From Escherichia phage vB_EcoM_IME392, in the sequence record MH719082.1: a stretch of 64,000 nucleotides of DNA. One strand, given 5' to 3'. Positions within the stretch are counted from its first letter, which is position 1; every line of letters starts with the position of its first letter. The notes under the pieces are model-generated. The model saw nothing but the letters and a program-made list of their open reading frames with translations. It was not told the origin of the DNA and ran no database searches. The position numbers and the translations under genes are program-made. This document shows, in pieces, positions 1 to 64,000 of this stretch.

Positions 1-931
1 TCACATCCAGAGTTGATCCTGGTTGGAACTCTCGACCAACATCTTCCATTACGTATTCTAGAATACTGTGATCGCTATTATAACGAGAAGCAGCATCTTC
101 AAGAGTAGCGATGTAATGCTGGAAGTAGGTACGGATCTTATACCAGGAATTAAGTGATCCGAGATCAATCGTAGTTACCGGAGCTTCATTAATGTCGTCA
201 ACATAAGCTCGGATATTACTTACCTGCTTCTTGATGTTCGACACTTCCGGATACCAGTGGAGATCATCCGTCATCACCACATAGTTGCCCATATCTACTT
301 TGAGCATAGTTGCGATGATTTCCTGGATGATCGTGAACTCCACCAGATTAACGTTAGTCAATCCCCAGATTAGATCATTACTACGGTTGAATACCGTGCA
401 GTCCAGACCACCATTACGGTACTTAAACGATAGAGCAATGTTGCAGATCATATCTGCGGTATTGATGCTGCCGATGCTGTTTACCAAACCTACATCAGAA
501 TCACGGCTGGGATCGTGAATAGTAGCCACGCACTTACGGTTACCCAGGTCAGAACGGAGGCGGTCTGTTACAGTCTGGAGTTGATCGTAGTTATACAGAC
601 GCTCACCGTAAGCACCACGCCAGGTAACCATATCATCGCTAAACATCTTAGCGCGAGGAACCATAATCGACATCCAGTTATCGATTGCATAGCCACCAGA
701 CAGTACCCACAATACTTCCCCCATAATTCCGAGGATATTGTCTTTACGTTCTGGATGAGCCATCCAACGATTAATCGGATTACTTAACTCAACTACAGCA
801 TGACCGATGGATACTACCGCCGAAGAGTTAACAGAAGTTCTGGACTTCTGCAACTCACCAGCCTTATCCATAGTATTGATGCTGTTAACCAGGATTTCAG
901 TATTACTGTTACCGCGAATTACCGAGATCAT
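1..931 (-). CDS. Deoxypyrimidine-monophosphate hydroxymethylase / thymidylate-synthase-family enzyme (partial; 3' end beyond window start)
   Basis: Own translation of the minus strand from ATG 931..929 (overlaps upstream TGA as ATGA). The frame stays open to position 1. ThyA-family motifs are present: ...DLGNRKCVATIHDP..., catalytic-Cys region DMICNIALSFKY (T4 gp42-like rather than ThyA PCH), and LDCTVFNRSNDLIWGL (RSxD motif). It is absent from the ORF track because it runs off the window. Confidence 0.6.
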   Translation of the reverse strand, partial: MISVIRGNSNTEILVNSINTMDKAGELQKSRTSVNSSAVVSIGHAVVELSNPINRWMAHPERKDNILGIMGEVLWVLSGGYAIDNWMSIMVPRAKMFSDDMVTWRGAYGERLYNYDQLQTVTDRLRSDLGNRKCVATIHDPSRDSDVGLVNSIGSINTADMICNIALSFKYRNGGLDCTVFNRSNDLIWGLTNVNLVEFTIIQEIIATMLKVDMGNYVVMTDDLHWYPEVSNIKKQVSNIRAYVDDINEAPVTTIDLGSLNSWYKIRTYFQHYIATLEDAASRYNSDHSILEYVMEDVGREFQPGSTLDV

Positions 932-1662
932 TTAGAGTCCTTACGCACTGAATCAATAGACTTAACTGCAGAGGACAGTAACTCCAGACGGGCCTCCTGA
1001 GGGATCATACCAGATGGCTCATTCAGGATCATAATACCTTTACCAGTATTAGTAAAACGAGCTGTGATTGATCCAGGATACACCGGATGATTCAGAGTTA
1101 CAGAATTACACAACGCAGCACCGAATCGCTCCTCGTAGGCACGCATAGTTACCTTAAGGAGAGTAGAACTGACTGCTACAGAGTATTCCGGATCAACAAC
1201 ACGGAAGTTATTGTCCTCAATACTCTTATCCTTCGTATTGAAGAACAGAGTCATGTTATAATAATCAATAGACTCGTTACTGAGACGTAATGCCTCATCA
1301 CGAGCTTCCTGGCTAGCAAACATACTGTTATGCAGCAGGAAGTAAACGTACGAATCGAATACCGCACGATCACTGACGATCAACTCGCCACGATTGTAGG
1401 CATCCTTGAACATCTGAGTTCGCTGACGAATAAGACGCAGCTGGAACTCTACCGCTTCCATAGGATCTTCCACAGCTAAGCGCAGAATATCCATATGGGA
1501 TGTTACTCCCAGAGGAAGATGGTCACGAGTCTGTACTGCACGGAAGGTACATTCGGTTGATTCTTCCCAGCCTTTAGCCAGAGTAGATTTACCGGTACCC
1601 TGCGCACCAGACATAATTACACTGTAGCCTGGGATACTATAGTCTCTCATTATTCTCTCCAA
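928..1662 (-). CDS. P-loop nucleotide/nucleoside kinase (dNK-like); candidate hydroxymethyl-nucleotide or hydroxymethyl-DNA kinase
   Basis: Walker A GAQGTGKST. ELIVSDRAVFDSYVYF resembles the ERS-xxSDRYxF motif of dCK/dGK-type deoxynucleoside kinases. Start/stop are coupled to the hydroxymethylase gene. Confidence 0.55.
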   Translation of the reverse strand: MERIMRDYSIPGYSVIMSGAQGTGKSTLAKGWEESTECTFRAVQTRDHLPLGVTSHMDILRLAVEDPMEAVEFQLRLIRQRTQMFKDAYNRGELIVSDRAVFDSYVYFLLHNSMFASQEARDEALRLSNESIDYYNMTLFFNTKDKSIEDNNFRVVDPEYSVAVSSTLLKVTMRAYEERFGAALCNSVTLNHPVYPGSITARFTNTGKGIMILNEPSGMIPQEARLELLSSAVKSIDSVRKDSK

Positions 1663-1681
1663 TTAAGAATCTTTCCCACAT

Positions 1682-1713
1682 TTTAACAGCCTTTCAAGAC
1701 CCTAAAAGAGCGG
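1682..1713 (-). promoter_or_regulatory. Conserved promoter-like element (copy 1) upstream of kinase gene
   Basis: Plus-strand TTTAACAGCCTTTCAAGACCCTAAAAGAGCGG. On the transcribed strand this reads ...GGCTGTTAAAATG, an extended -10-like TGnTAAAAT, about 20 nt before the RBS. Confidence 0.5.
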
Positions 1714-1739
1714 ACTAAAAAGGCTGGTGTAAATGTGAA

Positions 1740-2711
1740 CTAGCTAAACTTATACCAGCGAGGTCTCATACGGATCTCGTGATTCAGTTTATGTAGTTTC
1801 GAGAATTCGCAGAATGAGTTGGTGAACATCTGACGAGTATAGAACCGCTCATCCTCCGGCATGAAGTGGAACCATTTCTCCGGCTCCCATGCATACCCGA
1901 AATGAGCACATATCTCTTTGATGTTCTGATACCACCATTCCACGAACATCTGGTAGCCGCAAGGAGGGTTCTGGTCATTAAGCATGTACCATACCCCATC
2001 CTGCGTCCCGGGTCCACATACGATAGCATCGTTATCTGTGTACGCAGTCTCTTTAGAGTAGGACATAGTTGCCCAGCATTGATATGCCATGAACGGACCT
2101 AATCCAGATACCTGTAACAGATGCTCGATGGCCTCGGTAGCGAACGGAGACTTCCATGCCAGTAAGATAGGATCACTGTAGGTCTTCACCAGATAGGCTC
2201 TGGCAGCTACACTGTACTTAATATCCTCTGGACATACTTCATTAGCCATCTTAACTGCTGTGCTAAGGAAGTAGGCATTTGATTGCTGTGGAGCAGTGAA
2301 CGGAGGACCATCCTCATAACGACGTAGCTCTTCACGACCCATGTTATGTATGTCGTCATAGCTCATCTCATAAAGAGGAAGGACTCTGCGGAAGCGATCC
2401 ATATATGAATCACCACGGTTTATCATCTGGAAGAGTACCACGTTAAGCGCCTTACTCTCCCAGCTTAGGGAATCGTTCTCCAGAATGTTCTTGATAGCCC
2501 ATACTGTTTCACGATCGTGCTTACGGAACACGTTAGTGAATTTAAACTTACTAATCCACTTATGTTCTGTCCACGGAGGAGGTAGCTTAAGTATCTCCTT
2601 CTTATAATAAACCTCAGTCCGCTCGCGGTTATACTCCACATACTCACGTAGCTCCTCGGGATTTATCATCCCGAGTAACCCGTCGAAGTGCAAACCTAAC
2701 GGTTTAGACAT
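1740..2711 (-). CDS. Hypothetical protein of the DNA-modification module (323 aa, Trp/Tyr-rich)
   Basis: ORF with an upstream promoter-like element and an RBS. Its position lies between the kinase and the BGT-like gene. No motif is recognised by eye. Confidence 0.45.
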   Translation of the reverse strand: MSKPLGLHFDGLLGMINPEELREYVEYNRERTEVYYKKEILKLPPPWTEHKWISKFKFTNVFRKHDRETVWAIKNILENDSLSWESKALNVVLFQMINRGDSYMDRFRRVLPLYEMSYDDIHNMGREELRRYEDGPPFTAPQQSNAYFLSTAVKMANEVCPEDIKYSVAARAYLVKTYSDPILLAWKSPFATEAIEHLLQVSGLGPFMAYQCWATMSYSKETAYTDNDAIVCGPGTQDGVWYMLNDQNPPCGYQMFVEWWYQNIKEICAHFGYAWEPEKWFHFMPEDERFYTRQMFTNSFCEFSKLHKLNHEIRMRPRWYKFS

Positions 2712-3790
2712 TAAAGAATACCTTCTTTGGTAAAGTAGTCTATTACTTCATCCTGAAGTTCTTGTGCGTAATCCTTGCGCAGATATAGATTCTCATACTG
2801 ATGTTTCAGCAGAGCATCACGATCTTTCAGTTTCTCTGCAATCTCCGCATTACTGGAGACGATCAGAGGAGCCAGTAGCTCTTCGGGGACGCCGCTCCGG
2901 ATTATTGTTCCAGCAGCATCTTTATCCACCAGCATCAGAGTACCAGAGCTCAGGTATTCGTAATAACGGTTAGGTGGGCTGGTATAGAACGAATTACTGG
3001 AGTTCCAGTCTTCGATAAGCAGTACCGCTGCATATTTAGCCACTTCATCCAGCATCTCTGACAGCTTAAACTTAGGCAGCCAGTTAATCGGAGCAGCAGG
3101 TCCCAGCCACTTACGTTCTTTAGGATCCAGCTCTTCCCAGTTTTCCTGCTCGTAGCCGTCAAATCCTGCAAGACCACCAGTATGTTTAGCGATGGACATC
3201 TGAGCTTTGTAGCTCGGCACCGACATAAACAGTTCCAGACCATCTTGCTGGGAGAAGTACTGAGTGAACTTATGGAAGCGGCCTTCACGAGCAGCACCGT
3301 AATACAGCAGGCTATTGTCCGGCTTATCTGACGATCCATAGCGAGGCTTACGACCAGGAACGTAGGTAAGACGGTTCCAGTTAATGTGATGATAGTTCTC
3401 TTCGCTAGGAGAATACTGATTACCCCAGGAAGTACGTTCAAATGCTGCTACAACTTTAAATACAGTAGCTGCGGTGATGTGTCTCCACTGCGGACCCTGG
3501 ATACGCATCTTAGACGAGTAATCCTGTCCAATCCAGTAGAACTTAGCTCCGACATCTGCCTGGTCTACCCAGAACTTATACATCTCGTCGCGGAACTTAC
3601 AGAAGGTAGGAACACCATTGATGGCGATAATCACGTCATATTTAGTGCCATCTTCCATAGCCTTAACGAACTTAGGAGTATCGTCCAACAGGTCAGCTTG
3701 AAGTCCGTAGGCTAACCAGGAAGCCAGAGTATTACTGGCAATGATGGATTTATCGCTGCATGGCGAAAAGTTAGTTACTGCAATCTTCAT
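2711..3790 (-). CDS. DNA beta-glucosyltransferase-like glycosyltransferase (T4 BGT-like, GT-B)
   Basis: N-term MKIAVTNF resembles T4 beta-gt MKIAIINMG. LLYYGAAREGRFHK matches T4 BGT DVIYGGSFRSGQRE. AVLLIEDWNSSNSFYTSPPNRYYEYLSSGTLMLVD matches BGT ALIIGDKNYNDNFITLRVWETMASDAVMLID. Length is 359 aa, against 351 aa for T4 BGT. RBS GGAGAAATTAAACATG. Confidence 0.6.
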   Translation of the reverse strand: MKIAVTNFSPCSDKSIIASNTLASWLAYGLQADLLDDTPKFVKAMEDGTKYDVIIAINGVPTFCKFRDEMYKFWVDQADVGAKFYWIGQDYSSKMRIQGPQWRHITAATVFKVVAAFERTSWGNQYSPSEENYHHINWNRLTYVPGRKPRYGSSDKPDNSLLYYGAAREGRFHKFTQYFSQQDGLELFMSVPSYKAQMSIAKHTGGLAGFDGYEQENWEELDPKERKWLGPAAPINWLPKFKLSEMLDEVAKYAAVLLIEDWNSSNSFYTSPPNRYYEYLSSGTLMLVDKDAAGTIIRSGVPEELLAPLIVSSNAEIAEKLKDRDALLKHQYENLYLRKDYAQELQDEVIDYFTKEGIL

Positions 3791-3815
3791 GTTTAATTTC
3801 TCCGTAGGCTGTCAC

Positions 3816-3848
3816 AATTTAACAGCCTTTTAGCTCATCAAAGAAGCG
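3816..3848 (-). promoter_or_regulatory. Conserved promoter-like element (copy 2) upstream of BGT-like gene
   Basis: CAATTTAACAGCCTTTTAGCTCATCAAAGAAGCG. Overlaps the 3' end of the GT2 gene. Confidence 0.5.
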
Positions 3849-4872
3849 AGTTAGCTGATGCCCAGCTCAGCCAGTTATCGTTGAGATCGGTCAGGTAGGA
3901 GTAATCCTTATTCAGACCGAATACAGTACGGTTAGTTCCGTCGAACTTCATTATACCAGCGCCAGGAGCTCTGATGATTGCATCTTCCGTAGCCAGACAA
4001 TATTCTTTCAAGTATTCCTGGATGTTGGGACGAATACGACGGAAGGAACTATCTGCCGAGTCATAGTGGAACATATCTGCGCAGTGCCACTGTACGTAGG
4101 ATTTATCCGGACGGCTGAGTAGTTCATTACGGGTAACCATATCTTTAGGAGAATATCCCAGCTTAGCTACAGTGACTTCGTGAATACCTCCACCATTAGA
4201 CGAAGTATCCATCAGCCAGTTTTCGTCCCAGTAGAACGAAGTACCAGTACCAGTTACCTGTCCAACCTTCCAGCCCATCGCCATACCTTTAAACAACAGG
4301 TAGCAATCTTCTCCTACGGTCAACTGTTGGAAGGTTATATCGAACAGCCAGAACATCTTCTCACTGGTCTTGACCATGATACCGAGGTCAGTGGCCGGAG
4401 CAGTGTTATTATGTGACTGACGATCGCATAGTTCAACAATCTTGTAGTTACGATTCTTGAAGCTACGGACGAACGCCATCTCAAACTCAGATCCCTCGAA
4501 GTCTATAACGGAACGGTCCAGATGGAAAATATTATCTGCGAACCAGACATCATCATCCACGAAGTAGCAGATGTCTGGACACCAGTTCTGATCCTCCATT
4601 AAAATCCATGCCTTATCAAGAGCATGAGCTCGGATTCTTCCGATTACCGGATTATCGTACTTAGGACGATGCCAGAAATTAAACTGCTCGTCCCCACCGA
4701 ACTGCTCTTCCAGAACTGCCTTATCTTCTTCGGAGGCATCCTGCATAAAGTAGAAGAAACGATACTCGATAGAGTCGTCAGTCTTCTTAGCATCTTTGAA
4801 CGACTGAATCTGACGGAGTACCGACTTCATACGATGATAGGTTGGGATGATAAAAGCCACTTTGGTAGTCAT
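3838..4872 (-). CDS. Family-2 glycosyltransferase (GT-A fold)
   Basis: N-terminal VAFIIPTYHR (GT2 IIPTYN-type motif) and DXD motif YFVDDDVWF. Confidence 0.65.
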   Translation of the reverse strand: MTTKVAFIIPTYHRMKSVLRQIQSFKDAKKTDDSIEYRFFYFMQDASEEDKAVLEEQFGGDEQFNFWHRPKYDNPVIGRIRAHALDKAWILMEDQNWCPDICYFVDDDVWFADNIFHLDRSVIDFEGSEFEMAFVRSFKNRNYKIVELCDRQSHNNTAPATDLGIMVKTSEKMFWLFDITFQQLTVGEDCYLLFKGMAMGWKVGQVTGTGTSFYWDENWLMDTSSNGGGIHEVTVAKLGYSPKDMVTRNELLSRPDKSYVQWHCADMFHYDSADSSFRRIRPNIQEYLKEYCLATEDAIIRAPGAGIMKFDGTNRTVFGLNKDYSYLTDLNDNWLSWASANSLL

Positions 4873-4878
4873 ATTTAT

Positions 4879-5490
4879 TTATCCAATTTGACGAACTAAG
4901 CGAAACCCTTCGGCGTACGGCCACTGGGCAGAATATCCACGTAAGGTGGCTAGAGCTAAGATACTCTGGGTATCTCGGTCTGACTTAATCTGGGAGTCGA
5001 ATCGTCCCATAGCCTGGCACTTACACTCAATATCGTCCTTATTCAGACGCTCGAAGTAATTAGGTTCCATCTGACCGAACTGGGTCAGGGACTCGGCATA
5101 CTCATATTCCAGGATAAGCCAGTTATACGCTCGGAGAGCTACACGAGCAGCATGATTAACTAGTTGATGGTCCTGGTGTAGGCTACTGAACGGAATATAG
5201 ACTACATCCGGCCTGATTTTAGCAACATAGTCCGCAATATCCTTAGCCAATTGCGGAATATCCTTCTGAGTCATACCATCGCCTGTGGAGGCATCGTTAC
5301 GCTCCAGGCAATGTACTTCTTTGATATTCGGATAGACACCGAATGCTGCTTCGGCTTCACCACGACGGGTCTCGTCCGGAGCAGTTACTTCGAGGATGAA
5401 AAATTGGTCGTCGCGGAATTTGCTCATAATACCTCCGCAACCCAGAATCTCATCATCGTGATGTGGGCTGATAATCAATCGTGACTTCAT
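4879..5490 (-). CDS. PIG-L/LmbE-family de-N-acetylase (GlcNAc deacetylase-like)
   Basis: Signature SPHHDDEILGCGG near the N-terminus and the second zinc-ligand motif HQDHQ. The 203-aa size is typical of MshB/BshB/LmbE proteins. Confidence 0.75.
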   Translation of the reverse strand: MKSRLIISPHHDDEILGCGGIMSKFRDDQFFILEVTAPDETRRGEAEAAFGVYPNIKEVHCLERNDASTGDGMTQKDIPQLAKDIADYVAKIRPDVVYIPFSSLHQDHQLVNHAARVALRAYNWLILEYEYAESLTQFGQMEPNYFERLNKDDIECKCQAMGRFDSQIKSDRDTQSILALATLRGYSAQWPYAEGFRLVRQIG

Positions 5491-5496
5491 TATTAA

Positions 5497-5532
5497 TCCT
5501 CGCTACACAAAAATGGGGTTAGGCCGTAGAGA
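5497..5532 (-). terminator. Hairpin + T-run (minus strand) between BCCT and PIG-L genes
   Basis: Minus strand: GGGGTTAGG-TCTCTACGG-CCTAACCCC followed by ATTTTTGTG. Confidence 0.5.
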
Positions 5533-5553
5533 CCTAACCCCGTACGCCTCTGA

Positions 5554-5588
5554 CACCTTAACAGCCTTTTAGGTCATCAAACAGGAGG
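5554..5588 (-). promoter_or_regulatory. Conserved promoter-like element (copy 3) upstream of PIG-L gene
   Basis: CACCTTAACAGCCTTTTAGGTCATCAAACAGGAGG. A hairpin/terminator follows at 5497..5532. Confidence 0.45.
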
Positions 5589-6959
5589 AGTTTCCTTAGC
5601 CAAGAATACTTTAGGTACAAAGATCTTGAGGAACCCGAATAGAATACACAATACCCCAATCAGTACCGGAACAGCCGATACAGCTACCAGAGTCTTCGTT
5701 ACAGTTACTACGTCACCACCTGCCCAGTTAAGTGCAGCAGCAACTACACCCATGCTTACAATCCAGAATACACGAGTTCTAGGAGCGGTCATGGACTCTA
5801 CCGTAATACCTGCTGAGTCATGACCTGTAATAAAGAACAGAATCACAGACACGAGGGTAATTACTGAGAATATCCATCCGCCTGGGAAATTAGCCAGAAG
5901 CTGGAAGATATCCTGAGCACCATGTTGCAAACCGGCTACACCGAATACGGTAAACCATACGTTACTGATAATGGTAGGGAACAGTACACATCCCAGGATC
6001 AGTTCGCGAATAGTACGGCCGTAAGAGATACGTGCCACAAACGCTCCGACGAATAATGCCCAACCTACCCAGGCTGCATAGTAAGCATAAGGCCAGCTAG
6101 CCAGCCATTGCTTCTCTTCAGCAGTACTGCCAATGTTTACCGACATAGGAATAATCTGGAGCAGATAGCTGCCAGAATAGGTGATGGTCTTCCAGAGGTA
6201 TTCAAAGAATGTACCACTTACAGCAACGAATGCCATAATAGATAGAGCTACGATTACATTATATCTGGATAACCACTTAACCCCACGATCGACACCAGTT
6301 ACGGCACTAAGTACAGTGCCCAGAGTCAGGAGTGCGATAATGGTGTAAGGACCAACATCCACACCAAGGAACTCTTTAAATCCAGAACTGATCGGGCCTA
6401 CTGCGTAGACGAACGACAGGGTTAAGCCTATGATGGTCGAGAAGAGTAAGCTTATCGTATTAAGGTTATTCAGAGTTCGGGACTTGAATAACTGATTAAG
6501 CGGACGGTCTTCACCACGTACATGCAGTAAGTACCCGAATGCCACCCCTACGACTGCATACACAGCCCATGCATTAAGTCCCCAGTCAAAGAAGGTAGTT
6601 ACCATATTCTGACGTTCGGACATACCCTCCTGATGATGGTACATAGGTTCGAGTACGCCATAATAAATCATGGATACACCCATACCGGTACTAAACATCA
6701 TAGAGTAATAGGTAAAGCGATTGTATTTCGGAGTACCTTTACCCAGCTTAATGTTACCATGTTTGCTGAATACAAAGAATGCCAGGAACGCCAGGAAGAT
6801 CAGCGAAGACCAGGTAAATATGAATCCATACTGAGATATAAATACAGACTTACTCCAGTCCATTACAGCACCAAACTGGGTGGGAGCAAACATAATGGCG
6901 AGTACAATACCCACCGTTACCAGCACCGTCCCCCAGGTAACTACCTTTGAATCGGACAT
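5577..6959 (-). CDS. BCCT-family (betaine/carnitine/choline) secondary transporter
   Basis: 460-aa polytopic membrane protein. N-terminal FSKHGNIKLG motif and the BCCT signature WPYAYYAAWVGWALFVGAFVARISYGRTIREL (cf. W..FYWAWW.SW.PFVG.FIARIS.GRTIRE). Confidence 0.85.
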   Translation of the reverse strand: MSDSKVVTWGTVLVTVGIVLAIMFAPTQFGAVMDWSKSVFISQYGFIFTWSSLIFLAFLAFFVFSKHGNIKLGKGTPKYNRFTYYSMMFSTGMGVSMIYYGVLEPMYHHQEGMSERQNMVTTFFDWGLNAWAVYAVVGVAFGYLLHVRGEDRPLNQLFKSRTLNNLNTISLLFSTIIGLTLSFVYAVGPISSGFKEFLGVDVGPYTIIALLTLGTVLSAVTGVDRGVKWLSRYNVIVALSIMAFVAVSGTFFEYLWKTITYSGSYLLQIIPMSVNIGSTAEEKQWLASWPYAYYAAWVGWALFVGAFVARISYGRTIRELILGCVLFPTIISNVWFTVFGVAGLQHGAQDIFQLLANFPGGWIFSVITLVSVILFFITGHDSAGITVESMTAPRTRVFWIVSMGVVAAALNWAGGDVVTVTKTLVAVSAVPVLIGVLCILFGFLKIFVPKVFLAKETPPV

Positions 6960-6962
6960 TGA

Positions 6963-7871
6963 TTATTCCTCAATTACGCCCTTAGCGATTAACTGGCGAC
7001 GGACGTATGCGTAGCCAGCAGGTGAAGTAGCGAGGACGATGTCCGCACTACGGAAGTTGGTTTCGATATAGAAGCACTCCTGAAGATCCCGAGTACAGAA
7101 GAGCTCAGTACTCATCATACCCTCGCGTACGTTACATGCATCTGCAACGAATTGCGCAACATCTTCGAAGTGGTCTACCGAATGACTATAGCCGAATCCA
7201 CGGGCATCAGTAGATATAACGTAGTTAGGGCAGTACGGAGTGAAGTCAGTATCTTCGTAGGATTTACCCTGGATAGTGAAGATATCTGCATAGTCCTTGA
7301 ACCCGCTCGGGCTAACCAGAAGATCCCAGGCAACTACCATACCATCGATAACATCTGCCTGAAGTACCAGAGAGGTAGTATATTCGTCCGGTGCCTTATC
7401 GCAGACCAAAATTGGGGAGTCTCCCAGAAGGTCCGACATAGTGCCCGCACCCTTGCCCCCGTGAACACGATCACGGCGTACAAACGCCTCCTGAGGCCTC
7501 TGGTACAGTCTGAACGACGGTACAATCAGCGAATCAGGCAGAGTTCCCAGGTTAGCTTCGGAGCGAAGGCAGGATAATTGGTCAGCTTTAGACCACGTAC
7601 TTTCGATAGCGTGCAGATCGTTACCGATTTTGGTATAGATATAGCTTTCCGGATTACGGCACTTACCCTGATTCAACTCTTCGATAACCGAGTCGAAATA
7701 AGGAAGTCGTACTGATCCCTCACGAGGAGCAGTTAACGCTACTGAGCCATGCTTGGTATGATCCTGATCAACTACCATAACCTGGTCCAGACTTACACCC
7801 ATCTTAAGAATCTGGGATAATGTAGCTGCCGTGTGATTAGTGCAGCCAATCATCAAATCTAACTTCTTCAT
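6963..7871 (-). CDS. Hypothetical protein (302 aa) of the modification module
   Basis: ORF tightly packed between the transporter and the methyltransferase, with a promoter-like element upstream. No confident family assignment. Confidence 0.45.
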   Translation of the reverse strand: MKKLDLMIGCTNHTAATLSQILKMGVSLDQVMVVDQDHTKHGSVALTAPREGSVRLPYFDSVIEELNQGKCRNPESYIYTKIGNDLHAIESTWSKADQLSCLRSEANLGTLPDSLIVPSFRLYQRPQEAFVRRDRVHGGKGAGTMSDLLGDSPILVCDKAPDEYTTSLVLQADVIDGMVVAWDLLVSPSGFKDYADIFTIQGKSYEDTDFTPYCPNYVISTDARGFGYSHSVDHFEDVAQFVADACNVREGMMSTELFCTRDLQECFYIETNFRSADIVLATSPAGYAYVRRQLIAKGVIEE

Positions 7872-7895
7872 TTTAATTCCTCAGTTAACTTGTAC

Positions 7896-7928
7896 AACCT
7901 AACAGCCTTTCGAACCCTAAAAAGAGCG
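7896..7928 (-). promoter_or_regulatory. Conserved promoter-like element (copy 4) upstream of gene 6963..7871
   Basis: ACCTAACAGCCTTTCGAACCCTAAAAAGAGCG. Confidence 0.5.
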
Positions 7929-7972
7929 AAATAATAGATATCTAGCCATCTCGTAAGATGGCTATGTATATA

Positions 7973-8713
7973 TTACTTTAATTCGGAGAGATCTGCGATC
8001 TTCACCTTAGCTGATACATCCCAGATTCCTTCACCAAATCCGGTATCTTCCAGCAGCTTAGGCACTTCACGTTTCTGTACCTTAGATTGCTCGTACTTAA
8101 GCAGAGGAATATTACCGGTCTTATCTGATTGATCCCACAGATAAGTAGCAGCACCGATGTTATCGAACAGTGCGAGATCTGGATTAAACTGGGTAAGGAG
8201 TCGGCAGTCCCAGTGAGACTTATGTTCCTCGAAAGGATTAGTTTCCGTGCCACGCTGACGATACTCATAGTTAGGAGTACCGATCACGATTTTAGCCTTA
8301 GACTGGAATAGCTTAGACAACACCATAAGCCCGTCTTCGCTATCCAGATGCTCCAACACATCCAGCCAGATAATAGTGCCGAATTTATCCAGCTCTTCAA
8401 TAGGAAGATCTTTCAACAGTTCAACGATATTGCAGATATAGATATCGCTATATACATTTACACTGCCTTTGATGTAGTCTTCGCAGATGTCCAGACCTGT
8501 AATCTGACCATCGAATCCTGCGTTACGGAGAGCAAGACCAATTTCTCCACGACCTAATCCCATATCCAGGATTGGCCCGGAGATAATTTCGTTACGGAGC
8601 ATCCATTGGAGAAAGTGCTTCTGGACTAAGTAGGAGGTGCCTCCGTTGCCCAGTGAAGCCTTCGTGACCTTAGTACCAGGAACGAAATTACACTCGATAT
8701 GTTTACCAAACAT
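7973..8713 (-). CDS. SAM-dependent methyltransferase (class I Rossmann)
   Basis: Motif I-like ILDMGLGRGEIGLAL (cf. VLDLGCGTG), and an acidic residue after beta-2 in GLDICED. Confidence 0.55.
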   Translation of the reverse strand: MFGKHIECNFVPGTKVTKASLGNGGTSYLVQKHFLQWMLRNEIISGPILDMGLGRGEIGLALRNAGFDGQITGLDICEDYIKGSVNVYSDIYICNIVELLKDLPIEELDKFGTIIWLDVLEHLDSEDGLMVLSKLFQSKAKIVIGTPNYEYRQRGTETNPFEEHKSHWDCRLLTQFNPDLALFDNIGAATYLWDQSDKTGNIPLLKYEQSKVQKREVPKLLEDTGFGEGIWDVSAKVKIADLSELK

Positions 8714-8736
8714 GTTCTGTCCTCATTAGTTTCGAC

Positions 8737-8770
8737 ACCTTAACAGCCTTTGGAGCCGTAAAAGAAGTGG
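8737..8770 (-). promoter_or_regulatory. Conserved promoter-like element (copy 5) upstream of methyltransferase gene
   Basis: CACCTTAACAGCCTTTGGAGCCGTAAAAGAAGTGG. Preceded, in the direction of transcription, by the terminator at 8781..8812. Confidence 0.5.
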
Positions 8771-8780
8771 TATTGTACAT

Positions 8781-8812
8781 ATTCAAAAATTAGGGTGGCC
8801 GAAGCCACCCTA
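8781..8812 (-). terminator. Rho-independent terminator after topoisomerase medium subunit
   Basis: Minus strand: TAGGGTGGC-UUCG-GCCACCCTA followed by ATTTTTGAAT. Confidence 0.7.
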
Positions 8813-8817
8813 GTTAG

Positions 8818-10065
8818 TTACAGTTTACCGATCATCTTCTGAATCATCTCGTCAGAAGTCTGATTCTCTACCTTAGCACGACGTTCTTGCAGATTAGCAA
8901 TGCGGTCGTCGTGATCTTTCTTACGTAGCATGCTGATGCTACGGCTAAGGCAGGAATTCAACACTTCCTGGGTAATACCGAGAGCTTTGATGATCTGAGC
9001 ATCAGACTTATCCTGCATAACCAGCTCGCCCACTTTAGGAAGAATCTGGTAAATCTCGATGTCTCGGTCAATCTTCTTAAGAGACTCAGTCTTATGGACG
9101 GAGAATGCCTGATTGTAGAGAGCCATCGTGACTGCAATCCAGTCGCGAATACCCATCGTCACCAGTTGACCATTGTAGGCTACCTGGATACGATGCGAGC
9201 GGTTCATGTAAGCAATATTCATGCATGCTTCGTGAACCTCGTCCATATCGATGGTCCTGATACGGGGAGCCTTCATTACTCGGATATAGATCTTATCCTT
9301 GGACATGTTCTTGACCAGGATCTTACCTTCTGATAACCACTTATTCAGGAACCCGATGCGAGGAGTAATTACCTCACCAGACCCGATGATGTCGATGGTG
9401 TCGGTATTGACGCGAGTTACCTTAAGGGTAAGGCCTAAGCGACCTACACCAGTTTCCCATAAGGACTTAAGGTCTGACTTACTCGGCACGATATCATACC
9501 CGTACTGAGCCTTAAGCAGATTATAATCGTCATGCTTGTAGGCTTCCAGCAGACTCTCGTAAGTGAATGCTGGGATACGGGACTGAATACCAGTAGCCCA
9601 TGAGAAGGTACCATACATCAGAGCATACGGAATAGGCACTGGAAGGTATGCGTATTCCATCTTCTCTTCACCTTCAACCTGCGGAACATAGTCCGCTAGA
9701 CCGAAGTAGTATTCTGCACGATCTTCGTTCAGGCCAACCTTCGTGTAACGAGGAGCAGCACCAGGAACTTCTTCCAGCAACTTAACGCCGAAAGATCCCT
9801 GACCATCAATAGCACCGATGCGAGCAAGACGGGAAATAGTCCCATCGATAGACTGGTCACCGAATGGGTGTAGCGACTGAGTTTCTGAGATAGCGCTCAG
9901 AGTCCCCACCAGCTTCCCACGAGCAATGCTATTCAGAGCCATGTAGATACGGCGCTGGGCAGGAATCAGGCCATCGATACCGGGAACTACACGATGAAGA
10001 GCACAATACACACTGTAGTCAGTGTAGTTCTTGGTGATGAATTCAGAAATCTTTACCTGTTCCAT
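8818..10065 (-). CDS. Type II DNA topoisomerase medium subunit (T4 gp52-like, GyrA-type cleavage domain)
   Basis: 415 aa, immediately downstream of the large subunit. The size and position match the T4 gene 39/52 arrangement. Confidence 0.65.
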   Translation of the reverse strand: MEQVKISEFITKNYTDYSVYCALHRVVPGIDGLIPAQRRIYMALNSIARGKLVGTLSAISETQSLHPFGDQSIDGTISRLARIGAIDGQGSFGVKLLEEVPGAAPRYTKVGLNEDRAEYYFGLADYVPQVEGEEKMEYAYLPVPIPYALMYGTFSWATGIQSRIPAFTYESLLEAYKHDDYNLLKAQYGYDIVPSKSDLKSLWETGVGRLGLTLKVTRVNTDTIDIIGSGEVITPRIGFLNKWLSEGKILVKNMSKDKIYIRVMKAPRIRTIDMDEVHEACMNIAYMNRSHRIQVAYNGQLVTMGIRDWIAVTMALYNQAFSVHKTESLKKIDRDIEIYQILPKVGELVMQDKSDAQIIKALGITQEVLNSCLSRSISMLRKKDHDDRIANLQERRAKVENQTSDEMIQKMIGKL

Positions 10066-10067
10066 AA

Positions 10068-12053
10068 TTACTCCTTAAACAGACCGTAGTCTTCTAACAG
10101 TTGGCGACGAGCACGAGATGAGTACAGCAACTTACGAGCGGCATCGAGATGCTCTTCATTATCATCGTAGGTTACCTGGATAAGACGGCGAGATTTCGAG
10201 TTAATGATGAATTGCTCAGTTTCTTCTTCGGTATATGACCCGAGTCCCTTACGACGTTCAACATAGCACTTATCGAAGTCGATCTTATCCTTCTCGTCAG
10301 CGTAGTAGAACTCGGTCTTCTTACCATTCTTAACTACATAGAACGGAGCTTCGAGTTTATACAGACGACCATCTTTAACCAGCTCTGGAGCATGGATAAG
10401 GAAGATTGAGCTAATGAGGTTACTGATGTGCTGACCATCAACATCAAGGTCGGTCATAATGATGATCTTACCGTAACGAGCCTTATCTATGTCAAACATC
10501 TGGCCCATACCACACCCGATAGTATTGATGATCGCCAGCAGCTCTGGGTTATTCACGAATTCCATGATATCCATGGAAGCCGAGTTACGCATCTTACCGC
10601 GAAGAGGAAGCACCGACTGATACTCATTACGCAACTTGATGATATTACCAGAAGCAGACGGACCCTCTGTGATGAACAGCTCACGAAGATCCCAGCGGTC
10701 GGACGGAGATTCGTAGATCTTCGCCATGTCACCATCCATAGCGGCCTTACGGTGATCATCACCCATCACCAGCTTAGACTTAATGAAGTCCATGTTGGAG
10801 AGTTTATTCAGGCTAGCTTTGTAAGCCAGGATCTTGGCAATCAGAGCATCAAAGAATTGCTTATTCTTCTCGTATACCAGGCTGAAGTAGAATGTGAGCT
10901 GACTCAGGCATTCTTTCTCGTAGAAGAAGTACTCGCCATAATAGTCGTAATCGTTGATTTGCTCATCATTCAGCATCAACTTATTCTTAGCCATGATTTC
11001 CCAGTCGCTCCAGGACATACCGAGGCCAGTTAACTTCTCCTTAGTCTGCGAGGAGAATGCTGTACGATAGCTGGAGAAGACGTTAGTGAACACGATCAAT
11101 CCCAGCTTAGCATCACCAACAGTGATAGCAGAGTTAACTTTATTCAGCATACCGCCGAGCGCTCTCGTGACCAGCTTCTCATGCAGACCACCATGCGGGT
11201 TATTGATCAAGTTGATCATGTCTACATGGGAGTAGGACATATTCTTATCAGAGTAGCCCAACTCACCAGAGAAGGTCAGACGATCGTTGAACGAGAACTC
11301 GTACTTGACTGTAGTATCGAGGAACAGCTTCTCATTCTCTGCAACATCACGACGAAAATCCCAGGTAGCCAGAGCTTCACCATTAACGGTGATAGTTGCA
11401 TCACGACCAATCAGGGAGATCTTCAGAGGAACAGTATCCACATCAGACCAGATGCTGCGGTACAGAGTCGCATCAGGCACCATGAAGACTGCTGTGGAGA
11501 AGTCGGTAGCCTTTAACGTCTCGAGCACTTCGTCTGGGAAGCCATCGTCGTGAAGATCATTCAGATCATTGATCACTCCATCGATTTCCATAACACCACG
11601 GCGGAATCCGAGGACATAGAACTGACCTGGCTCCATAGGGATGTGTGCCTTATCTCCCTGCATTACGCGACGGATTACAACGAATCGCTCGGACACTGCG
11701 TTAACAGCGGAGCTACCTACGCCATGGGTACCAGAGGTAATTTCACGGTTATCGCCCAGCTTAGAGCCAGCATGCAGATCTGTTACAGTAGAGAACAGAA
11801 TAGATTTAGACGGATCTTCCGGATCAGCGTAGATAGGAATACCACGTCCGTTATCGGTAACCAACTTGTAGGCTTCACGGTTAATGATCTGCACTAGGTT
11901 AGCATAACCATTAAGCAGCTCGTCCTCCGCATTATTGATTATTTCCTGGAGAGGATGAGTGTAGTTAATCGGGTCACCGAGATACATGGATACGTTCTGA
12001 CGAACGTTATCAGGGTAACGCAATCTTGTGATTTCAATAGCATGTTCTGACAT
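10068..12053 (-). CDS. Type II DNA topoisomerase large subunit (T4 gp39-like, GyrB-type ATPase + TOPRIM)
   Basis: GHKL ATPase motifs EIINNAEDE, DNGRGIP and GTHGVG. TOPRIM IIMTDLDVDGQHI. Confidence 0.85.
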   Translation of the reverse strand: MSEHAIEITRLRYPDNVRQNVSMYLGDPINYTHPLQEIINNAEDELLNGYANLVQIINREAYKLVTDNGRGIPIYADPEDPSKSILFSTVTDLHAGSKLGDNREITSGTHGVGSSAVNAVSERFVVIRRVMQGDKAHIPMEPGQFYVLGFRRGVMEIDGVINDLNDLHDDGFPDEVLETLKATDFSTAVFMVPDATLYRSIWSDVDTVPLKISLIGRDATITVNGEALATWDFRRDVAENEKLFLDTTVKYEFSFNDRLTFSGELGYSDKNMSYSHVDMINLINNPHGGLHEKLVTRALGGMLNKVNSAITVGDAKLGLIVFTNVFSSYRTAFSSQTKEKLTGLGMSWSDWEIMAKNKLMLNDEQINDYDYYGEYFFYEKECLSQLTFYFSLVYEKNKQFFDALIAKILAYKASLNKLSNMDFIKSKLVMGDDHRKAAMDGDMAKIYESPSDRWDLRELFITEGPSASGNIIKLRNEYQSVLPLRGKMRNSASMDIMEFVNNPELLAIINTIGCGMGQMFDIDKARYGKIIIMTDLDVDGQHISNLISSIFLIHAPELVKDGRLYKLEAPFYVVKNGKKTEFYYADEKDKIDFDKCYVERRKGLGSYTEEETEQFIINSKSRRLIQVTYDDNEEHLDAARKLLYSSRARRQLLEDYGLFKE

Positions 12054-12085
12054 AATTTCTCCGGTCAGGTTTAAATAAGCTCACA

Positions 12086-12120
12086 CAGTTTAACAGCCTT
12101 TGGAGGCCTCAAAGGAGCGG
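12086..12120 (-). promoter_or_regulatory. Conserved promoter-like element (copy 6) upstream of topoisomerase large subunit
   Basis: CAGTTTAACAGCCTTTGGAGGCCTCAAAGGAGCGG. Confidence 0.5.
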
Positions 12121-12752
12121 TTCACGAACAGGACTAAATCCTCTACTCTGGACTTATCTACCCACTCTGTTCTTCCTGGTAAGGACCTATTAGACTCGGA
12201 GAAGAAAGATAATCTCACTTTTGATTCTAAATCCACTCCCTCTTCTTTAGGCATCTCGATTAAGATTAGCGGGGTCATACCGATGCCTAATCCATCTAAT
12301 CTTCTTTCTATATTTGAAGTAATCCCATATTTAGCATTTCCAGATTGGTCCAATACGATATAAAAGACCACCTTACCTTCTGGAATGGTAGATATCGCTA
12401 GGTTCTTAATCACAGAGTTAGCGTATTCAGGATTCAACCATCGTTTATGATTTGAAGAGGATATCACTTTAGACATCTTCTTCTGGTAGTTCTCATCTTC
12501 CCACATTTTAATGTTGCGATTAGTCATGGAAACAGACCTAGCCCTGGTGGCGCATTCTGATCTTCCACATGTAGGACGATAGCCCTTAATCACGGATTTA
12601 AAGGAGCAGGGTTTTCCACATGAACATATTTTTACAGGAAAGAATTTTAAGTAATATTCATGCGGAGTTAAGCCATGAGATTTGGCATGGGAGGGAAATG
12701 CCTGGCCTCTTACTTCGGCAGAGCATATTCTACATTTATGATTCATAATCAT
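12090..12752 (-). CDS. Zn-finger / GIY-YIG-like endonuclease (homing-endonuclease-like)
   Basis: Several CxxC pairs at the N-terminus. The C-terminal VVFYIVLDQSGNAKYGITSNIERR fits GIY-(x9-11)-YIG...R. It sits directly upstream of the topoisomerase genes, a known homing-endonuclease hotspot in T4-like phages. Confidence 0.4.
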   Translation of the reverse strand: MIMNHKCRICSAEVRGQAFPSHAKSHGLTPHEYYLKFFPVKICSCGKPCSFKSVIKGYRPTCGRSECATRARSVSMTNRNIKMWEDENYQKKMSKVISSSNHKRWLNPEYANSVIKNLAISTIPEGKVVFYIVLDQSGNAKYGITSNIERRLDGLGIGMTPLILIEMPKEEGVDLESKVRLSFFSESNRSLPGRTEWVDKSRVEDLVLFVNRSFEASKGC

Positions 12753-12990
12753 ACCACTTAGTTAATTCAAGGAAGTCATCCATCGCGGAATTAAAGAAGG
12801 AGTCTATCTCCTTAGCCATTTCCTTGGCGAAGCGACCAGATTCGGTCGACATCACTACCTTAGCCTCGCCCATAGGGTGCTTGACCACTTCGTAGATTCC
12901 CAGATTTGGGTAATACACTATGCTGGATAGGAAGTTTACAGACTTAACCACCACAGTATTGAATTGAGTTACTTCCACCATCTTAATCAT
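12736..12990 (-). CDS. Hypothetical small protein
   Basis: 84-aa ORF in an operon-like array. No recognisable motifs. Confidence 0.35.
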   Translation of the reverse strand: MIKMVEVTQFNTVVVKSVNFLSSIVYYPNLGIYEVVKHPMGEAKVVMSTESGRFAKEMAKEIDSFFNSAMDDFLELTKWYDYES

Positions 12991-13301
12991 GCTTCACCTA
13001 CCATTTTCAGGAAGGTGTCTACCATAATCGGGTCGAAGCTATCGACATCGGCAGTATGCATCAGGGCGGAGAATAATGAGTTAGCCCAGTGCTCCGTAAC
13101 TCCGTCTTTACCTTCGAGAATTACGCAGTACTGATCTTTGGAAGGATGGTACTGAATCTTAGCAACATTGCGATTCGAGGTCAGGACCAAAATCTTGGTT
13201 CCCGAGATAGTGAAGATTCTAGACATATAATAATCCCAAATTAGAAGATCCGCAGCGGGAACGCCCCGCCACCCAAAAGAACGGGCTTTAGGAGGTCCCA
13301 T
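12987..13301 (-). CDS. Hypothetical small protein (true start may be internal)
   Basis: ORF follows a terminator hairpin. Start codon uncertain. Confidence 0.35.
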   Translation of the reverse strand: MGPPKARSFGWRGVPAADLLIWDYYMSRIFTISGTKILVLTSNRNVAKIQYHPSKDQYCVILEGKDGVTEHWANSLFSALMHTADVDSFDPIMVDTFLKMVGEA

Positions 13302-13342
13302 AAATCGTTTTATTTTTCATTATTTGAAAAATAAAATAATCT

Positions 13343-13368
13343 ACACAAAAATGGGGTCCGAAGACCCC
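13343..13368 (-). terminator. Rho-independent terminator after Mre11-Rad50 gene
   Basis: Minus strand: GGGGTC-UUCG-GACCCC followed by ATTTTTGTGTAG. Confidence 0.65.
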
Positions 13369-13373
13369 ATCAA

Positions 13374-16139
13374 CTACTCTTCCATAAACGTAGTTACGTT
13401 ATTGGAAAGGTAGGCACCAATTTTAGTGTTATATCTCTGGAAGGTAGGAACATGGGTAACCAGGATGATGTGGTTAACCGGAATGTCCTGAAGAGCATCA
13501 ATAGCTACGTCCAGAGTATTTACGTCCAGATTTCGCAGAGACTCATCCAGAATCAGACATCCTGCTCCCTTACTGAGGCTAATCAGCTTACCGATGAACA
13601 GTACGTCCACCAGGTTCTGTTGGCCACCAGACAGATCAGCATACGGAATTAACAGATCTCCAACTTTGTATTGAACATCGAAGTCAATCTTGATAGCTCC
13701 GTTAGCCTGTTCACGAACAGTAGAAATTACCATATCTCCACCAGTCATCATAGCAGCTACTTCTTTGAAGATAGAAGCAGTTACATCGCCGCTATTAGTG
13801 AACAGGCTCTGATACTCAACCAGTTTCTGATACTTAGGCTGGAGAATAGCCAACTGCGCATTAGCATCGTCGAGTTTCTTCTGAGCCTCGTCCATACGAG
13901 TCTTCAGACTACGAAGAGTAGCCATAGCGCCGATGGTAGAGTTGATCTCGATTAGCTCCTGCTCCAGCTTAGCCACTTCCTCTTCGAGAACCTGCACGGA
14001 AGGATAGGACTTAGTCTTACTCTTAAGCACTTCCACGTCGCTATTAACGGTATGGATCTTCTGACGAAGAGTAGCCACATCGTTCAGCAGACCGGACTTA
14101 CGTCTTAGTTCGGCTAATTCACTATTCTTAACGTTAAGCTTCTCTCTGAGTTCATCAGACTTAGGAGCCTTACTGATCTCAGCCTCGACAGCATCCAGCT
14201 TAGTAACAGATGCAGATCCTTGGGTTTCGAGATCATCCATCTTAGCTCTGATAGACTTCTCTACTTCTTTAATGTCCTCTTCCTTAAGGGACTGCTTACA
14301 GGTTGGGCACGTAGTAGGGATGTTGCGCATCTCGGTCTCGAGCTTAGTTAACTCCTTCTCTAAGCGAGTTAACTCATTAGTCAGAGATTCACTCTGATTA
14401 TGCAGTGACCGGATGTTACCTTCTACTTCAGATACCTCGGCATCCAGAGTAGTGATTTCGTCCCGGACCTTAGCGAGAGCGGAGTTAACCTCCTCTTCGT
14501 TAAAGTCAATCTTGAACGCAGCCAGAGAATCTTCCAGCATCTGGAGACTCTGTAGCTTACTGTCCAGATTACCCAGCTCACGGATCTTCTGACGAATATC
14601 ATCAATCTGTGGCAGGATTCGAGACTTATCTTCTTCCAGATTACTCACGTCCTTAAGTTTGGAGAAGTCGTGATCCTCCATGGTCTTAAGGACTTCTTCC
14701 TGAGCAGTTACCTGGGTCTGATAGTTACTGATCTCTACCTTACAGTTCTTAGCCGAGGCCTTTGCGACAGCTTCGTACTGGTTAATTACGGTAAGACCGA
14801 GCATCTTCGTGATCAGGTTAATACGTTCGTTGAATCCGAACTGGCTCAAGAACGGAGGACTATTCTGGGAACGATACAGAAGATCGAAGTGTTCGAGGAA
14901 TGGCAACATCTCCCAGAGCTTAGCTTCACGCTCTCGGATACTACCACCATCCATCTCATCACCATCAATCCAGACTCGGAAAGTCTGACCACCAGCCCAA
15001 TGGCGACTGATCAGGAATTCACGACCACCATACTCTAGCATCACTTCTACCAGAAGATGGTCTTGACCGCGTCTCACCACGTTACGAGGACTGTCGCTAC
15101 CAGTTAAGCAGTAGTTAAGAGCTCTCAGCAACGAGGATTTACCGTTACCAGTTTCGCCGTAGAGATAAGTAAGACCTCGCTTAAAGTTAAGCTCCAGCTT
15201 ATCAATACTGCGGAAGTTCTCTACCTTAATACTATTCAAGGTAAAGTTAAGGTCGAAGACCGACTCGGAACGATCAACGTGGGTAGACATCTCATCATGG
15301 ATATCTTTAAGACCCTTTGCCCGAACGACTTTGTCGATTACTTCTTCAACATCGATAGATTTAACTGAGATGCGTGAAGCATCCATCATCTGAGCTCTTT
15401 CACGAACTACCAGATGAGGGTAATTATCCATACCGGCAGGTACTTCATCTTCCCAGTACATCTTGAGGTATTTGTAGGAGTCAGACTCTACCGGAACCCG
15501 CTGCCAGGAAAGATCTTTAAGATCCAGCAGCACCAAGCTACCGTCCTGACAGTCACCCATCCCGTGAGGAATAGGTACGTTAACCGAGTGGGTATGACCG
15601 ATGCTGATAGGACGATGGATGTCACCAGCAAATCCCAGCTCATACTTAGTATCGTCGAACTCCTGACCAAACATAGAGGACAGAGTAATGTGGCCAATAA
15701 GGACATCTACTTTATCTTCGATAAAACTGAAGTCCTGGGTAGGACGCCAGTCGCTAAAGGCGACCTTACGGCCACCTAAGTTCAGGATTTTACCATCGAC
15801 ATATTCTGCCTTACCAGCGAGGATCGGCACCAGTGAGTTCTGGTAGTGATCAGCATCTACTGATTTGGAGTTAATGTCGTGGTTACCCAGAATATAATAA
15901 ATCTCGGTAAACTGCTCACCGAGGATCTCCATAAACTGGGATGTAGCGTGTGCAATTTTAGGCTCATGCTGAGCCTTATGCACTAAGTCGCCAGCGATAG
16001 ACAGACAGGTTACTTTATGTTCCCTGCCCATCTCCGCCATACGATGAGCTAAACCGATAAACTGCTTTAAGCGAAACCCTTCCGAGTTATGCTGCTGAAA
16101 TTCATGGATATGAATATCAGCTACGATCAACATTTTCAT
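13374..16139 (-). CDS. Fused Mre11/SbcD nuclease - Rad50/SbcC ATPase (T4 gp47+gp46 equivalents in one polypeptide)
   Basis: N-terminal phosphoesterase motifs DIHIH, GDLVH, GNHD, GHIT, GDIHRP and GHTH. From about aa 300 onward: Walker A GETGNGKSS, long coiled coils, zinc-hook CPTC, signature LSGGQQN and Walker B LILDE. Confidence 0.75.
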   Translation of the reverse strand: MKMLIVADIHIHEFQQHNSEGFRLKQFIGLAHRMAEMGREHKVTCLSIAGDLVHKAQHEPKIAHATSQFMEILGEQFTEIYYILGNHDINSKSVDADHYQNSLVPILAGKAEYVDGKILNLGGRKVAFSDWRPTQDFSFIEDKVDVLIGHITLSSMFGQEFDDTKYELGFAGDIHRPISIGHTHSVNVPIPHGMGDCQDGSLVLLDLKDLSWQRVPVESDSYKYLKMYWEDEVPAGMDNYPHLVVRERAQMMDASRISVKSIDVEEVIDKVVRAKGLKDIHDEMSTHVDRSESVFDLNFTLNSIKVENFRSIDKLELNFKRGLTYLYGETGNGKSSLLRALNYCLTGSDSPRNVVRRGQDHLLVEVMLEYGGREFLISRHWAGGQTFRVWIDGDEMDGGSIREREAKLWEMLPFLEHFDLLYRSQNSPPFLSQFGFNERINLITKMLGLTVINQYEAVAKASAKNCKVEISNYQTQVTAQEEVLKTMEDHDFSKLKDVSNLEEDKSRILPQIDDIRQKIRELGNLDSKLQSLQMLEDSLAAFKIDFNEEEVNSALAKVRDEITTLDAEVSEVEGNIRSLHNQSESLTNELTRLEKELTKLETEMRNIPTTCPTCKQSLKEEDIKEVEKSIRAKMDDLETQGSASVTKLDAVEAEISKAPKSDELREKLNVKNSELAELRRKSGLLNDVATLRQKIHTVNSDVEVLKSKTKSYPSVQVLEEEVAKLEQELIEINSTIGAMATLRSLKTRMDEAQKKLDDANAQLAILQPKYQKLVEYQSLFTNSGDVTASIFKEVAAMMTGGDMVISTVREQANGAIKIDFDVQYKVGDLLIPYADLSGGQQNLVDVLFIGKLISLSKGAGCLILDESLRNLDVNTLDVAIDALQDIPVNHIILVTHVPTFQRYNTKIGAYLSNNVTTFMEE

Positions 16140-16993
16140 GCCGACTCCAGTATCTTAGCCGTAACGGATCTGTTATATTTACCCAGTACACCATGGAAGT
16201 ACGGAGGGAATCTGAATCCTGGACAGAACTCTTCCAGAGTAGGTAGGATGCGCTGTTGCATCTGTACCTTAGACTCCTGTTCTTTAATGATGCTGTGGAC
16301 TTCTGTATCGGTTAGGATTCTGTCTAGACGCATCAGTTCCATATTAGAACGAATACGGAATTCAACCGATTGGCTTAAGCTACCATCTTTGTAGGCATTA
16401 ATCGCCTCCTTAACAGTGCTTAATCCAGTAGCCACTCCTGGAATGTTGTCGGAGCCGTCCCCGACGATGGCTTTGTAGATGAGATAATCCTTATGATCGT
16501 CCAGATCGTAGGTCTTCATTAACCAAGGAAGATCCACTAAACCATCGTCAGGATTTAAGACACAAGTATTCTCATTAATTGATAAGTACCAGTCACGGTC
16601 ACGAGAATGCAACATAACCGGACGTCCTGAATGAGCATAGTAGTAGCCTAAATCATCGGCTTCCACACCAGACACCTGGATACACTTAATACCCAATGCT
16701 GGGAAGATCTGCTCATGAAGTACATTCATAGCAGCCCACAATGCCTCAAAGCTCTCGTCATACTCACGATTAGCTTTATACTCCGGATTCTTATCTTTAG
16801 GCCTGTATCTCCACTTGCCTCGATCATATAGCATGATTAGCTCGGAGTTATATCCGTCTTCCTTAATCAACTTCGCTACACTACCAATAGTGGAGGAGAC
16901 CGTAGGACCTAAGTCCTGGGACTTACCGGCTGCGAACCAGTTACGAAGAGTCAGCCACTGACAATCGACTGGTATTAACGGGATGTCATTCAT
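16136..16993 (-). CDS. RNase H / 5'-3' flap endonuclease (T4 rnh / FEN family)
   Basis: Motifs YKANR and GVEADDLGYYY (cf. Pol I 5' nuclease GYEADD). Confidence 0.7.
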   Translation of the reverse strand: MNDIPLIPVDCQWLTLRNWFAAGKSQDLGPTVSSTIGSVAKLIKEDGYNSELIMLYDRGKWRYRPKDKNPEYKANREYDESFEALWAAMNVLHEQIFPALGIKCIQVSGVEADDLGYYYAHSGRPVMLHSRDRDWYLSINENTCVLNPDDGLVDLPWLMKTYDLDDHKDYLIYKAIVGDGSDNIPGVATGLSTVKEAINAYKDGSLSQSVEFRIRSNMELMRLDRILTDTEVHSIIKEQESKVQMQQRILPTLEEFCPGFRFPPYFHGVLGKYNRSVTAKILESA

Positions 16994-17007
16994 AGTCTAC
17001 CTAGAGC

Positions 17008-17036
17008 GTCAAAAATAAAGGGACCGAAGTCCCTTT
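17008..17036 (-). terminator. Rho-independent terminator after SSB-like gene
   Basis: Minus strand: AAAGGGAC-UUCG-GTCCCTTT followed by ATTTTTGACG. Confidence 0.7.
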
Positions 17037-17045
17037 ATTAGTTAA

Positions 17046-18056
17046 TTAATTTTTACGGAACTTGGCGAAACGGGAAGCTGCACCACCTTCTTCCTGACCT
17101 TCGTCAGACTTATCTTCGCCGGCATCTTCGACTTTATCTTCAGACTTCTCTTCGGACTTAGTTTCAGATTTATCTTCACCAGCTTCGTCAGACTTAGCCT
17201 GATCTTCGGTAGGCTCGGACTTAGCGTCAGACTTAGTATCTTCAACTTTATCGTCTGATTTAGCTTCTTCAGCCTTAGCCTCTTCCTCAGCTTTGAGCTC
17301 TTCGAAGCCATCTTCACCAACTAACGGCAGACCCTTAGCCTTACGCTGGGAGCGAATTTCGTCCAGATCTTTACGGACACGCTTAACCAGACCTACGTAC
17401 TTATCTTTATCGAAACCTTCACGAATATAAGCCTGAGACAGAGGCTGGTAAGTCTGATCCACAACTACCGGATCAGCTTTGCTGAACAGCGGAGTGAAAG
17501 TTACAGATCCCTGGTTACCACGTACCACGGTAATTTTAACCGGAGATCCTTTGACGTCTTTATCCAGCATACCTTCCAGAACTTCTGGAGAGTCTTCCGC
17601 CAGCGCCGTAATGAAGTCGGTCAGTGCGTTAGCCACTTTACCGTTACCGATCACCGCATACAGAGTATTCGGCTTCCAGTTATCAGACGGAGTGTCGGTT
17701 TTCTGCAGGAAGAAGTAGAACAGGATGTTGTACTTCAGACCGTATTTCCAGTGATTGTACTCATTCAGCTCTTCGAGCATGTCATCCAGCTCGGCATAGT
17801 TGAAGTTCTCAGGAAGATCTTCACAGTCAGACGGAGTCTGAATACCATAACTGAAGTAACCGTGAGTACGGACTTCGCGATACAGGTTACCGACAGGGTC
17901 AGTGATGATACGACCCTGATGGCTACCTTCTGGTAAGAACGTAGCATTTGGGAAGTTACCGGTACCGCCGGACTTCTCTTTACGTTCTTTCATTTTACCT
18001 GCGAGGGCTTTGATACCGGCTACGTCTAACTTCTTAACTTGAGTTTGTTCAGTCAT
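17046..18056 (-). CDS. Putative ssDNA-binding protein with an acidic C-terminal tail
   Basis: C-terminal about 70 aa are extremely D/E/K/S rich (EEAKAEEAKSDDKVED...). Position next to RNase H and replication genes. No clear gp32 Zn motif. Confidence 0.4.
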   Translation of the reverse strand: MTEQTQVKKLDVAGIKALAGKMKERKEKSGGTGNFPNATFLPEGSHQGRIITDPVGNLYREVRTHGYFSYGIQTPSDCEDLPENFNYAELDDMLEELNEYNHWKYGLKYNILFYFFLQKTDTPSDNWKPNTLYAVIGNGKVANALTDFITALAEDSPEVLEGMLDKDVKGSPVKITVVRGNQGSVTFTPLFSKADPVVVDQTYQPLSQAYIREGFDKDKYVGLVKRVRKDLDEIRSQRKAKGLPLVGEDGFEELKAEEEAKAEEAKSDDKVEDTKSDAKSEPTEDQAKSDEAGEDKSETKSEEKSEDKVEDAGEDKSDEGQEEGGAASRFAKFRKN

Positions 18057-18103
18057 CTTTGTGATCTCTATTTAAACAATGTTTCAACAATCATAATCAG
18101 AGT

Positions 18104-18140
18104 TGCCCTCTGACACCTTAACAGCCTTTCGACCCTCCAA
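18104..18140 (-). promoter_or_regulatory. Conserved promoter-like element (copy 7) upstream of SSB-like gene
   Basis: CACCTTAACAGCCTTTCGACCCTCCAAAAGAGCGGCG. Confidence 0.5.
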
Positions 18141-18152
18141 AAGAGCGGCGGA

Positions 18153-19193
18153 CTACACTTTACGCAATCGATCTATCATTTTAGCACGATGCTGCTCTTC
18201 TGTATTGATGATCGAGTACATACGAACCAACACTGACGGATCATTATCCACTCTGTTAGCCAACTTATCCAGAGCTCCTAAGTAGATACTGGTTTCTTCC
18301 TTGATTACCTTACGGACTGAGTCAGCGAAGGTAAATCCAATACTGTCTGGGTCGAACGTAATACCGTCCAGCATCACAGCCAGCATGACATTATCCTGGA
18401 AGATATCTGACTTAATGGAATCCAGCACGCTATTCTTGCGCACTGCTTCCAATATAGAAACTACCTTAGATACCTTCGGGAACCCTTTCCGGCCATTTAG
18501 TAATTCCAGGAAGGTAAAGAACTTGCCTATGTCTTTGATAGATGTGAGCAGCAGAAACAGTTCCGGATGGTGCTCTGCTAGGATCGACAGAAACATCATC
18601 TTCTCTGTATTCGTCTTAGGAATCAGATCCTGTATCGCTTTAATATCTACGTCGGTCACGATTGCTCCCATGTGTTCGAGTATGCGAGTCACGATGATCC
18701 TGTCTGTAAGATCAAGATGCTCGACCATAACCACTCCCCAGTCTAAATATAGCTGGATGATAGGTTTAAATCGTTTAGGGAGGAACTGATTCCAAAGATT
18801 AACATAGCGATGGACAGCTACCTCCTGTCGCACGCTGTAACTATTGCCTAACTCCAGAGCCTTGTAAAAATCTGAGTTCTCGGCTAATTCGGGTTCTAAC
18901 ATGTCGATCGATACTTGCTTTACTTCTTTCTTAATTATCGATTCTAGATGATCCCGAGTAACTTCTTCTGTAGTAGTTAACAGCATGTAGGTCAGGCTGG
19001 TTACTGCAGAAGATAATGCCTCTTCGGTCTGTCCTCTGAATTTATAATAAGTACACACCCGTCGGACGATCGCCAGGGATAGGGTGAATAGGGTACGAGA
19101 ATCCCTCTTCACTGAATTAATTTCCCTATTCACCAGTTCCACTAGCTTATCGACGGTAGCGTTCTCGAGGATCTCTACCATCTCTTTTATCAT
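18153..19193 (-). CDS. Hypothetical protein (346 aa)
   Basis: ORF with a promoter-like element downstream of its stop. Family unknown. Confidence 0.45.
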   Translation of the reverse strand: MIKEMVEILENATVDKLVELVNREINSVKRDSRTLFTLSLAIVRRVCTYYKFRGQTEEALSSAVTSLTYMLLTTTEEVTRDHLESIIKKEVKQVSIDMLEPELAENSDFYKALELGNSYSVRQEVAVHRYVNLWNQFLPKRFKPIIQLYLDWGVVMVEHLDLTDRIIVTRILEHMGAIVTDVDIKAIQDLIPKTNTEKMMFLSILAEHHPELFLLLTSIKDIGKFFTFLELLNGRKGFPKVSKVVSILEAVRKNSVLDSIKSDIFQDNVMLAVMLDGITFDPDSIGFTFADSVRKVIKEETSIYLGALDKLANRVDNDPSVLVRMYSIINTEEQHRAKMIDRLRKV

Positions 19194-19417
19194 TTAAATA
19201 TCTTCCTTAAGCCAGCATCTGGATCTCCTTCGTCAACCAGATCTTGCTTCATGCTAACAGCATCATTGATAGATATTTTGAACTCCTCGTCTGTTACACG
19301 AGTTATAGTTCCGTACTTACTTTCTATGGAATTACCTGGGCTGATGGAACTAAGCACCATGAATACCATAGCTTCGTTGGGCAGGGTACCTACGATATCG
19401 GACAGCTTTACACTCAT
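19190..19417 (-). CDS. Hypothetical small protein
   Basis: 75-aa ORF, translationally coupled to its neighbours. Confidence 0.35.
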   Translation of the reverse strand: MSVKLSDIVGTLPNEAMVFMVLSSISPGNSIESKYGTITRVTDEEFKISINDAVSMKQDLVDEGDPDAGLRKIFK

Positions 19418-19420
19418 ATA

Positions 19421-19870
19421 TTACCCCATACTTGATAAAGAGATAGACTTTTCGTCTAGTTCGCATACCTCCATGATTAAAATCAGGTATTCGTAATTAT
19501 CTTTATCGTTTATTAGTTTATCCATATTTAAGGTGATGGTGAACCGATCATCTATGCTAATAGCTTCCTTGACAGCATCTTCCACTGCTTTAATTAGGTT
19601 AGATACGTCACGAGTCCAGAATGACTGGCTAAACGAGAATATCATCCTAATATTCAGCATCACAGGCTTACCTTTATATACCAGGAAGTCTTCACGAGCT
19701 CCTTGCATATCTAGGGAGGATTTAACCCACTCTTTAAAGTCCTTGATGCTGGGGTCGAGATAGACCCATGATCTTCCTCCACGAGCCCTCCCGACTTTAT
19801 ACATCTCGTTTACGGAGGGGAAGTTCCCTCCGTATTGCAGCAGGTAGTTATGAGTTCCTAATACTTCCAT
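19421..19870 (-). CDS. Possible RusA-like Holliday-junction resolvase
   Basis: Weak resemblance: DVSNLIKAVEDAV resembles the RusA D.DN..K...DAL segment. Size is 149 aa. Confidence 0.3.
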   Translation of the reverse strand: MEVLGTHNYLLQYGGNFPSVNEMYKVGRARGGRSWVYLDPSIKDFKEWVKSSLDMQGAREDFLVYKGKPVMLNIRMIFSFSQSFWTRDVSNLIKAVEDAVKEAISIDDRFTITLNMDKLINDKDNYEYLILIMEVCELDEKSISLSSMG

Positions 19871-21129
19871 TAGTTCCTCCGGCCACCTCTGCCACCATAA
19901 GTCTGCATACGTGAGTATACATCACGACCGATCTGCTCGATTTCACCATGAGATCGCATAATCCATGGAGAACTAACTCCATCTTTACCACGACGGCATT
20001 TAGCTACTTTCAAGATCCCGCAGTGTTTCTCACTACGAGGACTCAGACCTACGGTTATCATCATATCCACGTTCTGCTGTTTACGAGCAGACTCACCAGC
20101 CGAGTCGATATTCAGTTCTTCCTCGCCCCAGTATTGAATCTTAGGCTGGGAAGCAACGAATACCAGACGAGCAGGTTCGTAGATAGGTTTAGCAATAGAT
20201 GTAAGTATGTCATAGATATGACCACCATCATCATACATGCTACCAGTTTCAGGACGCTTAAGGTTAGAGTCATAGTCGACTACCAGACAGTCATAGCGTT
20301 TCTTACCGCGGCAACTATCCAGATACTCTTCCAAATCTTCAGCACCTAAGCTACGAGACGGAACCGTAATCAGATCGATATAGTTCAGGATCTCACGAAC
20401 GTCGTCGGTGAGATGTTTATTAAGTTCGGCAACTACCTTGGCATAAGGAGTACCGGTGATCACTGCCGTAGCACGAGATAGGAAGTCATAGCGAGTTAAG
20501 TCTCCAAGAGCTACCCATAACGTGCGGCGACCCTGTGTAGCAAATCCGAGGACTTCCTGTAGCATGATAGCAGACTTACCACCACCAGGACGACCTACGA
20601 ACTGAATTACCTGACCAGGAATATAGCCATTGAATACTGATGCTTCAGTAACCACATCCAGAGTAGACTGGAATACGCCATCTAAACCACCGATGTCATG
20701 CTCCATTACAGTATCTACATCCAGACCACCCAGAGTATGTACCGGAATAGTTGAAGTAAGACTACGAGGAATCTCGCGAATCATATCAATCAACATTCCG
20801 GTATCTTCGGAGTTAGCCTTCATGATCTCGGTCAGTTTACGTTCCTGATAGAACTTGAAGAAGTTATTTACAATCTTCTCTATTTCTTTAGGATCCGTAA
20901 CCAGACGGAAGTTTTCAGCTAACTCCACAAAGTTAGATATGTCCTCGGCAGGACATATTTCACCAAGTATCGAATGAATTACAGCTGGGGTAGCATCCGG
21001 TAACTTAATACCGGACTCCACGAGGGCTCTTGCAATCTCAGTAGACCAGGGAAGATCATTAATAGTGAGTCCCATAGACTCTTTGATCTTAGGGTTAAAC
21101 AAACTTGCTACGTGTGTGATCTCTGACAT
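19870..21129 (-). CDS. DnaB-family replicative helicase (gp41-like)
   Basis: C-terminal RecA-like core with Walker A GRPGGGKS, ITGTP, and a Walker B-like LVVDYDSNL. Confidence 0.5.
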   Translation of the reverse strand: MSEITHVASLFNPKIKESMGLTINDLPWSTEIARALVESGIKLPDATPAVIHSILGEICPAEDISNFVELAENFRLVTDPKEIEKIVNNFFKFYQERKLTEIMKANSEDTGMLIDMIREIPRSLTSTIPVHTLGGLDVDTVMEHDIGGLDGVFQSTLDVVTEASVFNGYIPGQVIQFVGRPGGGKSAIMLQEVLGFATQGRRTLWVALGDLTRYDFLSRATAVITGTPYAKVVAELNKHLTDDVREILNYIDLITVPSRSLGAEDLEEYLDSCRGKKRYDCLVVDYDSNLKRPETGSMYDDGGHIYDILTSIAKPIYEPARLVFVASQPKIQYWGEEELNIDSAGESARKQQNVDMMITVGLSPRSEKHCGILKVAKCRRGKDGVSSPWIMRSHGEIEQIGRDVYSRMQTYGGRGGRRN

Positions 21130-21138
21130 TTCTATGTC

Positions 21139-22779
21139 CTATTTGCGAAATGATACCTTAGCGTGACTGATTACTTTCAGTCTACTTTTAATAGTTTCCA
21201 TCTTGGACTTCATCTGCTTATTCAGCATATAGTTATGCTTATCGAAGAAGAGTCCTACCTTAACTGCATCACCACGAGCCGAACGACCGATCGTCTGAAT
21301 TACGCTCTTGTATGACTTACCAGTTAATGGTATAATAGAATCTAAGTTAGGGATGTCGATCCCTTCGGTACCTACGGATGTAGTAATCAGCACTTTGAAT
21401 GCTAAATCCTGAGCTAGTTCCTTGAGTTCATCAAGTCCCAACCCATCCGCTTCGCCTACAGGTGTCCAAACTACCGAACTCGAGAAGAATACAGTATCAA
21501 TTCCAATAGCATTCAGATTCTTAGCGATCTGAACACCATCCTCGACCTGCACCATCGGGATATAGGTTATTCCTTTACCACCGAATACTTCATTATAGGT
21601 TCGTTTAATAGCCTCAGCAGTCATCATGCTACCCATATGCAGGTACAAACTACCTAACATATACTCGGGTCGCTCTTTCTGATACTTGGCAATAACAGAT
21701 CTGTCTTCTGACATCTCAACCAGTATTTCTGTCAACTCTACCGGAACAGGTAGGTCGTGCTCAATAATGGATGGTCCGCAATATGCTAATACAGCCATCC
21801 CTTTACTTGATGCTCCGAACTTAAATCCTTCTACGAGTAAACTGACGCCTTCCAGAGAATCTCCGGTAGCCGTAGTTCCCCAGATATACTCGGGATCAAT
21901 TAGTTCGGTAAGTCTCTGCCAACCAGATGCAGAGAAGTGGTGAGCCTCGTCGGCTATAATACAGTTTACCTGTTTAAAGAACTCGGCATACTCACCTTTC
22001 TTGTATTTATTAGTTCTCTGGAGTCCAGCAGGATTAATAACGTTAATCGGGCTATTTACATCCAGATCCCACGGAATAGTTACCCCGTACTTCTCAGCAC
22101 GTAGAATAATCTCTTCCTTAACTCTGTTAGCGAAAGTATAGATTAGTACTTTCTCTGTCAGACCCGCTTCCAGTACAGATTCGGCAGTACCGATCAGCAG
22201 TTCTGTCTTACCAGCACCGGTATATAAGCCAATAATTCCGAACTTAGAGTGGCAGATAGCATCTGCTGCACTCATCTGAATTTTACCCTTCTCTGGCTTA
22301 GGGTGATTCTGATAGATATCTATCCATTTCTGGCTAAAGTTAAATGCTGGATCTTCCAGACTATTATCGAACTGGGTAGGATCATCAGCAGTAGCGAACG
22401 CTGTAGCTCCTGGAATTACATCAGCTCCAGAGTTAATCAGCTGATATAACATCTGACCGACGCCTAATTGGCAGTTAACCTCTCCAGAGAATAGACTCGT
22501 ATATTTAATTTCTTTACGAGTCGGTAACATTCTCTTCATCCGCCAATTGTATTCCATAACATCTTCGATGGCGGTAGCGAACATGTGAATCTGTTTCAGA
22601 GCTTCCTGATCGTCAGCCGTGATCTTGCACAGCATACGAGGCTCGCGAGTAAAATGTACATTGTACGTTTTACCTACAGACTCGTTCTTAATCTTGGCCA
22701 GTTCCATGCGGATAGCTTTAGACACATCCGGATTTACTTTAGCCTTCTTACCTACAAGATCCTCTAGCTTTACAGACAT
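21139..22779 (-). CDS. SF2 DEAD/DEAH-box helicase (UvsW-like)
   Basis: Motif I TGAGKTE, motif II IIADEAHHF, motif III TATGD. Confidence 0.65.
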   Translation of the reverse strand: MSVKLEDLVGKKAKVNPDVSKAIRMELAKIKNESVGKTYNVHFTREPRMLCKITADDQEALKQIHMFATAIEDVMEYNWRMKRMLPTRKEIKYTSLFSGEVNCQLGVGQMLYQLINSGADVIPGATAFATADDPTQFDNSLEDPAFNFSQKWIDIYQNHPKPEKGKIQMSAADAICHSKFGIIGLYTGAGKTELLIGTAESVLEAGLTEKVLIYTFANRVKEEIILRAEKYGVTIPWDLDVNSPINVINPAGLQRTNKYKKGEYAEFFKQVNCIIADEAHHFSASGWQRLTELIDPEYIWGTTATGDSLEGVSLLVEGFKFGASSKGMAVLAYCGPSIIEHDLPVPVELTEILVEMSEDRSVIAKYQKERPEYMLGSLYLHMGSMMTAEAIKRTYNEVFGGKGITYIPMVQVEDGVQIAKNLNAIGIDTVFFSSSVVWTPVGEADGLGLDELKELAQDLAFKVLITTSVGTEGIDIPNLDSIIPLTGKSYKSVIQTIGRSARGDAVKVGLFFDKHNYMLNKQMKSKMETIKSRLKVISHAKVSFRK

Positions 22780-22781
22780 AA

Positions 22782-23300
22782 TTACTCCTCTTTACTCTGG
22801 TAAAGTAACTGGATATCTGCCGAGTTCTCGACATATTCCTGAGCTATTCGAATAGCTCTAACGACCATAGCCTTCTCTCCCCAGCTTAGGAATTCTGGGG
22901 TAGCAGCCATCTTAACTACTAACTCGCGAGAAAGATCTTCGATACACTTAATCTTGTTCGAGACCTTAGGGAACGCAAGTCTATTATTAATAGTTATACG
23001 ATCAGCAGGAATCTGGGTGAAGGTCTCGCTGAATAGTCTATCGAAATCTCCGATATTTAATTCAGTGAAATAACCCTTACCCTCTTCTGTATCGAATATA
23101 CCATGAACAACTACTTCTTGTCGAATAGATACATTTAGTAAGTACTTCGAGTTCAACAAGATAACGTAGATGCTCGAATAGCTCCGAAGATCTCGTTTCC
23201 ATGCTGATAGGGACTCAGTAGGTGATCCCTTGTATTCTACTCCCGAATTCAGAAGCATCTTACAAAATGGGTCTAGGCTGTTAATTACTACAGTACTCAT
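22782..23300 (-). CDS. Hypothetical protein (start likely ATG 23300 with RBS GAGGAGAATACA)
   Basis: ORF. The first in-frame start is GTG at 23321; ATG at 23300 has a strong RBS. Promoter-like element immediately upstream. Confidence 0.45.
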   Translation of the reverse strand: MSTVVINSLDPFCKMLLNSGVEYKGSPTESLSAWKRDLRSYSSIYVILLNSKYLLNVSIRQEVVVHGIFDTEEGKGYFTELNIGDFDRLFSETFTQIPADRITINNRLAFPKVSNKIKCIEDLSRELVVKMAATPEFLSWGEKAMVVRAIRIAQEYVENSADIQLLYQSKEE

Positions 23301-23321
23301 TGTATTCTCCTCACGTGCCAC

Positions 23322-23354
23322 AGTTTAACAGCCTTTCGACGCTAATTAAAGGTG
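23322..23354 (-). promoter_or_regulatory. Conserved promoter-like element (copy 8) upstream of gene 22782..23300
   Basis: CAGTTTAACAGCCTTTCGACGCTAATTAAAGGTGG. Confidence 0.45.
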
Positions 23355-23696
23355 GTCTTTAACAGTTCCCAGGATAGCTTCTCTGGTGTGGATTAGGCCA
23401 GATCGATTAATCTCTACTTTGGTGGTAGTCACCATTTCGAATACTTCCAGCTCAATACCAGGATGAGCCATGCATGTATGAATCAATACAGACAGAGCAT
23501 CATCATAGCTGGGATAACCAGTGGCATATTTATGATTGTCGTTCCACAGGCGGTCGGTTGCATGCCTGCGTTCGCTGATGTAAGATATCTTACCTTCTTT
23601 CATCCGGCCTACATAATACTTAGCTTCGGAATTATCCGAAATATGTAACGTTTCCATAATTTCTCCTAATGGGGAGTTTTTACCTCCCCCGAGCAA
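23346..23696 (-). CDS. Hypothetical protein
   Basis: 116-aa ORF. Confidence 0.4.
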   Translation of the reverse strand: MLGGGKNSPLGEIMETLHISDNSEAKYYVGRMKEGKISYISERRHATDRLWNDNHKYATGYPSYDDALSVLIHTCMAHPGIELEVFEMVTTTKVEINRSGLIHTREAILGTVKDHL

Positions 23697-23701
23697 AGGT
23701 A

Positions 23702-23947
23702 TTAGAATGGGCTATGACGAGATTCCGTTACTTGCAGACCGGAGAGGATCTGACCGATAAAGTCATAGCTTACACCATCTTCTACAGATGTAATCTTAAC
23801 TTCATTGGTATTTTCGATCTTCTGGCCAGTTGCCAGTAATCCGTTAGGGAGGACGACGCCTACGAATTCACGAGTATCGACTGGCTTACGAAAGTGCTTC
23901 TTAGCTGGTTTCTTATGTCTCATGAACGGATTGTTATTATAAGGCAT
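23702..23947 (-). CDS. Hypothetical small basic protein
   Basis: 81-aa ORF. Confidence 0.35.
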   Translation of the reverse strand: MPYNNNPFMRHKKPAKKHFRKPVDTREFVGVVLPNGLLATGQKIENTNEVKITSVEDGVSYDFIGQILSGLQVTESRHSPF

Positions 23948-24254
23948 TGTCTGATTCCCCTTTTATAGTATGATCTTTGAAAACTCTTAAACTATACGGA
24001 TTCTCTATTTCTTCGAACTGTAGACCATCAAAGCCATGTATCATATTCACATAGTTCATACTATACATAGTAATTCTGATTTGCCAGATCGTCGAATTAG
24101 AGGACTTACGAAATACTCTACACGGCTCACTAACTACAGCACCCTTAATCTTCCCAAGTTCCCTGAGAATACCAGTTATGTCCTCGATCTCGCAGAACGA
24201 TTGAAAGATGCGGGATGGACATCGTCTTATGGGACTAACGTCTGAACCATACAT
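23937..24254 (-). CDS. Hypothetical protein
   Basis: 105-aa ORF downstream of a promoter-like element. Confidence 0.35.
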   Translation of the reverse strand: MYGSDVSPIRRCPSRIFQSFCEIEDITGILRELGKIKGAVVSEPCRVFRKSSNSTIWQIRITMYSMNYVNMIHGFDGLQFEEIENPYSLRVFKDHTIKGESDNAL

Positions 24255-24304
24255 AATTTTACATAATAGGTAAGTTGGACACAGAAGGACGCAGTCACGC
24301 CTCC

Positions 24305-24340
24305 ACCGTTTTAACAGCCTTTTAGGTCATTAAAACGGCG
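24305..24340 (-). promoter_or_regulatory. Conserved promoter-like element (copy 9) embedded in a hairpin, upstream of gene 23937..24254
   Basis: CCGTTTTAA-CAGCCTTTTAGGTCA-TTAAAACGG. The core is flanked by a 9-bp inverted repeat. Confidence 0.45.
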
Positions 24341-24348
24341 GAGTTCAA

Positions 24349-25140
24349 TCAGTACCGAGGATCAGTATCCTGATAGTCGCGAATTAGGTCATAGACGAGC
24401 ACATCCAGACGAGTAGCATCTTCACGTTTCATGCGGGTAGGTCTGTACATATGGATACATACACAATGCTTAGACCAGACCTTAGCAGTCTGACGCTCCG
24501 TAAGTTCTTTACGGTCGATAATGTACTTCTCGAATGCGTGATAAGAGATAGGCTTTGATACTTCGACATGCTGGCACATATCGAGGAACTGCGGGTAGTC
24601 GTCAGTTAAGAAGCGACTGAATACGTCCTGGTAATAAGAGTAGTTAGGGAATTTACCACCCTGCTCCAGAGATAACGCATGAGTCTCGATCTCCTTCAAC
24701 ATCAGAGCCATAAATTCCTGATTATTGCTGGGAGAGGTCCACATGTTTATCTCGCAGTAATCTAACCGAGGGGAATAAACACGTACCTGAGTCTCGTGAG
24801 GAGTATACGTTTCGTGAGGGCTTCTGATAAAGAGAGTATCAGCATCTACATAGGAGTAACCACGAAGATCCATCATTACCTGAATCTTGAGTCGCAGATA
24901 GTCACATACAGAGGCCATCTTAGCCTTAGTTTTCAGGATATTATACGCCTTCTCCATAATAGGATCTCTGGCGAATAAATCCTGGATCATAACGCAACGG
25001 CAACCTTCGATAATATTCTCTTCGTTATCGATCACCAGTACATGATCATTAGGTCCGTATTTCTGTAAGGACTTAATGCATTCCCGAACATGGATAGGCA
25101 TTTTGGGTCCTACCCAAAGCTGGAAATAATTCTGACTCAT
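24349..25140 (-). CDS. Glycosyltransferase with DXD sugar-binding region (GT32 / Gly_transf_sug-like)
   Basis: N-terminal FQLWVGPKMP (cf. IHQIWIG). DYLRLKIQVMMDLRGYSYVDADTLF matches the D..R..L...GG.Y.D.D region. Confidence 0.5.
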   Translation of the reverse strand: MSQNYFQLWVGPKMPIHVRECIKSLQKYGPNDHVLVIDNEENIIEGCRCVMIQDLFARDPIMEKAYNILKTKAKMASVCDYLRLKIQVMMDLRGYSYVDADTLFIRSPHETYTPHETQVRVYSPRLDYCEINMWTSPSNNQEFMALMLKEIETHALSLEQGGKFPNYSYYQDVFSRFLTDDYPQFLDMCQHVEVSKPISYHAFEKYIIDRKELTERQTAKVWSKHCVCIHMYRPTRMKREDATRLDVLVYDLIRDYQDTDPRY

Positions 25141-25771
25141 AGTTACCTCTATGTTATTTATTTTAAACTGGATAGGGACTAATAAAGTAAATAGTAATTA
25201 AATACTTATTAATCTTCCTCTTATCTAATGCTAAGGGAAGCGTACTCGAGGAGTACAGAAGCTTAGCGAAGAGCGGAGTAACCATTTGATTTAAACAGTC
25301 ACCGTAGAGAGCGAAGGAGTCGCGCCCGCTTGAGGCGGCGCGACCTCCGCTTCACCAATCCTACCGGATGGACGCCTGCGACCACCCGAGCCTACCCCTG
25401 CCTCACTCACTAAAGCCACTTCGGGCTTTACCTCGTTCCGCTACGCGATACGCAGGCAGATAGCTACACTAAGTCCCCTGGAGATGGCTAGTAAGTATCC
25501 GTTACCAGACCATGTCCAACCTAACATTGACGAAGCCAGGGACTAGGCACTCCTCGCCAATAAGCTACATTAGGATTTATGTCCGTATTTCGAAGATAGG
25601 CCGATCGGGGAGACTATGCATTCATCTCTGCTCAACCAGGAAGCACCGATTAGGGTAAATACCCAAACTATCTTCTTAATGTCACTCCTCCCAGACCGCT
25701 TCGGGACTTAGCTTAAGTCTTATCCGAATAATCTGGCATCTACGACGGACCGTAGTGTATGGAGCGTACTG

Positions 25772-25806
25772 CAATTTAACAGCCTTTTGACTCATCAAAA
25801 GAGCGT
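25772..25806 (-). promoter_or_regulatory. Conserved promoter-like element (copy 10) upstream of a non-coding region (25200..25770)
   Basis: CAATTTAACAGCCTTTTGACTCATCAAAAGAGCG. Perfect dyad CTTTTGA-CTCA-TCAAAAG. No ORF lies downstream on the minus strand for about 570 nt. Confidence 0.5.
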
Positions 25807-25924
25807 AATTAGGGCCCGATTATTTCACTTAGCTTCCATCCGTTCGGGCCAACACGGATCGTACATGACGTTACCGTCGTTTCAAGTCACTCGGATTATT
25901 AGTTCCCGGTGCTCATATAAAGAT

Positions 25925-26004
25925 GGTGCCACGTAGGGAATCGAACCCTATATCAGGTAAACGTCTAGCCGTAGACTGCTGAGTGCCCTCAGCTACCCTA
26001 TCAC
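25925..26004 (-). ncRNA. tRNA-like element (T-arm TAGGG-TTCGATT-CCCTA plus CCA-like end), not foldable into a canonical cloverleaf
   Basis: GGGAATCGAACCC on the plus strand. The reverse complement ends ...CCCTACGTGGCACCA, but no complementary 5' acceptor strand was found. Two tight hairpins lie upstream. Confidence 0.3.
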
Positions 26005-26104
26005 TTAACCGAACCATCGGCAAATCTTTCACAGATACTTACACGTGATTTTCTCTGATCGGATCTGGTGATTCCTCGGAGTCGAACCGAGGAGTGGCAT
26101 AATA

Positions 26105-26180
26105 TGGTGGTCCATACTGGTTTCGAACCAGTGACCAAGCGATTATGAGTCGCCTGCTCTCACCACTGAGCTAATGGACC
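26105..26180 (-). tRNA. tRNA-Met (anticodon CAT; elongator type or Ile2-lysidine type)
   Basis: Reverse complement folds as a cloverleaf: acceptor GGTCCAT/ATGGACC, D arm GCTC-AGTGGTGA-GAGC, anticodon stem GGCGA/TCGCT with loop CTCATAA, T arm ACTGG-TTCGAAA-CCAGT, discriminator A, encoded CCA. Confidence 0.8.
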
Positions 26181-26190
26181 GAACTAGATT

Positions 26191-26280
26191 GAGCGATAGG
26201 CTATGGAGTACCTTACCATCGGGCGTCTTTCGCTAAATAGCCCATCATGGGCTACCGCAGGGGCATGACACCTATCGCTC
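26191..26280 (-). ncRNA. Stem-closed structured element (about 90 nt) immediately 5' of tRNA-Met
   Basis: 10-bp closing helix GAGCGATAGG / CCTATCGCTC, with an internal perfect hairpin TAGCCCA-TCA-TGGGCTA. No canonical T-loop, so not a standard tRNA. Confidence 0.35.
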
Positions 26281-26649
26281 AAATTGGTCGGGATCGTGGC
26301 CCACGTCGGAGGATTTGCCAAACTCCCCATTATCATAGCCTAAGCTATCCAGACGGCCGTAACTACCCTGCTCCGGTACATGCGATAATGGGGACGTATC
26401 CAAAGATGTGGAGATCCCGTTAAAATATCTTAAGCTTCTCGCTATGTGTGTCCTACACTCTACCCTTGCGGGGTACCGGAGGATGAATCCGAACTTCCTG
26501 CGACCACACACGGAGGCCCTTGCAGACGTGCTTTATTGCGCTCATCCTGGCATAGCGAGAACTTAAGATATCTATTGATGCGCACCAGATAAGTATTTCC
26601 CAAGCCATGAACTTAATCTGGGATCTTGACCTATCCAGTGCGACTTATG

Positions 26650-26725
26650 TGGTACTCCCTACTGGATTCGAACCAGTGACCGTCGGTTTAGAAGACCGAT
26701 GCTCTATCCTCTGAGCTAAGGGAGC
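26650..26725 (-). tRNA. tRNA-Arg (anticodon TCT)
   Basis: Reverse complement: acceptor GCTCCCT/AGGGAGT (G1-U72), D arm GCTC-AGAGGATA-GAGC, anticodon stem TCGGT/ACCGA with loop CTTCTAA, T arm ACTGG-TTCGAAT-CCAGT, CCA encoded. Confidence 0.8.
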
Positions 26726-26735
26726 TTAACTTTAG

Positions 26736-26802
26736 GATGACCTCTTAGCTTACCATCGCGAAAGCTACATGGAGTGTAGTTAACGTGAACTAAGAGGTCA
26801 TC
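26736..26802 (-). ncRNA. Stem-closed structured element (about 67 nt) immediately 5' of tRNA-Arg
   Basis: 13-bp closing helix GATGACCTCTTAG / CTAAGAGGTCATC, with an internal hairpin CTACA-CTCCA-TGTAG. Confidence 0.35.
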
Positions 26803-27297
26803 ATAAAATCAGTTACTGACGAATTATACTTTCCCAACCATCCACATATACTGCGTTGGCTATGTAAAGAATGCAGAACAAGCCAACGATTAAAGGATTA
26901 ATCATTGTACTTCTCCATTTAATTAAGTTACCTGCTTACTGTTACAGGGACGCCGTTCGTCGCGCCAGATTACCAATTGGCGTATTAAGCCAATCTCGCC
27001 AACCGCGTAACGCCATTGGCTGGTATCACATAGGCTTGTAGCCCTCAGTCAACCTATCCTGAGGATGAAGATCAGATACTCTCTAACGGCGGGATTGATA
27101 GTCCCAGAGTACGATCTCTTTGCCATTCTCGTATGACCTAGGAGACGACTGCCCTGGTTAAGGAGACCAGACAGCTGATATGGTTTAGTTTATTTTTAAT
27201 TTGAGTCCCACTCATACCTTACAGACTCAAGCACTGCAGACCACCATGAAGCCGACTCGTACGCTAACAGTCGACACCACGGATCCATGAAACTCCA

Positions 27298-27340
27298 ACA
27301 ATTTAACAGCCTTTCGACTCATCAAAAGAGTGTTAAATTG
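27298..27340 (-). promoter_or_regulatory. Conserved promoter-like element (copy 11) upstream of the structured non-coding region 26736..27290 and tRNA-Arg
   Basis: CAATTTAACA-GCCTTTCGACTCATCAAAAGAG-TGTTAAATTG. The core is enclosed by a 10-bp inverted repeat and is nearly identical to copy 10. Confidence 0.5.
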
Positions 27341-27481
27341 TCCGCTCCCTATCACCGAGCACTGTGATGATGGGAAAATAGGGAGCGAAGCGATTCCTAA
27401 GTTTTATCTCTTCTCTAAGTGATTAACCGTTACATACGATGTACCTTCTCGAAAGAATTAAGCCGGTATTGGCACTTCAGA

Positions 27482-27517
27482 CACTTTAACAGCCTTTCGA
27501 CCGTACAAAAGAGCGGC
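27482..27517 (-). promoter_or_regulatory. Conserved promoter-like element (copy 12)
   Basis: CACTTTAACAGCCTTTCGACCGTACAAAAGAGCGGCG, the consensus copy. A small hairpin RNA region (27336..27385) lies downstream. Confidence 0.45.
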
Positions 27518-27521
27518 GTAA

Positions 27522-28064
27522 TTAGACGCTCGCCTCAGGCACTTTAACAGCCTTTGGACGTGTAAAAAGAGCGGGATTATACCATTCTGGGGTACGATAG
27601 AAAGAGATCTTACGACCCTCTTTCTTCCAGAAGTAGAATTTATCGTTGAGGTAGTTACGGTACTTCTCGTAGACTGTCTCACCAGGAGCACCTGATACAC
27701 ATGCATACGGAGTCATATCGGTCTCTGGACCTACTACCAGATTTTTAGGTAGTGCCACAAGACGGGATAAAATTTCTTCGGTTGCATGGAGCCGTCCGGT
27801 ACGTTCAAAGAATAGCATGCATAAATAGCTTGCCAAGTCACGAACGAAGTTGTAGTTACCTGACGATTCACGAACCCACTTAGCACACGGATGATTAACA
27901 TGCGTCTGCTTATAAATACCCTCGATAGCGTTTTCGCCATCCAGAACATGATGAGCAGTAGATAATAACTGAGCACACTCAATAATCATTTTATTCTGGT
28001 GCATAGGCATACAGTGGTCCATAGCACATTCTAACGCATCTTCGTGAGTACGGAAAATATTCAC
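27522..28064 (-). CDS. Pyrimidine-dimer DNA glycosylase (T4 DenV / endonuclease V-like)
   Basis: Pyr_excise-like segment LSTAHHV...THVNHPCAKWVRESSGNY and C-terminal ...YRTPEWY (T4 denV ends RPTWYKYYG). Confidence 0.45.
   Translation of the reverse strand: MNIFRTHEDALECAMDHCMPMHQNKMIIECAQLLSTAHHVLDGENAIEGIYKQTHVNHPCAKWVRESSGNYNFVRDLASYLCMLFFERTGRLHATEEILSRLVALPKNLVVGPETDMTPYACVSGAPGETVYEKYRNYLNDKFYFWKKEGRKISFYRTPEWYNPALFTRPKAVKVPEASV
27540..27574 (-). promoter_or_regulatory. Conserved promoter-like element (copy 13), tandem with copy 12 and inside the 3' end of the DenV-like ORF
   Basis: CACTTTAACAGCCTTTGGACGTGTAAAAAGAGCGG. Confidence 0.4.
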
Positions 28065-28144
28065 AATAATTACTCCTAACGTGGTTGCTTACTTTAAGTC
28101 TCTCGTGAAAGATTTAGAGTAAGCATCGGAGGAATTACCTCCGA

Positions 28145-28179
28145 CACTTTAACAGCCTTTCGACGGCACAAAAGAGCGG
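28145..28179 (-). promoter_or_regulatory. Conserved promoter-like element (copy 14) upstream of DenV-like gene
   Basis: CACTTTAACAGCCTTTCGACGGCACAAAAGAGCGG. Confidence 0.5.
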
Positions 28180-28181
28180 TT

Positions 28182-28340
28182 TTAAATTTTACATGCATCT
28201 CCGCAGTCGTCGTCACCAGGCTGGCTGATAACTTCGTCTACGTTAACCATGCGATCTTCTACACGACGAGATGCCTCGTCTAATTCTTCCTGAGATGGGA
28301 GATTGGAGAAATCCAATTCTTCACCAGATTTATTGCCTGA
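28182..28340 (-). CDS. Small acidic hypothetical protein
   Basis: Part of ORF 28182..28388, with an internal start MSGNKSGEE. Overlaps the end of the upstream gene. Weak. Confidence 0.25.
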   Translation of the reverse strand, partial: SGNKSGEELDFSNLPSQEELDEASRRVEDRMVNVDEVISQPGDDDCGDACKI

Positions 28341-28812
28341 CATAATCACTCCACACGTTAATAACTTCTTTACCACAGGATTTAGCATAGGCTACACAGT
28401 TACCTGTGCCACCCGAACTACCATCCCATAGGGCTAATCCCATCTGACTACGGTTAACCATGTATCGGTTACGCACCATCATCTTGAAGGAATCATACCC
28501 AGGCTCGGACACTATAATTGTGCGACGACTTTTTCTGCATAGCTCAGTCCATTTTTCTGTATCTGCAGATCGCCACATTTTGGGTTGGTCAATCATAGGG
28601 ATTGTTGCAAAGTATGGTATTCCGAGATTGGCACATGCCTGAGCACATGCCATATCCCATCCTAACGCCATACCTATAAACCAGCAGTCCACGCTATTCT
28701 TAGCTGTAAGCTCCTGGATGTGATGTTCGGCAAACTGGGTAAGATGATCATGGCTAAAGTTATCCCATCCACCCAGCTTATCTGGCCTATGACCAGTCAC
28801 GAACATAAACAT
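28330..28812 (-). CDS. Hypothetical protein, possibly a SLOG/YpsA-like nucleotide-binding domain
   Basis: N-terminal MFMFVTGHRPDKLGG and a Gly-rich segment DGSSGGTGNCVAYA. The assignment is by pattern only. Confidence 0.3.
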   Translation of the reverse strand: MFMFVTGHRPDKLGGWDNFSHDHLTQFAEHHIQELTAKNSVDCWFIGMALGWDMACAQACANLGIPYFATIPMIDQPKMWRSADTEKWTELCRKSRRTIIVSEPGYDSFKMMVRNRYMVNRSQMGLALWDGSSGGTGNCVAYAKSCGKEVINVWSDYVRQ

Positions 28813-29153
28813 TACTTCTTGCCCATCTTAGCCTGCATAGCACGGACGGTATCCATGGCGCTGGCCAATTTGGCTGAAGTATCCTGCGGACCATCTTCTT
28901 CTAGCTGTTTCTTAAGGGACTCCATACGATCAGTAGTACCCTTAGTATCCATCTCGATTAATTCGTTGATGGTCGAACCACCCACGTTAGGTAACTTACC
29001 CAGCTGAGTAAGATCCTTAACTTCTGGGATTTTAACATGAAGTTGAATAGACTGGGATGCTCTCGCGAACGACCCAGCACGACGATTGTCTCCTACCTTA
29101 TTGTACAGGGAAGATAGGTTACCCAGGAACGTAATGATATCAGCAGTTTTCAT
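28812..29153 (-). CDS. Hypothetical protein (start MKTADIITF with RBS GGAGGA)
   Basis: ORF 28812..29195, trimmed to ATG 29153 preceded by GGAGGAATCAAAT. Promoter-like element at 29170..29203 is upstream. Confidence 0.45.
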   Translation of the reverse strand: MKTADIITFLGNLSSLYNKVGDNRRAGSFARASQSIQLHVKIPEVKDLTQLGKLPNVGGSTINELIEMDTKGTTDRMESLKKQLEEDGPQDTSAKLASAMDTVRAMQAKMGKK

Positions 29154-29169
29154 ATTTGATTCCTCCAAC

Positions 29170-29203
29170 AAGTTAACAGCCTTTCGACCGTACAAAAGAG
29201 CGG
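29170..29203 (-). promoter_or_regulatory. Conserved promoter-like element (copy 15) at the divergent early/late junction, upstream of gene 28812..29153
   Basis: AGTTAACAGCCTTTCGACCGTACAAAAGAGCGG. Confidence 0.5.
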
Positions 29204-29349
29204 TTTTTACTCAAAAAGACTCTTAAAATTATGTTTTCGAGCTTTACAGGACGCCCCTGCGGTCTAAAGATAGGCCTCAAAAGGGTGTTTTTGTGAAGGT
29301 TGTCCGAGGCCCGTCCGTGACGTCTTCAATTATAAACAGGAGAAATACA

Positions 29350-29823
29350 ATGGGCGAGTTAGCTAAGCAAAACTTAAGTACTATTCAAAAGGGTCTTTCC
29401 TTAGTTAATTCGGAGGGCTCTGAATCCGTAAACGTTAAAGCCCTACAAGGTAAAGAAATAGGCTTACAGATTCTTCAGTTAGGTCTGGCAGAATCCGAGG
29501 CTAACCGAGTAGCAAAGCTTAACGGGATTATAGAGATCCTGGAAAAGAAAATATTCGATCCTGAGCGATTAGATAGACTTACCGAGAAGGAGCAGATCGA
29601 GAGATATCAGCTGGCCTTAGCTAGCGCATCTCAATCGGCAGCATTCGTTAAATCGACCATCGGCTCGATTAACTGGACAGCTATCGAAGTTTCTCTCTTA
29701 AGTCTGGCATCCGCCATTGAGACAGCCAACGAAGGTCAGTCTCCTAAGGATCGTAAAGACATGTCTACTATTGCCAATAACTTGATTAAGCAGTTGGCAG
29801 AAGGCATTGGTCCTAAGGGGTAA
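29350..29823 (+). CDS. Hypothetical protein; candidate small terminase subunit
   Basis: 157-aa helical protein immediately upstream of the large terminase. RBS AGGAGAAATACAATG. Assignment by position only. Confidence 0.35.
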   Translation: MGELAKQNLSTIQKGLSLVNSEGSESVNVKALQGKEIGLQILQLGLAESEANRVAKLNGIIEILEKKIFDPERLDRLTEKEQIERYQLALASASQSAAFVKSTIGSINWTAIEVSLLSLASAIETANEGQSPKDRKDMSTIANNLIKQLAEGIGPKG

Positions 29824-29826
29824 GCC

Positions 29827-31653
29827 ATGGCTGATGCATTAGATGAGTTTATTGAAGCATGTGGCTCTAGACTCGAAGCTATGCATCAGTTAGCATTGAT
29901 GAGTGGCTACGAGGAGCGGGTTCCAACGATCCAAGAGTTCGTAATGGATCCATACTACCTGGGTAAGTCCTTGGTAGATGCTGATGGTGTCTGCTCGGTC
30001 TATCCTATTTGGATGGATGCTCTGGCTAAGATTTATCCTACTCCGTACACTTCACCAGCCGTAGAGATTTATCTCACTGGTGGTATCGGTCTTGGTAAGT
30101 CTACTGCTGCTAAGATTATCACTCTCTATGACTTGTGCAAATTGCTATGTCTTAGAGATCCTCGTGCACATTTTAAACTTCTGCCATCCACAGTAATTCG
30201 CTGGATGCTGATGAACGCCACTAAAGGTCTGTCCTACGATGTACTCTATGCAGAGATCATCGAGTGGATAGAGAATAGCCCATTCTTCAAAGGTAAGATG
30301 ACTGGTGGTAAGAATCCTCGTACTCTGTTCATTAAGAACGTAGACTTAGGATTCGGTTCTCGTGGTCAAGATGCTCTGGGTCAGGCTACCGTAGGTGCCA
30401 TCTTCTCAGAGATAAACGACATGACCGTAGTTCACGGTCAAGCAGAAGATAACTTTGATACCATCTATACTCGTATGAACTCTCGTTTCGGGGGTAAAGG
30501 GGTAGAGATGATTGGCCACTTGATTCTGGACTCTTCGAATAAGGGAAACCGTTCCTTTATCGATGTTCGTCTAGAGGATAAGGCCAAGAAAGGAATTCAC
30601 GACTATCTGTTATTCAGATACGCTCACTGGGAAGCTAAATGGCACCTCGGCGGGTATTCTGGGGAAATGTTCTACGTCTATGCTGGTGACCAGTATCGAG
30701 ATCCGTTTATCTTCGATGAGAATACTCTCAAGATTAAAGACGGTCTGGAGCCATCTCGTATTATCTCTGTACCTGTTGAACATAGACAGGAATTCGAGAC
30801 TAACATTGTTAAGTCTCTTAGGGATCTTGCAGGTGTGTCCACATTCGGTACATGGTCGTTCATCTCGTCCTACGAGGTGCTTAACCGAGCTGCTGATCAC
30901 ATTAACCCTACTGAATCTAACGTGGTGGTTCTGGACTTCTTCGATAAGGAGCAGACTCTTCACCAGACTATAGATATTCCTAGACTTGCCTTCCTTAATA
31001 AGAAGGATAGGTTCATCCATATTGACTTGGGTCTTAAGAACGACTCAACTGGTATAGCCTGTTCCTATCTCGATGGTTATGTTGACCAAGAGACTTACGA
31101 TCCTCTAACCAGTACGCGCATGGTTACTCGTGAACCTAAGATCGTTACTGAGTGGGCGTTAGAAATTACCTGCCAGCCTGGTCAGGAAGTTCCTATCTAC
31201 AAGATTAAGAACTTCTTAATAGAAGCATCTCAGCAGGGTTACCCAATTAAAATGGTAACCACCGATGGATACCAATCCACTAACTTACGTCAGGATTTAA
31301 CTCTGGCTGGGTTCGAGACTGCTCTGCTATCTGTTGACCGGACTAAAGATCCATATAACTACTTAAGGAACTCGATTCTCGAAGGTCGCAGCACTATTCC
31401 AGCTGTACCTAAGTTGATCAAAGAACTTAAGGAGCTAGAGGAAGGCGAAGGTAAATTCGACCATCCACCAGATGGCTCTAAGGATATCGCGGATGCCGTA
31501 TGTGGATCCCAATGGTCTGTTAAGGAGAATATCCATAAGATCGGGTCTACTGCTACGGTTGAAGATCTTCAAGTTGCACTCCACGAACTTAATAAGTCTA
31601 GGGATGCGAAGGAGATGTTTCGGAACATTATTAAGCAACGAGTGGGTGGCTAA
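29827..31653 (+). CDS. Terminase large subunit (gp17-like)
   Basis: Walker A IYLTGGIGLGKST and a C-terminal nuclease-domain segment containing DGSKDIADAV. 608 aa. Confidence 0.85.
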   Translation: MADALDEFIEACGSRLEAMHQLALMSGYEERVPTIQEFVMDPYYLGKSLVDADGVCSVYPIWMDALAKIYPTPYTSPAVEIYLTGGIGLGKSTAAKIITLYDLCKLLCLRDPRAHFKLLPSTVIRWMLMNATKGLSYDVLYAEIIEWIENSPFFKGKMTGGKNPRTLFIKNVDLGFGSRGQDALGQATVGAIFSEINDMTVVHGQAEDNFDTIYTRMNSRFGGKGVEMIGHLILDSSNKGNRSFIDVRLEDKAKKGIHDYLLFRYAHWEAKWHLGGYSGEMFYVYAGDQYRDPFIFDENTLKIKDGLEPSRIISVPVEHRQEFETNIVKSLRDLAGVSTFGTWSFISSYEVLNRAADHINPTESNVVVLDFFDKEQTLHQTIDIPRLAFLNKKDRFIHIDLGLKNDSTGIACSYLDGYVDQETYDPLTSTRMVTREPKIVTEWALEITCQPGQEVPIYKIKNFLIEASQQGYPIKMVTTDGYQSTNLRQDLTLAGFETALLSVDRTKDPYNYLRNSILEGRSTIPAVPKLIKELKELEEGEGKFDHPPDGSKDIADAVCGSQWSVKENIHKIGSTATVEDLQVALHELNKSRDAKEMFRNIIKQRVGG

Positions 31654-33231
31654 ATGGCAGAAAACGAAGTGGTCTCTAAGCAAGACTTAGATGACAAACC
31701 TGGTTCTCGCCAGGAGGTCTTAGCAAAGTTGCTAGACGATACCATCACTATGAAGCATAGTGATGGATTGTTGGGCACGGTACAGGCTTACCTTACCGAT
31801 CGCCTTACCAATATGGTAACCACTCGTGAAAAGTATTTCAACGAGCTGGCGAGATTTCGCTATAACTATATCACAGCTGGTATCTATGATATCATCTGCA
31901 ATGACGTGCTCACCAATACGGATGATGGTGGATTCGTCATAGAGATTGAAGGTGATGAAGAACTGACTCAGGAGGCGAACGAGCTAATTAAGGCTCTGGC
32001 CATCCCGGACTTCCTCACCTCCATTTTGCCGGAGTTACTGCACTATGGATCATACCCCTTAAGACCGTCACTGGAAGATGGCGAGGGATTGATTGGGTTG
32101 GTGGATGATTTTGATCCGCGTGATGTTATCGCAGTAACTGATTCATCCGGCCTTCCTATTTTCTTCTTCGTGAATTACACGACTAAAGATGCTGGGTACA
32201 TAGACTATGAGTCTCGTCAGAAGATGGAGTATCTAGGTCCTCAAGAGGTATCTTACCTCTCTCTGGATCAGAACTTCATTAAGCTGCCGATTCCCGATAA
32301 AGTCACTGCCCAGATGAAGCGTAAAATTACGGAAGAGTTGGGTGAAGACGAACCTATGGCTAAGCTCATGGGTAAGTCGATTAAAATTCGTTCGTCCTTG
32401 TCATTCTTATGGGGATCTCTGGATAAGCTCAAGAATATCTTGATGCTGGATAAGGTTAACGTCTATAAGACGCTGGCTAACCTCCTGAGTCCGTCTGTAA
32501 TCGGTGTTCCTCTCCCGAATAATAACGACATTAAGCAGATGAAGTCTATAGTCAACGACTATGACCAAATCATTAACAGTACTAACCTGTTTGCTGCTGA
32601 TATGAGTAACCTCCAGTTTAACCTGCAGGATATTGTATCAGTTAAAGTCGTTCCTATCTCTGGAGATCGGTCTGTACCTCAGATCCTGGATACTGGTAAG
32701 TCGGATAACACTATCGATCCAGAGAAGATCAGATCCGAGTTAGAGGTTCTGTTACAGTCCTATGGTATTCCTCTGGAATTATTCCTCGGAAGCCTTTCCT
32801 CTAAGGATAACCTAAGGACGAATATTCGTTATGCTAAGAAGATCAAGCGCATCGGTAAGAGCCTGTGTAAATGGCTGCAATATCTGCTGCTGTTACACTT
32901 CGGCTTTAAATACGAGAATCTGGATCTCGAGTTATCTGAAATTAAGGTAACACTGAAGTCCTCTATTAACGTAGATGCTCTTGAGAATATGGAGACTCAA
33001 GATCTTCTTATCACAAGTATTAATGGTATGACTGGGATGCTGGATTCTCTGAAGAACGAGATCGAGAACTCCAATTATACTATTGATAACGATGCTCTGC
33101 TTAAGGTAGTCGCGGATACTCTCGCAGACATAGGCTCTCCGTTCCACGGAGTAATTAAGCTTAAGTCCGAGGTCCCTATAACCCAGCAGACTCCTCCTGC
33201 TCCCCCAGAAGATGGTGAAGAGAATGAATAA
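31654..33231 (+). CDS. Portal protein (putative)
   Basis: 525 aa, translationally coupled to the terminase (TAAATG). Position and size as for T4 gp20. Confidence 0.55.
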   Translation: MAENEVVSKQDLDDKPGSRQEVLAKLLDDTITMKHSDGLLGTVQAYLTDRLTNMVTTREKYFNELARFRYNYITAGIYDIICNDVLTNTDDGGFVIEIEGDEELTQEANELIKALAIPDFLTSILPELLHYGSYPLRPSLEDGEGLIGLVDDFDPRDVIAVTDSSGLPIFFFVNYTTKDAGYIDYESRQKMEYLGPQEVSYLSLDQNFIKLPIPDKVTAQMKRKITEELGEDEPMAKLMGKSIKIRSSLSFLWGSLDKLKNILMLDKVNVYKTLANLLSPSVIGVPLPNNNDIKQMKSIVNDYDQIINSTNLFAADMSNLQFNLQDIVSVKVVPISGDRSVPQILDTGKSDNTIDPEKIRSELEVLLQSYGIPLELFLGSLSSKDNLRTNIRYAKKIKRIGKSLCKWLQYLLLLHFGFKYENLDLELSEIKVTLKSSINVDALENMETQDLLITSINGMTGMLDSLKNEIENSNYTIDNDALLKVVADTLADIGSPFHGVIKLKSEVPITQQTPPAPPEDGEENE

Positions 33232-33478
33232 ATCTGAGCTGCTTATGCAAGCTGTTGATGAGTCTGCTGCTACTACGTACACGCTGACTCGCCTTGCAAA
33301 AGATAACAGCGATACCGTAAATGGTGTGCTGGATAACTTCCTCCGTGACGTGCAGATCCACGATGCTGGCGCTACTGCATCTACCGATGACAATGGCGAT
33401 CTCACAGTAACTACTCGCCTCGGCGATGGTCTGACTTATATCATGGAAAAGTACGGCTTCAGCTACACTAAGTCGTAA
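33224..33478 (+). CDS. Hypothetical small head-morphogenesis protein
   Basis: ORF 33212..33478. The preferred start is ATG 33224 after the purine-rich GGTGAAGAGA. Confidence 0.4.
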   Translation: MNKSELLMQAVDESAATTYTLTRLAKDNSDTVNGVLDNFLRDVQIHDAGATASTDDNGDLTVTTRLGDGLTYIMEKYGFSYTKS

Positions 33479-33490
33479 TAAGGAACCGCT

Positions 33491-34927
33491 ATGGAAGTCG
33501 TAGACTCAGTCAATGCTGTTGACTTAGTTGAGGTATCCGAGGCAGTCCAATTCGACGTAGTTGAAAACGCATCCGAAGTTGATGGAAAATACGTCCTAGC
33601 GAAAGCTGTAGGTCCTGCGTTCTTTCCTGGTCAAACCTCTGGTAATAAAGTTTATTACCCCGAGGCGCTCTGGGAAAAAGTGCTGGCCGATGGGGACGTT
33701 AATTCCCGGCTGCAAAACCGTACCATGTTTGGTACGATTGGTCACGACATTGAGGATATCAATGACGAGGTCATCCGTCGAGGCGAACTGTCTCATATCG
33801 TAACTAAACTTTTTGTAGATGATGCTGGTGTAGGTCGAGCTGAGTATCTGGTGGTCAATACCCCGACTGGTCAGATTCTCAACACGCTACTCCGAGCAGG
33901 CTCTAAGCTGCGGGTGTCTACAAAGGCTAAGGGAGCGTTGTCCCATCCAGATGAGAATGGGGTCAAAACTCTCAGAAGCTACTATCTTAAAAGGATAGAC
34001 TTCGTACTTACCCCAGGATTCGAGCAGGCACTGCCCGAAGTAGCAGAGTCTCTGAACAAAATCCGTAACCAACTACCAGATCCCGTCGAGGAGAGTAAAA
34101 TGGAACAGAACGAATTCATTGAGCACCTTAAGACTGAGAACGCTCAGCTGAAGGCTCAGGTTGATGAATCCAAGCAGGCCAATACGGTCCTGAAAACTCA
34201 GCTGGATGAAGCGAAGACCCAACTGGCTACCGCTACCGCCCAGCTGGCTGAAGTTAACGAGTCCCTGGCTAAATACCAGACTCTGGGTACCTTCGAGCAG
34301 GTAGACGAAGCACTGACTAAAGGTGCGGAAACTATCACCACTCTGAAAGAGTCTCTGAACGAGGCTATCGAAGAGTCTGCTCACGACGTCCACGATCTGG
34401 AAGTCGTAGAAGAAGCTCTGGAGAAATACAAAGAGCTGGGTACTCCTGAAGAGATCTCCGAAGCTATCGCCACCCTGAATGGCTTGATCGAAGAGAAAGA
34501 GACCCAGGTCTGCGAATCTCTGGCCAAGAAATTCAAACGCAGCCCGAGCATGATTAAAACCATGCAGACTGCGCTGGGTGGCCTGGATAAAGTCGAAGAA
34601 GCTCTGGTAGCTGAAGCTGCCGAACTGGGCATCAAAATCGACGAATCCGACGATGGCGAAGATAAAGGCGACGGTAAAGACGATAAGGGTGATGACAAAT
34701 CCGACAAGAAAGATGGTGGGGATGACAAAGGCGACGATGCCGATGAATCCAAGAAAACTCCGTCTAAAGTCGAAGAGTCCCTGAATCGTGTAAATCGCCT
34801 GGGATCTCTGATGTCTACCAAACAGATCCGCACCAATCTGATTAATACCCAGAAAGTTGACGAGTCTGCTGGTAAAACTGCCGACGCGCCTCAATCTCGT
34901 GCCGGTAAACTGATGTCTCGTCGATAA
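33491..34927 (+). CDS. Prohead protease - scaffold fusion protein
   Basis: The N-terminal about 190 aa are globular with FGTIGHDIED (candidate catalytic His). The C-terminal about 290 aa are coiled-coil (EAL..LKESLNEAIEES...) and end in a D/K-rich acidic tail (DESDDGEDKGDGKDDKGDDKSDKKDGGDDKGDD). Confidence 0.5.
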   Translation: MEVVDSVNAVDLVEVSEAVQFDVVENASEVDGKYVLAKAVGPAFFPGQTSGNKVYYPEALWEKVLADGDVNSRLQNRTMFGTIGHDIEDINDEVIRRGELSHIVTKLFVDDAGVGRAEYLVVNTPTGQILNTLLRAGSKLRVSTKAKGALSHPDENGVKTLRSYYLKRIDFVLTPGFEQALPEVAESLNKIRNQLPDPVEESKMEQNEFIEHLKTENAQLKAQVDESKQANTVLKTQLDEAKTQLATATAQLAEVNESLAKYQTLGTFEQVDEALTKGAETITTLKESLNEAIEESAHDVHDLEVVEEALEKYKELGTPEEISEAIATLNGLIEEKETQVCESLAKKFKRSPSMIKTMQTALGGLDKVEEALVAEAAELGIKIDESDDGEDKGDGKDDKGDDKSDKKDGGDDKGDDADESKKTPSKVEESLNRVNRLGSLMSTKQIRTNLINTQKVDESAGKTADAPQSRAGKLMSRR

Positions 34928-34982
34928 CAGACTCAGTATCCGTAAGTGTAATTTGACTTTCCATGATTAAGGACTAATTTTC

Positions 34983-36410
34983 ATGACTAAGCAGAATATC
35001 GTGCTGTCTAACGTCGACGAGGCCTCCGCAGATGTAATGGCTAACGCCTACTTCGACAAATACAGCGAGCAAATGGATGCATACGCATCTAACTCCATCC
35101 TGGCGCGTGTTAACGAAAGCCTGTCTCCGTTCGAAATGATCGCAGTCGGCCAGACTCTGGACCAGTACCAGGGTTACCAGAAGTACGTCAACGAATCCAT
35201 GAGTGGCCTGGCATCTATGGGTGCTATTCCGGCAATCGCTCTGGACGTTATTACCGCATCTGTCGGTAACTCAATCCTGCCTCTGATCTGCTCTATCCAG
35301 CCGATCCCTGAAGAGCATGGTATTGTTTACTACCGTCAGATCAAAGCATCCCAGACCTCCGGCGGTTACAACGCAGGCGACGTGATCCGTGATCCGCTGT
35401 CTCGTGATAATCCTGGCGAAGGTACCCTGGGTGCCCAGCGTCGTCAGCAGGTAATCGGCACCGGTAACGGCACCGAAACTAACTTCGCTGCTACTCTGGA
35501 ACTGTATCCTGTTCGTCCGAACATGGTCTTCGTCAACATCCCTGGTGTTGGTAATGGTCAGGACGACGGTAACGGTAAGATCCTGGGCTTCGGCTTCGAT
35601 GGTACCATCAACTACAAAACTGGCGCGATCACTATCGCAGCTAAAGCAGCTGTTCCTAACACTGCTCAGGTTGCTGTTCGCTTCGACGTTGATGTTGATC
35701 TGCTGGATAACCTGGATAAAATCCAGGCTGGTCTGATCTCCAAAGATATCCGTGCGGAAATCTGGACCCTGGCTGCTGATATCGGCACCTTCGCTAACTT
35801 CGCCTTCCAGAATCGCTTCGGCCGTTCTGCAGAAGACGAAGTCGCATCCGACCTGTCCAACGAAATCACTAACGTCCTGAACGTTCGTGCTATCAAACAG
35901 ATCGCTGCGATGGCTATCGGAGAAACTATCTGGGATCAGACTCCTCCGGCTGGTGTTTCCTACGCTGAGCACAAACTGACTCTGGTTGATACCTTTGCTC
36001 GTGCTGAATCCGTGTTGCACAACAACGCTGGTGTAGGCTCTGTGAACCGTATCATCTGCGGTCGCTCTGCTGCTGCGGTATTCCGTGGTATGCCTGAGTT
36101 CACCCCAGCAGGTCAGTCTGTCGGTACTTCCGTATCTCTGTACGGCTTCTACGACGGCGTGCCGGTAATTCGTGCAACTGGTGTTATCGAAGATAACGCT
36201 GCGTATCTGATCTGCAACCCGGACGGTTACTTCAACTGCCCGCTGGCATACTCTCCGTTCATGCCGCTGATCGTTACCGATACCATCCAGAACCCGAACA
36301 ACCCGTTCCGTGGTACTAAAGCTGCTGGCGTTTGGGCGGGTATGACCCAGCTGAACCCGAACCTGGTAACCAAACTGACCTTCAAACTGGCTAACTTCTC
36401 TGGTAGCTAA
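34983..36410 (+). CDS. Major capsid protein (putative)
   Basis: 475 aa, follows the protease/scaffold. Strongly biased high-expression codon usage (ctg, ggt, cgt, aac) and a strong terminator directly downstream. Confidence 0.6.
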   Translation: MTKQNIVLSNVDEASADVMANAYFDKYSEQMDAYASNSILARVNESLSPFEMIAVGQTLDQYQGYQKYVNESMSGLASMGAIPAIALDVITASVGNSILPLICSIQPIPEEHGIVYYRQIKASQTSGGYNAGDVIRDPLSRDNPGEGTLGAQRRQQVIGTGNGTETNFAATLELYPVRPNMVFVNIPGVGNGQDDGNGKILGFGFDGTINYKTGAITIAAKAAVPNTAQVAVRFDVDVDLLDNLDKIQAGLISKDIRAEIWTLAADIGTFANFAFQNRFGRSAEDEVASDLSNEITNVLNVRAIKQIAAMAIGETIWDQTPPAGVSYAEHKLTLVDTFARAESVLHNNAGVGSVNRIICGRSAAAVFRGMPEFTPAGQSVGTSVSLYGFYDGVPVIRATGVIEDNAAYLICNPDGYFNCPLAYSPFMPLIVTDTIQNPNNPFRGTKAAGVWAGMTQLNPNLVTKLTFKLANFSGS

Positions 36411-36436
36411 GATTTGATGCGTTAAGTTGGCATTAG

Positions 36437-36476
36437 CTACGGCCTCTTATTGAGGCCGTAGTTTTTCTTGTTTTAA
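36437..36476 (+). terminator. Rho-independent terminator after the capsid gene
   Basis: GC-rich stem AGCTACGGCCTC / GAGGCCGTAGT with loop TTATT, followed by TTTTTCTTGTTTT. Confidence 0.8.
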
Positions 36477-36484
36477 TTTACTTT

Positions 36485-36514
36485 GACATATCTCGATTAG
36501 TCAAACTAAATTTA
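36485..36514 (+). promoter_or_regulatory. Sigma70-like promoter (TTGACA - 17/18 nt - TAAATT) upstream of gene 36560
   Basis: TTGACA at 36485..36490, TAAATT at 36509..36514. A similar TTGACT...TAATTT lies upstream of the capsid gene at about 34935..34965. Confidence 0.4.
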
Positions 36515-36559
36515 GTCAGGACGACACACTAGCACTAACCACCAACCAAAGAGGTAGAT

Positions 36560-37276
36560 ATGTATAAGGTAACTAATAAGTCCGAGTACACTGTTCAAGC
36601 TAACCTATCCGCAGACGGTCCGGTAAGCATCGCTCCTAAAGAGAGTCTGACCATTCGTAACCCGTCTCGCGATTTCGTTAAAGAGATCGGTCGCGTATCT
36701 AACCTGCTTTCCTATACGGAAGTAAGTGGTGATGCGTCTGGTGATCAGACCGATAAAGACGAAGTGGTCGTAGCTGAGCCAGAACATCCGAACTCGCTGG
36801 ACAAAGAGCCAGGTACTGTTATTCAGGGTACTGCTCTGACCAAAGAAGAAATTAACACTGCTGCTGAGCGCTCTGATCATAAGATCAATGACAAAGTGCC
36901 CGACACTGCGGTAGTTGGCGCTAACCAGGATGCTGCTGCACCTAAAACTGGTGGCGAGTCTAACGTCGCTCCTAAAGAAGTGACTGACGCAGAATTAAAT
37001 AACGCTGGCGCTGGCGCTGCTGCCGGTGGTGAAGATCAGGGTACTGGTAATGCGGAAGATGCTTCTGCAGATAAATCCGACTCTGGCATCCGTCAGTTTA
37101 CCGGTGAAGAACCTACCAAATCTGAAGATGACGGCGAAGGTGAGCAGTACACTCGCGAAGAGCTGGAATCTACTCACTGGGCTACCGTTAAGAGCATCGC
37201 GGAATCTAACGGTATTGACTACACCAACAAAGGTGAAGCGATCACCGCTATTCTGGATGCTAAAGTAACCAAGTAA
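36560..37276 (+). CDS. Virion-associated protein with a C-terminal HeH/LEM-like helix-extension-helix motif
   Basis: C-terminal ELESTHWATVKSIAESNGIDYTNKGEAITAILDAKV resembles HeH / Rho-N-like DNA-binding motifs. Codon usage matches the capsid gene. Confidence 0.35.
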   Translation: MYKVTNKSEYTVQANLSADGPVSIAPKESLTIRNPSRDFVKEIGRVSNLLSYTEVSGDASGDQTDKDEVVVAEPEHPNSLDKEPGTVIQGTALTKEEINTAAERSDHKINDKVPDTAVVGANQDAAAPKTGGESNVAPKEVTDAELNNAGAGAAAGGEDQGTGNAEDASADKSDSGIRQFTGEEPTKSEDDGEGEQYTREELESTHWATVKSIAESNGIDYTNKGEAITAILDAKVTK

Positions 37277-37309
37277 TAGCTAAAATTCAACGAGCCTACG
37301 GAGCATAGT

Positions 37310-37846
37310 ATGGATATTCGCAGTTTAGTTCTCCAGGGAACAGATACTCTCAGGAAGAATCAATATCCTACTGGTAAAGTAGGCTCGTTCGATTTTAACT
37401 ATGTTATGAGAAATAAACAGCTCATCGTTAAATCTCAGGCACGCCCTTCCAGTGGTGAATCGTATTCGGCATATCAGTCCCAGATTGTATTCTCTGGAGT
37501 AGGTTATTCTGATGTTCCGTCTCCTGATTTCCCTCTGACGTACAATTCTCCTAACGGGAAGATTTATCTTCAGAAGCCTACCACTCGGAATACTGTCCAG
37601 ATCAGATGTTCTTGTAAGGACGATTATTTCATGTGGCAGTACCCTAATAAGTCTAAGGGTGCTCTCCTGGGTAGATTTAAGCCGTATGTACGTAAAACAA
37701 CGGATCGTCCTCCTAGAAACCCAGGCAACGTACCAGGAATGTGTAAACATGCTCTGGCTCTCGTGAAGAATCTGTTTTCTATGGGAGTTCTCCAGCCTGA
37801 TTCTCAGGTACAAGAGTACTTATCAAGACCAACTAGGAGTATATAA
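37310..37846 (+). CDS. Hypothetical structural-module protein
   Basis: 178-aa ORF. Confidence 0.4.
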   Translation: MDIRSLVLQGTDTLRKNQYPTGKVGSFDFNYVMRNKQLIVKSQARPSSGESYSAYQSQIVFSGVGYSDVPSPDFPLTYNSPNGKIYLQKPTTRNTVQIRCSCKDDYFMWQYPNKSKGALLGRFKPYVRKTTDRPPRNPGNVPGMCKHALALVKNLFSMGVLQPDSQVQEYLSRPTRSI

Positions 37847-38133
37847 TGGTAACTGCAGCAGAAGTTCTTTCGTCTGTTGACGAAGCCACTTATACGATCA
37901 AGCGCATCAAACAGATTCGTGACGGTCGTCTGGTGATTCGTCAGAAGCGTCAGTACGCTGGTCCGGCACCTAAGCCAGGATTTAAGCGTAATCCTCAGAC
38001 TGGCAACATCGAGAAGATGACAGCTACTGAGCACCGTAAGCGTTCTAAAGCTGTCCGTAAGGTACAGCGTAAGGCCACGGTTAAGCTGAAACGCGCTAAA
38101 TCAATTCGTCGCAGAGAGGCTATGGGGTTATGA
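37846..38133 (+). CDS. Small highly basic protein (possible internal/DNA-binding virion protein)
   Basis: 95 aa with many K/R (KRSKAVRKVQRKATVKLKRAKSIRRRE). Confidence 0.4.
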   Translation: MVTAAEVLSSVDEATYTIKRIKQIRDGRLVIRQKRQYAGPAPKPGFKRNPQTGNIEKMTATEHRKRSKAVRKVQRKATVKLKRAKSIRRREAMGL

Positions 38134-38759
38134 GTCTGAGCTATGATGAACTCGTTGAATCGTTCCTGTTAGAATCAGGGCAATTTATTCTGGATAGTCT
38201 GGATGATACTGCTCTTACGCAGGACCGAGTGGAGCTTATCATAGCTAAAGAGCTAGCCACCTACTCCAGATATAAACCTAATCTGGTTACTGGAGCTTTG
38301 AATCTCTGGAATAACCGAAGATTTACTGGTAAGGATGAGCACGGTAATCCTGAGCCCATCCCTATCGTAATTCACCGACTATTCGTTAATGGTGGTTTTA
38401 CTCGCTTGATCACCAACAATAGATTCGGTACCATCTCCCAGAACTACTGGCGCTTCGATAACGGAGTGTTCAATATGTATATGGAAGATGGGCAGTACTT
38501 GTGTGAGTATGCAGTAGCGCACACCTATAATAAAGAAACTAAGTCAATCGACTCCTTAGACTTAACAGCAACTACGTTCATGAGTATGGTTCATGGTAAG
38601 ATGATGCAAGTCTTAGGCAGGTCCCGACGAGCCTTCCAGATCAGTGATAGTCCTATACTGATGGATGGTGATGCACTAATAGCGGACGGCCAACAGATGT
38701 ATGACCAGGCTATGGAAGATCTTAAAACCCAGAGCGATTACATGTTGGCTTCTATGTAA
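38130..38759 (+). CDS. Hypothetical head/neck protein
   Basis: 209-aa ORF, translationally coupled. Confidence 0.4.
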   Translation: MSLSYDELVESFLLESGQFILDSLDDTALTQDRVELIIAKELATYSRYKPNLVTGALNLWNNRRFTGKDEHGNPEPIPIVIHRLFVNGGFTRLITNNRFGTISQNYWRFDNGVFNMYMEDGQYLCEYAVAHTYNKETKSIDSLDLTATTFMSMVHGKMMQVLGRSRRAFQISDSPILMDGDALIADGQQMYDQAMEDLKTQSDYMLASM

Positions 38760-38768
38760 GAGGCTTTT

Positions 38769-39332
38769 ATGGAGAAGAGAACTCACCAGGATAGACTGGA
38801 GGAGGCTTCCCGCAAGTTCGCATTAGTTCAAATACCTTTAGCAGTGAAAACTGCTGGTATATATTGTCGGTTGTATCGTAAAGTCAACGACCTACGTGAT
38901 GAGGTCTACGGCAATTACGGAGGAGTCGACGAACTAATCCCCATTACAGCGAACTCGGTGTATTCTGGCATGGATAATGCAGTTGCATCGGCATCAGGTT
39001 CGTCGCTGGACTTATCCAGCTTGGGTACTTTAGAGGACGGTGCGCTAGCTCAGAACGAAATCGACGTCTCTTCGGGCTACGAAGTAGAAGACGAGTTCCG
39101 AGTGCTGCTTACCGCATCTCAATGGCGAATAGTAGCGGGCTATGAGGGAGGCTTCCTCGAGGATAGCGGGTATGCTTTTGCTCTTACCTCCAAGGACTTA
39201 AAGACAGGTGATGTCGTAGAGTTCGACAGGAAAGACGGAGCTCTCGCGAGATTCCGAGTAATTAAGCCGGTATCTCTTGGTCGAAAAGTGGATATCGTTA
39301 CCAGATTCCAATTATCAAACATAGGGGATTGA
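38769..39332 (+). CDS. Hypothetical head/neck protein
   Basis: 187-aa ORF. Confidence 0.4.
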   Translation: MEKRTHQDRLEEASRKFALVQIPLAVKTAGIYCRLYRKVNDLRDEVYGNYGGVDELIPITANSVYSGMDNAVASASGSSLDLSSLGTLEDGALAQNEIDVSSGYEVEDEFRVLLTASQWRIVAGYEGGFLEDSGYAFALTSKDLKTGDVVEFDRKDGALARFRVIKPVSLGRKVDIVTRFQLSNIGD

Positions 39333-39333
39333 T

Positions 39334-39999
39334 ATGGCTAGTTTGGCGATCACTCCTGCTGATGTAATTGCTGCTCTTAATAAGTGGTTAGCTACTAACT
39401 ATAAGACTGTTAAGAGTATCGTGTTTGATCCTATGGCTGGTTATGAAACATCCATAGAGAATGTCAGAGCCACGAGTATTCAATTGAATAACTATCGTGA
39501 GGCTAAATCCACGATGCCGATTCTGTCGTGGAACCGGACGCCCTTCCGCAGAGGAGATATGGGTAAAACCATATCCCAGAAGATGAAAGGTGCCGATGGT
39601 AAATGGTACAACGTAACTGTAGCCATGATGAAGATGGACTACAGATTCGTATTCTTCGCCACGAATATGAAAGATGTTGAGCAGTTTGAGGTTGACTGGT
39701 TAACACAGCGTGGGTTAAACGGGATTACGAATGCTACAGTGAACATGGGGCAGTCGCTAGGTGAATTTACCTTCGCCTTAAACTGGGGCATGTCTCTGGA
39801 AGATATAACCTTTAATCTGGAGACTAATTACTACAAAGCCTTAACTGGCTCTGCGGAGATTAGTGGACCGGTTATATCAGCCACGGAACTGGGTGAGGAT
39901 GACCTCAATAACCTTATCGAGGTGGTTGAGTTCCAACTCCAGTCCTGTAATGGCGGAGTACTTCCGGATAAGTTTACAATTACAGATCTCGGAGATTAA
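39334..39999 (+). CDS. Hypothetical neck/tail-completion protein
   Basis: 221-aa ORF immediately before the sheath operon. Confidence 0.4.
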   Translation: MASLAITPADVIAALNKWLATNYKTVKSIVFDPMAGYETSIENVRATSIQLNNYREAKSTMPILSWNRTPFRRGDMGKTISQKMKGADGKWYNVTVAMMKMDYRFVFFATNMKDVEQFEVDWLTQRGLNGITNATVNMGQSLGEFTFALNWGMSLEDITFNLETNYYKALTGSAEISGPVISATELGEDDLNNLIEVVEFQLQSCNGGVLPDKFTITDLGD

Positions 40000-40000
40000 G

Positions 40001-40192
40001 ATGTCTGAACAAAATAAAACCGACGCCCCAGTTAGCGAAAAGGTTCGCCTGTTCTCTATTGTGGATTATGACGTCGAGATCACCATTAAAGGTGGTCAAA
40101 CTATCCTCGTTCCTCCGAAGGGCATCCTGAAAGATGTTCCTAAAGAGTGGCTGGAAGATGTCAAACTTCCTGCTGGCGTTAAGATGAAATAA
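40001..40192 (+). CDS. Small hypothetical protein (63 aa, start MSEQNK)
   Basis: Internal ATG 40001 of ORF 39863..40192, preceded by GGAGATTAAG. Confidence 0.35.
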   Translation: MSEQNKTDAPVSEKVRLFSIVDYDVEITIKGGQTILVPPKGILKDVPKEWLEDVKLPAGVKMK

Positions 40193-40202
40193 GGAGATTT
40201 AA

Positions 40203-42002
40203 ATGTCTGCACCACGCGTAAGCTATGCGGAGCGCGATCTGAGTGCGTACGTTCCTGCCACTGAGACTATTTATGCGGCTATCGTAGTTGATGCTGTTAA
40301 AGGTCCGGTAGAGAAACCGATCGTGCCTGGCAATGCTCCCAACTTCCTGAAAATCTTTACGCCAAATGAGCAAATCGACATCGGTATGTCTACTGCGCAC
40401 TTCTCTGCGCTAACCGTGTTGGAGAAATACTCCAGCGTGGTGGTAGTTCGTGCTGCTTCTGCTGATGCTCGCTATTCAGGCGCTCTGGTAAATAAAGACG
40501 GTACCGTCGTTACTGCCAGTGATATTAAAGATCCGTCTGCAGTGGATATGGACGACGAGTCCTTCCTGATCGCAGCAGCTAACCAGGGTCTTTGGGGTGA
40601 TGAACTCCGCTTCCAGGTACTCGGCTATAAAGCTACTGAGACTGTCGCCGTAACTGGTGGTATTCTTAAGTCTACCCAGAAATGGGGTGCTGGTTATCCG
40701 GTTAAACTGGCTGGCTCTAACCTGCCTGCTGAAGTAAATGATTACACCACTTACTTCGCAGTACCTGCTGCTGGTGGTATTAAGCTGGCAACCAGCCGAG
40801 CTAATGCTACCGCATCTACTCCTGTTACATTGACCGTGTCCGATGCTACTGGAGTTATCGTATCTCCAGCTGTGGAGTACACCAAGATCCCTAATACCTT
40901 CAATCTGCGGGTATTTAAAGCGGACGATCTGGTTAATCCAGTGCTGGACGTAATCGGTTCTAAGATCAATGGTCTTAAGGATCAGGACAATAAGTCTCTG
41001 TACATCGAAGATGTTACTGCCGACAATATCTACGCTCAGGTGTTTAATAACCCTCTGAACACTGATCCGGTTACTGACATCGTTATCCCAGCAGCATTGG
41101 GTGGTGGTTCTAACGGATCTCCTGTTACCGATGGAGACTGTATTCGTGCTCTGAATAAGCTCAACAACCCTCGTGAATTCGCTATTAAAGTGATCATGAA
41201 CGGTGGTCGTACTTCTCAGGCATACGGTTCAGCGATCATCGCACTGGCAGAGTCCCGTGCTGACTGCGTCGGTATTACCTCGGTTCCTCTGACTGCACAG
41301 GGTGGTGTATCTCCTGCCCAGTCTATGGTTAACTATCGTAAGCACGACACTAACTGGGATACCAGTTATGCTGCCATGTATGCGCCTCACGTTAAGATCT
41401 ACGATCGTTACAACGACCGTAATCTGTGGGTATCTCCGGACGGCGTTGCGACGAAGGCTATCTTCGATACCGCATCTAACTTCGAGATCTGGTACCCAGT
41501 GGGTGGTAACAAGCGTGGCGTGGTTAACGTGCTGGATACGTACGTACACCTGCTAGACTCTGACCAGGATCTTCTGTATGATGCGGGTATTAACCCTATC
41601 GTATTCGAAGAAGGAGAAGGTATCAAGATCTGGGGTCAGAAGACTCTTCAGTATGCCAGCTCTATGCTGGATCGTCTGAATGTCCGACTCCTGCTGGTTA
41701 CCATCGGTCCGGCTATCCGTAAACTGCTGGCGAACTTCCTGTTCGAATTCAACGATGCGGATACTCGTGCGCTGGCTAAAGGTATGGTCGATACCTATAT
41801 GGATTCGATCATGGCTCGTCGCGGTGTTACTAAGTATGTCACTATCTGTGATGATACCAACAACACTGCAAGCGATGTGGATAACCATATCCTGCGAGTA
41901 AGCCTGCTGGTTTGCCCGAATAACTCGACCGAATACATCCCTCTGACTATTGGTATTACCAATAACAGTGTGGACTTCGATCTGGCCGCGGAAGCACTGT
42001 AA
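40203..42002 (+). CDS. Tail sheath protein
   Basis: 599 aa. The C-terminal conserved sheath segment DAGINPIVFEEGEGIKIWGQKTL is present. Highly biased codon usage. Confidence 0.8.
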   Translation: MSAPRVSYAERDLSAYVPATETIYAAIVVDAVKGPVEKPIVPGNAPNFLKIFTPNEQIDIGMSTAHFSALTVLEKYSSVVVVRAASADARYSGALVNKDGTVVTASDIKDPSAVDMDDESFLIAAANQGLWGDELRFQVLGYKATETVAVTGGILKSTQKWGAGYPVKLAGSNLPAEVNDYTTYFAVPAAGGIKLATSRANATASTPVTLTVSDATGVIVSPAVEYTKIPNTFNLRVFKADDLVNPVLDVIGSKINGLKDQDNKSLYIEDVTADNIYAQVFNNPLNTDPVTDIVIPAALGGGSNGSPVTDGDCIRALNKLNNPREFAIKVIMNGGRTSQAYGSAIIALAESRADCVGITSVPLTAQGGVSPAQSMVNYRKHDTNWDTSYAAMYAPHVKIYDRYNDRNLWVSPDGVATKAIFDTASNFEIWYPVGGNKRGVVNVLDTYVHLLDSDQDLLYDAGINPIVFEEGEGIKIWGQKTLQYASSMLDRLNVRLLLVTIGPAIRKLLANFLFEFNDADTRALAKGMVDTYMDSIMARRGVTKYVTICDDTNNTASDVDNHILRVSLLVCPNNSTEYIPLTIGITNNSVDFDLAAEAL

Positions 42003-42012
42003 GGAGATCAGG

Positions 42013-42537
42013 ATGCCGCCTATTACTTTGGATCAAGTCCGCAATCTGGGAGACTTCGCCACGATCGTCGACTGGGAATTACAGTTCATCACTGTACCTT
42101 CCGGCCTGAATAATCTGTCGGATGCAGTCTTCCTGCGTTGCGAATCTTCGGATATTCCGAAAAAGACTGGTACTTCCACATCTATCCAGATTCGTGGTCT
42201 GGTGCCAGTTAAACAGCCTGGGATTTACGCTCCTCCTCAGACTCTTACACTAACCTGTAACGAAACTGTGGATAACGCAATCGCTCAGCAGATTGCTAAC
42301 TGGCGTGAAATGTGCTACCAGACTGGTACTGGTGTTGCTGGTCGTACTCAGGATGTTAAGGCGAAACTGCGTCTTAAACGTCTGAATCGTCAGAAAGTCG
42401 GTATCTGGTATTATGATCTCGAAGGTGTATTCCTGGAAGATTATGATGCTGGTGGCCAGCTGGGCTCTACTTCGGCTGACGTACTGAAACCAGTCCTGAC
42501 GTTGTCCTACGACGACTTCAAGGAAGGAGCTCTTTAA
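42013..42537 (+). CDS. Tail tube protein (putative)
   Basis: 175 aa directly after the sheath. Start ATG 42013 with RBS GGAGATCAGG. Confidence 0.5.
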   Translation: MPPITLDQVRNLGDFATIVDWELQFITVPSGLNNLSDAVFLRCESSDIPKKTGTSTSIQIRGLVPVKQPGIYAPPQTLTLTCNETVDNAIAQQIANWREMCYQTGTGVAGRTQDVKAKLRLKRLNRQKVGIWYYDLEGVFLEDYDAGGQLGSTSADVLKPVLTLSYDDFKEGAL

Positions 42538-42551
42538 TAGAGAGGTAGACC

Positions 42552-43028
42552 GTGTTTTTGAATAATGTTCAACAAGTACGGTCTATCGAATGGGGACAAA
42601 TGCACTTGTGGGATGTAAGATTCCCTGATGCTCCGTCCCCATTCTCCGACTGGTTTCCTGCTACGGATTATCAGTTGAACTCAGTAACTGGGTTAGCTAT
42701 GTCTCAGCAGTTTTACATGCGAGATTTTAAGTTCCCCCAGAGTAAAGGATCTCCGGATTTAACATTCCAGGTATTGGACGATGAGAAGATGACACTCCAT
42801 GAGTGGTATCAGCATTGGTTCGATGAAATATACCAGGAATCTTCCGGAGTACTTACTTTAGCTGAGTGTGTTAGACCAGTTATAGTAGCTACCTTAAATC
42901 GTCAGAGACAGAGAGTGTTGTTAGAGACATTCTATGTATTCCCAGACGGTGCGGTAAACAGAAGTGGCTCGTCCAATTCGGATCAAGTCAACTTCACAAT
43001 GAACTTCATCATAGCAGGTAAGAACTAA
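42552..43028 (+). CDS. Tail tube paralogue / tube-initiator-like protein
   Basis: 158 aa with a GTG start after GAGAGG. Second tube-sized protein, analogous to T4 gp19 and gp48/54. Confidence 0.4.
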   Translation: MFLNNVQQVRSIEWGQMHLWDVRFPDAPSPFSDWFPATDYQLNSVTGLAMSQQFYMRDFKFPQSKGSPDLTFQVLDDEKMTLHEWYQHWFDEIYQESSGVLTLAECVRPVIVATLNRQRQRVLLETFYVFPDGAVNRSGSSNSDQVNFTMNFIIAGKN

Positions 43029-43034
43029 GGATCA

Positions 43035-43865
43035 ATGATGGAAACTGTATCTCGTGAAGAATTAGCGTCCCAGAAGGCTTCCGAGGAAGTCGTTGCTGCG
43101 ACTCCTGTAGTCGATCCGGCTACGTCAGACTCTACTGGTATTCTGATTACCGCGGAACAGCTTCCGTCTCGGTTCTTAGCTTACCCTGCTGGTACCACTA
43201 TTTCGTATAAGCCCTACAGCTTCGGCGAAGTAGAGAGATGGTCCCACGGTAAGATGACTCTTGAGCAGAAGATCGAACTAACCTTCGCCAACATCGAAAC
43301 TCGCGGTATAACTAAGGGACAGATCGTATTCGAAGATCTCCTCCTTATTATGGTACTCCGTAAGTTAACCACGTTCTCTAAGAACGAGTGGCGTCTTTCC
43401 TACACATGCCCAGGTTGCCAGGAATATATCTCCTCTAGCCGTAGCTTAAGCGAGATTATCTTCCAGGACTTAACCGAAATAGAAGAATTGCCTATTATCC
43501 TCGATCTTCCTAATGGGGATACTCTGGAATTCACCCCGTTTACGGTTGATGATATGATGGTGTGCCGTCGTATCTCTCCCGAGCGCTCTGCGGAAGTAGA
43601 GTTGCCTAAGATGGTCCGTAATAAGACCTACGAAGAAGCCAAGAAGATTATCCTCGAGAATAAAGACTCTGATATAATTCAGGCTCTTCAGATGATCGAC
43701 GAGATTCTTGACTTTGGTCGCCAGTATATTGAATGTGCTTGCCCTAAGTGTGGACATAAGGCCGAAGTAACGGTCAAGGGGGTAAGCCAACTGGCGGAAC
43801 CGTTTCGTAGAGATGAAGTCTCTATTAAACATCTCATCTCTTTTGGCAAGAAGAAACATGGTTGA
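43035..43865 (+). CDS. Putative tail assembly chaperone with Zn-ribbon
   Basis: CPGC ... CPKCGH cysteine pairs. Positioned between the tube genes and the tape measure. Confidence 0.3.
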   Translation: MMETVSREELASQKASEEVVAATPVVDPATSDSTGILITAEQLPSRFLAYPAGTTISYKPYSFGEVERWSHGKMTLEQKIELTFANIETRGITKGQIVFEDLLLIMVLRKLTTFSKNEWRLSYTCPGCQEYISSSRSLSEIIFQDLTEIEELPIILDLPNGDTLEFTPFTVDDMMVCRRISPERSAEVELPKMVRNKTYEEAKKIILENKDSDIIQALQMIDEILDFGRQYIECACPKCGHKAEVTVKGVSQLAEPFRRDEVSIKHLISFGKKKHG

Positions 43866-43943
43866 TCTTTACCACGTGAAAAGGATGGACTTTTCCGAGG
43901 CATTCCACCATTATCAAGAAATAGTTGCTGCGGAGAGTAAATA

Positions 43944-46802
43944 ATGGTTAGCATAGTTAGAGGCATATCTGGGATTGCTCGTACAGAAGCTACCGATCCG
44001 ATTAAGGATGCCTCTGATTACGAGCATGCCAGGTCTAAATTGGAAGAAGATCTTATCGGGATCCGTTCTACGGTTAAGATACTCTCCAGCAACGATGTAG
44101 ATGTAGGTCTTAGCTCCGATGAAGTTAAGACCCTGAATACACTGATGGGTAAGTTTTACGGCAGGGCTAAGTTCTCTACCCAGGAAGCTGAGCAGCTGAT
44201 CTCCTTAAGAGATAAAGTCGGCCAGGTTGCGGATATGTACGCTACTGCCGAGGATCAAAAGGCCATCGCTGCGGAATCTTTACTCGACACCTATCAGTCA
44301 ATATTAAATGACTCTAGACTTACTCGTGGCGTCCGTATGACTGCTATGAGAGAACTGAGTGGGTTACTTCGGGTACTTAACGTATCCAATTCCTCACTTA
44401 GTACTATCAATATGCGGAAGAATAACCGCATCATTGAGCAAGCTAGAGCTGAGTTAGCCAATCAGAACGTAAAGATTAAATATTCTGATACGGTAAAGGT
44501 TGCTAACTTAACGAACAGGAGTAAGGATGAGAGGGATACTCTTGACAGATTTAACATACGTCAAACTGGCCGTAATTTAAGGGATTCGTTCCTTAATACC
44601 CCATCGCAGTTTTCCGTAGGTTCTGTCCGCAAGGAAGCACTCTCATCAGGTCTAGGTGCCTTAGGTTTAGGGGACCTGGATAGTGTATTCGGTATATCTG
44701 ATAAATTGGATGGTGCCATATCATCCATGTTCCGTAAAAGGAAAGATGAACCGGATACTACTGACGAAGAATTAAAGGCCATATCTCGAGAGATTCTTAA
44801 ATCAGAAAATAAACCCGATGGAGAATCTTCCACTGAGGCCTCTGCTAAAGTCGACGGTAAAGAGGCTAAGGTCGAGATTACTACTCCAGATGCTACTGTA
44901 AATCCAAAACCCAGTTTCGGACCTACTCCAGAAGAGGAGCAGAATCAGAAGCTGGACGAGATTAACAACAGCATTCGAGAGTTAATTAATGAGACTAGGT
45001 CTGGCCAGGACGAACTGTCCCGTAAGCAGACTCAGTTAATTAATGGTCAGTCTACTTTGGTGGATATCGATGAGCAACTGGTATCGGTAACCAGAGCTAA
45101 TGGAAGAGCTAACCATGAAGAAATTGATCCTTTCGCTAACGAACAGAAGCAGGGTGCTGCTGATTCTATCTTTGATGATCTTATCGGTGGTGGCGATGAG
45201 CGTGGCCGCAGAGGTAGAAGAGGTAGGGGAAGAAGAGGCAGGACTCGTCTCGGTCGTGGACTCAGCAGGTTCGGTAGACTCGGCAGGATGGCAGGCAGAG
45301 CAGTCGACGCAGCTGCCACCGGAGGACTTGCGAGAGGTGCTGCTCGTGGAGGTGGTGCGCTTCTGAGAGCTGGCCTTAAGGGAGCTAAGTTCATCCCAGG
45401 AATCGGGTTAGCCGTAACTGCTGGTATGGGAGTTTATGATGCTGTCTCTGGATGGGATGGAGATAAGGCTAAGGAACTATTCGGTAGTGACGATAACTGG
45501 GCTAAGGCTGGCTCATCTGCAGCCTCACTATCCTCTGGGTTAACTTTAGGGTTAGCATCTCCAGAGGATGTAGTGAATGTCGCTAAGTCTGCTGTAGATA
45601 CTGTACAGAAGACATACGAAGGTGCGGTTAATATTGCAAATAACCTAACGGCGTCATTCTCAGGGATGTATAAGAATGCGTCCGACTGGCTTTCCAAGTC
45701 CGTCTCCGATACATCTAAGTGGTTCTCCGATAGTTACGACTCAGTAACCAAGTCCATAACCGGAGAAATCAGTGAATTATCTAACTTGGTTACAGAATTT
45801 ATAAATGATCCTATGAAGTCTATAGGTGAAGGTATTGGTGGCCTATTTGATTGGCTATCAGACCTACCGGTAGTCGGTGACTTCTTTAAAGGACTTAAGA
45901 AAGGAGCTGTTGCGGTATCCAATGGGATTATCGGAGCAGGTGCCTCCATAGTTAATGGCGCAAGAGCTGTTGGTGGAATAATATCCAATGGTTATGACAG
46001 TGCTGTTGATGCCGGTGGTAGTATCCTACAGTCCGCTATGCAGAATGCCTCTCGATACCTCCCAAGCTCTAAGGAGCAGACGGAGCGTAAGAACAATCTG
46101 GCAGAGTATGCTAAGCAGCAGGGAATCGACGATAAAGAATTGGCTCTATTCATGGGCCAGGTTCAGCATGAATCTGGTAACTTCCGTTATAATAAAGAAC
46201 TAGCCTCTGGTAAAGCGTACGAGGGTCGTAAAGACCTGGGTAACGTAAATCCTGGGGACGGGGTTCGTTATAAGGGTCGTGGCTGGATACAGCTTACTGG
46301 TAGGGCTAATTACCAGAAATATGGTAAGATGCTGGGTATAGATCTCGAAAATAATCCGGAGATGGCTGAAGATCCTGAAATCGCCAATAAGTTGGCGGTT
46401 GCATATTGGAAAGATCGTGTGCGACCACAGCTGGAGAAGAAAGGATCTACTGTTGAAGTGGCAACTAAGGCAGTCAATGGTGGGTATAATGGGTTAGCAG
46501 ACCGTGCTGCATATACTGCAGAATGGATGAAGAATGGTTCTGATGCTGAGGCATCTAAGTCAGGAGCTACCCAGGTTGCTCAGAACGTACCTCTCGAGGT
46601 CCCTAAAGCTCCTACCCCTACAGACGATGTTAATAAACAACGTCAAGATCAGAATAATCAATTGGCTGCTATGGCTGCTGGTTCCACCAGAAATCAGGAT
46701 CCTGCTGCTATAACTCCTAACGTACCTTCAGTGGTTACGGATAAGAGTGACACTATTGATGACTATGGTCTGGCGTTCTTCAACAAGATGGTGTTCTCAT
46801 AA
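43944..46802 (+). CDS. Tail tape-measure protein with a C-terminal glycoside-hydrolase (GH19/chitinase-like lysozyme) domain
   Basis: 952 aa. N-terminal coiled coils, a Gly/Arg-rich low-complexity segment (RGRRGRRGRGRRGRTRLGRGLSRFGRLGR) and Gly-rich putative TM segments. C-terminal GQVQHESGNFRYNKE...YKGRGWIQLTGRANY...AVNGGYNG is typical of COG3179/GH19-like lysozymes. Confidence 0.7.
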   Translation: MVSIVRGISGIARTEATDPIKDASDYEHARSKLEEDLIGIRSTVKILSSNDVDVGLSSDEVKTLNTLMGKFYGRAKFSTQEAEQLISLRDKVGQVADMYATAEDQKAIAAESLLDTYQSILNDSRLTRGVRMTAMRELSGLLRVLNVSNSSLSTINMRKNNRIIEQARAELANQNVKIKYSDTVKVANLTNRSKDERDTLDRFNIRQTGRNLRDSFLNTPSQFSVGSVRKEALSSGLGALGLGDLDSVFGISDKLDGAISSMFRKRKDEPDTTDEELKAISREILKSENKPDGESSTEASAKVDGKEAKVEITTPDATVNPKPSFGPTPEEEQNQKLDEINNSIRELINETRSGQDELSRKQTQLINGQSTLVDIDEQLVSVTRANGRANHEEIDPFANEQKQGAADSIFDDLIGGGDERGRRGRRGRGRRGRTRLGRGLSRFGRLGRMAGRAVDAAATGGLARGAARGGGALLRAGLKGAKFIPGIGLAVTAGMGVYDAVSGWDGDKAKELFGSDDNWAKAGSSAASLSSGLTLGLASPEDVVNVAKSAVDTVQKTYEGAVNIANNLTASFSGMYKNASDWLSKSVSDTSKWFSDSYDSVTKSITGEISELSNLVTEFINDPMKSIGEGIGGLFDWLSDLPVVGDFFKGLKKGAVAVSNGIIGAGASIVNGARAVGGIISNGYDSAVDAGGSILQSAMQNASRYLPSSKEQTERKNNLAEYAKQQGIDDKELALFMGQVQHESGNFRYNKELASGKAYEGRKDLGNVNPGDGVRYKGRGWIQLTGRANYQKYGKMLGIDLENNPEMAEDPEIANKLAVAYWKDRVRPQLEKKGSTVEVATKAVNGGYNGLADRAAYTAEWMKNGSDAEASKSGATQVAQNVPLEVPKAPTPTDDVNKQRQDQNNQLAAMAAGSTRNQDPAAITPNVPSVVTDKSDTIDDYGLAFFNKMVFS

Positions 46803-47437
46803 TGGCAGTATTAGACATCGAGAAGCTATACGCGAATCCAGATGCTAGAATTGTCTTAGTCCATCCTGGTAACAAGTCCCGTACTGTAGGTCTTATAGAG
46901 ACGGATTTCGGATTCGATATTTCGTCTCTGTTTGAATCTGGTGAAAACTTGATGGCTGGTACCTTAACGCGAGGTGCTAACGCGGTAGCTAATACCGTGG
47001 GTATGGATCAGATGGTTATACGAAATATTCGTGAAACTATCGCTCAGTGGCGAGGAAGTACCAAACCAGTATTTCCAGTGCCTCTGACAATTATCTCATA
47101 CAATCCATCCATCAGACCTTTGGACATAGTTAAAGAGTTCCTGGCTGGGGTAACATACACTACCAAGAACGGACTTATGTTCGGAGCTCCTAATGGGTAC
47201 TCTGTAACCAAGGCGACTGGTAATTTCAATCCGGATACCGCTATAACAGGTACATGGACTCTGCAGATCGGCCAGTGGTTCAGGGCAACTAGCCTTATAC
47301 TCGTGAACGTGTCGACTCAGTACAGCAAGGAAATAGCTCGCTCTACTGGTCAGCCGTTATGGGCTAAGGTGCAACTGTCCTTCACCCCAGCATATCTGCC
47401 GGATGAGGATCATGTAAGATCCTGGTTTATTAAATAG
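46802..47437 (+). CDS. Hypothetical baseplate/tail protein
   Basis: 211-aa ORF, translationally coupled to the tape-measure gene. Confidence 0.4.
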   Translation: MAVLDIEKLYANPDARIVLVHPGNKSRTVGLIETDFGFDISSLFESGENLMAGTLTRGANAVANTVGMDQMVIRNIRETIAQWRGSTKPVFPVPLTIISYNPSIRPLDIVKEFLAGVTYTTKNGLMFGAPNGYSVTKATGNFNPDTAITGTWTLQIGQWFRATSLILVNVSTQYSKEIARSTGQPLWAKVQLSFTPAYLPDEDHVRSWFIK

Positions 47438-47444
47438 GTGACTT

Positions 47445-47822
47445 ATGTTCAAGATAGACTCAGACAAATTGGCTCAGAGGTATGATATCTCTAAATTCAT
47501 GTCTAATGAGAATGGGTCTATCTTGGACTCTGTTGATTCTGAATTTATGTACAAACTGAAGAATCTTTCTCGGTATGGTACATATACAGTGATCTCAGAA
47601 GTGGGTAGACCCGACCTACTCTCAGAACGAATCTATGGTGCTGGATTGACTCAGTACTGGTGGATTCTTATGATGGTGAATGAGTTGCGGTTCCCATGGG
47701 ACTTAACCATGAACTTAGTTCTGAGATATCCACTGATTGACGATCTGGAAGATATTTACTTCTCGCTGACTCCAGATGTGTCATCTGTCTCCGCTACTGC
47801 TAAAGTGGAGAGCTTATCATGA
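47445..47822 (+). CDS. LysM-like tail protein (P2 gpX-like)
   Basis: YTVISEVGRPDLLSERIYG...QYWWILMMVNEL resembles the LysM / Phage_tail_X pattern. Confidence 0.45.
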   Translation: MFKIDSDKLAQRYDISKFMSNENGSILDSVDSEFMYKLKNLSRYGTYTVISEVGRPDLLSERIYGAGLTQYWWILMMVNELRFPWDLTMNLVLRYPLIDDLEDIYFSLTPDVSSVSATAKVESLS

Positions 47823-48943
47823 TAGGTGTAAAAGGTCAATATGTTGCCATGTTTAAGATTGGCGACTTTAAAGACTTCATCGGCCCTAGAGATCTTATCC
47901 AGTTTAAGATCATCGAAGAGGCTGGTAACGTTATGCCTACTTATGAGCTAGTTTTCGAGTGCCGAGATGAGCAAATAGTCTCAGTACTCAAGGAAGGCAA
48001 TTTCATTTATGCCAGTTTCGGTCGTAACGAAGCTAGCATGATTAACGTTAAGTTAGCCATCCTAAAACGTCAGAAAACTAATTTCGGAGTAGGGTCTCAA
48101 ATCCTCAGAGTACTGGGAGTCTTCGGAGCTGTTCCGTACAGAATAGATTCCCAGGCAGCAAGTCATACTGGTACCTCAATAGAGGTGATGAAGTCTATAG
48201 TCTCTAAGTATTTTAAGGCAGACTTCAATTGCCCAGCATCTGATAACAAGATGAACTGGCTGCAGAATAACATTAACGATCGAGATTTCGTTAACCAGTT
48301 ATGGCTTCACAGTAATTTAAACTCCGATACTCCATTGGTAGGTATTACTACTGATGGTTTGTTTAGGGTCCGGTCTATCTCTACAGCAGTGGACAGGAAT
48401 AATCCTAACTGGAAGTTAACTTCCCTAGAGACCAAAGATGCCGGTGCTATTTATTACGATAAGCCACCTAACATCTATAGCGATTCAGGAGCAGTAAATG
48501 CTCTTGGTGGCTATGCCAAATCCAGGATTGTTCACAATCAGAGCGACAATCAGTCGTTCTACTCCACTCCTCAGGGATCCCCTATCCTATCAGTATCGAG
48601 TAATCAGGAAGTCTCGGATACGGGACGGCGTCTGGGAGGAGTGTCCATCCTTAATGAGAATGTACATTCTTCCTACCATTCGTCCTTCGATTACAACATC
48701 CGAAACCTCCTCCGATTATCCATGATGAAAGCCAAGGTCGAGATTACTGGGTATTATTTCAATATCAGAGTTCTCGATTCTGTGTTACTTAAAGAAGACT
48801 CTGATGCTCGTCGTAAGGAAGCCAATATGGATTCGTCAGGTCTTTGGCTAACCCAGAAGGTGTGCAGGATCTTCACTAACAAAGACTTATGTACCGTCCT
48901 TACGTTATGCAGAGATGGGATGAATAATTCCAGAGAGGTTTAA
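47819..48943 (+). CDS. Baseplate hub / P2 gpD-like tail protein (putative)
   Basis: 374 aa, between the X-like and spike genes (P2 order X-D). Start ATGA-coupled. Confidence 0.3.
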   Translation: MIGVKGQYVAMFKIGDFKDFIGPRDLIQFKIIEEAGNVMPTYELVFECRDEQIVSVLKEGNFIYASFGRNEASMINVKLAILKRQKTNFGVGSQILRVLGVFGAVPYRIDSQAASHTGTSIEVMKSIVSKYFKADFNCPASDNKMNWLQNNINDRDFVNQLWLHSNLNSDTPLVGITTDGLFRVRSISTAVDRNNPNWKLTSLETKDAGAIYYDKPPNIYSDSGAVNALGGYAKSRIVHNQSDNQSFYSTPQGSPILSVSSNQEVSDTGRRLGGVSILNENVHSSYHSSFDYNIRNLLRLSMMKAKVEITGYYFNIRVLDSVLLKEDSDARRKEANMDSSGLWLTQKVCRIFTNKDLCTVLTLCRDGMNNSREV

Positions 48944-48945
48944 GT

Positions 48946-49605
48946 ATGATAAATATTATAGACCTCATGCGTAATGGTCAGGATCCTCTGAAGGCCATCC
49001 ATAAGGGAGTAGTCGTTGATAATAACGACCCTGCCCAAAAATGCAGAGTAAAGGTTAGGGTTCCTGGGGTACTCGATGGTGATGGTATCCCATGGGCCAT
49101 TCCTATTGCATCTGCATTCCTGGGGGATGGGGAATCTGACCGTGTGGAAATACCAGAAGTAGGTACCGAGGTATCTGTCTCGTTCCCCACAGGAGATCAG
49201 CATTTCCCATTCTACACTGGGAGATGGCACTCTAAGGAAGTCCCGGAAGAGTTTAAAGAGAATTATCCCAATAGGTACGGATTTAAGGATTCTACCGGCA
49301 CTGTATTCTATATAGATAAAGTGTCTAAGGAAGTTCATTTTAAGCACTGTTCTGGATTTCAGTTCGATATTGACCAAGAGGCTAATTTTACTCTCACCAC
49401 CCCAGGAGGAGGTAAGGTCGATATCGCTAAAGCTCTGGAGATAATCGCCAAAGAGCATATCAAACTGGATACTCCTCTTGTCGATGGAACAGGAGAGATC
49501 AAGGACAAGGTTCGCAAGATGTCGGAAGATCGCGCTATCTACAACGGTCACGATCATGTTGGCGATAGTGGTGGTAGTACATCTCCGCCTAACTCTAAAC
49601 AGTAG
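48946..49605 (+). CDS. Baseplate central spike protein (gp5 N-terminal OB / P2 gpV-like)
   Basis: GVVVDNNDPAQKCRVKVRVPGVLDGDGIPWAIPI...GTEVSVSFPTGDQHFPFYTGRW is the typical Phage_base_V OB-fold segment. Confidence 0.6.
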   Translation: MINIIDLMRNGQDPLKAIHKGVVVDNNDPAQKCRVKVRVPGVLDGDGIPWAIPIASAFLGDGESDRVEIPEVGTEVSVSFPTGDQHFPFYTGRWHSKEVPEEFKENYPNRYGFKDSTGTVFYIDKVSKEVHFKHCSGFQFDIDQEANFTLTTPGGGKVDIAKALEIIAKEHIKLDTPLVDGTGEIKDKVRKMSEDRAIYNGHDHVGDSGGSTSPPNSKQ

Positions 49606-49610
49606 GTTCA

Positions 49611-49981
49611 TGATGGTTCAGCCAATTTATCGAGATATAGACCAGACCCTTAAGCGTAACTCGCTTAAGGATGGTGATGCAGTATTTCAGGCCATAGTTA
49701 ATGTACTGAAGACTCGCAAAGGTACCAGAATGTTTAATATGGAGTTTGGTTCTAATCTCGAAGATATCATCATGGAACCATGCGACGATATCACTGGTCT
49801 GCAAGTTTATGCAGAGGTGGTCGACGCTGTTACGAGATGGGAGCCAAGAGCCCTGTTAGACCGAGGTAAAACTAAGGTTACTCCTGATCCGGATAATCAC
49901 ATATTCTGGGTAGACTTATGGTTCTCTGTCAAAGGAATCGATGGTCAAGAATTTAACTACGAGGTGGGTCTGAAACGATGA
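49611..49981 (+). CDS. Baseplate wedge protein gp25 / P2 gpW family
   Basis: RGTRMFNMEFGSNLEDIIMEPCDDITGLQVYAEVVDAVTRWEPRALL matches the GPW_gp25 pattern. Start ATG 49611 follows the stop of the spike gene; the upstream extension in the ORF track is rejected. Confidence 0.7.
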
Positions 49982-51351
49982 ACATAATTCAAGATTCCTC
50001 TCTATCCTTCGACCAGATCAGAACGGATTTAGAGAACTATATTAAGTCTCTTCCAGATTATGAGACTAAGTGGAAGGACTTCTACGAGGCTGGTGCTGGC
50101 GAAACAGTACTTAATACTGGTGCTGGTATCACTGCATTCTTAGCTTACGCTGCCTACATGAACCGCCGAGATTCGTTACTGGATTTCGGCAATATGACCT
50201 CGACCATCGTGTCTATTGGGTCTGCATTAGGTTACGTGTATAATCGTAAATCTGCTCCTCTTCTCCAGATTACGTTTACATCCACTGAGCAAGTTTACTG
50301 GGATAAGGAAGATCCTATCGGTAACTACATGGGTCGTTCTCTGGTTCTCACCAACTCCACCCAAATAGAAGTTGGCGTGAACACCATTGTGGTTGCTATA
50401 GGTGATTGGGTCTCTCAGGAGATAACCATCACTGATGCTAAGGATTTTAAAGGTATCAACGTACCTATTCAGCCTGATAATAATCTGGTTAACCTGTATA
50501 TCGATGGAGAGAAGATCTCCTACACCACAGCTGCGGAAGATATGGATTCGGACAATGTCCTAATTCGTTCTTACTTCTCGGGAATATTCATTATCTTCGG
50601 GAACGGGTCACTGGGCAGGAAGGCTGCTGTTAACCAGGTACTTAAGATAGAGTACGTTGCTCCCGCTGATAAACTAGATGGGTTAACTCTGGATCCTACC
50701 AAGATTCAGTTATACGTTGAAAATACGAGTAACTCATCTGAAGTTAAATACCCTGGGTCAGACCCTGATAGTCCTGAGAAGATCGTTGCTATTGCTCCTG
50801 GTTATTATTCAGCCAAGAGACGTCTGGTTACTCTGGACGATTACGCTTCGATAGGTGCTTCTTATCAGGGTGTGGTAAGTGCTAACGCTGCTCTTCCGAC
50901 TACTTCTTGCTGCTCGGTTAACGTCTCGTACCTACGAGCCGATGAATTAACCATGAATGATGCTATGAAGGCAGATTTCGAGAAGTATATGCTGCAGTAC
51001 GCCATGCTGGGTTCTAACATAAATGTTATAGACCCTATCAGGATCATGGTCGATGTTAAGATGCGAGTGGTTATTGACTCCGGAGCTGATACGGATGCCA
51101 TTACCAAGAAGATTCGTGAAACCATAAATAAAAAGTGCATGACTAACGGTGCATTCTTTACGGTTAACGATATGACTCTGCCAGAGTCTCTTCGCGTTAG
51201 ACGTATCTACATTAAGCAGCCTATTCTTGACCGACAGGCTAAGTACAATGAGTACTATAAGCTCCGCAAACTGGAGATCAGTTATACGGAAGATCGGACT
51301 CTGGTAGATTCCGGAGGCACAGATAAGAATGCGGGGTATGAGTATGGCTAA
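49978..51351 (+). CDS. Baseplate J-like protein (gp6 / P2 gpJ family, putative)
   Basis: 457 aa, ATGA-coupled to the gp25-like gene. Position as in P2/T4 W-J. Confidence 0.4.
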   Translation: MNIIQDSSLSFDQIRTDLENYIKSLPDYETKWKDFYEAGAGETVLNTGAGITAFLAYAAYMNRRDSLLDFGNMTSTIVSIGSALGYVYNRKSAPLLQITFTSTEQVYWDKEDPIGNYMGRSLVLTNSTQIEVGVNTIVVAIGDWVSQEITITDAKDFKGINVPIQPDNNLVNLYIDGEKISYTTAAEDMDSDNVLIRSYFSGIFIIFGNGSLGRKAAVNQVLKIEYVAPADKLDGLTLDPTKIQLYVENTSNSSEVKYPGSDPDSPEKIVAIAPGYYSAKRRLVTLDDYASIGASYQGVVSANAALPTTSCCSVNVSYLRADELTMNDAMKADFEKYMLQYAMLGSNINVIDPIRIMVDVKMRVVIDSGADTDAITKKIRETINKKCMTNGAFFTVNDMTLPESLRVRRIYIKQPILDRQAKYNEYYKLRKLEISYTEDRTLVDSGGTDKNAGYEYG

Positions 51352-52822
51352 GTTCAACACTCTAGATTACTTCTCTCCTAACCTTAGAGGGAACGAGTTA
51401 TATAAGTTCTTCTCGCAGGTGCTGGATCATGGTCTAGAGACTGTTGTCTTTCCGGAGATGGATAAAAATACGGCGATTTATGATCCTAGTAAACCGTCTT
51501 ATGATCCGATTTATATCCTGGAGCTACTGGGTCAACCAGACTTAGCAGATCTCATAACTACCGAGGTAGACCAGAACTCAGTATCTGTACTCCTCCCAAG
51601 TATCCTTGATAACAAGGGTATGAAGGATGGGGTTGATCTTATCTTTAAGCTGATAAATGTAGAGATAGAAGAGATATTGTATCAGAAGACTCCGGAAGGC
51701 TGCTCACTGGCAACCATCCTGCTTCCTAAGAACGTGATCTTGTCTACTCGGCAGATTAAGCTAATTGATCGTCTGTCGCGTAAGGTATTTCCGATATGCG
51801 TAAGACTTACCGGTATCGCTAACTGTCTTCCAGATGGCGTTGAATCTCTCGGAAGCGCCTCCTTGGACACCAGTTGGTTGCTAGACACATCAATCCTGGA
51901 TGGTTCAGTAGGTATACGAGTCCCAGATATTTCGGATACTCTATGGCTGCGATTCTGTCTCGATATTATGTCGGAGATGGAAGTACCTCTTGAAGTGTTG
52001 ATTGATCGCTTCTCGGATCGTCTGATGAACTCTTATCTGACTGTATTCGATAGGAGAACTATCAAGCTAGATAATGGTCTTATTCTGGATATGGGTACAT
52101 ACTTAGATCTCCAGAATACCGACACTGCTCACAGCAGACTCTATAGCTCATTGGCTAAGTTTAATGTAGATTTAAGCGCCGATTCCAGAACTACTGAGAT
52201 TGAGTCCTTACTGGACTTATCAGACTTGGTAGCTGGGTTGGAGTTTAAGTCCTCTATGCTGCGTGAGATCTTCCTGTTCTTGGATATCGACCTCTCAGAG
52301 TTCGGATTCCAGAATTACATGGATAGGAAGATAGAGCACTTATCCAAGGGGATAGAGCAAGTAAATTATGGATATGAGGGTGGTAATTACGCTGATGGTT
52401 ACGATTTAACTAACTATCAGGGTTTCGAATACGAGAACTTATACGTAATCCAATCTCATCGTGATGGCCAAACTCAGCGTAGCGGGACGGCTTATTACGG
52501 ATTGCCGGAAATAGACTGGCTACACTTCGAAGGTATGGACTTCATTAATGGGTCTTACCTGCTGGATGGTACTCGTTATCTTCACCAGGAGTTCATTAAA
52601 AAGATCAAAGTGTACGATTGGTATACTCATTGGTCTAGCTACCGAGAAGCTATGTTCCTAACCACTCATAAGACCGAAAGACTCTTAGAGAAACGGGATG
52701 GGACTATTCTCCATGACGGAACTTATAATCGCGGTGAGAAAGTAACTCGTTACGGATTCGAACCTCTGTACAACGACGTTATTAGTCACGATGATACTTA
52801 CTATCGCGATGCCAATCTATAG
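51344..52822 (+). CDS. Baseplate wedge / P2 gpI-like protein (putative)
   Basis: Start ATG 51344 (MAKFNT) overlaps the stop of the J-like gene. 492 aa. Confidence 0.3.
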   Translation: MAKFNTLDYFSPNLRGNELYKFFSQVLDHGLETVVFPEMDKNTAIYDPSKPSYDPIYILELLGQPDLADLITTEVDQNSVSVLLPSILDNKGMKDGVDLIFKLINVEIEEILYQKTPEGCSLATILLPKNVILSTRQIKLIDRLSRKVFPICVRLTGIANCLPDGVESLGSASLDTSWLLDTSILDGSVGIRVPDISDTLWLRFCLDIMSEMEVPLEVLIDRFSDRLMNSYLTVFDRRTIKLDNGLILDMGTYLDLQNTDTAHSRLYSSLAKFNVDLSADSRTTEIESLLDLSDLVAGLEFKSSMLREIFLFLDIDLSEFGFQNYMDRKIEHLSKGIEQVNYGYEGGNYADGYDLTNYQGFEYENLYVIQSHRDGQTQRSGTAYYGLPEIDWLHFEGMDFINGSYLLDGTRYLHQEFIKKIKVYDWYTHWSSYREAMFLTTHKTERLLEKRDGTILHDGTYNRGEKVTRYGFEPLYNDVISHDDTYYRDANL

Positions 52823-52830
52823 GTGATTAG

Positions 52831-53598
52831 ATGAGCAATTATACTGGGGCATTTAACTTTCATGCTCAGGTGTACCAATTTGAAGAAAGTGATGTGGTTA
52901 AAGGTGGCCCGGACGGCATTGATAACGTGCCTCTTACCCAGCTGTCAGATCGTACGTTTTATCTTAAGGCTCTTGCTGACTTTACATTCCTTAAGCTATT
53001 CAATCTTAATCCTCTCGGCTCGTTCAAACAAGGATTCCAGATTAACGTGGCTGGGTATGCGGTCTTCGACGAGGCCTCCGGTAAGTGGTTTAAGTGGACA
53101 GGATCTCTACCTAAAGTAGTGGTTAAGTCTTCTAAGCCAGAAACTACTGGAGGTATCTATGATCCAACCACCAATCCGAGCGGTAAGTGGGTGGCTATTG
53201 ACTTCAGTGTTCTAGACCTTGGCGCTGGGGTTAAGATCCCTACAGCAGCTGCTCCTGGTAATCTGTATAGCGGTAAGTACAATCCAGCCTTCGTTAAGAT
53301 TGAGAATGTCTCCAATCTAGACATAGCAGAAGCCATATATACCAGACTAGGGAATGTGGTTACTGTTAATGGCAAGATCACTGCTTCTGCTACCGATGCC
53401 GGAGAAGTAATGAAAATAGGAATTGGCTTACCTATTAACGCTACCTTCTCAGATGACTCAAGCCTCTCAGGAGTTGGCGTTGGTATAGTAGCTGGTCAGA
53501 TTTATGCCGATGTGGACAGTAGTGTGGCTGTTCTTGAGATTAATCAGGGTAGTACAGACGAGCTGTCTCTGAGATACACGTTCTCTTACACTATATAA
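52831..53598 (+). CDS. Tail fibre/tailspike-associated protein with shared N-terminal anchor module
   Basis: N-terminal ...GGPDGIDNVPLTQLSDRTFYLKAL... and G.W.KW.GSLPK.V motifs are shared with 53611, 59505 and 62616. Confidence 0.45.
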   Translation: MSNYTGAFNFHAQVYQFEESDVVKGGPDGIDNVPLTQLSDRTFYLKALADFTFLKLFNLNPLGSFKQGFQINVAGYAVFDEASGKWFKWTGSLPKVVVKSSKPETTGGIYDPTTNPSGKWVAIDFSVLDLGAGVKIPTAAAPGNLYSGKYNPAFVKIENVSNLDIAEAIYTRLGNVVTVNGKITASATDAGEVMKIGIGLPINATFSDDSSLSGVGVGIVAGQIYADVDSSVAVLEINQGSTDELSLRYTFSYTI

Positions 53599-53610
53599 TA
53601 GGATATCGAA

Positions 53611-54528
53611 ATGGGTACTTATCAGGGTAAAAATCAGTACGTAGAGGACATCTATACCTTCGAACGTACTGACAAAGTGTCGGGTGGTGATGACGGTATT
53701 GATAACGTACCCATTAAGAATCTTACCGACAGAACTACATATCTCCGTAGTCTAGCATTGAATTCATTCCTGGATATCTATGGGATTAACCCAGTAGGTA
53801 CTTTCGGGATAGGATTTGATCTCCAGGACTCTGGGGATGGTGTGTATGACGAGGTGTCTGGCAAGTGGTATTACTGGCTAGGCTCCTTCCCCAAATCTGT
53901 TGCCGAGAATTCTTCTCCGGAAGATACTGGTGGTATCTTCGACCCAGAAAGTAATCCAGATGGATTATGGACTGAGGTAATTCCGGTAAACCAGCGTCAG
54001 GTAGATATGGCTGCTCGGGCATTCCGAGTTAAGACCGAAGAAGTCCAGTTCATGAAAGTAGGTCGTCCTCTCGACGGCTTTCGTGTATTGTATGACTTAG
54101 CTTCCCAGGAAGCTTATCGTTTACCTATGGATATCCCTGAAGGATCAACTATTGTTAGCTTAACAGACGGAGGGTGGCTAGAGCATAGCAATGGCAGGGT
54201 AAACTTATCTGCTTACGCCGTCGAATTAGAAGAGTATAAGTACTTTACCGGAGGCGACTTCAGTACCGGCTTTACTCTACGTCAGAACCACTGCATAGTT
54301 ATGCATGATGGTGTTCTGTATCGCTGGGATGGCGATTTTCCGAAGACCGTAAATGCTAACAGTACTCCAGAATCAGACGGTATTGGTGATGGTAAATGGG
54401 TTCCTGTTAAGACTGGTGCCCTGTATCGCTATGCTACTGTTGCCCAGTTAGATAGTGTTGAGAATGCTCTAACTACTCGCATAAACGAAGTAGAGAGCGC
54501 CGCTTTTGTTAACGCATTACTGTTCTAA
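53611..54528 (+). CDS. Tail fibre/tailspike-associated protein (paralogue of 52831)
   Basis: N-terminal 120 aa are paralogous to 52831. The G.Y.W.G.FPK.V...S.P...G module occurs twice. Confidence 0.45.
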   Translation: MGTYQGKNQYVEDIYTFERTDKVSGGDDGIDNVPIKNLTDRTTYLRSLALNSFLDIYGINPVGTFGIGFDLQDSGDGVYDEVSGKWYYWLGSFPKSVAENSSPEDTGGIFDPESNPDGLWTEVIPVNQRQVDMAARAFRVKTEEVQFMKVGRPLDGFRVLYDLASQEAYRLPMDIPEGSTIVSLTDGGWLEHSNGRVNLSAYAVELEEYKYFTGGDFSTGFTLRQNHCIVMHDGVLYRWDGDFPKTVNANSTPESDGIGDGKWVPVKTGALYRYATVAQLDSVENALTTRINEVESAAFVNALLF

Positions 54529-54537
54529 GGAATACCC

Positions 54538-54879
54538 ATGGCAGCTAAATTTAAACGAGCTAGCGCTACGCTAACTAAATCTGAATCTACCATTTATACT
54601 ACTCCGGCTACTGGTGCTATAATCGTTGGAATCCTGGCAGCCCATAATGGTGTTACAGATGCTGCAGCTCAGTTTCAGCTTAAGATTAAACCTGCATCTG
54701 GAAATGATGTATACCTGCTAGGTAAAGACACTAATCTTCCTCAGAAGTCGGCATTGAATATCGATTCTGCTAAGGTAATTCTCATGGATGGTGATCAGGT
54801 AGTAGCTTCAGCATCTGCTGTAGATACTTCTAATAACTCGAACATGGTAGACCTGACTCTTTCCATTGTGGAGAACTAA
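54538..54879 (+). CDS. Small hypothetical tail-fibre-cluster protein
   Basis: 113-aa ORF with RBS AAGGA. Confidence 0.4.
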   Translation: MAAKFKRASATLTKSESTIYTTPATGAIIVGILAAHNGVTDAAAQFQLKIKPASGNDVYLLGKDTNLPQKSALNIDSAKVILMDGDQVVASASAVDTSNNSNMVDLTLSIVEN

Positions 54880-54880
54880 T

Positions 54881-56227
54881 ATGGGTGGTTATATTGGTTT
54901 CAATCCATCTGATGGTGCTGGTGAACTTCGTAATGAATTGACTCCTAAGATCAAGAACAACCAGGATAACATCATCGAGTTGTGGGCGAATGACTTAGCC
55001 GATTGTGGTTACAATCTGGCAGCTACTTTCGAGTTCGGTGGTATCTTATCTAACCGATTCGATCTGGTAGTATCTCTTGATCGTCAGCGTGCATATTCAT
55101 GGAAGGGTAACTTTCCAGTAGATATTGCAAACGCACCTATCACCCATTCTAATTGGGTACCTTGGTCGATCGACCAAATGGGTGCTGGTAACTTATTGGA
55201 AGTTAAGTGGGTATCCTCTCGTAAGTTATTAGGGTCACCATTATGGGGTGGATTCGTAGCAGCTGATGGTGGTATCTTCTCACGTATCTTGTATCCTGAT
55301 ACTTGGGCAGCAGTCAATGCTGGACTAGTACAAGTATGTCCTGAAGCTGACTGGGTAGCTGATCCTACTAAGCGCCACTGCTATACTACTGGTGATGGTA
55401 CTACTACCTTCCGAGTACCTGACTTAAATGGTGCGTACCGTCATCCTAGTGACTCCTCTAAGAACTCCATTCCAGGATTATTCTTACGTGGTGATAATGG
55501 TAGTGACTACGGATACGTCCAGCGTAATGCTGCACCTAATATTACTGGTATTATACAAGGTCGTACTTCTGGTACTTATGGTCGACTATTCAGTCAATCT
55601 ACTATTAATAGTGGAGCATTACAAACTAGTGATGAGAATGGTGGTGAATTCGCTACTGGTACAGTAACTGCATCGACTCCATCTGATCGTATGAGTAAGT
55701 TACTATTTGATGCATCAAAATCACTTACACCAGGTGCTGAGGCTTACGGTCGTGCTGAACCTAATGGTGCACCTGCTGATGAAGTCCGACCTAACAGTGC
55801 AGTAGGTTGTTACGCTATCCGTCTACAAGGTCGAGTTGTGAATCCCGGTACGGTGGATCTGTTATCATTAGTTGATACAGTTGCAGGTATGACTATAGGT
55901 AATACACCTAGCAGTAATCAGATTCCTAACATGAAGCATTGGACTCGTGGAGGGTCAGGTCGTGCATGGTGGAGGAAAGAACCTGATGGATTCATTAGAC
56001 AGGGAGGATTCTTTACTGCTAATGTTAGACCTGGTTCAGGTACTAAAGTGTACGTTGATGTAACATGGGCTATACCATTCCCTAATGAATGTAACTCAGT
56101 AACCGTAGGTGATGCTGGATTCGGTGATGGTAATATGTGGGGCGCCACTAATATCACCAGGACTGGAGCTCGTTTATGGTGTAGCGCAGTAGGCGAGGGT
56201 GGTTACTACTTGGCTGAGGGCTACTAA
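54881..56227 (+). CDS. Tail fibre protein with phage tail-collar-like domain
   Basis: Start ATG 54881 after GGAGAA. The ORF-track start 54866 is TTG. ...KRHCYTTGDGTTTFRVPDLNGAYRHP...LFLRGDNGSDYGYVQRNAAPN is paralogous to 56667. Confidence 0.55.
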   Translation: MGGYIGFNPSDGAGELRNELTPKIKNNQDNIIELWANDLADCGYNLAATFEFGGILSNRFDLVVSLDRQRAYSWKGNFPVDIANAPITHSNWVPWSIDQMGAGNLLEVKWVSSRKLLGSPLWGGFVAADGGIFSRILYPDTWAAVNAGLVQVCPEADWVADPTKRHCYTTGDGTTTFRVPDLNGAYRHPSDSSKNSIPGLFLRGDNGSDYGYVQRNAAPNITGIIQGRTSGTYGRLFSQSTINSGALQTSDENGGEFATGTVTASTPSDRMSKLLFDASKSLTPGAEAYGRAEPNGAPADEVRPNSAVGCYAIRLQGRVVNPGTVDLLSLVDTVAGMTIGNTPSSNQIPNMKHWTRGGSGRAWWRKEPDGFIRQGGFFTANVRPGSGTKVYVDVTWAIPFPNECNSVTVGDAGFGDGNMWGATNITRTGARLWCSAVGEGGYYLAEGY

Positions 56228-56655
56228 TGGCTAATTATCTATATAGCAATTCTCGTAAATCGTTCTATCCAGTATCGTTAATAGAAAATTATCAAAATAG
56301 CATAAACGGATTACCTGAAGATTTAGTAGAAGTCAGTGATTCTGACTTTAATGAATTTTCTCAGAGTCGTACTAATGAGTGCTGTAATTTAACTGAATCA
56401 GGATTCGAGTGGATTCCTAAAGGTCCTGAACCAGTATCAGTCGAAGATGCTCATCGTATCAAGAGTATCTTGATAAATAGTGCTAATAAGACTATTAGTA
56501 CCTGGCAGACTAAGTTGATGCTTAATAGACTATCTGACGAAGATAAAGTCAAACTGAATGCTTGGTTGGACTACATCGATGAGCTGGAAGCTATCAATCC
56601 TGACTCAGTAGAAGATACATCAGCTATCCCGTGGCCTACTGCTCCTGAAGCATAA
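56227..56655 (+). CDS. Tail fibre assembly chaperone (Tfa-like)
   Basis: C-terminal LNRLSDEDKVKLNAWLDYIDELEAINPDSVEDTSAIPWPTAPEA matches the Caudovirales tail-fibre-assembly-protein C-terminal pattern (...W.DY...L.....P..WP..P). Confidence 0.55.
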   Translation: MANYLYSNSRKSFYPVSLIENYQNSINGLPEDLVEVSDSDFNEFSQSRTNECCNLTESGFEWIPKGPEPVSVEDAHRIKSILINSANKTISTWQTKLMLNRLSDEDKVKLNAWLDYIDELEAINPDSVEDTSAIPWPTAPEA

Positions 56656-56666
56656 AGAGGTATAAA

Positions 56667-58118
56667 ATGTCAAATGGATATATTGGTACCTACCCTAAAT
56701 TCGCTATTTATTCTCCTGAGAAATTGGCGAAAGGTACCACCACTAAGACTCTGCAGTATGCTCCAGGATCAGCTTATGCAATTCTGGTAGTAGTAGGCGG
56801 GGCGATTCAGGAACCTAACGTAGCCTATACTGTAGCAGGTAATGTCATTACTTTCACGGAGACGCTCCCGTACGATGGATGGGTTCAGTACCGTGGACTT
56901 GAAGGTAAGGATGCTACTGACTTTATCGCAGCTGCAGGTGATCCAGTACTATCAGCACGTTGGGCATTCTCACGTGATCATATCTGGGATGGATTCGTTC
57001 CACTAGATGGTCAGGAATTATCTCGTGCTATGTACCCGTCAGCATGGGAGGCTATCAATGCTGGATTAGTACCAGTCGAGGATGATGCTGCATGGTTGGC
57101 TGATCCCAAGAAACGTGCATCGTTTACTAAGGGTGATGGTACTTCAACATTCCGAGTACCTGACCTTAATGGTAAGTTGGGTGATTCTATAAAGGGACTG
57201 CACATCCGTGGAGATAATGGTGATTCAGCTCGTACCGGTAAAGTACTCCAGAATGGCGCTCCGAATATTACAGGATACACTAATTTATTAGGGTATAACA
57301 CATGGGCAAATAATGCCGGAGCGGCCAACGGTGCATTAAACTTAAGCCAGGGTTTAGCATTCTCCAACGGTACCGATTTAGTTGTAAACTCTTCTTACAG
57401 AGAATTAAGAGCTAATTTAGATGCATCTAAATCTAATGCATCTTATGGTCGTGACGGCACTGATGAAGTGCGTCCTAATGCAGCTATTGGATGCTGGGTA
57501 GTCAAGTTATTCGCAGGTATCGCTAATGCTGGTGTAGCTGATCTGCAGCAAGTGCTAGTCACGTTAGCTGGTAAGATGGATAAGACCAAGTACGAATTCG
57601 GTGTACCAATGATTGGCGTACCATTCTACTGGCCATCGGATAAGATGCCTGATGAAGTATATCCTGAGCTGAAAGGTATGCACTTCATCCAAGCTCGTGG
57701 TGATAACTTCGATGCTGAACTGTATCCTAAGTTAGCTACTGTTTATCCTAATAATAAGTTACCAGATTTACGTGGTGAATTCATCCGTGGTTGGGATGAC
57801 GGACGTGAAGTGGATACTGGACGAGCTCTGCTATCGCGTCAATCACATTCAATTATTGAACACTCACACTATATGGAGTTGTGGACAGGTGACGTACTTC
57901 ATTCTGGGGATGCTAGAGATGGGGTAAATGCAGGAGTACTGGCTACCTATGGTGATGGTGGGTCAATTAAATCTGACGAATCAGGTAATCATGTACCCTC
58001 CTTAGTACGAGCTATTAATACTCGTAATATTAATCGTTACAACGTAAATAGCGAAAATATAAGCACAGAAAACCGTCCACGTAACGTAGCATATAACATC
58101 ATTGTAAGGGCATTATAA
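56667..58118 (+). CDS. Tail fibre protein with phage tail-collar domain
   Basis: ...KKRASFTKGDGTSTFRVPDLNG... and C-terminal LPDLRGEFIRGWDDGREVDTGRAL, the canonical collar-domain motif. Confidence 0.65.
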   Translation: MSNGYIGTYPKFAIYSPEKLAKGTTTKTLQYAPGSAYAILVVVGGAIQEPNVAYTVAGNVITFTETLPYDGWVQYRGLEGKDATDFIAAAGDPVLSARWAFSRDHIWDGFVPLDGQELSRAMYPSAWEAINAGLVPVEDDAAWLADPKKRASFTKGDGTSTFRVPDLNGKLGDSIKGLHIRGDNGDSARTGKVLQNGAPNITGYTNLLGYNTWANNAGAANGALNLSQGLAFSNGTDLVVNSSYRELRANLDASKSNASYGRDGTDEVRPNAAIGCWVVKLFAGIANAGVADLQQVLVTLAGKMDKTKYEFGVPMIGVPFYWPSDKMPDEVYPELKGMHFIQARGDNFDAELYPKLATVYPNNKLPDLRGEFIRGWDDGREVDTGRALLSRQSHSIIEHSHYMELWTGDVLHSGDARDGVNAGVLATYGDGGSIKSDESGNHVPSLVRAINTRNINRYNVNSENISTENRPRNVAYNIIVRAL

Positions 58119-58726
58119 TGAGCATTGAATTTAACGATCAAGGTTTTGCCACCACTTCTGGTAAAGTGATGGTTTATAACTACAATGAAGATACTCGTGA
58201 ATTCACATTTAATCGTGAAGAGTTTATCTACGTAGGTGTATCGGTACCAGCTCACTCCACAATCGTTCCAGTGCCTGCAGAACGTGAAGGATATGCTCGA
58301 GTGTATCATGAAGATACCAAGAAGTGGGAATATGTAGAAGATCACCGTGGAGTAGAAGTTTACTCAAAAGCTGATCAAACTAAAGTAACTATCCAGGAAC
58401 TCGGACCTATCGACGATATCTACACTACGATTGCTCCTACTTCAATCCATGATAATTGGGATGAAGATACTGGTGCATGGGTACTAGATGAAGTTGCTGA
58501 GCACGAAGCTAAGGTGGTTGCGGCTGATGCCAAGAAAGTAACATTGATTGAGGATGCTAATGCTTATATCAATAGTAAGCAGTGGCCATCCAAACTGGCA
58601 ATGGGCCGACTGAGCGATGCTGATAAAGTCAAGTTCAATTTGTGGCTAGATTATCAGGAGGAAGTAGAAGCTATTGAAACTACTGATCCTGATACTATCG
58701 TATGGCCAGAAGCACCTGCTAAGTAA
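58118..58726 (+). CDS. Tail fibre assembly chaperone (Tfa-like), paralogue of 56227
   Basis: C-terminal MGRLSDADKVKFNLWLDYQEEVEAIETTDPDTIVWPEAPAK. Confidence 0.55.
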   Translation: MSIEFNDQGFATTSGKVMVYNYNEDTREFTFNREEFIYVGVSVPAHSTIVPVPAEREGYARVYHEDTKKWEYVEDHRGVEVYSKADQTKVTIQELGPIDDIYTTIAPTSIHDNWDEDTGAWVLDEVAEHEAKVVAADAKKVTLIEDANAYINSKQWPSKLAMGRLSDADKVKFNLWLDYQEEVEAIETTDPDTIVWPEAPAK

Positions 58727-58801
58727 TATTTATTAAGGGGTAGTTATGTCAATTAATTACATGACTCCAGATAGTATCGTGATTGTAAGTGAGGTGTCAA
58801 T

Positions 58802-59425
58802 ATGAGCCTCACCCGTCTTAAGTATTTAATGAACGAAGGTACAGATGCTGAAGTTGAAGCGTATCTACGCCAGCTGGGTATCGGTAATGGAGCTCCATTA
58901 ATAGGAGTACCGTTCCCGTGGGTTCATCCTACCAAGATGCCTGATGAGATATTTACTTCAATGAAGGGTATGCGATTTCTGAAGATGAATGGTCAGACAT
59001 TCGATCCAGAAACATACCCAGAACTGGCTAAGCTATGGACAACTAATCAGTTACAAGATCTACGTGCACAATTTATCCGTGGATGGGATGACGGTCGAGG
59101 CATGGATGCAGGACGAACGATCAATACTGGTCAGTCAGATTCTGCCCCAGAAATATCTGGTTGGTTCAGGACTGTTAATACTGAGAATGCATCAATCTGG
59201 GAAAGCATAACATCAGGATTTGGTTCTGGAGCTCTCTACGGTACTAATACTAAAGGTCAGTATTATAGATTAGCGGGACTTCCAATGGATATTAACGCTA
59301 CCTATAAGTATCCTACAGTAATTAACTTCTTGGCATCACGATCATCTTCAGTATATGGACGAAACGGCACCAATGAAATTGTACCTAAAAACGTAGCATT
59401 TCTGTACATCGTTCGAGCTAAATAA
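58802..59425 (+). CDS. Short tail fibre protein with tail-collar domain
   Basis: LQDLRAQFIRGWDDGRGMDAGRTIN collar motif. 207 aa. Confidence 0.6.
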   Translation: MSLTRLKYLMNEGTDAEVEAYLRQLGIGNGAPLIGVPFPWVHPTKMPDEIFTSMKGMRFLKMNGQTFDPETYPELAKLWTTNQLQDLRAQFIRGWDDGRGMDAGRTINTGQSDSAPEISGWFRTVNTENASIWESITSGFGSGALYGTNTKGQYYRLAGLPMDINATYKYPTVINFLASRSSSVYGRNGTNEIVPKNVAFLYIVRAK

Positions 59426-59504
59426 ATAAATAGCTACAATAGCAGGTGCAACTTGTACATGGGTTATGATAAACGAAGTGTTGACAATATCATAGGGTGA
59501 TTAA

Positions 59505-62492
59505 ATGTCTTATAATCCAATTGTAGAAGGGTCAACTTGGCCCGAGACTATTCGCCGCTTAGAAAAGACGGATAGGGCAGAAGGCGGTCAACTAGTTACT
59601 AATTCTAAGGATGAACCAGTATCCGGACATATTAATCATCCAATAACCCAATTAGCTACTAGAACCTCCATTTTAAAAAAGTCTAATTTATCGATAATTA
59701 ATAATACTAAAGAACAGTGGAAGTTATTACTCGGTGACTTAGGACTAACTCTTGTTGGCACTTTTGAAGAAGGTGCTACAGTAAACAGTAAAAAGGATGC
59801 TGTCTGGCATATTGATGGTGGCCAGTGCTACGTGTGGGGTGGCGTGCTCCCTAAGACTGTATATGCTAACTCCTCACCGCTAACTACTGGTGGTGTCTCT
59901 TCTGATGCTTGGGTTAGTATTGGTGATACCGCACTGCGAGGGCAAATATCAGACCCGGATGGTGCAACAAAATACCCCGAATTGCAGATTGCTCGATGGC
60001 GTGACATTTTCGACCCTCGTGGTTGGGGAGCTAAAGGTGATGGATTAGTCGATGATACTGTGGCTCTTAATAATCTGTTAAGCGCTGCTCCAGTAGGTCA
60101 GAAAATTAATGGTAACGGCAGAACCTATAAAGTATCCGCACTTCCAGATATTAGCAGATTCGTTAACACTCGTTTCGTTTATGAGCGTATTCCTGGCCAG
60201 CCGCTTTATTATGTATCTGACGAGTTTGTTCAGGGTGAGTTAATTAAAATAACCGATACCCCTTATTACAATGCTTGGCCTCAGGATAAAGCGTTCGTTT
60301 ACGACGATGTTATTTACTGTCCGTTCATGGCTAGCGATCGGCACGGGGTTAGCAGGCTTCATGTATCCTGGGTTCGCTCAGGTGATGACGGACAGACCTG
60401 GACGACCCCGGAGTGGCTAACTGACCTACACCCTAATTACCCAACAGTTAACTACCACTGTATGAGTATGGGGGTGATGCGTAATCGTCTCTTTGCGATG
60501 ATTGAGACCCGTACTTTAGCAGCTAACGCATTAGTGACCTGTGAGTTGTGGGATCGCCCCATGTCCCGTAACTACCATCTGACAGGTGGTATAACAAAAG
60601 CTGCCAACCAGCCTGTGGCTGTAATTACCATCCCTGAACACGGTCTTTTTGCTGGGGATTTTGTTAACTTCTCGAACTCTGGGGTGACTGGCGTTTCTGG
60701 GAATATGACTGTAACTTCAGTTATTGACCGCAACACGTTTACAGTTACCACGCCAAATCAACAAGCATTCGACCAAAATAACTCTACCAGCCGCTGGCAT
60801 ATGGGGACATCGTTCCATCAGTCACCATGGCGTAAAACCAGCCTTGGATTGATCCCTATGGTTACCGAGGTTCACAGTTTTACCGCCATCAATAACGATT
60901 CATTCATGATGGGGTACCATCAGGGTGATGTTGCTCCGCGTGAAGTAGGTATGTTGTATTTCCCTGATGCATTTAACAATCCTGGGCATTATATAAAACG
61001 ACGTATCCCTGCTGAATATGAGCCGGATGCGGCAGAACCCTGTGTTAAATATTTTGACGGTGTTCTTTATGTTGTAACCCGTGGAACTCGGTCGGACCGT
61101 CTGGGTAGTTCGCTTCATCGTAGTAATGATTTGGGTATAACCTGGCAATCATTGAGGTTCCCGAATAATGTCCACCACTCCACCCTGCCATTCGCTAAGG
61201 TAGGAAACGAACTGATTCTTTTCGGCACTGAACGCGCCGACAACGAGTGGGAAGCAAACGCACCCGACCAGCGATATTTTAGTTCTTACCCACGAACGTT
61301 TTACACGCGAGTGAACCTCGACACCTGGAACCTGGATAATACTCAGTGGGTGAATATCACTGACCAGATTTATCAGGGTGGTATTGTTAACTCTGGCGTC
61401 GGTGTCGGATCGGTCGTCGTGAAAGATAGTTATATCTATTACATGTTCGGTGGGGAAGACCATCTGAACCCATGGACATATGGAGATAACTTAGAGAAAG
61501 ACCCATTCAAATCAGACGGTCATCCCTCAGATTTGTATTGTTACAAAATGCAGATCGGTCCAGACAATCGTGTTTCTCGTGATTTCAGGTACGGTGCTGT
61601 ACCTGACAGAGCGGTTCCAGTGTTTTTTGATACGAATGGAGTTCGCACTGTTCCTGCTCCAATGGAATTTACAGGGGATTTGGGTTTAGGTCATGTGACC
61701 ATTAGAGCCAGCACCAGTAGTAACATTCGCTCTGAAGTTTTAATGGAAGGTGAGTATGGGTTTATCGGGAAATCTGTACCGACTAATAACCCTGCAGGTC
61801 AGCGCATCATATTTTGCGGAGGCGACGGTACCAGTTCTTCTACTGGTGCACAGATTACGCTTTACGGTGCGAGTAACACAGCTTCTCGCAGGATAGTTTA
61901 CAACGGAGATGAGCATCTGTTTCGGAGTGCTGATGTTAAGCCTTATAACGATAACGTCATTGCGCTTGGTGGGCCTAGCAACCGTTTCACCACTGCATAC
62001 CTCGGAAGCAACCCTATTGTTACTTCTAACGGAGAGAAGAAAACAGAGCCGGTAGTTTTTGATGATGCTTTTTTAGATGCTTGGGGCGATGTTCATTACA
62101 TCATGTATCAGTGGTTGGATTCTGTACACCTGAAAGGAAATGACGCTAGAATCCATTTTGGCGTAATTGCTCAGCAGATCCGCGATGTATTCATTGCTCA
62201 CGGTCTGATGGATGAGAACAGCACGGATTGCCGCTATGCTGTTCTGTGTTACGACAAATATCCTCGCATGACAGACATGGTGTTCTCTCACTATGAAATA
62301 GTTGAACACACTGACGAGGAGGGTAATGTCACTACCACGGAAGAACCTGTATACACCGAGGTGGTTATTCACGAAGAGGGTGAGGAGTGGGGTGTGAGGC
62401 CTGATGGAATTTTCTTTGCTGAGGCAGCATTCCAGAGAAGAAGACTGGAAAGAATCGAAGCCAGACTTTCCGATCTTGAAAAGAAGCAGTAA
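59505..62492 (+). CDS. Tailspike/depolymerase-like protein: N-terminal anchor module, pectate-lyase-like beta-helix, C-terminal S74 intramolecular chaperone domain
   Basis: WGAKGDGLVDDTVALNNLLSAAP (pectate-lyase_3-like). The C-terminal ...SNGEKKTEPVVFDDAFLDAWGDVHYIMYQWLD...IHFGVIAQQI...RLERIEARLSDLEKKQ is typical of the peptidase-S74 autocleaving chaperone domain. Confidence 0.65.
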   Translation: MSYNPIVEGSTWPETIRRLEKTDRAEGGQLVTNSKDEPVSGHINHPITQLATRTSILKKSNLSIINNTKEQWKLLLGDLGLTLVGTFEEGATVNSKKDAVWHIDGGQCYVWGGVLPKTVYANSSPLTTGGVSSDAWVSIGDTALRGQISDPDGATKYPELQIARWRDIFDPRGWGAKGDGLVDDTVALNNLLSAAPVGQKINGNGRTYKVSALPDISRFVNTRFVYERIPGQPLYYVSDEFVQGELIKITDTPYYNAWPQDKAFVYDDVIYCPFMASDRHGVSRLHVSWVRSGDDGQTWTTPEWLTDLHPNYPTVNYHCMSMGVMRNRLFAMIETRTLAANALVTCELWDRPMSRNYHLTGGITKAANQPVAVITIPEHGLFAGDFVNFSNSGVTGVSGNMTVTSVIDRNTFTVTTPNQQAFDQNNSTSRWHMGTSFHQSPWRKTSLGLIPMVTEVHSFTAINNDSFMMGYHQGDVAPREVGMLYFPDAFNNPGHYIKRRIPAEYEPDAAEPCVKYFDGVLYVVTRGTRSDRLGSSLHRSNDLGITWQSLRFPNNVHHSTLPFAKVGNELILFGTERADNEWEANAPDQRYFSSYPRTFYTRVNLDTWNLDNTQWVNITDQIYQGGIVNSGVGVGSVVVKDSYIYYMFGGEDHLNPWTYGDNLEKDPFKSDGHPSDLYCYKMQIGPDNRVSRDFRYGAVPDRAVPVFFDTNGVRTVPAPMEFTGDLGLGHVTIRASTSSNIRSEVLMEGEYGFIGKSVPTNNPAGQRIIFCGGDGTSSSTGAQITLYGASNTASRRIVYNGDEHLFRSADVKPYNDNVIALGGPSNRFTTAYLGSNPIVTSNGEKKTEPVVFDDAFLDAWGDVHYIMYQWLDSVHLKGNDARIHFGVIAQQIRDVFIAHGLMDENSTDCRYAVLCYDKYPRMTDMVFSHYEIVEHTDEEGNVTTTEEPVYTEVVIHEEGEEWGVRPDGIFFAEAAFQRRRLERIEARLSDLEKKQ

Positions 62493-62615
62493 ATAAAGAC
62501 TTTTACCGTAGGTAGGAGAAGGTAGAGGCTTCAATTTAAGATTTAACTTAAACTAATCACCACTCTAAAGTTACTAAGTGTTTGTACATCATGTAATATT
62601 TTATGGAGATCACCA

Positions 62616-64000
62616 ATGGGCGGTCGTTCTAAGTTATTTAGCGAACTGGGCGGAGCTCCTCTTAATACTTATCAGCATGATAACCAGACTCTCGATATTC
62701 GCGAGTTAGAAAATCAGCAGAAAGTATTAGACGAGACTCTTGCCGAAACAATAGGCAACGTTAACGAGTTGCAACAGACTGCTGGTCAGTCTATGTATAT
62801 CCTCGGTAACTATGCCTCCGGAATGGTGATCGAGAACGACCGCCAGTACGTCAGATATGATAATCTGCTGTACTATTGGACTGGTCCTGTACCGTTCACT
62901 ACCACCGGCAACTTCTACGAAGAATCCTACTGGACTGGTGGGGTACAGAGCGGTATCGAGTGGAGTTACGAGGTACAGGAAGATGGGGAATTCGAGTTTA
63001 ATATTCCTTACTCCTTTACCAACGTACGTCTATTCGTAGGTGGTGTCCGCCTTACTCGCGTAGAAGATTACACTATCGATGTGATTAATCGCAAGATCAC
63101 TCTGACTAAGGTTAAGCTGTCGAAGGGTGTCCTGGTGACTGCCGAGCTGAACTCTCGTGATGCTCTTAGCGTTACCCAGGATCGCATCGATAGCCTTACC
63201 AGAGAGATCTCAGAGAAAGTAGGTTTCGTTAATTACAAACTTACTGATCTGTCTGAAGGTCAGAGCCTGACTCTCACTACCAGAGTCCAGACTGTAAGCT
63301 TCTCAGTAAATGGGGAGTATTATAAATGGGATGGCGTTCTTCCTAAAGTTGTTAATTATGGAGATCCGGAGCCATCTCAATCTGAACAGGGGACTGGTAA
63401 GTGGATTCCTGTAGGTTCTGGTGCTCTTAAGTCAGAGCTCATGACTGCTGGCGAAACTACTGGTGCTGCTATTGTCTATCTGAGATATGGTGGCACGGTG
63501 GCTGATGGTATTCGATACATCACCCCAGAAATGGCTCGAGCTAAAGGCGACGGTACTACGGACGATACAGCAGCTCTTCGCTCTGCTGTTACCCTGGCTA
63601 AGACTTATGGTCTTAAGCTTATGGGTATGGGTACTTACAAGATCTCTAACCAATCGGTGGATATTTCCGGGGTAGTGATCGAGAACCTAACCATAGTTGG
63701 TACCGGTGCTAGTTCACAGCTGCTGGTTAATGGCGATACGGACATAACTAAGCTGAACCTTAGCAAATGCGGTATTCGTCACATCAACGGTATCTTTAAA
63801 CTCGACCAGTTCGAAATTAATGACTGTTCTGCGACTGCTGCTCTGCTGTGTCAGCAATTAGCAGCTAATAGCCAACTGTTCGTCACTAATGGTATTATGC
63901 GTCGCTGTAACTATGGTTACCTCCGTCAGGGTAGTCCTGCATCTTCCAAGCCGCTCACTGCGACTCTGCTACAGAACTTACAGTTCTTCGACATGAAGAG
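62616..64000 (+). CDS. Second tailspike-like protein (partial; continues beyond window end)
   Basis: ATG 62616 after GGAGA. The frame is open to 64000 by own translation. MARAKGDGTTDDTAALRSAVTLAKTYGLKLMG is a pectate-lyase-like motif, and the YKWDGVLPKVV anchor-module variant is present. Confidence 0.5.
   Translation, partial: MGGRSKLFSELGGAPLNTYQHDNQTLDIRELENQQKVLDETLAETIGNVNELQQTAGQSMYILGNYASGMVIENDRQYVRYDNLLYYWTGPVPFTTTGNFYEESYWTGGVQSGIEWSYEVQEDGEFEFNIPYSFTNVRLFVGGVRLTRVEDYTIDVINRKITLTKVKLSKGVLVTAELNSRDALSVTQDRIDSLTREISEKVGFVNYKLTDLSEGQSLTLTTRVQTVSFSVNGEYYKWDGVLPKVVNYGDPEPSQSEQGTGKWIPVGSGALKSELMTAGETTGAAIVYLRYGGTVADGIRYITPEMARAKGDGTTDDTAALRSAVTLAKTYGLKLMGMGTYKISNQSVDISGVVIENLTIVGTGASSQLLVNGDTDITKLNLSKCGIRHINGIFKLDQFEINDCSATAALLCQQLAANSQLFVTNGIMRRCNYGYLRQGSPASSKPLTATLLQNLQFFDMK

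Follow-up and report, generated by a model that had tools for sequence, protein, structure and literature searches.

The glycosyltransferase (GT) gene described here, carried on a 64,000-nucleotide stretch of the genome of Escherichia phage vB_EcoM_IME392 (MH719082.1; hereafter the window), most likely encodes an enzyme that transfers a sugar, after replication, to 5-hydroxymethyluracil (hmU) or a derivative of it. Its product has a predicted GT-B fold nearest to that of T4 beta-glucosyltransferase (BGT) and keeps the BGT catalytic residues, and the gene is embedded in an operon with thymidine-hypermodification genes. That the protein is a DNA-acting GT-B glycosyltransferase which works like T4 BGT, on a thymine-derived modified pyrimidine, is in our judgment probable. 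The gene, its operon and one distant gene are the following.

1..931, minus strand: ThyA homologue, 3′ part only, truncated at the start of the window (NCBIfam thymidylate synthase, 9e-12)
928..1662, minus strand: P-loop kinase, 244 aa (Pfam AAA_28, 2e-9; PHROG 'thymidylate kinase', 1e-11)
1740..2711, minus strand: PF18723 (HMUDK_hel) protein, a clade-1 aGPT-Pplase, 323 aa (Pfam E 3.2e-35)
2711..3790, minus strand: BGT-like GT-B glycosyltransferase, 359 aa, ATG start
3800..3803, minus strand: GGAG ribosome-binding site of the GT gene, 9 nt 5′ of the ATG, read from the sequence
3838..4872, minus strand: 344-aa protein with GT-A-like motifs (R14, D106-D108 and G187-E188-D189-x-Y191 invariant in the alignment)
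4879..5490, minus strand: PIG-L/LmbE-family GlcNAc de-N-acetylase homologue, 203 aa (Pfam PIG-L, 6.7e-14)
5577..6959, minus strand: BCCT (betaine/carnitine/choline) transporter within the operon, 460 aa (Pfam BCCT, 1e-92)
6963..7871, minus strand: 302-aa protein of an orphan family with four clusters only
7973..8713, minus strand: SAM-dependent methyltransferase, 246 aa (Pfam Methyltransf_25/23/31)
24349..25140, minus strand: DXD-type putative glycosyltransferase, 263 aa (Pfam Gly_transf_sug, 5.5e-4, below the cut-off)

The open reading frames of the window include a real, ATG-started frame for the GT, whose 359-aa product matches a hypothetical protein of vB_EcoM_IME392 with 100% identity. 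At its 3′ end the gene runs into the next one through a TAATG junction, in which its TAA overlaps the ATG of the PF18723 gene, so that the two genes are translationally coupled. The only close nucleotide relative of IME392 is EP_H11, with 93% nucleotide identity across this region, and a 24.6-kb metagenomic contig encodes a protein 75% identical to the IME392 GT.

Similarity to T4 BGT (CAZy family GT63, with PDB entries 1bgt, 1c3j and 1nzd) was assessed with a BGT sequence 100% identical to PDB 1bgt_A. The BLASTP comparison proposed with the original prediction did return a match, a weak one (23 bits, pairwise E 0.009, 25% identity across 211 residues), and a Smith-Waterman score of 71 stands against 36.1 +/- 5.2 for shuffled queries (n=2000; z 6.7), none of which scored as high. 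Similarity between the two sequences is present above chance, and it is weak. Two of the three blocks that the prediction had aligned to BGT, YYGAAREGR / IYGGSFRSGQRE and LLIEDW..SNSF / LIIGDKNYNDNF, are in register in the BLASTP alignment, but the remaining one, the MKIA block, is not put in the predicted register by hhalign and is in any case little informative, since it amounts to no more than the beta-strand with which a Rossmann fold begins at its N-terminus. The proposed profile search likewise gave a divided result. When the profile of the GT family was compared with BGT by hhalign, a probability of 93.6% was obtained (E 2.2e-7, 267 columns, both domains spanned), but the protein was not placed in the BGT family by phmmer, hmmsearch or Pfam: BGT was matched neither by phmmer of the GT nor by hmmsearch with its family profile against the PDB at E<=10, and no BGT-type Pfam model matched the GT or any of 141 relatives. 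At the sequence level, the resemblance is visible only to hhalign and pairwise BLASTP, and ordinary database searches miss BGT because it is so weak; by phmmer, HMM and curated models the IME392 GT is not a member of the T4 BGT family, and PHROGs, NCBIfam and Pfam hold nothing specific for it. Rab5 (E 0.008), the lone PDB match in the phmmer and family hmmsearch runs, was dismissed as spurious. The expectation that the phage is not built like T4 proved right, since it has a contractile tail and is not T4-type, but the idea of a mosaic acquisition finds no support in that the gene is no copy of the T4 gene moved into another phage, the identity to BGT in structural alignments being 14-17%, and it has a family and a gene context of its own. 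It also carries, relative to T4 BGT, an insertion of 25-30 residues at positions 207-231, which is confined to its subclade.

An AF2 model of the GT built from a 141-sequence alignment reached a pLDDT of 91 and a pTM of 0.89 (a single-sequence AlphaFold model, with pLDDT 34, was discarded), and the best four Foldseek matches of this model are all BGT entries (E 1.6e-12 to 1.7e-10), so that BGT is its nearest GT-B fold among solved structures. In the hhalign alignment, D90 corresponds to the catalytic base D100 of BGT, R168, R275 and E278 are paired exactly with the UDP-binding R191, R269 and E272 of BGT, and R171 lies one column off R195, which also binds UDP. Y163, G165, R171, R275, Y277 and E278 are invariant in the 141 sequences, and D90 and R168 are each kept in at least 90% of them. 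Since BGT catalytic and UDP-binding residues are kept across the family, the description of the protein as BGT-like holds. It could be argued that this likeness reflects a shared fold only, and that the true acceptor is a phage protein, glycans of the host envelope or a small molecule, e.g. one from which the modifying group is made. This we consider improbable: among 48,164 chains the best two structural matches are the two known DNA glucosyltransferases, BGT and AGT, no relative turned up in 185,579 bacterial and archaeal genomes when these were scanned with a single peptide pattern from a narrower alignment, and most loci of the family lie in DNA-base modification modules.

At a 50% identity cut-off the family itself counts at least 267 clusters, with members in phages and metagenomes. 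It surfaced through exhaustive search, a word-indexed search of 5.8 billion proteins having given two clusters only. Against 50,697 phage records, tblastn with the IME392 GT found EP_H11 alone, and a more typical member used as query matched only Cronobacter S13-like and Citrobacter Ci1 phages. Judged from its sequences and their settings, the GT family is separate from BGT, apparently phage-only and located in thymine-modification gene clusters. Cronobacter phage S13, which carries a clear member (HMM E 5e-43), is a T4-like phage of the Straboviridae; for this member a cytosine-derived acceptor is more likely, and acceptor specificity may therefore vary inside the family.

The original prediction took the acceptor, hydroxymethylated cytosine or uracil, to be out of reach of the window, yet the genes downstream in the operon point largely to the thymine/hmU side. 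The first is the PF18723 gene. By tblastn its product matches RP13 (E 5e-46) and Ackermannviridae, with one record labelled 'aGPT pyrophosphorylase clade 1'. It belongs to the clade-1 aGPT-Pplase family that includes ViI gp160 and is fused to a kinase in SP10 gp186 (Lee 2018 Table 3, PMC5889632), and its ViI-type homology supplies the operon with the aGPT-Pplase of a thymidine-hypermodification cluster. We considered whether PF18723 might instead denote the helical domain of the kinase itself, and dismissed this because the C-terminal half of SP10 gp186 is the aG/PT-PPlase1 fused to the kinase, so that both labels describe one family (Lee 2018 Table 3, PMC5889632). The second gene encodes the P-loop kinase, which has further weak deoxynucleoside kinase and thymidylate kinase matches in Pfam and falls outside the Pfam model for 5-hmdU DNA kinases; both a 5-hmdU DNA kinase and an hmdUMP kinase are possible readings of it. 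The third is the ThyA homologue. Its counterpart in EP_H11 is annotated as a thymidylate synthase, the catalytic Cys is present, and the full-length EP_H11 protein has Asn, not Asp, at the base-specificity site (position N177 in E. coli), as do 42 of the 43 ThyA homologues linked to the GT family. We predict that it acts as a dUMP hydroxymethylase, although Asn at this site would in principle also be compatible with an ordinary thymidylate synthase. In EP_H11 and in a GT-family locus designated L002, it is adjoined by a YfbR-like 5′-deoxynucleotidase.

Taken together, the PF18723 protein, the kinase and the Asn-type ThyA homologue argue for thymine/hmU rather than cytosine as the acceptor. The search for pathway genes proposed with the prediction turned up one of the kinds sought, the ThyA homologue, but neither a dCTPase nor a dCMP hydroxymethylase was found with Pfam among the operon proteins. 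One may still ask whether the GT is a functional equivalent of T4 BGT on 5-hydroxymethylcytosine (or 5-hydroxycytosine), because its nearest structures, BGT and AGT, use hmC, because T4-like phage S13 holds a family member, and because, among solved structures, a CMP hydroxymethylase is the best PDB match to the ThyA homologue. We regard this as very improbable. CMP/dCMP hydroxymethylases have Asp where the ThyA homologue has Asn, the PF18723 protein and the kinase are typical of thymidine-hypermodification systems, and IME392 and EP_H11 encode, besides the ThyA homologue, a dCTP deaminase, which feeds dUMP (PMC12686479). The T4 setting, with an Asp-type hydroxymethylase and a dCTPase, is not found here; the context is one of thymine (hmU) modification, in a non-T4 myovirus.

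Similar sets of genes occur around other members of the family. Of 49 distinct IMG/VR groups, 28 have a ThyA homologue within 6 kb of the GT, 26 a PF18723 gene, 21 a radical SAM-SPASM gene and 14 a P-loop kinase. A core of PIG-L homologue, 344-aa family, GT, PF18723 protein and kinase is common to IME392, L002 and a second locus, L077, although their GTs have only 75% (L002) and 39% (L077) identity to that of IME392; the kinase lies beside the PF18723 gene in both. Phages ViI, M6, SP10 and PhiW-14 likewise cluster an aGPT-Pplase protein and a P-loop kinase with a ThyA-like protein, there a dUMP hydroxymethylase, and modify 5-hmdU in DNA after replication, as IME392 would, but amino acids or polyamines are added there by a clade-2 aGPT-Pplase, with no glycosyltransferase (Lee et al. 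2018, 2022). IME392 differs in having the clade-1 protein only, together with two or three putative glycosyltransferases and a deacetylase.

This raises the question of what exactly would be glycosylated. Possibly the GT leaves hmU alone: the kinase would activate 5-hmdU in DNA, the aGPT-Pplase or another operon enzyme would add a hydroxyl-bearing linker, and the GT would glycosylate that linker, by analogy with the dihydroxypentyl-uracil of SP-15 and the serine-derived chain of ViI. The translational coupling of the GT and PF18723 genes and the adjacent kinase fit a side-chain acceptor at least as well as bare hmU, and 16 of the 49 groups have a PF18723 gene, and 18 a radical SAM gene, within two genes of the GT. 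Furthermore, IME392 and EP_H11 are counted among the RP13-like phages, and their DNA polymerase, by which IME392 is placed in this group, resembles those of SP-15, YerA41 and Carin-5, whose thymidine bears a linker, phosphate and sugars, the oligosaccharide including a HexNAc in Carin-5 (PMC12686479). The SP-15/YerA41/Carin-5 group also encodes glycosyltransferases and a GlcNAc deacetylase-like protein (PMC12686479), but these glycosyltransferases match the IME392 GT model at the generic GT-B level only (BFVD E about 1e-8). Searches with a single protein or with a second member gave no GT-family member in RP13, SP-15 or YerA41, and the family HMM found none in the RP13 region around its PF18723 gene. 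In the operon, moreover, no clade-2 aGPT-Pplase (amino-acid:DNA transferase) was detected by Pfam among the nine proteins, and clade 1 has no established function (PMC8989533). A linker as the acceptor is for these reasons rather unlikely, as it is from the loci considered next.

Other members of the GT family occur in triads with ParB_N and Tet_JBP proteins, two of them near a terminase gene (adjacent in L006, two small ORFs away in L011). These triads are compact and lack genes for a kinase, an aGPT-Pplase and a radical SAM protein alike, which speaks against the need for a linker. Their ParB_N and Tet_JBP pairs match the ParB-dependent thymine dioxygenase class (PMC13229309). The logic of the triads, oxidation of thymine in DNA followed by glucosylation, is that of base J. 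In base J of kinetoplastids, JBP1/2 oxidize thymine to hmU in DNA, and JGT then glucosylates the hydroxymethyl group. JGT, however, has a GT-A fold, and the IME392 GT, with its GT-B fold, is not of the JGT/TAGT type; it may work like JGT without being a member of that type. In IME392, hmU would be made before replication by the ThyA homologue, as predicted, and not by a dioxygenase. We infer that the family marks hmU-based glycosylation, hmU being reached by either of two routes, through a ThyA homologue before replication or through ParB and Tet/JBP proteins after it. Glycosylation of the 5-hydroxymethyl group itself is the sub-model that we prefer, if only tentatively.

A closely related description is that of metavirome GT-B DNA glycosyltransferases which resemble T4 BGT and often adjoin ThyS (bioRxiv 10.1101/2023.12.21.572611; Cell Rep 2024). 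Pyle et al. modeled phage enzymes GT53, GT66 and GT94 with GT-B folds like BGT and a putative catalytic Asp matching D100, found by HMM mining that 28% of the glycosyltransferases adjoin ThyS and 10% 5mYOX, and assayed enzymes that use 5hmC made by a C5-methyltransferase and TET (bioRxiv 10.1101/2023.12.21.572611). Compared with these by description, the IME392 GT differs in being tied to a PF18723 protein, a kinase and a PIG-L deacetylase.

The deacetylase bears on the nature of the sugar, which need not be glucose as the original prediction assumed. The PIG-L homologue, which also has a weak NCBIfam BshB1 match, stays together with the GT in L002 and L077; because three diverged lineages keep it next to the GT, one sugar is probably GlcNAc that is later deacetylated, which suggests an amino sugar in the modification. 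Pairs of a GT-B GlcNAc transferase and a PIG-L/LmbE deacetylase are found in PIG-A/PIG-L, MshA/MshB and BshA/BshB, with lipid or small-molecule acceptors, in contrast to the DNA that would be the acceptor in IME392. A pathway can thus be envisaged in which the ThyA homologue would produce 5-hydroxymethyl-dUMP, whose incorporation would replace dTMP. In the GT, a UDP-sugar would be held in the C-terminal domain by R168, R171, R275 and E278, and D90 would act as the general base for an inverting transfer, after replication and on double-stranded phage DNA, onto a hydroxyl of the modified pyrimidine, i.e. that of the 5-hydroxymethyl group or that of a side chain installed via the kinase and the clade-1 aGPT-Pplase. 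GlcNAc on the DNA would then be deacetylated by the PIG-L homologue to glucosamine, a cationic sugar, and further decoration might involve the 344-aa protein, the DXD-type glycosyltransferase, the methyltransferase and the 302-aa protein. In its boldest form, which we put forward as a speculation and hold to be doubtful, the GT family would be the missing phage enzyme that glycosylates hmU directly in DNA, a GT-B counterpart of JGT, and in IME392 would start a previously undescribed amino-sugar hypermodification of thymidine: GlcNAc on hmU, deacetylation to glucosamine, extension, methylation and possibly a quaternary amine imported by the BCCT transporter. The literature searched contains no report on DNA modification in IME392.

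Hypermodified DNA lets phages escape restriction and other nucleases, and such modifications have been a source of widely used tools, T4 BGT being one for the mapping of 5hmC. In the literature searched, no transferase putting sugars on the thymine derivatives of SP-15, YerA41 or Carin-5 DNA has been identified, and the IME392 GT is a concrete candidate for such an enzyme, in an E. coli phage and with clear catalytic residues to mutate. Its several hundred relatives in phages and metagenomes make up a family, defined by this GT, that would mark hmU-based glycosylation pathways. If the GT acts on hmU, it could serve as a reagent for labelling 5hmU, as BGT does for 5hmC, and if an amino sugar is indeed placed directly on hmU, the pathway could be dissected genetically in a culturable E. 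coli phage.

The remaining genes are conserved to different degrees. The 344-aa protein may be a second glycosyltransferase, of GT-A type by its motifs alone. Only close relatives of it were found, Pfam, PDB and the profile of TET-associated glycosyltransferases (TAGT) gave no support, and assignment to the TAGT was rejected (hhalign 1.5%); three lineages have a member of its family next to the GT, and two of them carry a second paralogue. No match to the 302-aa protein was found in Pfam, PHROG or PDB. The BCCT transporter is present in L002 and missing in L077, and L077 carries a homologue of the methyltransferase with 51% identity. The DXD-type gene sits about 20 kb from the cluster in IME392, and its homologue in L077 lies inside the cluster (L077:3831-4616, BLASTP E 1e-17) and has in turn a homologue in L002 with 43.6% identity.

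The feature at 2711-3790 on the minus strand is an ORF with an ATG start, encoding a 359-aa protein (hereafter GT) and preceded by a GGAG ribosome-binding site 9 nt 5′ of the ATG. Its sequence matches a hypothetical protein of vB_EcoM_IME392 (116,460-bp contig) at 100% identity. Among phage records, similar DNA is found only in Escherichia phage EP_H11 (93% identity across the first 12 kb), in which the gene is also annotated as 'hypothetical'. Three blocks of likeness to the T4 DNA beta-glucosyltransferase (BGT) had been noted in the original prediction. Using the sequence of PDB 1bgt_A (100% identity) as the T4 BGT reference, this observation was confirmed: BLASTP gave 25% identity over 211 residues (23 bits, pairwise E 0.009), the alignment keeps the second and third blocks in register, and the Smith-Waterman score of 71, compared with 36.1 ± 5.2 for 2000 shuffles (z 6.7), was reached by 0/2000 of them. 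With GT as the phmmer query, no BGT entry came up in the entire PDB sequence set at E ≤ 10; the sole Pfam match was sub-threshold (Glyco_trans_1_2, E 0.023), and PHROGs and NCBIfam returned no match.

An exhaustive HMMER search over 1.84 billion cluster representatives recovered 267 relatives of GT at E ≤ 1e-3, 108 of them at E ≤ 1e-10 and most of them about 300 aa long; a scan of 185,579 bacterial and archaeal genomes with one peptide pattern found none. Across a 141-sequence family alignment, Y163, G165, R171, R275, Y277 and E278 are invariant and D90, Y91, W138, N139, R168, D261 and F276 nearly so. When the family profile was aligned to the BGT sequence with hhalign (93.6% probability, E 2.2e-7, 267 columns covering both domains), D90 fell on D100, the catalytic base of BGT that is mutated in PDB 1nzd, and R168, R275 and E278 paired with R191, R269 and E272, with R171 lying one column off R195. 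A single-sequence AlphaFold model of GT was unusable (pLDDT 34); the alignment-based model reached pLDDT 91 and pTM 0.89, its only low-confidence part being residues 207-231, an insertion restricted to the IME392 subclade of the family, and the BFVD model of the protein matches it with a TM of 0.96. In a Foldseek search of the PDB the top four entries were all T4 BGT (E 1.6e-12 to 1.7e-10), followed by GtfC and T4 alpha-glucosyltransferase (E about 2e-7). On these grounds GT has a BGT-like fold and a BGT-like active site while standing outside the BGT family at the sequence level. The 'BGT-like' reading was therefore right, but the proposal that the T4 function was acquired by mosaicism is unsupported, since GT falls in a distinct family that has a gene context of its own.

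From about 12,050 down to position 1 every gene lies on the minus strand; the genes are given here in the order of transcription.

10068-12053 and 8818-10065, minus strand: topoisomerase II subunits
7973-8713, minus strand: SAM methyltransferase
6963-7871, minus strand: 302-aa orphan
5577-6959, minus strand: full-length BCCT (betaine/carnitine/choline) transporter (Pfam E 1e-92)
4879-5490, minus strand: PIG-L GlcNAc de-N-acetylase homologue (E 6.7e-14)
3838-4872, minus strand: 344-aa orphan
2711-3790, minus strand: GT
1740-2711, minus strand: PF18723 protein (E 3.2e-35)
928-1662, minus strand: P-loop kinase
1-931, minus strand: 3′ part of a ThyA homologue, truncated by the window start

GT and the PF18723 gene are translationally coupled, since the TAA stop of the former and the ATG of the latter share one base (TAATG). 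The 344-aa gene and GT are separated by 47 nt, in which a 6-bp inverted repeat (GGCTGT ... ACAGCC in minus-strand reading, 9-nt loop; 3807-3827) lies directly upstream of the GT ribosome-binding site, with no T-run after it. Pfam labels PF18723 '5-hmdU DNA kinase, helical domain'; the family corresponds to clade 1 of the aGPT-Pplases. Matches to the window protein were obtained in RP13 (E 5e-46) and in ViI-like Ackermannviridae, one record of which carries the clade-1 aGPT-Pplase annotation. Lee et al. 2018 assign to aG/PT-PPlase1 both ViI gp160 and, in the kinase fusion SP10 gp186, the C-terminal half (PMC5889632). Clade 2 is an amino-acid:DNA transferase, the role of clade 1 not being established (PMC8989533).

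Among solved structures the best match to the ThyA homologue is a CMP 5-hydroxymethylase (E 3e-15), at whose Asp position the homologue carries an Asn that aligns with the thymidylate synthase Asn. Uracil specificity is set by Asn177 in E. coli ThyA, and cytosine specificity by the equivalent Asp179 of T4 dCMP hydroxymethylase. In both EP_H11 and L002, a metagenomic relative, a YfbR-like 5′-deoxynucleotidase adjoins the ThyA homologue. IME392 and EP_H11 were counted by Sieskind et al. [quoted passage not shown] The latter three phages have oligosaccharide-modified thymidine, sugar-bearing derivatives of thymidine being chemically known in them. From the Asn-type ThyA homologue, the neighbouring nucleotidase and this literature, the modified base of IME392 is almost certainly derived from thymine/5-hydroxymethyluracil (hmU). 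The view that the acceptor could not be told from the window was thus too pessimistic, since the adjacent genes point to hmU.

The same association recurs in other phages. The 70 IMG/VR loci with a family member form 49 groups at 80% identity, and within 6 kb of GT a ThyA homologue is found in 28 groups, PF18723 in 26 (either one in 34), a radical SAM-SPASM protein and a family-A DNA polymerase in 21 each, an HD/YfbR nucleotidase in 16 and a P-loop kinase in 14; of the 43 ThyA homologues linked to the family, 42 carry the uracil-type Asn. In addition, contiguous ParB_N, Tet_JBP and GT triads occur in uncultured phages, several of these loci lying outside the 34 groups (L004, 6454-8984; L006, 2529-4993; L011, 6891-9201, with L007 and L012), and a terminase gene follows directly in L006 and two small ORFs beyond the triad in L011. 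Phage Tet/JBP enzymes associated with ParB are thymine dioxygenases producing 5hmU in DNA (PMC13229309). The family thus adjoins both known hmU routes. The triads resemble a phage counterpart of base J synthesis that relies on a GT-B enzyme. Mainly because the neighbouring ORFs examined around these triads yielded no additional recognisable modification gene, we prefer hmU itself as the GT acceptor. Acceptor specificity may nevertheless differ in parts of the family, since Cronobacter phage S13, a T4-like Straboviridae phage, has a clear member (gp057, HMM E 5e-43; L074, 4776-5627), whose acceptor may be cytosine-derived. The gp057 gene, annotated as hypothetical, is located between uvsY and uvsW.

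The order PIG-L, 344-aa family, GT, PF18723 and kinase is kept in two metagenomic relatives, L002 (GT 75% identical) and L077 (GT 39% identical). A GT-B enzyme and a PIG-L deacetylase thus always occur together in these clusters, a combination reminiscent of PIG-A/PIG-L, MshA/MshB and BshA/BshB, which by analogy suggests that GlcNAc would be transferred and then deacetylated to glucosamine. The 344-aa family has invariant R14, DDD (106-108) and GED-x-Y (187-191) motifs resembling those of GT-A enzymes and could be a candidate for one, with no support from Pfam, PDB or the TAGT profile. Around the core, the BCCT and 302-aa proteins are common to IME392 and L002, and the methyltransferase to IME392 and L077. 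L002 and L077 carry a phosphatidylserine-decarboxylase-like protein, an ATP-grasp protein (neither found among the IME392 operon proteins), a second 344-aa-family copy and a DXD-type GT, the last being 43.6% identical between the two. A 263-aa putative DXD-type GT of IME392 (24349-25140, minus strand; Gly_transf_sug E 5.5e-4, sub-threshold), about 20 kb from the cluster, is homologous (E 1e-17) to a gene within the L077 cluster. The decarboxylase-like, ATP-grasp and additional 344-aa-family genes of L002 and L077 suggest combinatorial tailoring of one core modification. These L002 and L077 accessory genes lie at 1956-5860 and 3831-7962, respectively. The BCCT transporter is 89% identical in L002 and absent from L077; it places a predicted quaternary-amine importer inside the IME392 modification operon.

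GT-B DNA glycosyltransferases resembling BGT, with an Asp matching D100, were already known from metaviromes, where they adjoin ThyS more often than 5mYOX (Pyle et al., bioRxiv 10.1101/2023.12.21.572611). Those tested act on 5hmC, whereas the GT described here is tied to hmU pathways by gene context. A pelagiphage survey mentioned, without follow-up, a putative glucosyltransferase near TS and aG/PT-PPlase1 (PMC9599517). What is new is the delineation, by sequence, of a family of BGT-like enzymes associated with hmU pathways, a member of it in a culturable coliphage, and a conserved GT and deacetylase core pointing to an amino sugar.

Elsewhere in the window, a single 921-aa ORF (13374-16139, minus strand) joins an Mre11-like metallophosphoesterase (residues 1-185) to a Rad50/SbcC-like ATPase with a zinc-hook match, whereas the two are normally separate proteins. 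A 952-aa tail-module protein (43944-46802, plus strand) resembles lysozyme/endolysin in its C-terminal part (residues 720-920; PHROG endolysin, E 2e-39) and is probably a tail-associated lysin or tape-measure fusion.

Follow-up and report, generated by a model that had tools for sequence, protein, structure and literature searches.

Why would a coliphage carry a sugar de-N-acetylase gene beside glycosyltransferase genes, among its genes for nucleotide metabolism and replication? We addressed this question in a 64,000-nt stretch of DNA from Escherichia phage vB_EcoM_IME392 (MH719082.1), the whole of which is referred to below as the window. IME392 is a close relative of phage EP_H11, and both belong to the SP15/RP13-like UDG-PolA phage group, for which a modified thymine has been predicted in two papers (PMC12686479; bioRxiv 2025.03.26.645540). 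A preliminary description of the locus had read a GT2 glycosyltransferase gene and a PIG-L gene as a two-step system that places GlcNAc on hydroxymethyl bases of DNA and then de-acetylates it. The two open reading frames concerned, at 4879-5490 (203 aa) and 3838-4872 (344 aa), were confirmed, both on the minus strand. The features of the locus, in the direction of transcription, are the following:

5577..8713, minus strand: upstream cassette of a SAM methyltransferase, an orphan 302-aa protein and a BCCT transporter (Pfam)
7973-8713, minus strand: SAM methyltransferase of the cassette (several weak class-I methyltransferase matches in Pfam)
6963-7871, minus strand: orphan 302-aa protein of the cassette
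5577-6959, minus strand: BCCT transporter of the cassette (Pfam BCCT, E=1e-92)
5515..5541, minus strand: terminator-like hairpin with an 11-bp stem and a T-run, between the BCCT and PIG-L genes (sequence scan)
4879..5490, minus strand: PIG-L/LmbE-family (CE14) metal-dependent de-N-acetylase, 203 aa, first gene of a putative operon (PF02585 and motifs)
3838..4872, minus strand: divergent GT-A-fold glycosyltransferase, nearest GT2, 344 aa (confident model)
2711..3790, minus strand: T4 beta-glucosyltransferase-like (GT-B-like) protein, 359 aa (profile and hhalign; moderate support)
1740..2711, minus strand: HMUDK_hel-family protein, elsewhere annotated aGPT-Pplase clade 1, 323 aa (PF18723)
928..1662, minus strand: P-loop kinase, 244 aa (AAA_28, PHROG 2107)
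2..931, minus strand: divergent thymidylate-synthase (TS) homologue, its C-terminus cut by the window edge (Thymidylat_synt)

The PIG-L gene had been described as following the glycosyltransferase gene. The two do adjoin, but PIG-L is transcribed first, and its stop codon lies 6 nt before the start of the GT-A gene. The genes downstream of this pair are co-oriented with it, and two intergenic spacers in the run are of moderate length (47 and 77 nt). The PIG-L ATG at position 5490 has a GAGGA ribosome-binding site in front of it, and the hairpin just upstream indicates the upstream limit of the PIG-L operon. A sigma-70 promoter scan gave sites no more numerous than in a shuffled control. The structural genes are about 25 kb away on the opposite strand. 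A DNA-modification context for the pair was upheld, as it shares its predicted operon with the HMUDK_hel/aGPT-Pplase clade 1 gene and the TS homologue.

The 203-aa protein matched Pfam PF02585 with 52.9 bits (cutoff, 28.2; E=6.7e-14) over residues 5-118, which cover positions 1-128 of the 129 in the model, and it also matched PHROG 11796 (E=2.5e-21). Its SPHHDD (H10, D12 and D13) and HQDH (Q106, D107 and H108) motifs pair with PHPDD and HPDH of TT1542 (1uan). These six residues are invariant in seven phage sequences, comprising four orthologues and three distant homologues, and the metal-binding signature is thus intact, as had been claimed. The best PDB matches were TT1542 (E=1.9e-6) and diacetylchitobiose deacetylase (E=1.7e-4). 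The protein did not score as a BshB1, BshB2 or MshB equivalog (25 bits against a cutoff of 182.5 for BshB1; 22 against 195 for BshB2), and by sequence it is very divergent from all characterised members. To our knowledge, all of these (MshB, BshB, GlcNAc-PI deacetylase, diacetylchitobiose deacetylase and BtrD) target the 2-N-acyl group of a glucosaminide, and their substrates are all small or lipid-linked; we know of no characterised member that acts on a non-glucosaminide amide. Among other phages, PIG-L homologues in Stenotrophomonas phage Summit and Campylobacter phage CP220 adjoin genes for nucleotide-sugar dehydratase, aminotransferase and epimerase, suggesting that such homologues may act on soluble sugars. 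Actinobacteriophage homologues carry the annotation 'glucosaminyl deacetylase'.

An AF2 model built from a 15-sequence alignment confidently predicts that the 344-aa protein adopts a GT-A (Rossmann-like) fold closest to GT2 enzymes; a run with 4 sequences was discarded (pLDDT 44.7, C-terminal two-thirds unusable). The GT2 designation was therefore retained as nearest fold, but the window protein has no Pfam match, Glycos_transf_2 (PF00535) and related GT2 models included. Among the 15 GT-A relatives, one matched Glyco_tranf_2_3 (E=0.024) and another Glycos_transf_2 (E=0.098). A PDB profile search with the family retrieved TarS (E=0.008), with the match confined to the N-terminal half. D106-D107-D108, which profile-aligns to the DxD region of TarS, is invariant in the 15 members; of the G187-E188-D189 motif, the first and last residues are invariant and E188 nearly so. 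The solved structures closest to the model were the teichoic-acid decorators TarP, TarS and RmlT. That GT2 enzymes often transfer GlcNAc had been offered as evidence for the donor. However, the donors of the fold neighbours are UDP-GlcNAc, TDP-Rha, UDP-Galf, UDP-GalNAc and GDP-Man, a variety indicating that the fold tells nothing about the donor. The GT-A family has 15 representatives in 1.84 billion proteins. Word-indexed homologue searches found only four proteins with its 15-sequence profile and only five with the profile of the 359-aa protein; by these searches, both families are genuinely rare.

Similarity of the 359-aa protein to T4 beta-glucosyltransferase (BGT) depended on the method. 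T4 BGT (1bgt) was the top PDB match of a 4-sequence profile (E=0.0074), but it was no longer retrieved by a 6-sequence HMMER profile. Global alignment by hhalign gave a probability of 84% and a score of 36.4, against scores of 8.1 or less for 24 shuffles and the reversed sequence, whereas the local mode gave a probability of only 36-48%. BGT residues D100, R191, R195, R269 and E272 correspond to D90, R168, R171, R275 and E278 of the 359-aa protein, which are invariant in six lineages. We take Asp100 of BGT to be catalytic and Arg191, Arg195, Arg269 and Glu272 to bind UDP. A weak match to Glyco_trans_1_2, the Pfam model of the GT-B C-terminal domain, was seen in four of the six family members. 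The pI of this family is 5.2-5.8, and that of the PIG-L, GT-A and BGT-like proteins together is 5.0-5.8 in every lineage, compared with 9.0 for T4 BGT. The BGT-like neighbour of the preliminary description was thus supported by global alignment and weakened by the larger profile, and because of that loss we grade the likeness, a sequence-based one, as moderate and not firm.

The remaining genes of the operon point to thymidine. The 323-aa protein matched HMUDK_hel (PF18723) with E=3.2e-35; its identity is 32% to RP13 ORF120 and about 26% to Ackermannviridae homologues likewise matching HMUDK_hel. An Ackermannviridae protein annotated 'aGPT-Pplase clade 1' matched PF18723 at E=1e-76. The HMUDK_hel family is a marker of thymidine-hypermodifying phages, with a predicted role in the modification. 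Clade 2 aGPT-Pplase, the demonstrated amino-acid:DNA transferase (PMC8989533), had no Pfam match among the cluster proteins, some of which were scanned at E up to 10. The 244-aa kinase matched Pfam AAA_28 (E=2e-9) and PHROG 2107 'thymidylate kinase' (E=1e-11), and gave no match to the ViI or M6 kinases by tblastn. Its sequence is compatible with two alternatives, a nucleotide kinase of hm-dUMP/dTMP type or the catalytic portion of a kinase for 5-hmdU DNA. Acinetobacter phage Ab1-TPeters has the kinase-TS pair without the glycosylation genes, which suggests that kinase and TS are backbone genes, not specific to the latter, and that the kinase may be a nucleotide kinase. The TS homologue is divergent (Pfam Thymidylat_synt, E=3.1e-12). 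Its full-length orthologue in EP_H11 is annotated thymidylate synthase, and a YfbR-like 5'-deoxynucleotidase gene lies downstream in EP_H11 and in L002, a lineage introduced below. On sequence, it is a candidate dUMP hydroxymethylase. Where hmC had been named as a possible target base, we infer 5-hmdU-derived thymidine.

The arrangement is conserved in six lineages (the window with EP_H11, L002, L008/L007, L015, L003 and L016). In all of them PIG-L lies immediately upstream of GT-A (27-76% identity), the gap to the glycosyltransferase gene is 6 nt, and the BGT-like gene comes next. Given a contig of sufficient length, the kinase and/or HMUDK_hel gene comes after these, and so does the TS gene where the contig extends that far; L016 has PIG-L, GT-A, the BGT-like gene, kinase and TS, and HMUDK_hel is absent from it. 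The site of the three glycosylation genes is also constant, between topoisomerase II genes and the kinase-TS-HD-primase-helicase-PolA genes. In a tblastn search of 50,697 phage records, the GT-A, 359-aa and 302-aa proteins matched only EP_H11, which was likewise alone among these records in having homologues of PIG-L, GT-A and the 359-aa protein. This result indicates that SP-15, YerA41, Carin-5 and RP13 do not have this module. It is carried by IME392 and EP_H11, both of them cultured E. coli phages. Enzyme families, catalytic motifs, gene coupling, conservation and genomic context are directly established by these observations.

Upstream of PIG-L, the cassette is flanked by terminator-like hairpins at 8812-8791 and 5541-5515. 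The methyltransferase, previously taken as adjacent and as a candidate for N-methylation, lies 2.5 kb upstream, beyond the BCCT transporter, the orphan gene and the terminator-like hairpin. Cassette content differs between lineages, the alternatives being methyltransferase with BCCT, a PS-decarboxylase-like gene with ATP-grasp, and extra glycosyltransferases. The cassette may supply further tailoring, perhaps of the PIG-L product, and its variability suggests combinatorial diversification of the glycan. The orphan 302-aa protein was considered as an ATP-grasp ligase on account of a Gly-rich 'HGGKGAG' loop and an 'E-x-N' motif, an assignment that the searches did not support: it had zero matches in Pfam, PHROGs, NCBIfam and PDB, and hhalign against bona fide ATP-grasp proteins of related clusters gave a probability of 0.5% or less. 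We also rejected the idea that the relatives' ATP-grasp and PS-decarboxylase genes are independent of PIG-L, as had seemed so in L016, since the truncated first gene of L016 is PIG-L.

We propose, at roughly an even chance of being right, that PIG-L, GT-A and the T4-BGT-like protein form a conserved three-enzyme glyco module in the nucleotide-metabolism/replication region of IME392-like coliphages, by which a glycan on 5-hydroxymethyl-dU in DNA would be built and then tailored, with PIG-L converting a HexNAc to a free-amine HexN. In this scheme, the TS homologue would make 5-hm-dUMP, and hmdU would be incorporated into DNA. From host UDP-sugars, the BGT-like and GT-A enzymes would then assemble a short glycan on the hydroxymethyl group or its derivative. 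One sugar of the glycan would be an N-acetylhexosamine, most plausibly derived from UDP-GlcNAc, whose N-acetyl group PIG-L would hydrolyse to leave a free-amine hexosamine. The amine could place positive charge in the major groove or serve as a handle for further tailoring, by methylation in IME392 and EP_H11 and by other chemistry in relatives. Context is the basis for naming DNA as the substrate, for the sugar and the step order, and for the choice of HexNAc-adding transferase. DNA modification is favoured because the module is co-oriented with the HMUDK_hel gene, the kinase and a TS-type enzyme and lies away from the structural genes, and because the BGT-like protein keeps equivalents of BGT Asp100 and the UDP-binding Arg and Glu residues. 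Validated phage 5hmC DNA GT-A enzymes, some of which add HexNAc, have TarP as their top PDB match (bioRxiv 2023.12.21.572611), and the proximity of TarP to the window GT-A protein also counts for this reading. So does the glycosylated thymidine of the group members SP-15, YerA41 and Carin-5, together with the HexNAc residue and sugar deacetylase gene of Carin-5 (PMC12686479). The glucosaminide substrates known for characterised PIG-L enzymes point the same way. Counting against it are the acidic pI of all three module proteins, the weak BGT similarity that was lost in one HMMER profile search, the absence of clade 2 aGPT-Pplase from the cluster, in which HMUDK_hel has only a predicted role, the occurrence of the kinase-TS pair without the module in Ab1-TPeters, the nucleotide-sugar genes beside PIG-L homologues of other phages, the BCCT gene directly upstream, which hints at small-molecule metabolism, and a PIG-L protein that is far below the BshB1 cutoff and no equivalog of characterised deacetylases. 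A more specific version is that, on a thymine-derived base, IME392-like phages carry a de-N-acetylated amino sugar, which would be glucosamine, free or N-methylated, in the major groove. The orphan 302-aa enzyme would perhaps elaborate the amine with a quaternary-ammonium compound (of choline, betaine or carnitine type) brought in by the phage BCCT transporter. We regard this version as a long shot; if it is true, the phage imports an extracellular metabolite specifically for building its DNA modification.

De-acetylation could instead precede attachment to DNA. One transferase and PIG-L would make a soluble glucosaminide, or would de-acetylate a nucleotide sugar, and the free amine or hydroxyl of the compound would then be joined to activated (phosphorylated) 5-hmdU, so that DNA would still receive the amino sugar but PIG-L would never touch DNA. 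Activated 5-PmdU chemistry does use amine or hydroxyl nucleophiles (PMC8989533), and the route resembles known thymidine hypermodification, in which the amines of putrescine, glycine, glutamate or diaminopropane become linked. The operon includes both the HMUDK_hel/aGPT-Pplase clade 1 gene and a P-loop kinase gene, the acidic PIG-L and transferases suit soluble substrates better than DNA, characterised PIG-L enzymes are generally known to use small or lipid-linked glucosaminides, and the Summit and CP220 homologues adjoin nucleotide-sugar genes. However, the cluster was found to lack clade 2 aGPT-Pplase, for which alone transferase activity has been demonstrated, and has no gene for synthesis of a soluble acceptor; L016 keeps the module, kinase and TS without HMUDK_hel; and the catalytic base and UDP-binding residues kept by the 359-aa protein suggest direct glycosyl transfer to a DNA base. 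We consider pre-attachment de-acetylation unlikely, at about one chance in five.

Two further explanations move the target away from a DNA-linked sugar. The module might glycosylate and de-acetylate a component of the host envelope (such as LPS, ECA or PNAG-type polymers) or else a protein, whether of the virion or not, and thereby serve to exclude superinfecting phages or to mask receptors; precedents are TarP, the Gtr systems and the glycosylation of mycobacteriophage virions. The teichoic-acid substrates of TarP, TarS and RmlT, the annotation of the actinobacteriophage PIG-L homologues, the transporter gene next door and the acidity of the module proteins are all consistent with such a role. 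No module protein is membrane-associated by family, however, and the sole membrane protein, BCCT, belongs to a separate cassette behind a terminator-like hairpin. In six lineages the module is in the early/replication region, co-oriented with the thymidine-modification marker and TS, with structural genes some 25 kb distant on the other strand, and the only specific structural relative of the 359-aa protein by sequence is a DNA glucosyltransferase. A target other than DNA is accordingly rated as quite improbable. Still less probable, in our estimate, is that PIG-L is a non-sugar amidase of the thymidine pathway, one that takes acyl or acetyl groups off amino-alkyl or amino-acid side chains of the base (PaMx11-type N-acetylation in reverse would be an instance) while the transferases act independently. 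N-acetylated thymidine derivatives such as 5-acetylaminomethyl-dU of PaMx11 exist (PMC8989533), and the great divergence of PIG-L from characterised members would accommodate such a substrate; yet the 6-nt coupling to the glycosyltransferase gene holds in all six lineages, and the cluster has neither an acetyltransferase nor a clade 2 amino-acid transferase. A non-glucosaminide amide would also be a first for a characterised PIG-L enzyme, as far as is generally known.

Judged from sequence, the most likely outcome remains an amino sugar hung on phage DNA. Phage DNA hypermodifications decide cutting by restriction enzymes, CRISPR nucleases and other defences, and they have been a repeated source of new enzymology and tools. 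Known protection of pyrimidines uses sugars (Glc, Ara, HexNAc and heptose) or cationic amines (putrescinyl-, aminoethyl- and aminoethoxymethyl-dU). If present, a de-N-acetylated amino sugar would merge these two strategies and would be the first DNA modification with positive charge delivered through a sugar, and a PIG-L enzyme would join the short list of enzymes working on DNA-linked groups. Our literature searches found no de-acetylated amino sugar on DNA, in agreement with the preliminary description. A sugar deacetylase of a different family had already been noted in a thymine-glycosylation block of Carin-5 (PMC12686479). Newly defined here are a very rare GT-A family, a T4-BGT-like family and variable tailoring cassettes.

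How does the module compare with known systems? Phage GT-A DNA glycosyltransferases, with which the trypanosome base-J glucosyltransferase JGT is grouped by description, put hexose, HexNAc and heptose glycans on 5hmC, and HexNAc on DNA is proven for these systems (bioRxiv 2023.12.21.572611). Like them, the window protein has a GT-A fold, a putative R...DDD...ED active-site pattern and TarP among its closest solved structures; like theirs, its system is proposed to use host UDP-sugars and clusters with TS-type or oxygenase-type hydroxymethyl-pyrimidine synthesis. Unlike them, its family is tiny and its base thymine-derived, and a sequence relationship is undetectable. A sugar de-N-acetylase is unreported for the 5hmC systems, whereas the window cluster has one.

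The 359-aa protein aligns end to end with T4 BGT (GT63) and keeps five key residue equivalents, and the two-step gentiobiosyl-hmC of T2 and T6 is a precedent for a second transferase extending a first sugar. It differs from T4 BGT in identity (about 25%), in pI (5.4 versus 9.0) and in base, which we infer to be hmU and not hmC; T-even phages have no deacetylase, whereas the module has PIG-L. Thymidine is glycosylated in SP-15, YerA41 and Carin-5, which have oligosaccharide- and phosphate-bearing hypermodifications; Carin-5 shows a HexNAc residue of 203 Da and, within its block of glycosyltransferase genes, a gene for a 'polysaccharide deacetylase' (PMC12686479). IME392 resembles these phages in its SP15/RP13-like UDG-PolA lineage and its TS-homologue gene; the Carin-5 deacetylase is annotated as polysaccharide-deacetylase type, whereas the window enzyme is of the PIG-L family. 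The 5-HMUDK/aGPT-Pplase thymidine clusters, whose usual products are cationic amines, share the grouping of an HMUDK_hel/clade 1 gene, a P-loop kinase and a TS-type enzyme. The window, unlike them, has no clade 2 transferase, PLP decarboxylase or radical-SAM enzyme, and its glycosyltransferases and sugar deacetylase are unmentioned in the papers on those clusters.

The MshA/MshB, BshA/BshB and PIG-A/PIG-L pairs likewise couple a PIG-L protein with an intact Zn/catalytic motif to glycosyltransferases. MshA, BshA and PIG-A are GlcNAc transferases of family GT4 with a GT-B fold, so the canonical partner of a mycothiol/bacillithiol-type deacetylase is a GT-B enzyme and not the GT2 enzyme that had been supposed, and the transferase immediately coupled here is GT-A. 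Their acceptors are inositol phosphate, malate and phosphatidylinositol, whereas DNA is proposed for the window system, and no counterpart of the subsequent cysteine ligase of mycothiol/bacillithiol-type pathways was identified in it. By analogy, the logic of the mycothiol, bacillithiol and GPI pathways, in which a glucosamine amine is freed for the next step, may nevertheless apply here, and the GT-B-like 359-aa protein could be the true analogue of their GlcNAc-adding step.

The interval 3838-5490 contains just two ORFs, and the 203-aa PIG-L ORF is transcribed before the 344-aa ORF, 6 nt away, a spacing of the translational-coupling type. Every gene in window positions 1-29,000 lies on the minus strand, and those around the pair are listed here in the order of transcription.

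Genes and hairpins around the PIG-L/glycosyltransferase pair
10068-12053 and 8818-10065, minus strand: topoisomerase II subunits
8812-8791, minus strand: strong terminator-like hairpin
7973-8713, minus strand: class-I SAM methyltransferase (weak UbiG-like matches)
6963-7871, minus strand: orphan 302-aa protein
5577-6959, minus strand: BCCT transporter (Pfam E=1e-92)
5541-5515, minus strand: strong terminator-like hairpin
4879-5490, minus strand: PIG-L/LmbE family member by Pfam and PHROG, 203 aa
3838-4872, minus strand: GT-A transferase by fold and motifs, 344 aa
2711-3790, minus strand: 359-aa protein, T4 beta-glucosyltransferase-like in profile comparison
1740-2711, minus strand: HMUDK_hel-family protein (Pfam E=3.2e-35)
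928-1662, minus strand: P-loop kinase (AAA_28; PHROG 'thymidylate kinase')
2-931, minus strand: divergent thymidylate-synthase homologue (E=3.1e-12), incomplete at the window edge

The two hairpins flank the methyltransferase, orphan and BCCT genes, a separate three-gene cassette with the methyltransferase first. As they set this cassette apart, PIG-L is the first gene of a unit that takes in the glycosyltransferases and extends as far as the kinase and thymidylate synthase (TS). Contrary to the preliminary description, the methyltransferase is thus not adjacent to the pair; the orphan gene, the BCCT gene and a terminator-like hairpin intervene.

The PIG-L protein matches Pfam PF02585 with 52.9 bits (E=6.7e-14; cutoff 28.2 bits) and PHROG 11796 (E=2.5e-21). 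In alignment, PHPDD and HPDH of TT1542 correspond to its SPHHDD and HQDH motifs, and H10, D12, D13, Q106, D107 and H108 are invariant among 4 orthologues and 3 distant phage homologues, bearing out the earlier claim of an intact metal-binding signature. No characterised deacetylase is its equivalog: against the BshB1 model it scores 25 bits, where the cutoff is 182.5. Distant phage homologues, 25-29% identical, likewise lie in sugar-related surroundings. In Campylobacter phage CP220 (comparison locus L013) the neighbours are ThyX, a polysaccharide deacetylase and a nucleotide-sugar epimerase; in Stenotrophomonas phage Summit (L014) they are a dehydratase, aminotransferase, methyltransferase, glycosyltransferase and ParB-like gene; and in Vibrio phage V-YDF132 (L012) a ParB-like gene and one for a glycosyltransferase are nearby. 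PIG-L may be a recurrent, unstudied component of phage glycan or DNA-modification modules.

No match to the 344-aa protein was found in Pfam, PHROGs or NCBIfam, and when 1.84 billion representative proteins were searched exhaustively with HMMER, only 15 relatives emerged. An AlphaFold2 model built from the alignment of these relatives was confident (pLDDT 88.2, pTM 0.89); an earlier one from a shallow alignment was poor and was set aside. The top Foldseek matches of the confident model in the PDB were solely GT-A/GT2 enzymes (CgT, TarP, RmlT, TarS, AvpGT, K4CP and SpsA; E ~1e-8 to 1e-6, probability 1.0), and a PDB profile search matched TarS over the N-terminal half (E=0.008). The invariant residues of the family are D106-D108, G187, D189, G228, G229 and R281; R14, in a PTYHR motif, and E188 are nearly invariant. 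Because of these fold neighbours and conserved motifs, the proposed pairing of a GT2 enzyme with PIG-L is confirmed at the fold and motif level, although no GT2 sequence model supports it. The most distant family member is P0014, a 525-aa protein extended at its C-terminus; in comparison locus L004 (574-3709; also L005 and L006) its gene lies directly after one for a 521-aa QueC-domain protein, a neighbour that could tie the family to 7-deazaguanine-type nucleic-acid modification.

A PDB search with the single 359-aa sequence gave nothing relevant. With a 4-lineage profile of its family, T4 beta-glucosyltransferase (BGT) was the best match (E=0.0074), but it was no longer matched by a 6-lineage profile. 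Comparison with BGT (a sequence identical to PDB 1bgt) by local hhalign gave 36-48% probability over the C-terminal 90 residues. Global hhalign aligned 302 columns end to end (probability 84%, score 36.4), compared with scores of at most 8.1 for 24 shuffled BGT sequences and the reversed sequence. In the global alignment D90, R168, R171, R275 and E278, invariant in all six lineages, fall on BGT D100, the catalytic base, and R191, R195, R269 and E272, which bind UDP. Four of six family members weakly match Glyco_trans_1_2, a GT-B C-terminal model. The acidic character of the family (pI 5.2-5.8, against 9.0 for BGT), shared by the GT-A and PIG-L proteins, speaks against the assignment. The BGT-like neighbour of the preliminary description is therefore moderately supported as a predicted GT-B transferase: the global alignment, residue equivalences and 4-lineage profile argue for it, and the 6-lineage profile and acidic pI against.

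Contigs encoding GT-A relatives were compared by all-against-all BLASTP. In six lineages (window/EP_H11, L002, L008/L007, L015, L003 and L016) PIG-L immediately precedes the GT-A gene, with identities to the window proteins of 49-76% for PIG-L, 27-61% for GT-A and 31-75% for the 359-aa protein. A homologue of the last lies downstream in every lineage, sometimes after inserted genes (a 302-aa orphan in L015; phosphatidylserine (PS)-decarboxylase-like, ATP-grasp and CxxCxxCC genes in L016). Wherever a contig reaches far enough the module is flanked by topoisomerase II genes on one side and the kinase gene on the other, and longer contigs carry TS, HD-nucleotidase, primase, helicase and PolA genes further downstream. 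The interval between topoisomerase II and PIG-L is variable.

Genes between topoisomerase II and PIG-L
IME392/EP_H11: methyltransferase, orphan, BCCT
L002: GT32-like, GT-A paralogue, PS-decarboxylase-like, ATP-grasp homologue (itself without a Pfam match; 30% identical to the L008 ATP-grasp), CxxCxxCC, orphan, BCCT
L008: GT32-like, methyltransferase, GT-A paralogue, PS-decarboxylase-like, ATP-grasp
L015: as L008, with a CxxCxxCC gene replacing the methyltransferase

Acinetobacter phage Ab1-TPeters has the kinase-TS-HD-primase-helicase-PolA backbone without any glyco module, so the P-loop kinase may act on nucleotides (hm-dUMP/dTMP type) and not on DNA. The glyco module (PIG-L, GT-A, BGT-like and usually HMUDK_hel, which is missing from L016) behaves as an insertable unit.

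Extra tailoring genes lie beside PIG-L in L002 (3805-6937), L008 (5418-8098), L015 (4225-7383) and L016 (1439-3909). They encode a GT-A paralogue, a PS-decarboxylase-like (pyruvoyl) enzyme, an ATP-grasp ligase, a 42-63-aa protein and a CxxCxxCC protein, which suggests combinatorial elaboration of the modification by carboxylate ligation and then decarboxylation. A methyltransferase orthologue (51% identity) adjoins the GT-A paralogue in L008. The BCCT (betaine/carnitine/choline) transporter directly upstream of the modification operon (460 aa; 5577-6959) is complete and very divergent, and is encoded by a lytic-type phage. It is at most 39% identical to plasmid-borne BCCTs. In 50,697 phage records its one close match is that of EP_H11; the others are at most ~30% identical, many of them in unannotated short or metagenome-derived records; L002 has the same gene (89% identity). 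Invariably paired with it in the window, EP_H11 and L002 is the acidic orphan 302-aa protein, which found no match in Pfam, PHROGs, NCBIfam or the PDB; its 'HGGKGAG' and 'ETNFR' motifs are reminiscent of ATP-grasp ligases, an assignment to which profile comparison lent no support.

Further genes in the window were noted. A 263-aa protein (24349-25140, minus strand), 12 kb from the cluster, weakly matches Gly_transf_sug (GT32-like, DXD; E=5.5e-4), is 22-26% identical to the 260-aa product encoded after topoisomerase II in the L002, L008 and L015 modification clusters, and might supply the pathway with a third glycosyltransferase. A 921-aa protein (13374-16139, minus strand), with an N-terminal Metallophos domain (Mre11/SbcD-like) and an SMC/Rad50-like ATPase with a zinc-hook signal, looks like a fused SbcCD/gp46-gp47-type nuclease. 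The 952-aa structural-region protein with a Glyco_hydro_19 (chitinase/lysozyme-like) domain (43944-46802, plus strand) is probably a tail-associated lysin, and a 160-aa YpsA SLOG-family protein (28330-28812, minus strand) is encoded at the end of the early region.

The families, motifs, coupling-type spacing, conservation and co-orientation within a replication and nucleotide-metabolism region are direct observations. In the function that we propose, the module would use host UDP-sugars to glycosylate phage DNA at bases derived from 5-hmdU. An N-acetylhexosamine (HexNAc) would be among the sugars added, and PIG-L would remove its acetyl group to leave a free amine. We give this reading about an even chance. 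It rests in part on the activity of the characterised PIG-L enzymes, each of which, to our knowledge, cleaves the 2-N-acyl group from a glucosaminide. As the HexNAc-adding transferase, the GT-A enzyme is favoured by the 6-nt coupling. Analogy favours the 359-aa protein instead, as a GT-B enzyme is the transferase in every canonical 'GlcNAc then PIG-L' pathway that we know of (MshA/MshB, BshA/BshB, PIG-A/PIG-L). Candidate acceptors are the hydroxyl of hmU, phosphorylated hmU or the first sugar.

The proposed function rests further on the BGT-like protein and on linkage to HMUDK_hel, a family (also named aGPT-Pplase) confined to thymidine-hypermodifying phages among the genomes compared by Lee et al. 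(PMC5889632). An Ackermannviridae protein annotated 'aGPT-Pplase clade 1' matches Pfam HMUDK_hel (E=1e-76), and this common model makes the 'aGPT-Pplase' of two papers (PMC12686479; bioRxiv 2025.03.26.645540) and the window's protein one family. Those papers assign IME392 and EP_H11 (111 kb; 93% DNA identity to the window region) to SP15/RP13-like phages, with a UDG-fused family-A polymerase, and predict thymine modification in both because of this gene and the TS homologue; their PIG-L and glycosyltransferase genes are unmentioned. Glycosylated thymidine in related phages argues likewise: thymidines of SP-15, YerA41 and Carin-5 bear oligosaccharide and phosphate (PMC12686479; bioRxiv 2025.03.26.645540), and Carin-5 carries a HexNAc residue, with a gene for a sugar deacetylase lying in its glycosylation block (PMC12686479). 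A further argument is that phage GT-A enzymes have been proven experimentally to place HexNAc on 5hmC; their closest solved structure is TarP (bioRxiv 2023.12.21.572611), also among the neighbours of the 344-aa protein. The closest homologue of the window's HMUDK_hel (32% identity) is that of Ralstonia phage RP13. Within 10 kb of it lie genes for a myo-inositol-1-phosphate synthase and a member of the WbqC family (14054-15334 and 2011-2733 of locus L010), unusual genes for a phage with suspected thymine modification.

PIG-L might instead act on a soluble precursor, the amine then being joined to activated hmdU as are putrescine, glycine and diaminopropane. This fits the acidity of the module proteins, the presence of HMUDK_hel and the nucleotide-sugar setting of PIG-L in other phages. 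Against it, Pfam scans of the window cluster detected no aGPT-Pplase of clade 2, for which amino-acid:DNA transferase activity has been demonstrated (PMC8989533), and L016 has no HMUDK_hel; we consider this route rather unlikely. Teichoic-acid enzymes among the GT-A structural neighbours could point to the host envelope or a virion protein as target, a reading that genomic position and gene linkage render improbable. That PIG-L is a non-sugar amidase is highly improbable, given its invariable coupling to a glycosyltransferase.

The general idea of the preliminary description, conversion of GlcNAc to GlcN on DNA, is thus plausible and fits the context, although several details were wrong and the DNA substrate is putative. 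Its impression that an amino sugar on DNA was unreported held: in full-text literature searches no publication described a de-N-acetylated amino sugar on DNA or placed a PIG-L enzyme in a pathway of DNA modification, and the thymidine-hypermodification pathway paper mentions neither glycosyltransferases nor deacetylases. Two cultured coliphages are available for a direct test. The module would represent glycan hypermodification of hydroxymethyl-pyrimidines with an added, putative de-N-acetylation step, the nearest precedent for which is the 'polysaccharide deacetylase' noted in passing in the Carin-5 block (PMC12686479).

Follow-up and report, generated by a model that had tools for sequence, protein, structure and literature searches.

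The window analyzed here is a 64,000-nucleotide stretch of the genome of Escherichia phage vB_EcoM_IME392 (MH719082.1). A run of minus-strand genes toward its start includes one coding for a transporter of the BCCT family; these genes and the features associated with them are as follows:

2-931, minus strand: ThyA-like gene, putatively coding for a dUMP hydroxymethylase; only its 3' part lies in the window, past the start of which it continues
928-1662, minus strand: AAA_28 P-loop kinase (Pfam, 38.2 bits; thymidylate kinase-like in PHROGs, phrog_2107)
1740-2711, minus strand: 5-hmdU DNA kinase with the HMUDK helical domain, 323 aa (Pfam PF18723, 122.3 bits)
2711-3790, minus strand: u359, a 359-aa protein with no family or PDB match
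3838-4872, minus strand: u344, a 344-aa protein with no family or PDB match
4879-5490, minus strand: PIG-L/LmbE-family metallo-deacetylase, 203 aa (AXY86082.1; PF02585, 52.9 bits, cutoff 28.2)
5515-5541, minus strand: intrinsic-terminator-like hairpin (11-bp stem, 7 GC pairs, T-tract) after the BCCT stop and before PIG-L
5577-6959, minus strand: BCCT-family secondary transporter, ATG start, 460 aa (exact match to AXY86083.1 of Escherichia phage vB_EcoM_IME392)
6963-7871, minus strand: u302, a 302-aa enzyme with a predicted ATP-grasp fold (AXY86084.1, annotated as hypothetical)
6967-6971, minus strand: Shine-Dalgarno sequence GAGGA for the BCCT gene, read from the sequence, inside the last codons of u302
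7973-8713, minus strand: weak class-I SAM-methyltransferase-like ORF (best Pfam match 24.5 bits, below the cutoff of 27)

The thymidine-modification block

The initial annotation placed the transporter in a DNA-modification module, and this setting proves to be real: the ThyA-like gene at the window start and the 5-hmdU DNA kinase together provide the combination of a dUMP hydroxymethylase homologue and a kinase by which the 5-hmdU route is recognized. The former is 96% identical to the "thymidylate synthase" of phage EP_H11 (tblastn), with the annotation of that genome in agreement, and homologues of the HMUDK protein occur in RP13, ViI-like and other phages. IME392 belongs to the RP13/SP15-like phage group (PMC8989533; PMC12686479), for which heavily modified thymidine has been reported or predicted (PMC12686479; bioRxiv 10.1101/2025.03.26.645540); for the virion DNA of IME392 and EP_H11 themselves modified thymidine is a prediction only (bioRxiv 10.1101/2025.03.26.645540). 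The ThyA-like enzyme, the nucleotide kinase and HMUDK are shared with the thymidine hypermodification pathways that lead from 5-hmdU via HMUDK to a transferase (ViI, M6, PaMx11, phiW-14, SP10); the sugar-bearing type is represented by SP-15/YerA41/Carin-5. Two key papers on these pathways describe modifications made from endogenous amino acids and polyamines, and also from sugars, and mention no transporter, ATP-grasp enzyme or deacetylase (PMC5889632; PMC8989533).

A DNA transferase of the ADDT or aGPT-Pplase2 type was not recognized with Pfam and NCBIfam profiles in positions 1-12,000 of the window. An ADDT-type transferase is encoded in a related locus, L148 (34.1 bits, cutoff 26.2), the block of which combines HMUDK, HMUD2, ADDT, a GT4, a cytidylyltransferase (CTP_transf_like) and Ino1, and the block of a further related contig, L008, has AAA_28, ThyA-like and HD genes. 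Both u344 and u359 remained without a match in Pfam, NCBIfam, PHROGs and the PDB. The stop codon of u359 shares 1 nt with the start of the 5-hmdU DNA kinase gene, and its homologues are restricted to IME392 and L061; a paralogue of u344 (26% identical; tblastn) lies in a variable cassette of L061 and L062. As candidates for the counterparts of HMUD2 or of a 364-aa protein of L148 the two were rejected, there being no match between them.

The transporter had further been described as lying between a de-N-acetylase and a methyltransferase. The first flank stands: the downstream gene codes for a PIG-L protein with the PHHDDE and HQDH motifs, which matches TT1542 and diacetylchitobiose deacetylase in the PDB, and its L008 orthologue (46% identical) is encoded by a gene that overlaps the BCCT gene. 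The second does not: the immediately upstream gene is u302, and only the next one beyond it is the methyltransferase-like ORF. Its place is taken in related phages by other genes, including a five-gene cassette in L061 and L062, and it is no conserved component of the module.

The transporter and its ancestry

The 460-aa protein contains both motifs that had been quoted in support of a BCCT carrier, FSKHGNIKLGKG and WPYAYYAAWVGWALFVGAFVARISYGRTIRE. The Pfam profile PF02028 of the BCCT family (TC 2.A.15) matches it over positions 1-481 of 485 (E = 1e-92, 311.6 bits, cutoff 27), as it also does the orthologues in L148 and L008, and a phmmer comparison with the BetP crystal structures covers residues 9-446 (E = 3e-48). 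These matches lie far beyond chance level and, by sequence, the protein is a bona fide member of the BCCT family. It is colinear with BetP chain residues 66-544 (TM1-TM12) in a single ungapped-domain alignment, and also aligns to the structures of the TMA transporter, BetT, DddT and CaiT.

BCCTs bind the head group of the substrate, a quaternary ammonium or sulfonium, in an aromatic (tryptophan) box to which TM4 and TM8 contribute. In the phage protein this box is formed by W125, W130, Y133, W296 and W299, equivalent to W189, W194, Y197, W374 and W377 of BetP; these residues are invariant across all the phage and bacterial members compared, and the adjoining W373 of BetP is replaced by Ala. 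With BetP of C. glutamicum (PDB 2WIT, 4AIN, 3P03), the structural prototype of the family, the phage protein has ~30% identity and shares, besides the full-length alignment and the box, the TM3 glycine-rich stretch (GMGVS, residues 91-95; family form GMGIG), F380 and the ARISxGRTIRE signature of the TM8 loop (ARISYGRTIRE, residues 308-318). The GMG motif and F380 (BetP numbering) are kept in every phage lineage. In contrast to BetP it lacks the N- and C-terminal osmosensing domains, with ~8 residues ahead of the aligned core and ~14 behind it, so that the regulatory extensions of both BetP and BetT are missing; further differences are Ala for W373 and F369, Ser for G153, Leu for T250 (Na1') and Gly for S468 (Na2). 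Thus, of the Na2/Na1' ligands, T377, T174 and F302 are kept (BetP T467, T246, F380) whereas Gly378 and Leu178 replace S468 and T250. His379 beside Gly378 is specific to the phages ("TGHDS"; BetP 468-469). A reading of this Gly-His pair as an H+-coupling signature was considered and is unsupported, since the H+-coupled E. coli BetT retains Ser-Ala there (TSADS); the coupling ion is therefore not readable from the phage sequence.

With a dN/dS of 0.03-0.07 the phage BCCT is, by these estimates, under strong purifying selection. At the distance of L061 its dN is the lowest among nine genes of the block (0.075 versus 0.13-0.30), making it, on substitution rates, the most conserved protein encoded there. 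The GC content of the gene equals that of the remaining genome.

In a neighbor-joining tree (455 columns, bootstrap), in which the Paracoccus and Billgrantia sequences were disregarded because of long odd branches that probably stem from ORF extraction, the phage BCCTs are monophyletic (86% bootstrap), group with a protein of a Neisseria MAG (98%) and, together with it, join a clade of bacterial operon-encoded BCCTs (93%). Outside this group of short BCCTs the bit score falls from 341 to 220. Between 25 and 28 of the 37 loci of the bacterial clade lie in operons with BKACE, 3HCDH, 4HBT, Abhydrolase_3 and BCCT/AraC genes, a layout that is that of cdhCAB-hocS/CdhR (PMC5806209) and likewise that of the A. 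baumannii BCCT with acylcarnitine hydrolase (PMC13631058). The tree and these operons show a carnitine-operon ancestry of the clade, as far as sequences and gene order can establish it. The short BCCTs of these carnitine/acylcarnitine operons (Halomonas, Zobellella, Marinobacterium and others) are 37-45% identical to the phage protein, belong to the same length class (450-473 aa) and, with A, S or N instead of the bulky F369 and W373 of BetP throughout the clade, share its small side chains there; this fits a predicted substrate larger than glycine betaine. Like the phage gene they appear to be encoded next to an enzyme processing the imported molecule (PMC13631058; PMC5806209), their functional analogues being the A. 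baumannii carnitine BCCT with acylcarnitine hydrolase and P. aeruginosa cdhCAB-hocS. The phage clade differs from them in Y/F rather than E at 371, Y/F rather than T at 156, S rather than G at 153 and Gly-His at 468-469; given the changes at 153, 156 and 371, the substrate may have shifted. The partner genes differ as well, an ATP-grasp enzyme (plus PIG-L) in the phage versus an esterase and dehydrogenase set in the operons: the carnitine-catabolic neighbors (BKACE, carnitine dehydrogenase, thioesterase, esterase, CdhR-type regulator) were not found beside the phage BCCT genes, nor beside the gene of the Neisseria MAG, which codes for the closest bacterial relative.

An assignment to BetT, OpuD or CaiT, the subfamilies initially envisaged, did not result; the protein falls in a distinct short subfamily whose bacterial members occur in carnitine/acylcarnitine operons. 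It scores well below the NCBIfam equivalog cutoffs for glycine-betaine BCCTs (NF047988, 244 versus 650), BetT (NF007399, 155 versus 695), CaiT (NF002887, 104 versus 541) and TIGR00842 (232 versus 407.6), and should hence not be given any of these names. The TM4 and TM8 aromatic residues are also those of the E. coli choline:H+ symporter BetT and the carnitine/gamma-butyrobetaine antiporter CaiT, but BetT has D153 and long regulatory tails and CaiT is without the GMG and Na2 residues; with only 26% (BetT) and 25% (CaiT) identity to these host proteins the phage BCCT is not host-derived. Other BCCT matches in the phage collection, mostly from unannotated records of extreme size, either very large or very small, that bear the names of Listeria, Staphylococcus or Acinetobacter phages, were set aside without individual checks as probable bacterial DNA.

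The initial remark that the annotator knew of no substrate importer in a lytic phage needs correction. The gene is already annotated in GenBank, in IME392 as "putative Bcct family transporter" (AXY86083.1) and in EP_H11 as "BetT", a "high-affinity choline uptake protein", and an unrelated lineage of Vibrio phages has a BCCT in a lic-type choline-activation operon. What is new is the genomic context of the phage BCCT; the BCCT annotation itself was already known.

The u302 gene and its coupling to the transporter

Searches of Pfam, NCBIfam, PHROGs and the PDB with the sequence of u302 gave no match, and an ATP-grasp fold is predicted by an AlphaFold model built with divergent homologues from an exhaustive HMMER scan. 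The family is invariant at K94, K139, E255, E269, R273 and D276 and in the motif (Y/F)(I/V)E(T/S)N(F/Q)R, residues that are compatible, without superposition on a liganded structure, with the Lys and the Glu-x-Asn Mg/ATP site of ATP-grasp enzymes. The ATP-grasp superfamily consists mainly of carboxylate-amine ligases; kinases such as ITPK1 also belong to it, which counts against reading u302 as a ligase. The u302 family is rare, amounting to seven clusters among 1.84 billion representative proteins, and scans of IMG/VR with it and with the BCCT subfamily found no relatives.

The stop codon of u302 (6963-6965) is 3 nt from the ATG of the BCCT gene (6957-6959), and junctions of the same type, with GAGG/AGGAG and a gap of at most 3 nt or an overlap, occur in L061, L062, L148, L063, L149 and L008. 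Five divergent phage lineages have the u302 and BCCT genes directly adjoining or overlapping, the pairs being found in the IME392/EP_H11/L061/L062 group, L008, L148 and L063, and the pair is kept although the surrounding gene order varies by lineage. In a sixth lineage, L149, an aromatic-acid/H+ MFS importer takes the place of the BCCT after the u302 homologue; on the short contigs L146 and L147 no transporter gene follows the u302 homologues. Judging from these junctions, u302 is a conserved, translationally coupled partner of the BCCT. Downstream, the hairpin and T-tract after the BCCT stop are retained in EP_H11, L061 and L062 despite a dS above 1 between them. A scan for sigma-70 promoters gave 11 sites against 12.2 expected from shuffled sequence, i.e. 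no excess.

A proposed role and its alternatives

The initial annotation took the transporter to supply a phage pathway, and conserved synteny argues for this and against a stray host gene. In the three long contigs (the window, L008 and L148) the u302-BCCT pair is situated among the hmdU-pathway genes or immediately next to them, though these are related phages and the co-location is not fully independent evidence. The position in the gene cluster suggests, without proving it, that the phage obtains a building block from the surroundings of the cell. The chemistry first put forward, with the imported amine acting as a nucleophile in the manner of ethanolamine, has to be revised. Quaternary ammonium groups are not nucleophiles, which makes this role unlikely for the classic BCCT substrates; the conserved ATP-grasp partner and the swap to an aromatic-acid importer in L149 point instead to a carboxylate as the reactive group of the substrate.

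We therefore propose, as a reading whose chances we see as evenly balanced, that the BCCT is an importer of a carboxy-betaine, for instance carnitine or betaine, that the ATP-grasp enzyme ligates it into a thymidine hypermodification and that PIG-L may expose the acceptor amine. Under this proposal the phage would set a functional, unregulated secondary importer in the inner membrane of the host. Its substrate would be a quaternary-ammonium compound and most probably a carboxy-betaine (carnitine, gamma-butyrobetaine or glycine-betaine type). This importer and the upstream, translationally coupled ATP-grasp enzyme would form a working unit, with the latter activating the imported carboxylate as an acyl-phosphate and ligating it to an amine. 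Plausibly, the hypermodified thymidine of the phage carries this amine on an amino sugar or an amino-alkyl group, and the neighboring PIG-L de-N-acetylase may expose it. The outcome would be a permanently cationic decoration of the DNA. Here we infer the direction of transport, the identity of the substrate, the use of the imported molecule by the ATP-grasp enzyme and DNA as the final acceptor. The PIG-L step is the weakest link, since L148 has no adjacent PIG-L gene, and the terminator conserved between the BCCT and PIG-L genes in the IME392 group counts against a joint role. Further points against the proposal are the u302 homologues of L146 and L147, with no transporter gene behind them, and the failure to recognize an ADDT-type transferase in the block of the window. 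The more general statement, that part of the thymidine hypermodification in this phage group is made of a betaine which the phages themselves import from the environment and which a new family of ATP-grasp ligases grafts on, we regard as tentative and rather doubtful.

The importer and the ATP-grasp enzyme, alone or together with PIG-L, might instead feed a target other than DNA, such as the host envelope, a glycan of the virion or a small soluble molecule, which we hold to be rather unlikely; in a possible envelope variant LPS or peptidoglycan sugars would be the acceptors, for superinfection exclusion or receptor masking. A PIG-L step followed by a ligase step resembles the small-molecule logic of MshB/MshC and BshB/BshC, in which GlcNAc-X is deacetylated and the freed amine acylated: the phage, too, has PIG-L beside an ATP-dependent ligase, and L148 has, in addition, two functions known from mycothiol synthesis, a GT4 and an inositol-phosphate synthase. 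The ligase folds differ, ATP-grasp in the phage versus the tRNA-synthetase-like MshC, and the likeness is one of logic only. A comparable joint encoding of an importer with activating and attaching enzymes is seen in the lic operon, with the LicB importer, LicA kinase, LicC cytidylyltransferase and LicD transferase (PMC8890701). Vibrio phages 1.031.O and 150E35-1 have such a lic-type set with a BCCT importer, a cytidylyltransferase/kinase fusion and LicD, of a family that normally decorates LPS/teichoic acids (PMC8890701); their BCCTs are ~25% identical and not closely related to that of IME392, and the partners are a kinase, a cytidylyltransferase and LicD as against ATP-grasp and PIG-L. Vibrio phage 1.031.O was considered as an hmdU-kinase phage and rejected, its whole genome containing no HMUDK or ThyA-like homologue. 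It thus provides no independent link between BCCTs and DNA modification and, with hmdU genes undetected beside its BCCT/lic set, indicates that phage BCCTs can serve non-DNA targets. What speaks for DNA in the IME392 group is the location of the pair within or beside the hmdU-pathway genes in each of the three long contigs while gene order varies; moreover, the sugar-bearing thymidine modifications of this group (PMC12686479) would themselves need the GT, Ino1 and cytidylyltransferase genes.

Somewhat less likely still, the BCCT could be an auxiliary gene of host physiology, a constitutive importer of compatible solutes that keeps the infected cell in good osmotic and metabolic condition, for instance in gut or manure, and raises the burst size, with its neighbors irrelevant. 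BCCTs are classic osmoprotectant carriers, the phage protein (460 aa, aligned to BetP 66-544 only) is without the N- and C-terminal regulatory domains, terminator-like hairpins lie on both sides of the gene and acylcarnitines are reported to be accessible to gut Enterobacteriaceae (PMC10694575). Yet this would leave unexplained both the translational coupling to a rare ATP-grasp enzyme, conserved in at least five lineages, and the swap to an aromatic-acid importer in L149, and E. coli already has its own BetT and CaiT, as well as ProP and ProU; osmolyte reprogramming of the host, which had been offered as the second option, is the weaker reading when set against supply to a phage pathway. It is improbable that the protein is a choline-specific carrier of the BetT type supplying choline or phosphocholine, as the EP_H11 record would have it and as the analogy with the Vibrio phage lic operon and the CTP_transf_like gene near the pair in L148 might suggest: its identity to E. 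coli BetT is 26%, its NCBIfam BetT score is 155 bits against a cutoff of 695, BetP position 153 is Asp in BetT, Ser in the phage and Gly in the bacterial relatives, and neither a choline kinase nor LicD was recognized in the block of the window with Pfam and NCBIfam. Phage membrane proteins often act in superinfection exclusion or lysis timing, but such a function, export or the decay of a "moron" gene is very improbable here, no specific point favoring it and the substrate box and 12-TM core being under strong purifying selection across phages only 42% identical.

Even if the BCCT were only an osmolyte carrier, it would still be a rare and strongly conserved transporter among the auxiliary genes of a virulent coliphage. 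In practical terms, the label "BetT / high-affinity choline uptake" on the EP_H11 orthologue is unsupported and calls for correction, and the short BCCT clade, with its enlarged pocket and the unusual Gly-His at the Na2 position, poses a specificity problem. If the proposed import and ligation of a carboxy-betaine holds true, the orphan u302 ATP-grasp family would gain a function, and phage DNA would carry a permanent quaternary-ammonium charge. The chemistry of the genome, and hence restriction resistance or packaging, would then be set by the content of the medium or the gut lumen, and the sequencing behavior of the phage would likewise depend on the medium. The ATP-grasp gene and aromatic-acid importer of L149 would, in that case, point to a swappable importer-ligase cassette by which DNA decoration is diversified with exogenous acids. 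A conserved importer-ligase pair in a hypermodification cluster would amount to a new principle, that of a virus supplying its DNA chemistry with an external metabolite.

The BCCT transporter: identity, anatomy and descent

An ATG-initiated ORF of 460 codons on the minus strand encodes a BCCT transporter, as the initial annotation had held: both peptides quoted there are found in it, and the product matches Pfam PF02028 with 311.6 bits (E = 1e-92; profile positions 1-481 of 485; cutoff 27 bits). A phmmer search with this protein recovers all solved BCCTs, i.e. BetP (E = 3e-48, residues 9-446), the trimethylamine transporter, BetT, DddT and CaiT. Exact-sequence look-up matches the transporter, its two neighbors, the kinase and the methyltransferase-like ORF, with full identity, to AXY86079-AXY86085 of Escherichia phage vB_EcoM_IME392 (genome 116,460 bp). 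The gene in this phage is already public knowledge, since GenBank names both AXY86083.1 ("putative Bcct family transporter") and its 93% identical ortholog in the related phage EP_H11 ("high-affinity choline uptake protein BetT"). The protein scores below every NCBIfam equivalog cutoff and shares just 25-26% identity with BetT and CaiT of the E. coli host, which leaves the "BetT" label of the EP_H11 record unjustified. It is a divergent, already annotated member of a known family. We found no paper that discusses the phage gene: it is unmentioned in those placing EP_H11 and IME392 among the SP15/YerA41/RP13-like phages with hypermodified thymidine (PMC12686479; bioRxiv 10.1101/2025.03.26.645540), and the terms transporter, BCCT, choline, deacetylase and ATP-grasp have zero occurrences in the reference papers on thymidine hypermodification (PMC5889632, PMC8989533).

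Functional residues were mapped using BetP numbering anchored on the G153D crystal construct.

Correspondence of BetP and phage BCCT positions
Aromatic box: BetP W189, W194, Y197, W374, W377; phage W125, W130, Y133, W296, W299
TM3 motif: BetP GMGIG; phage GMGVS
TM8: BetP F380; phage F302
TM8-loop signature: BetP ARISRGRSIRE; phage ARISYGRTIRE

The aromatic box is unvarying across every phage and bacterial relative examined. Relative to BetP, the clade as a whole replaces F369 and W373 each with A, N or S, and T250 with L or I; the phage proteins and their nearest bacterial relative further show G153 changed to S and Y or F at both 371 and 156. At the Na2 site, Ser468-Ala469 is kept in the bacterial relatives, BetP and the H+-coupled E. 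coli BetT, and the S468G and A469H changes ("TGHDS") are restricted to phages, occurring in all three deep phage lineages; the T377-G378-H379 codons lie at 5822-5830. This Gly-His pair was rejected as a simple proton-coupling signature because E. coli BetT, a proton symporter, retains TSADS. In contrast to BetP and BetT, the phage protein lacks osmosensing tails, since it has essentially no termini outside the 12-TM core.

Database searches return a handful of phage sequences (87-98% identity), followed by three proteins at 40-44%, after which the score falls sharply from 341 to 220 bits. In a neighbor-joining tree (455 columns, 100 bootstraps) the phage BCCTs are monophyletic (86%) despite only ~42% identity among themselves, with a protein from an uncultured Neisseria MAG as their sister (98%), and together these nest among the short BCCTs of Halomonadaceae, Marinobacterium, Zobellella/Oceanimonas and other bacteria (93%). 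In comparisons of IME392 with the diverged relatives L061 and L062, the transporter is the best conserved of nine block genes (89-90% amino acid identity and dN 0.075, vs 61-83% and 0.13-0.30 for the others), with dN/dS of 0.03-0.07, and its GC content is indistinguishable from that of its flanks. The transporter gene is old, vertically inherited in phages and strongly constrained rather than a recent host acquisition.

Coupling of importers to an ATP-grasp partner

The genes under consideration are located as follows:

1740-2711: clear 5-hydroxymethyl-dU (5-hmdU) DNA kinase domain (HMUDK; PF18723, 122 bits)
4879-5490, minus strand: PIG-L de-N-acetylase (52.9 bits), with metal-site motifs PHHDDE and HQDH
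5577-6959, minus strand: BCCT transporter
6963-7871, minus strand: u302, a 302-aa ATP-grasp-fold protein
7973-8713: methyltransferase-like ORF, below all Pfam cutoffs
8818-10065: GyrA ortholog, uninterrupted
24349-25140, minus strand: 263-aa ORF with a DXD glycosyltransferase match (Gly_transf_sug) of 21 bits, under the cutoff of 23

The initial annotation set the transporter between a de-N-acetylase and a methyltransferase; the former indeed lies downstream, but the adjoining upstream gene is u302, the methyltransferase-like ORF being one gene further away. u302 had zero sequence-family matches and belongs to a very small family, of which an exhaustive HMMER search through 1.84 billion representatives recovered seven clusters. 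Its AlphaFold model, built with eight sequences, has a pLDDT of 79 and pTM of 0.83, and the family-invariant residues K94, K139, E255, E269, R273 and D276 with the motif YIETNFR are compatible with an ATP-grasp active site.

u302 is physically coupled to the transporter gene: its stop codon lies 3 nt from the BCCT ATG, with the Shine-Dalgarno sequence inside u302, and this type of junction (gap of at most 3 nt or overlap) recurs in L061, L062 and three further loci (L008, L148 and L063). The most divergent u302 homolog, in L149 (Logan SRR14039628, 204-1785), is followed 1 nt on by an MFS importer (Sugar_tr, 128.9 bits; best match the aromatic-acid/H+ symporter family), with no BCCT. The u302 family thus has partners from two unrelated importer superfamilies, BCCT and, in L149, MFS, suggesting that the importer-ligase cassette is swappable. 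Two more homologs, on contigs of ~1.3 kb, have no transporter downstream. The plausible substrates of both importers carry a carboxylate, the group that an ATP-grasp ligase would activate.

Hypermodification genes around the pair

The DNA-modification context proposed by the initial annotation is upheld by the 5-hmdU DNA kinase, AAA_28 kinase and ThyA-like genes beside the BCCT block. Gene order around the pair varies by lineage, with the accompanying genes being alike (u344 and u359 are block proteins without a family match).

Gene orders around the ATP-grasp/BCCT pair
IME392, EP_H11, L061: GyrB, GyrA, variable cassette, ATP-grasp, BCCT, terminator, PIG-L, u344, u359, 5-hmdU DNA kinase, AAA_28 kinase, ThyA-like, HD
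L008: ATP-grasp, BCCT, PIG-L (all overlapping), GyrB, intein-bearing GyrA, AAA_28, ThyA-like, HD
L148: AAA_28, ThyA-like, HD, primase-like gene, ATP-grasp, BCCT, GT4 glycosyltransferase, cupin, cytidylyltransferase, ADDT (amino acid:DNA transferase), inositol-phosphate synthase, HMUD2, HMUDK

The intrinsic-terminator-like hairpin directly 3' of BCCT is kept in EP_H11, L061 and L062, and the IME392 and L008 copies of PIG-L share 46% identity. In L148 (Logan SRR30869050, 2666-14536) the hypermodification cluster directly adjoins the pair; its cupin is of the mannose-6-P-isomerase type and its inositol-3-phosphate synthase scores 213.7 bits to mycothiol_INO1. The gene content of this cluster hints at a thymidine modification bearing inositol- or sugar-phosphate. 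The slot between GyrA and ATP-grasp, holding the single weak methyltransferase-like ORF in IME392 and EP_H11, is occupied in L061 (3674-7578) and L062 (1808-5712) by a 5-gene cassette coding for a DXD glycosyltransferase-like protein, a u344 paralog, a phosphatidylserine-decarboxylase-like protein (31.3 bits) and unknowns of 286 and 151 aa; this slot possibly diversifies the modification chemistry. In family assignment, the 24349-25140 ORF resembles the gene that opens the L061 cassette; it is a possible further DNA-modification enzyme. In L008, the GyrA/topoisomerase-IV-A homolog (9312-11708) contains an intein that carries an HNH endonuclease domain.

The kinase of the window has a homolog in RP13 (LC554890, 87825-88763; 32% identity), for which, as for EP_H11 and IME392, 5-HMUDK reportedly "could not be detected" and aGPT-Pplase I is listed (bioRxiv 10.1101/2025.03.26.645540). 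The discrepancy may reflect differing names for one gene family: the query that finds the RP13 homolog also matches a gene of another phage, CAU_YEP3, with the annotation "aGPT pyrophosphorylase clade 1".

Candidate substrates and function

Among 37 bacterial loci with a short BCCT, 25-28 share an operon layout of, in order, BKACE, a 3-hydroxyacyl-CoA-dehydrogenase-type enzyme, a 4HBT thioesterase, an Abhydrolase_3 esterase and BCCT, and the gene for an AraC/DJ-1 regulator is divergently oriented. The same gene content is seen in caiX-cdhCAB-hocS with CdhR, the operon for carnitine and short acylcarnitines in P. aeruginosa (PMC5806209), and the bacterial operons parallel the A. baumannii pair of a BCCT and adjoining cytoplasmic hydrolase that take up and cleave carnitine and C2-C8 acylcarnitines (PMC13631058). 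The short BCCTs (about 460 aa) of L009, L012 and L065-L088 sit beside an Abhydrolase_3 esterase within carnitine operons of the cdhCAB type, in Halomonadaceae, Marinobacterium, Zobellella, Oceanimonas and others; they form an apparently uncharacterized subfamily and are good candidate carnitine/acylcarnitine importers. Because these relatives sit in carnitine-type operons, guilt by association points to a carnitine-like ancestral substrate; the smaller residues at BetP 369 and 373 would fit a ligand bigger than glycine betaine. Three additional pocket differences in the phage clade mean that its substrate may have changed. Our best guess is a carboxy-betaine of the carnitine/betaine type.

We propose the following route, giving roughly even credence to the transporter feeding the ATP-grasp enzyme as part of a DNA-modification pathway. 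The phage would place an unregulated BCCT, transport-competent judging by its conserved residues, in the host membrane, where, on the clade context, it would import a carboxy-betaine. The co-translated ATP-grasp enzyme would then activate the carboxylate and ligate it to an amine, as suggested by its fold, by its coupling to the transporter and by the importer swap in L149. In the weakest step, argued from location and MshB/MshC-type logic, the acceptor would lie within a sugar- or amine-bearing thymidine hypermodification, with PIG-L perhaps unmasking a GlcN amine. The DNA would in this way acquire a fixed positive charge, which fits the general trend towards cationic hypermodifications.

The importer-ligase unit might instead act on a target other than DNA, for instance the envelope, a glycan of the virion or some small molecule. 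This is unlikely, but it has a precedent in the Vibrio phages 1.031.O (MG592415; L144, 7824-10822) and 150E35-1 (OX241562; L145, 7827-10828), with genomes of ~150-160 kb, in which three overlapping genes specify a lic-like choline pathway with presumed phosphocholine transfer. There, a BCCT (411 aa, 156 bits, annotated just "TMhelix protein") lies between a cytidylyltransferase (36.7 bits)/choline-kinase/APH-like (26.3 bits, below cutoff) fusion and LicD (23.3 vs 22.6 bits; best NCBIfam match cholinephosphotransferase). The 1.031.O genome has no detectable hmdU genes, a search for HMUDK and ThyA-like genes having returned none. Reading the transporter as a stand-alone osmoprotectant auxiliary gene leaves both the ATP-grasp coupling and the L149 swap unexplained and is quite improbable. 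A choline-specific BetT, against which the profile scores, the identity and position 153 all speak, is very unlikely. A non-transport role is contradicted by the conservation pattern and has a very slight chance of being correct.

Returning to the importer-ligase unit in DNA modification, both the conserved ATP-grasp/importer cassette inside thymidine-hypermodification clusters and the phage-specific BCCT clade appear to be undescribed. This cassette, the chemistry of which we infer throughout, is clearly non-random and experimentally tractable.
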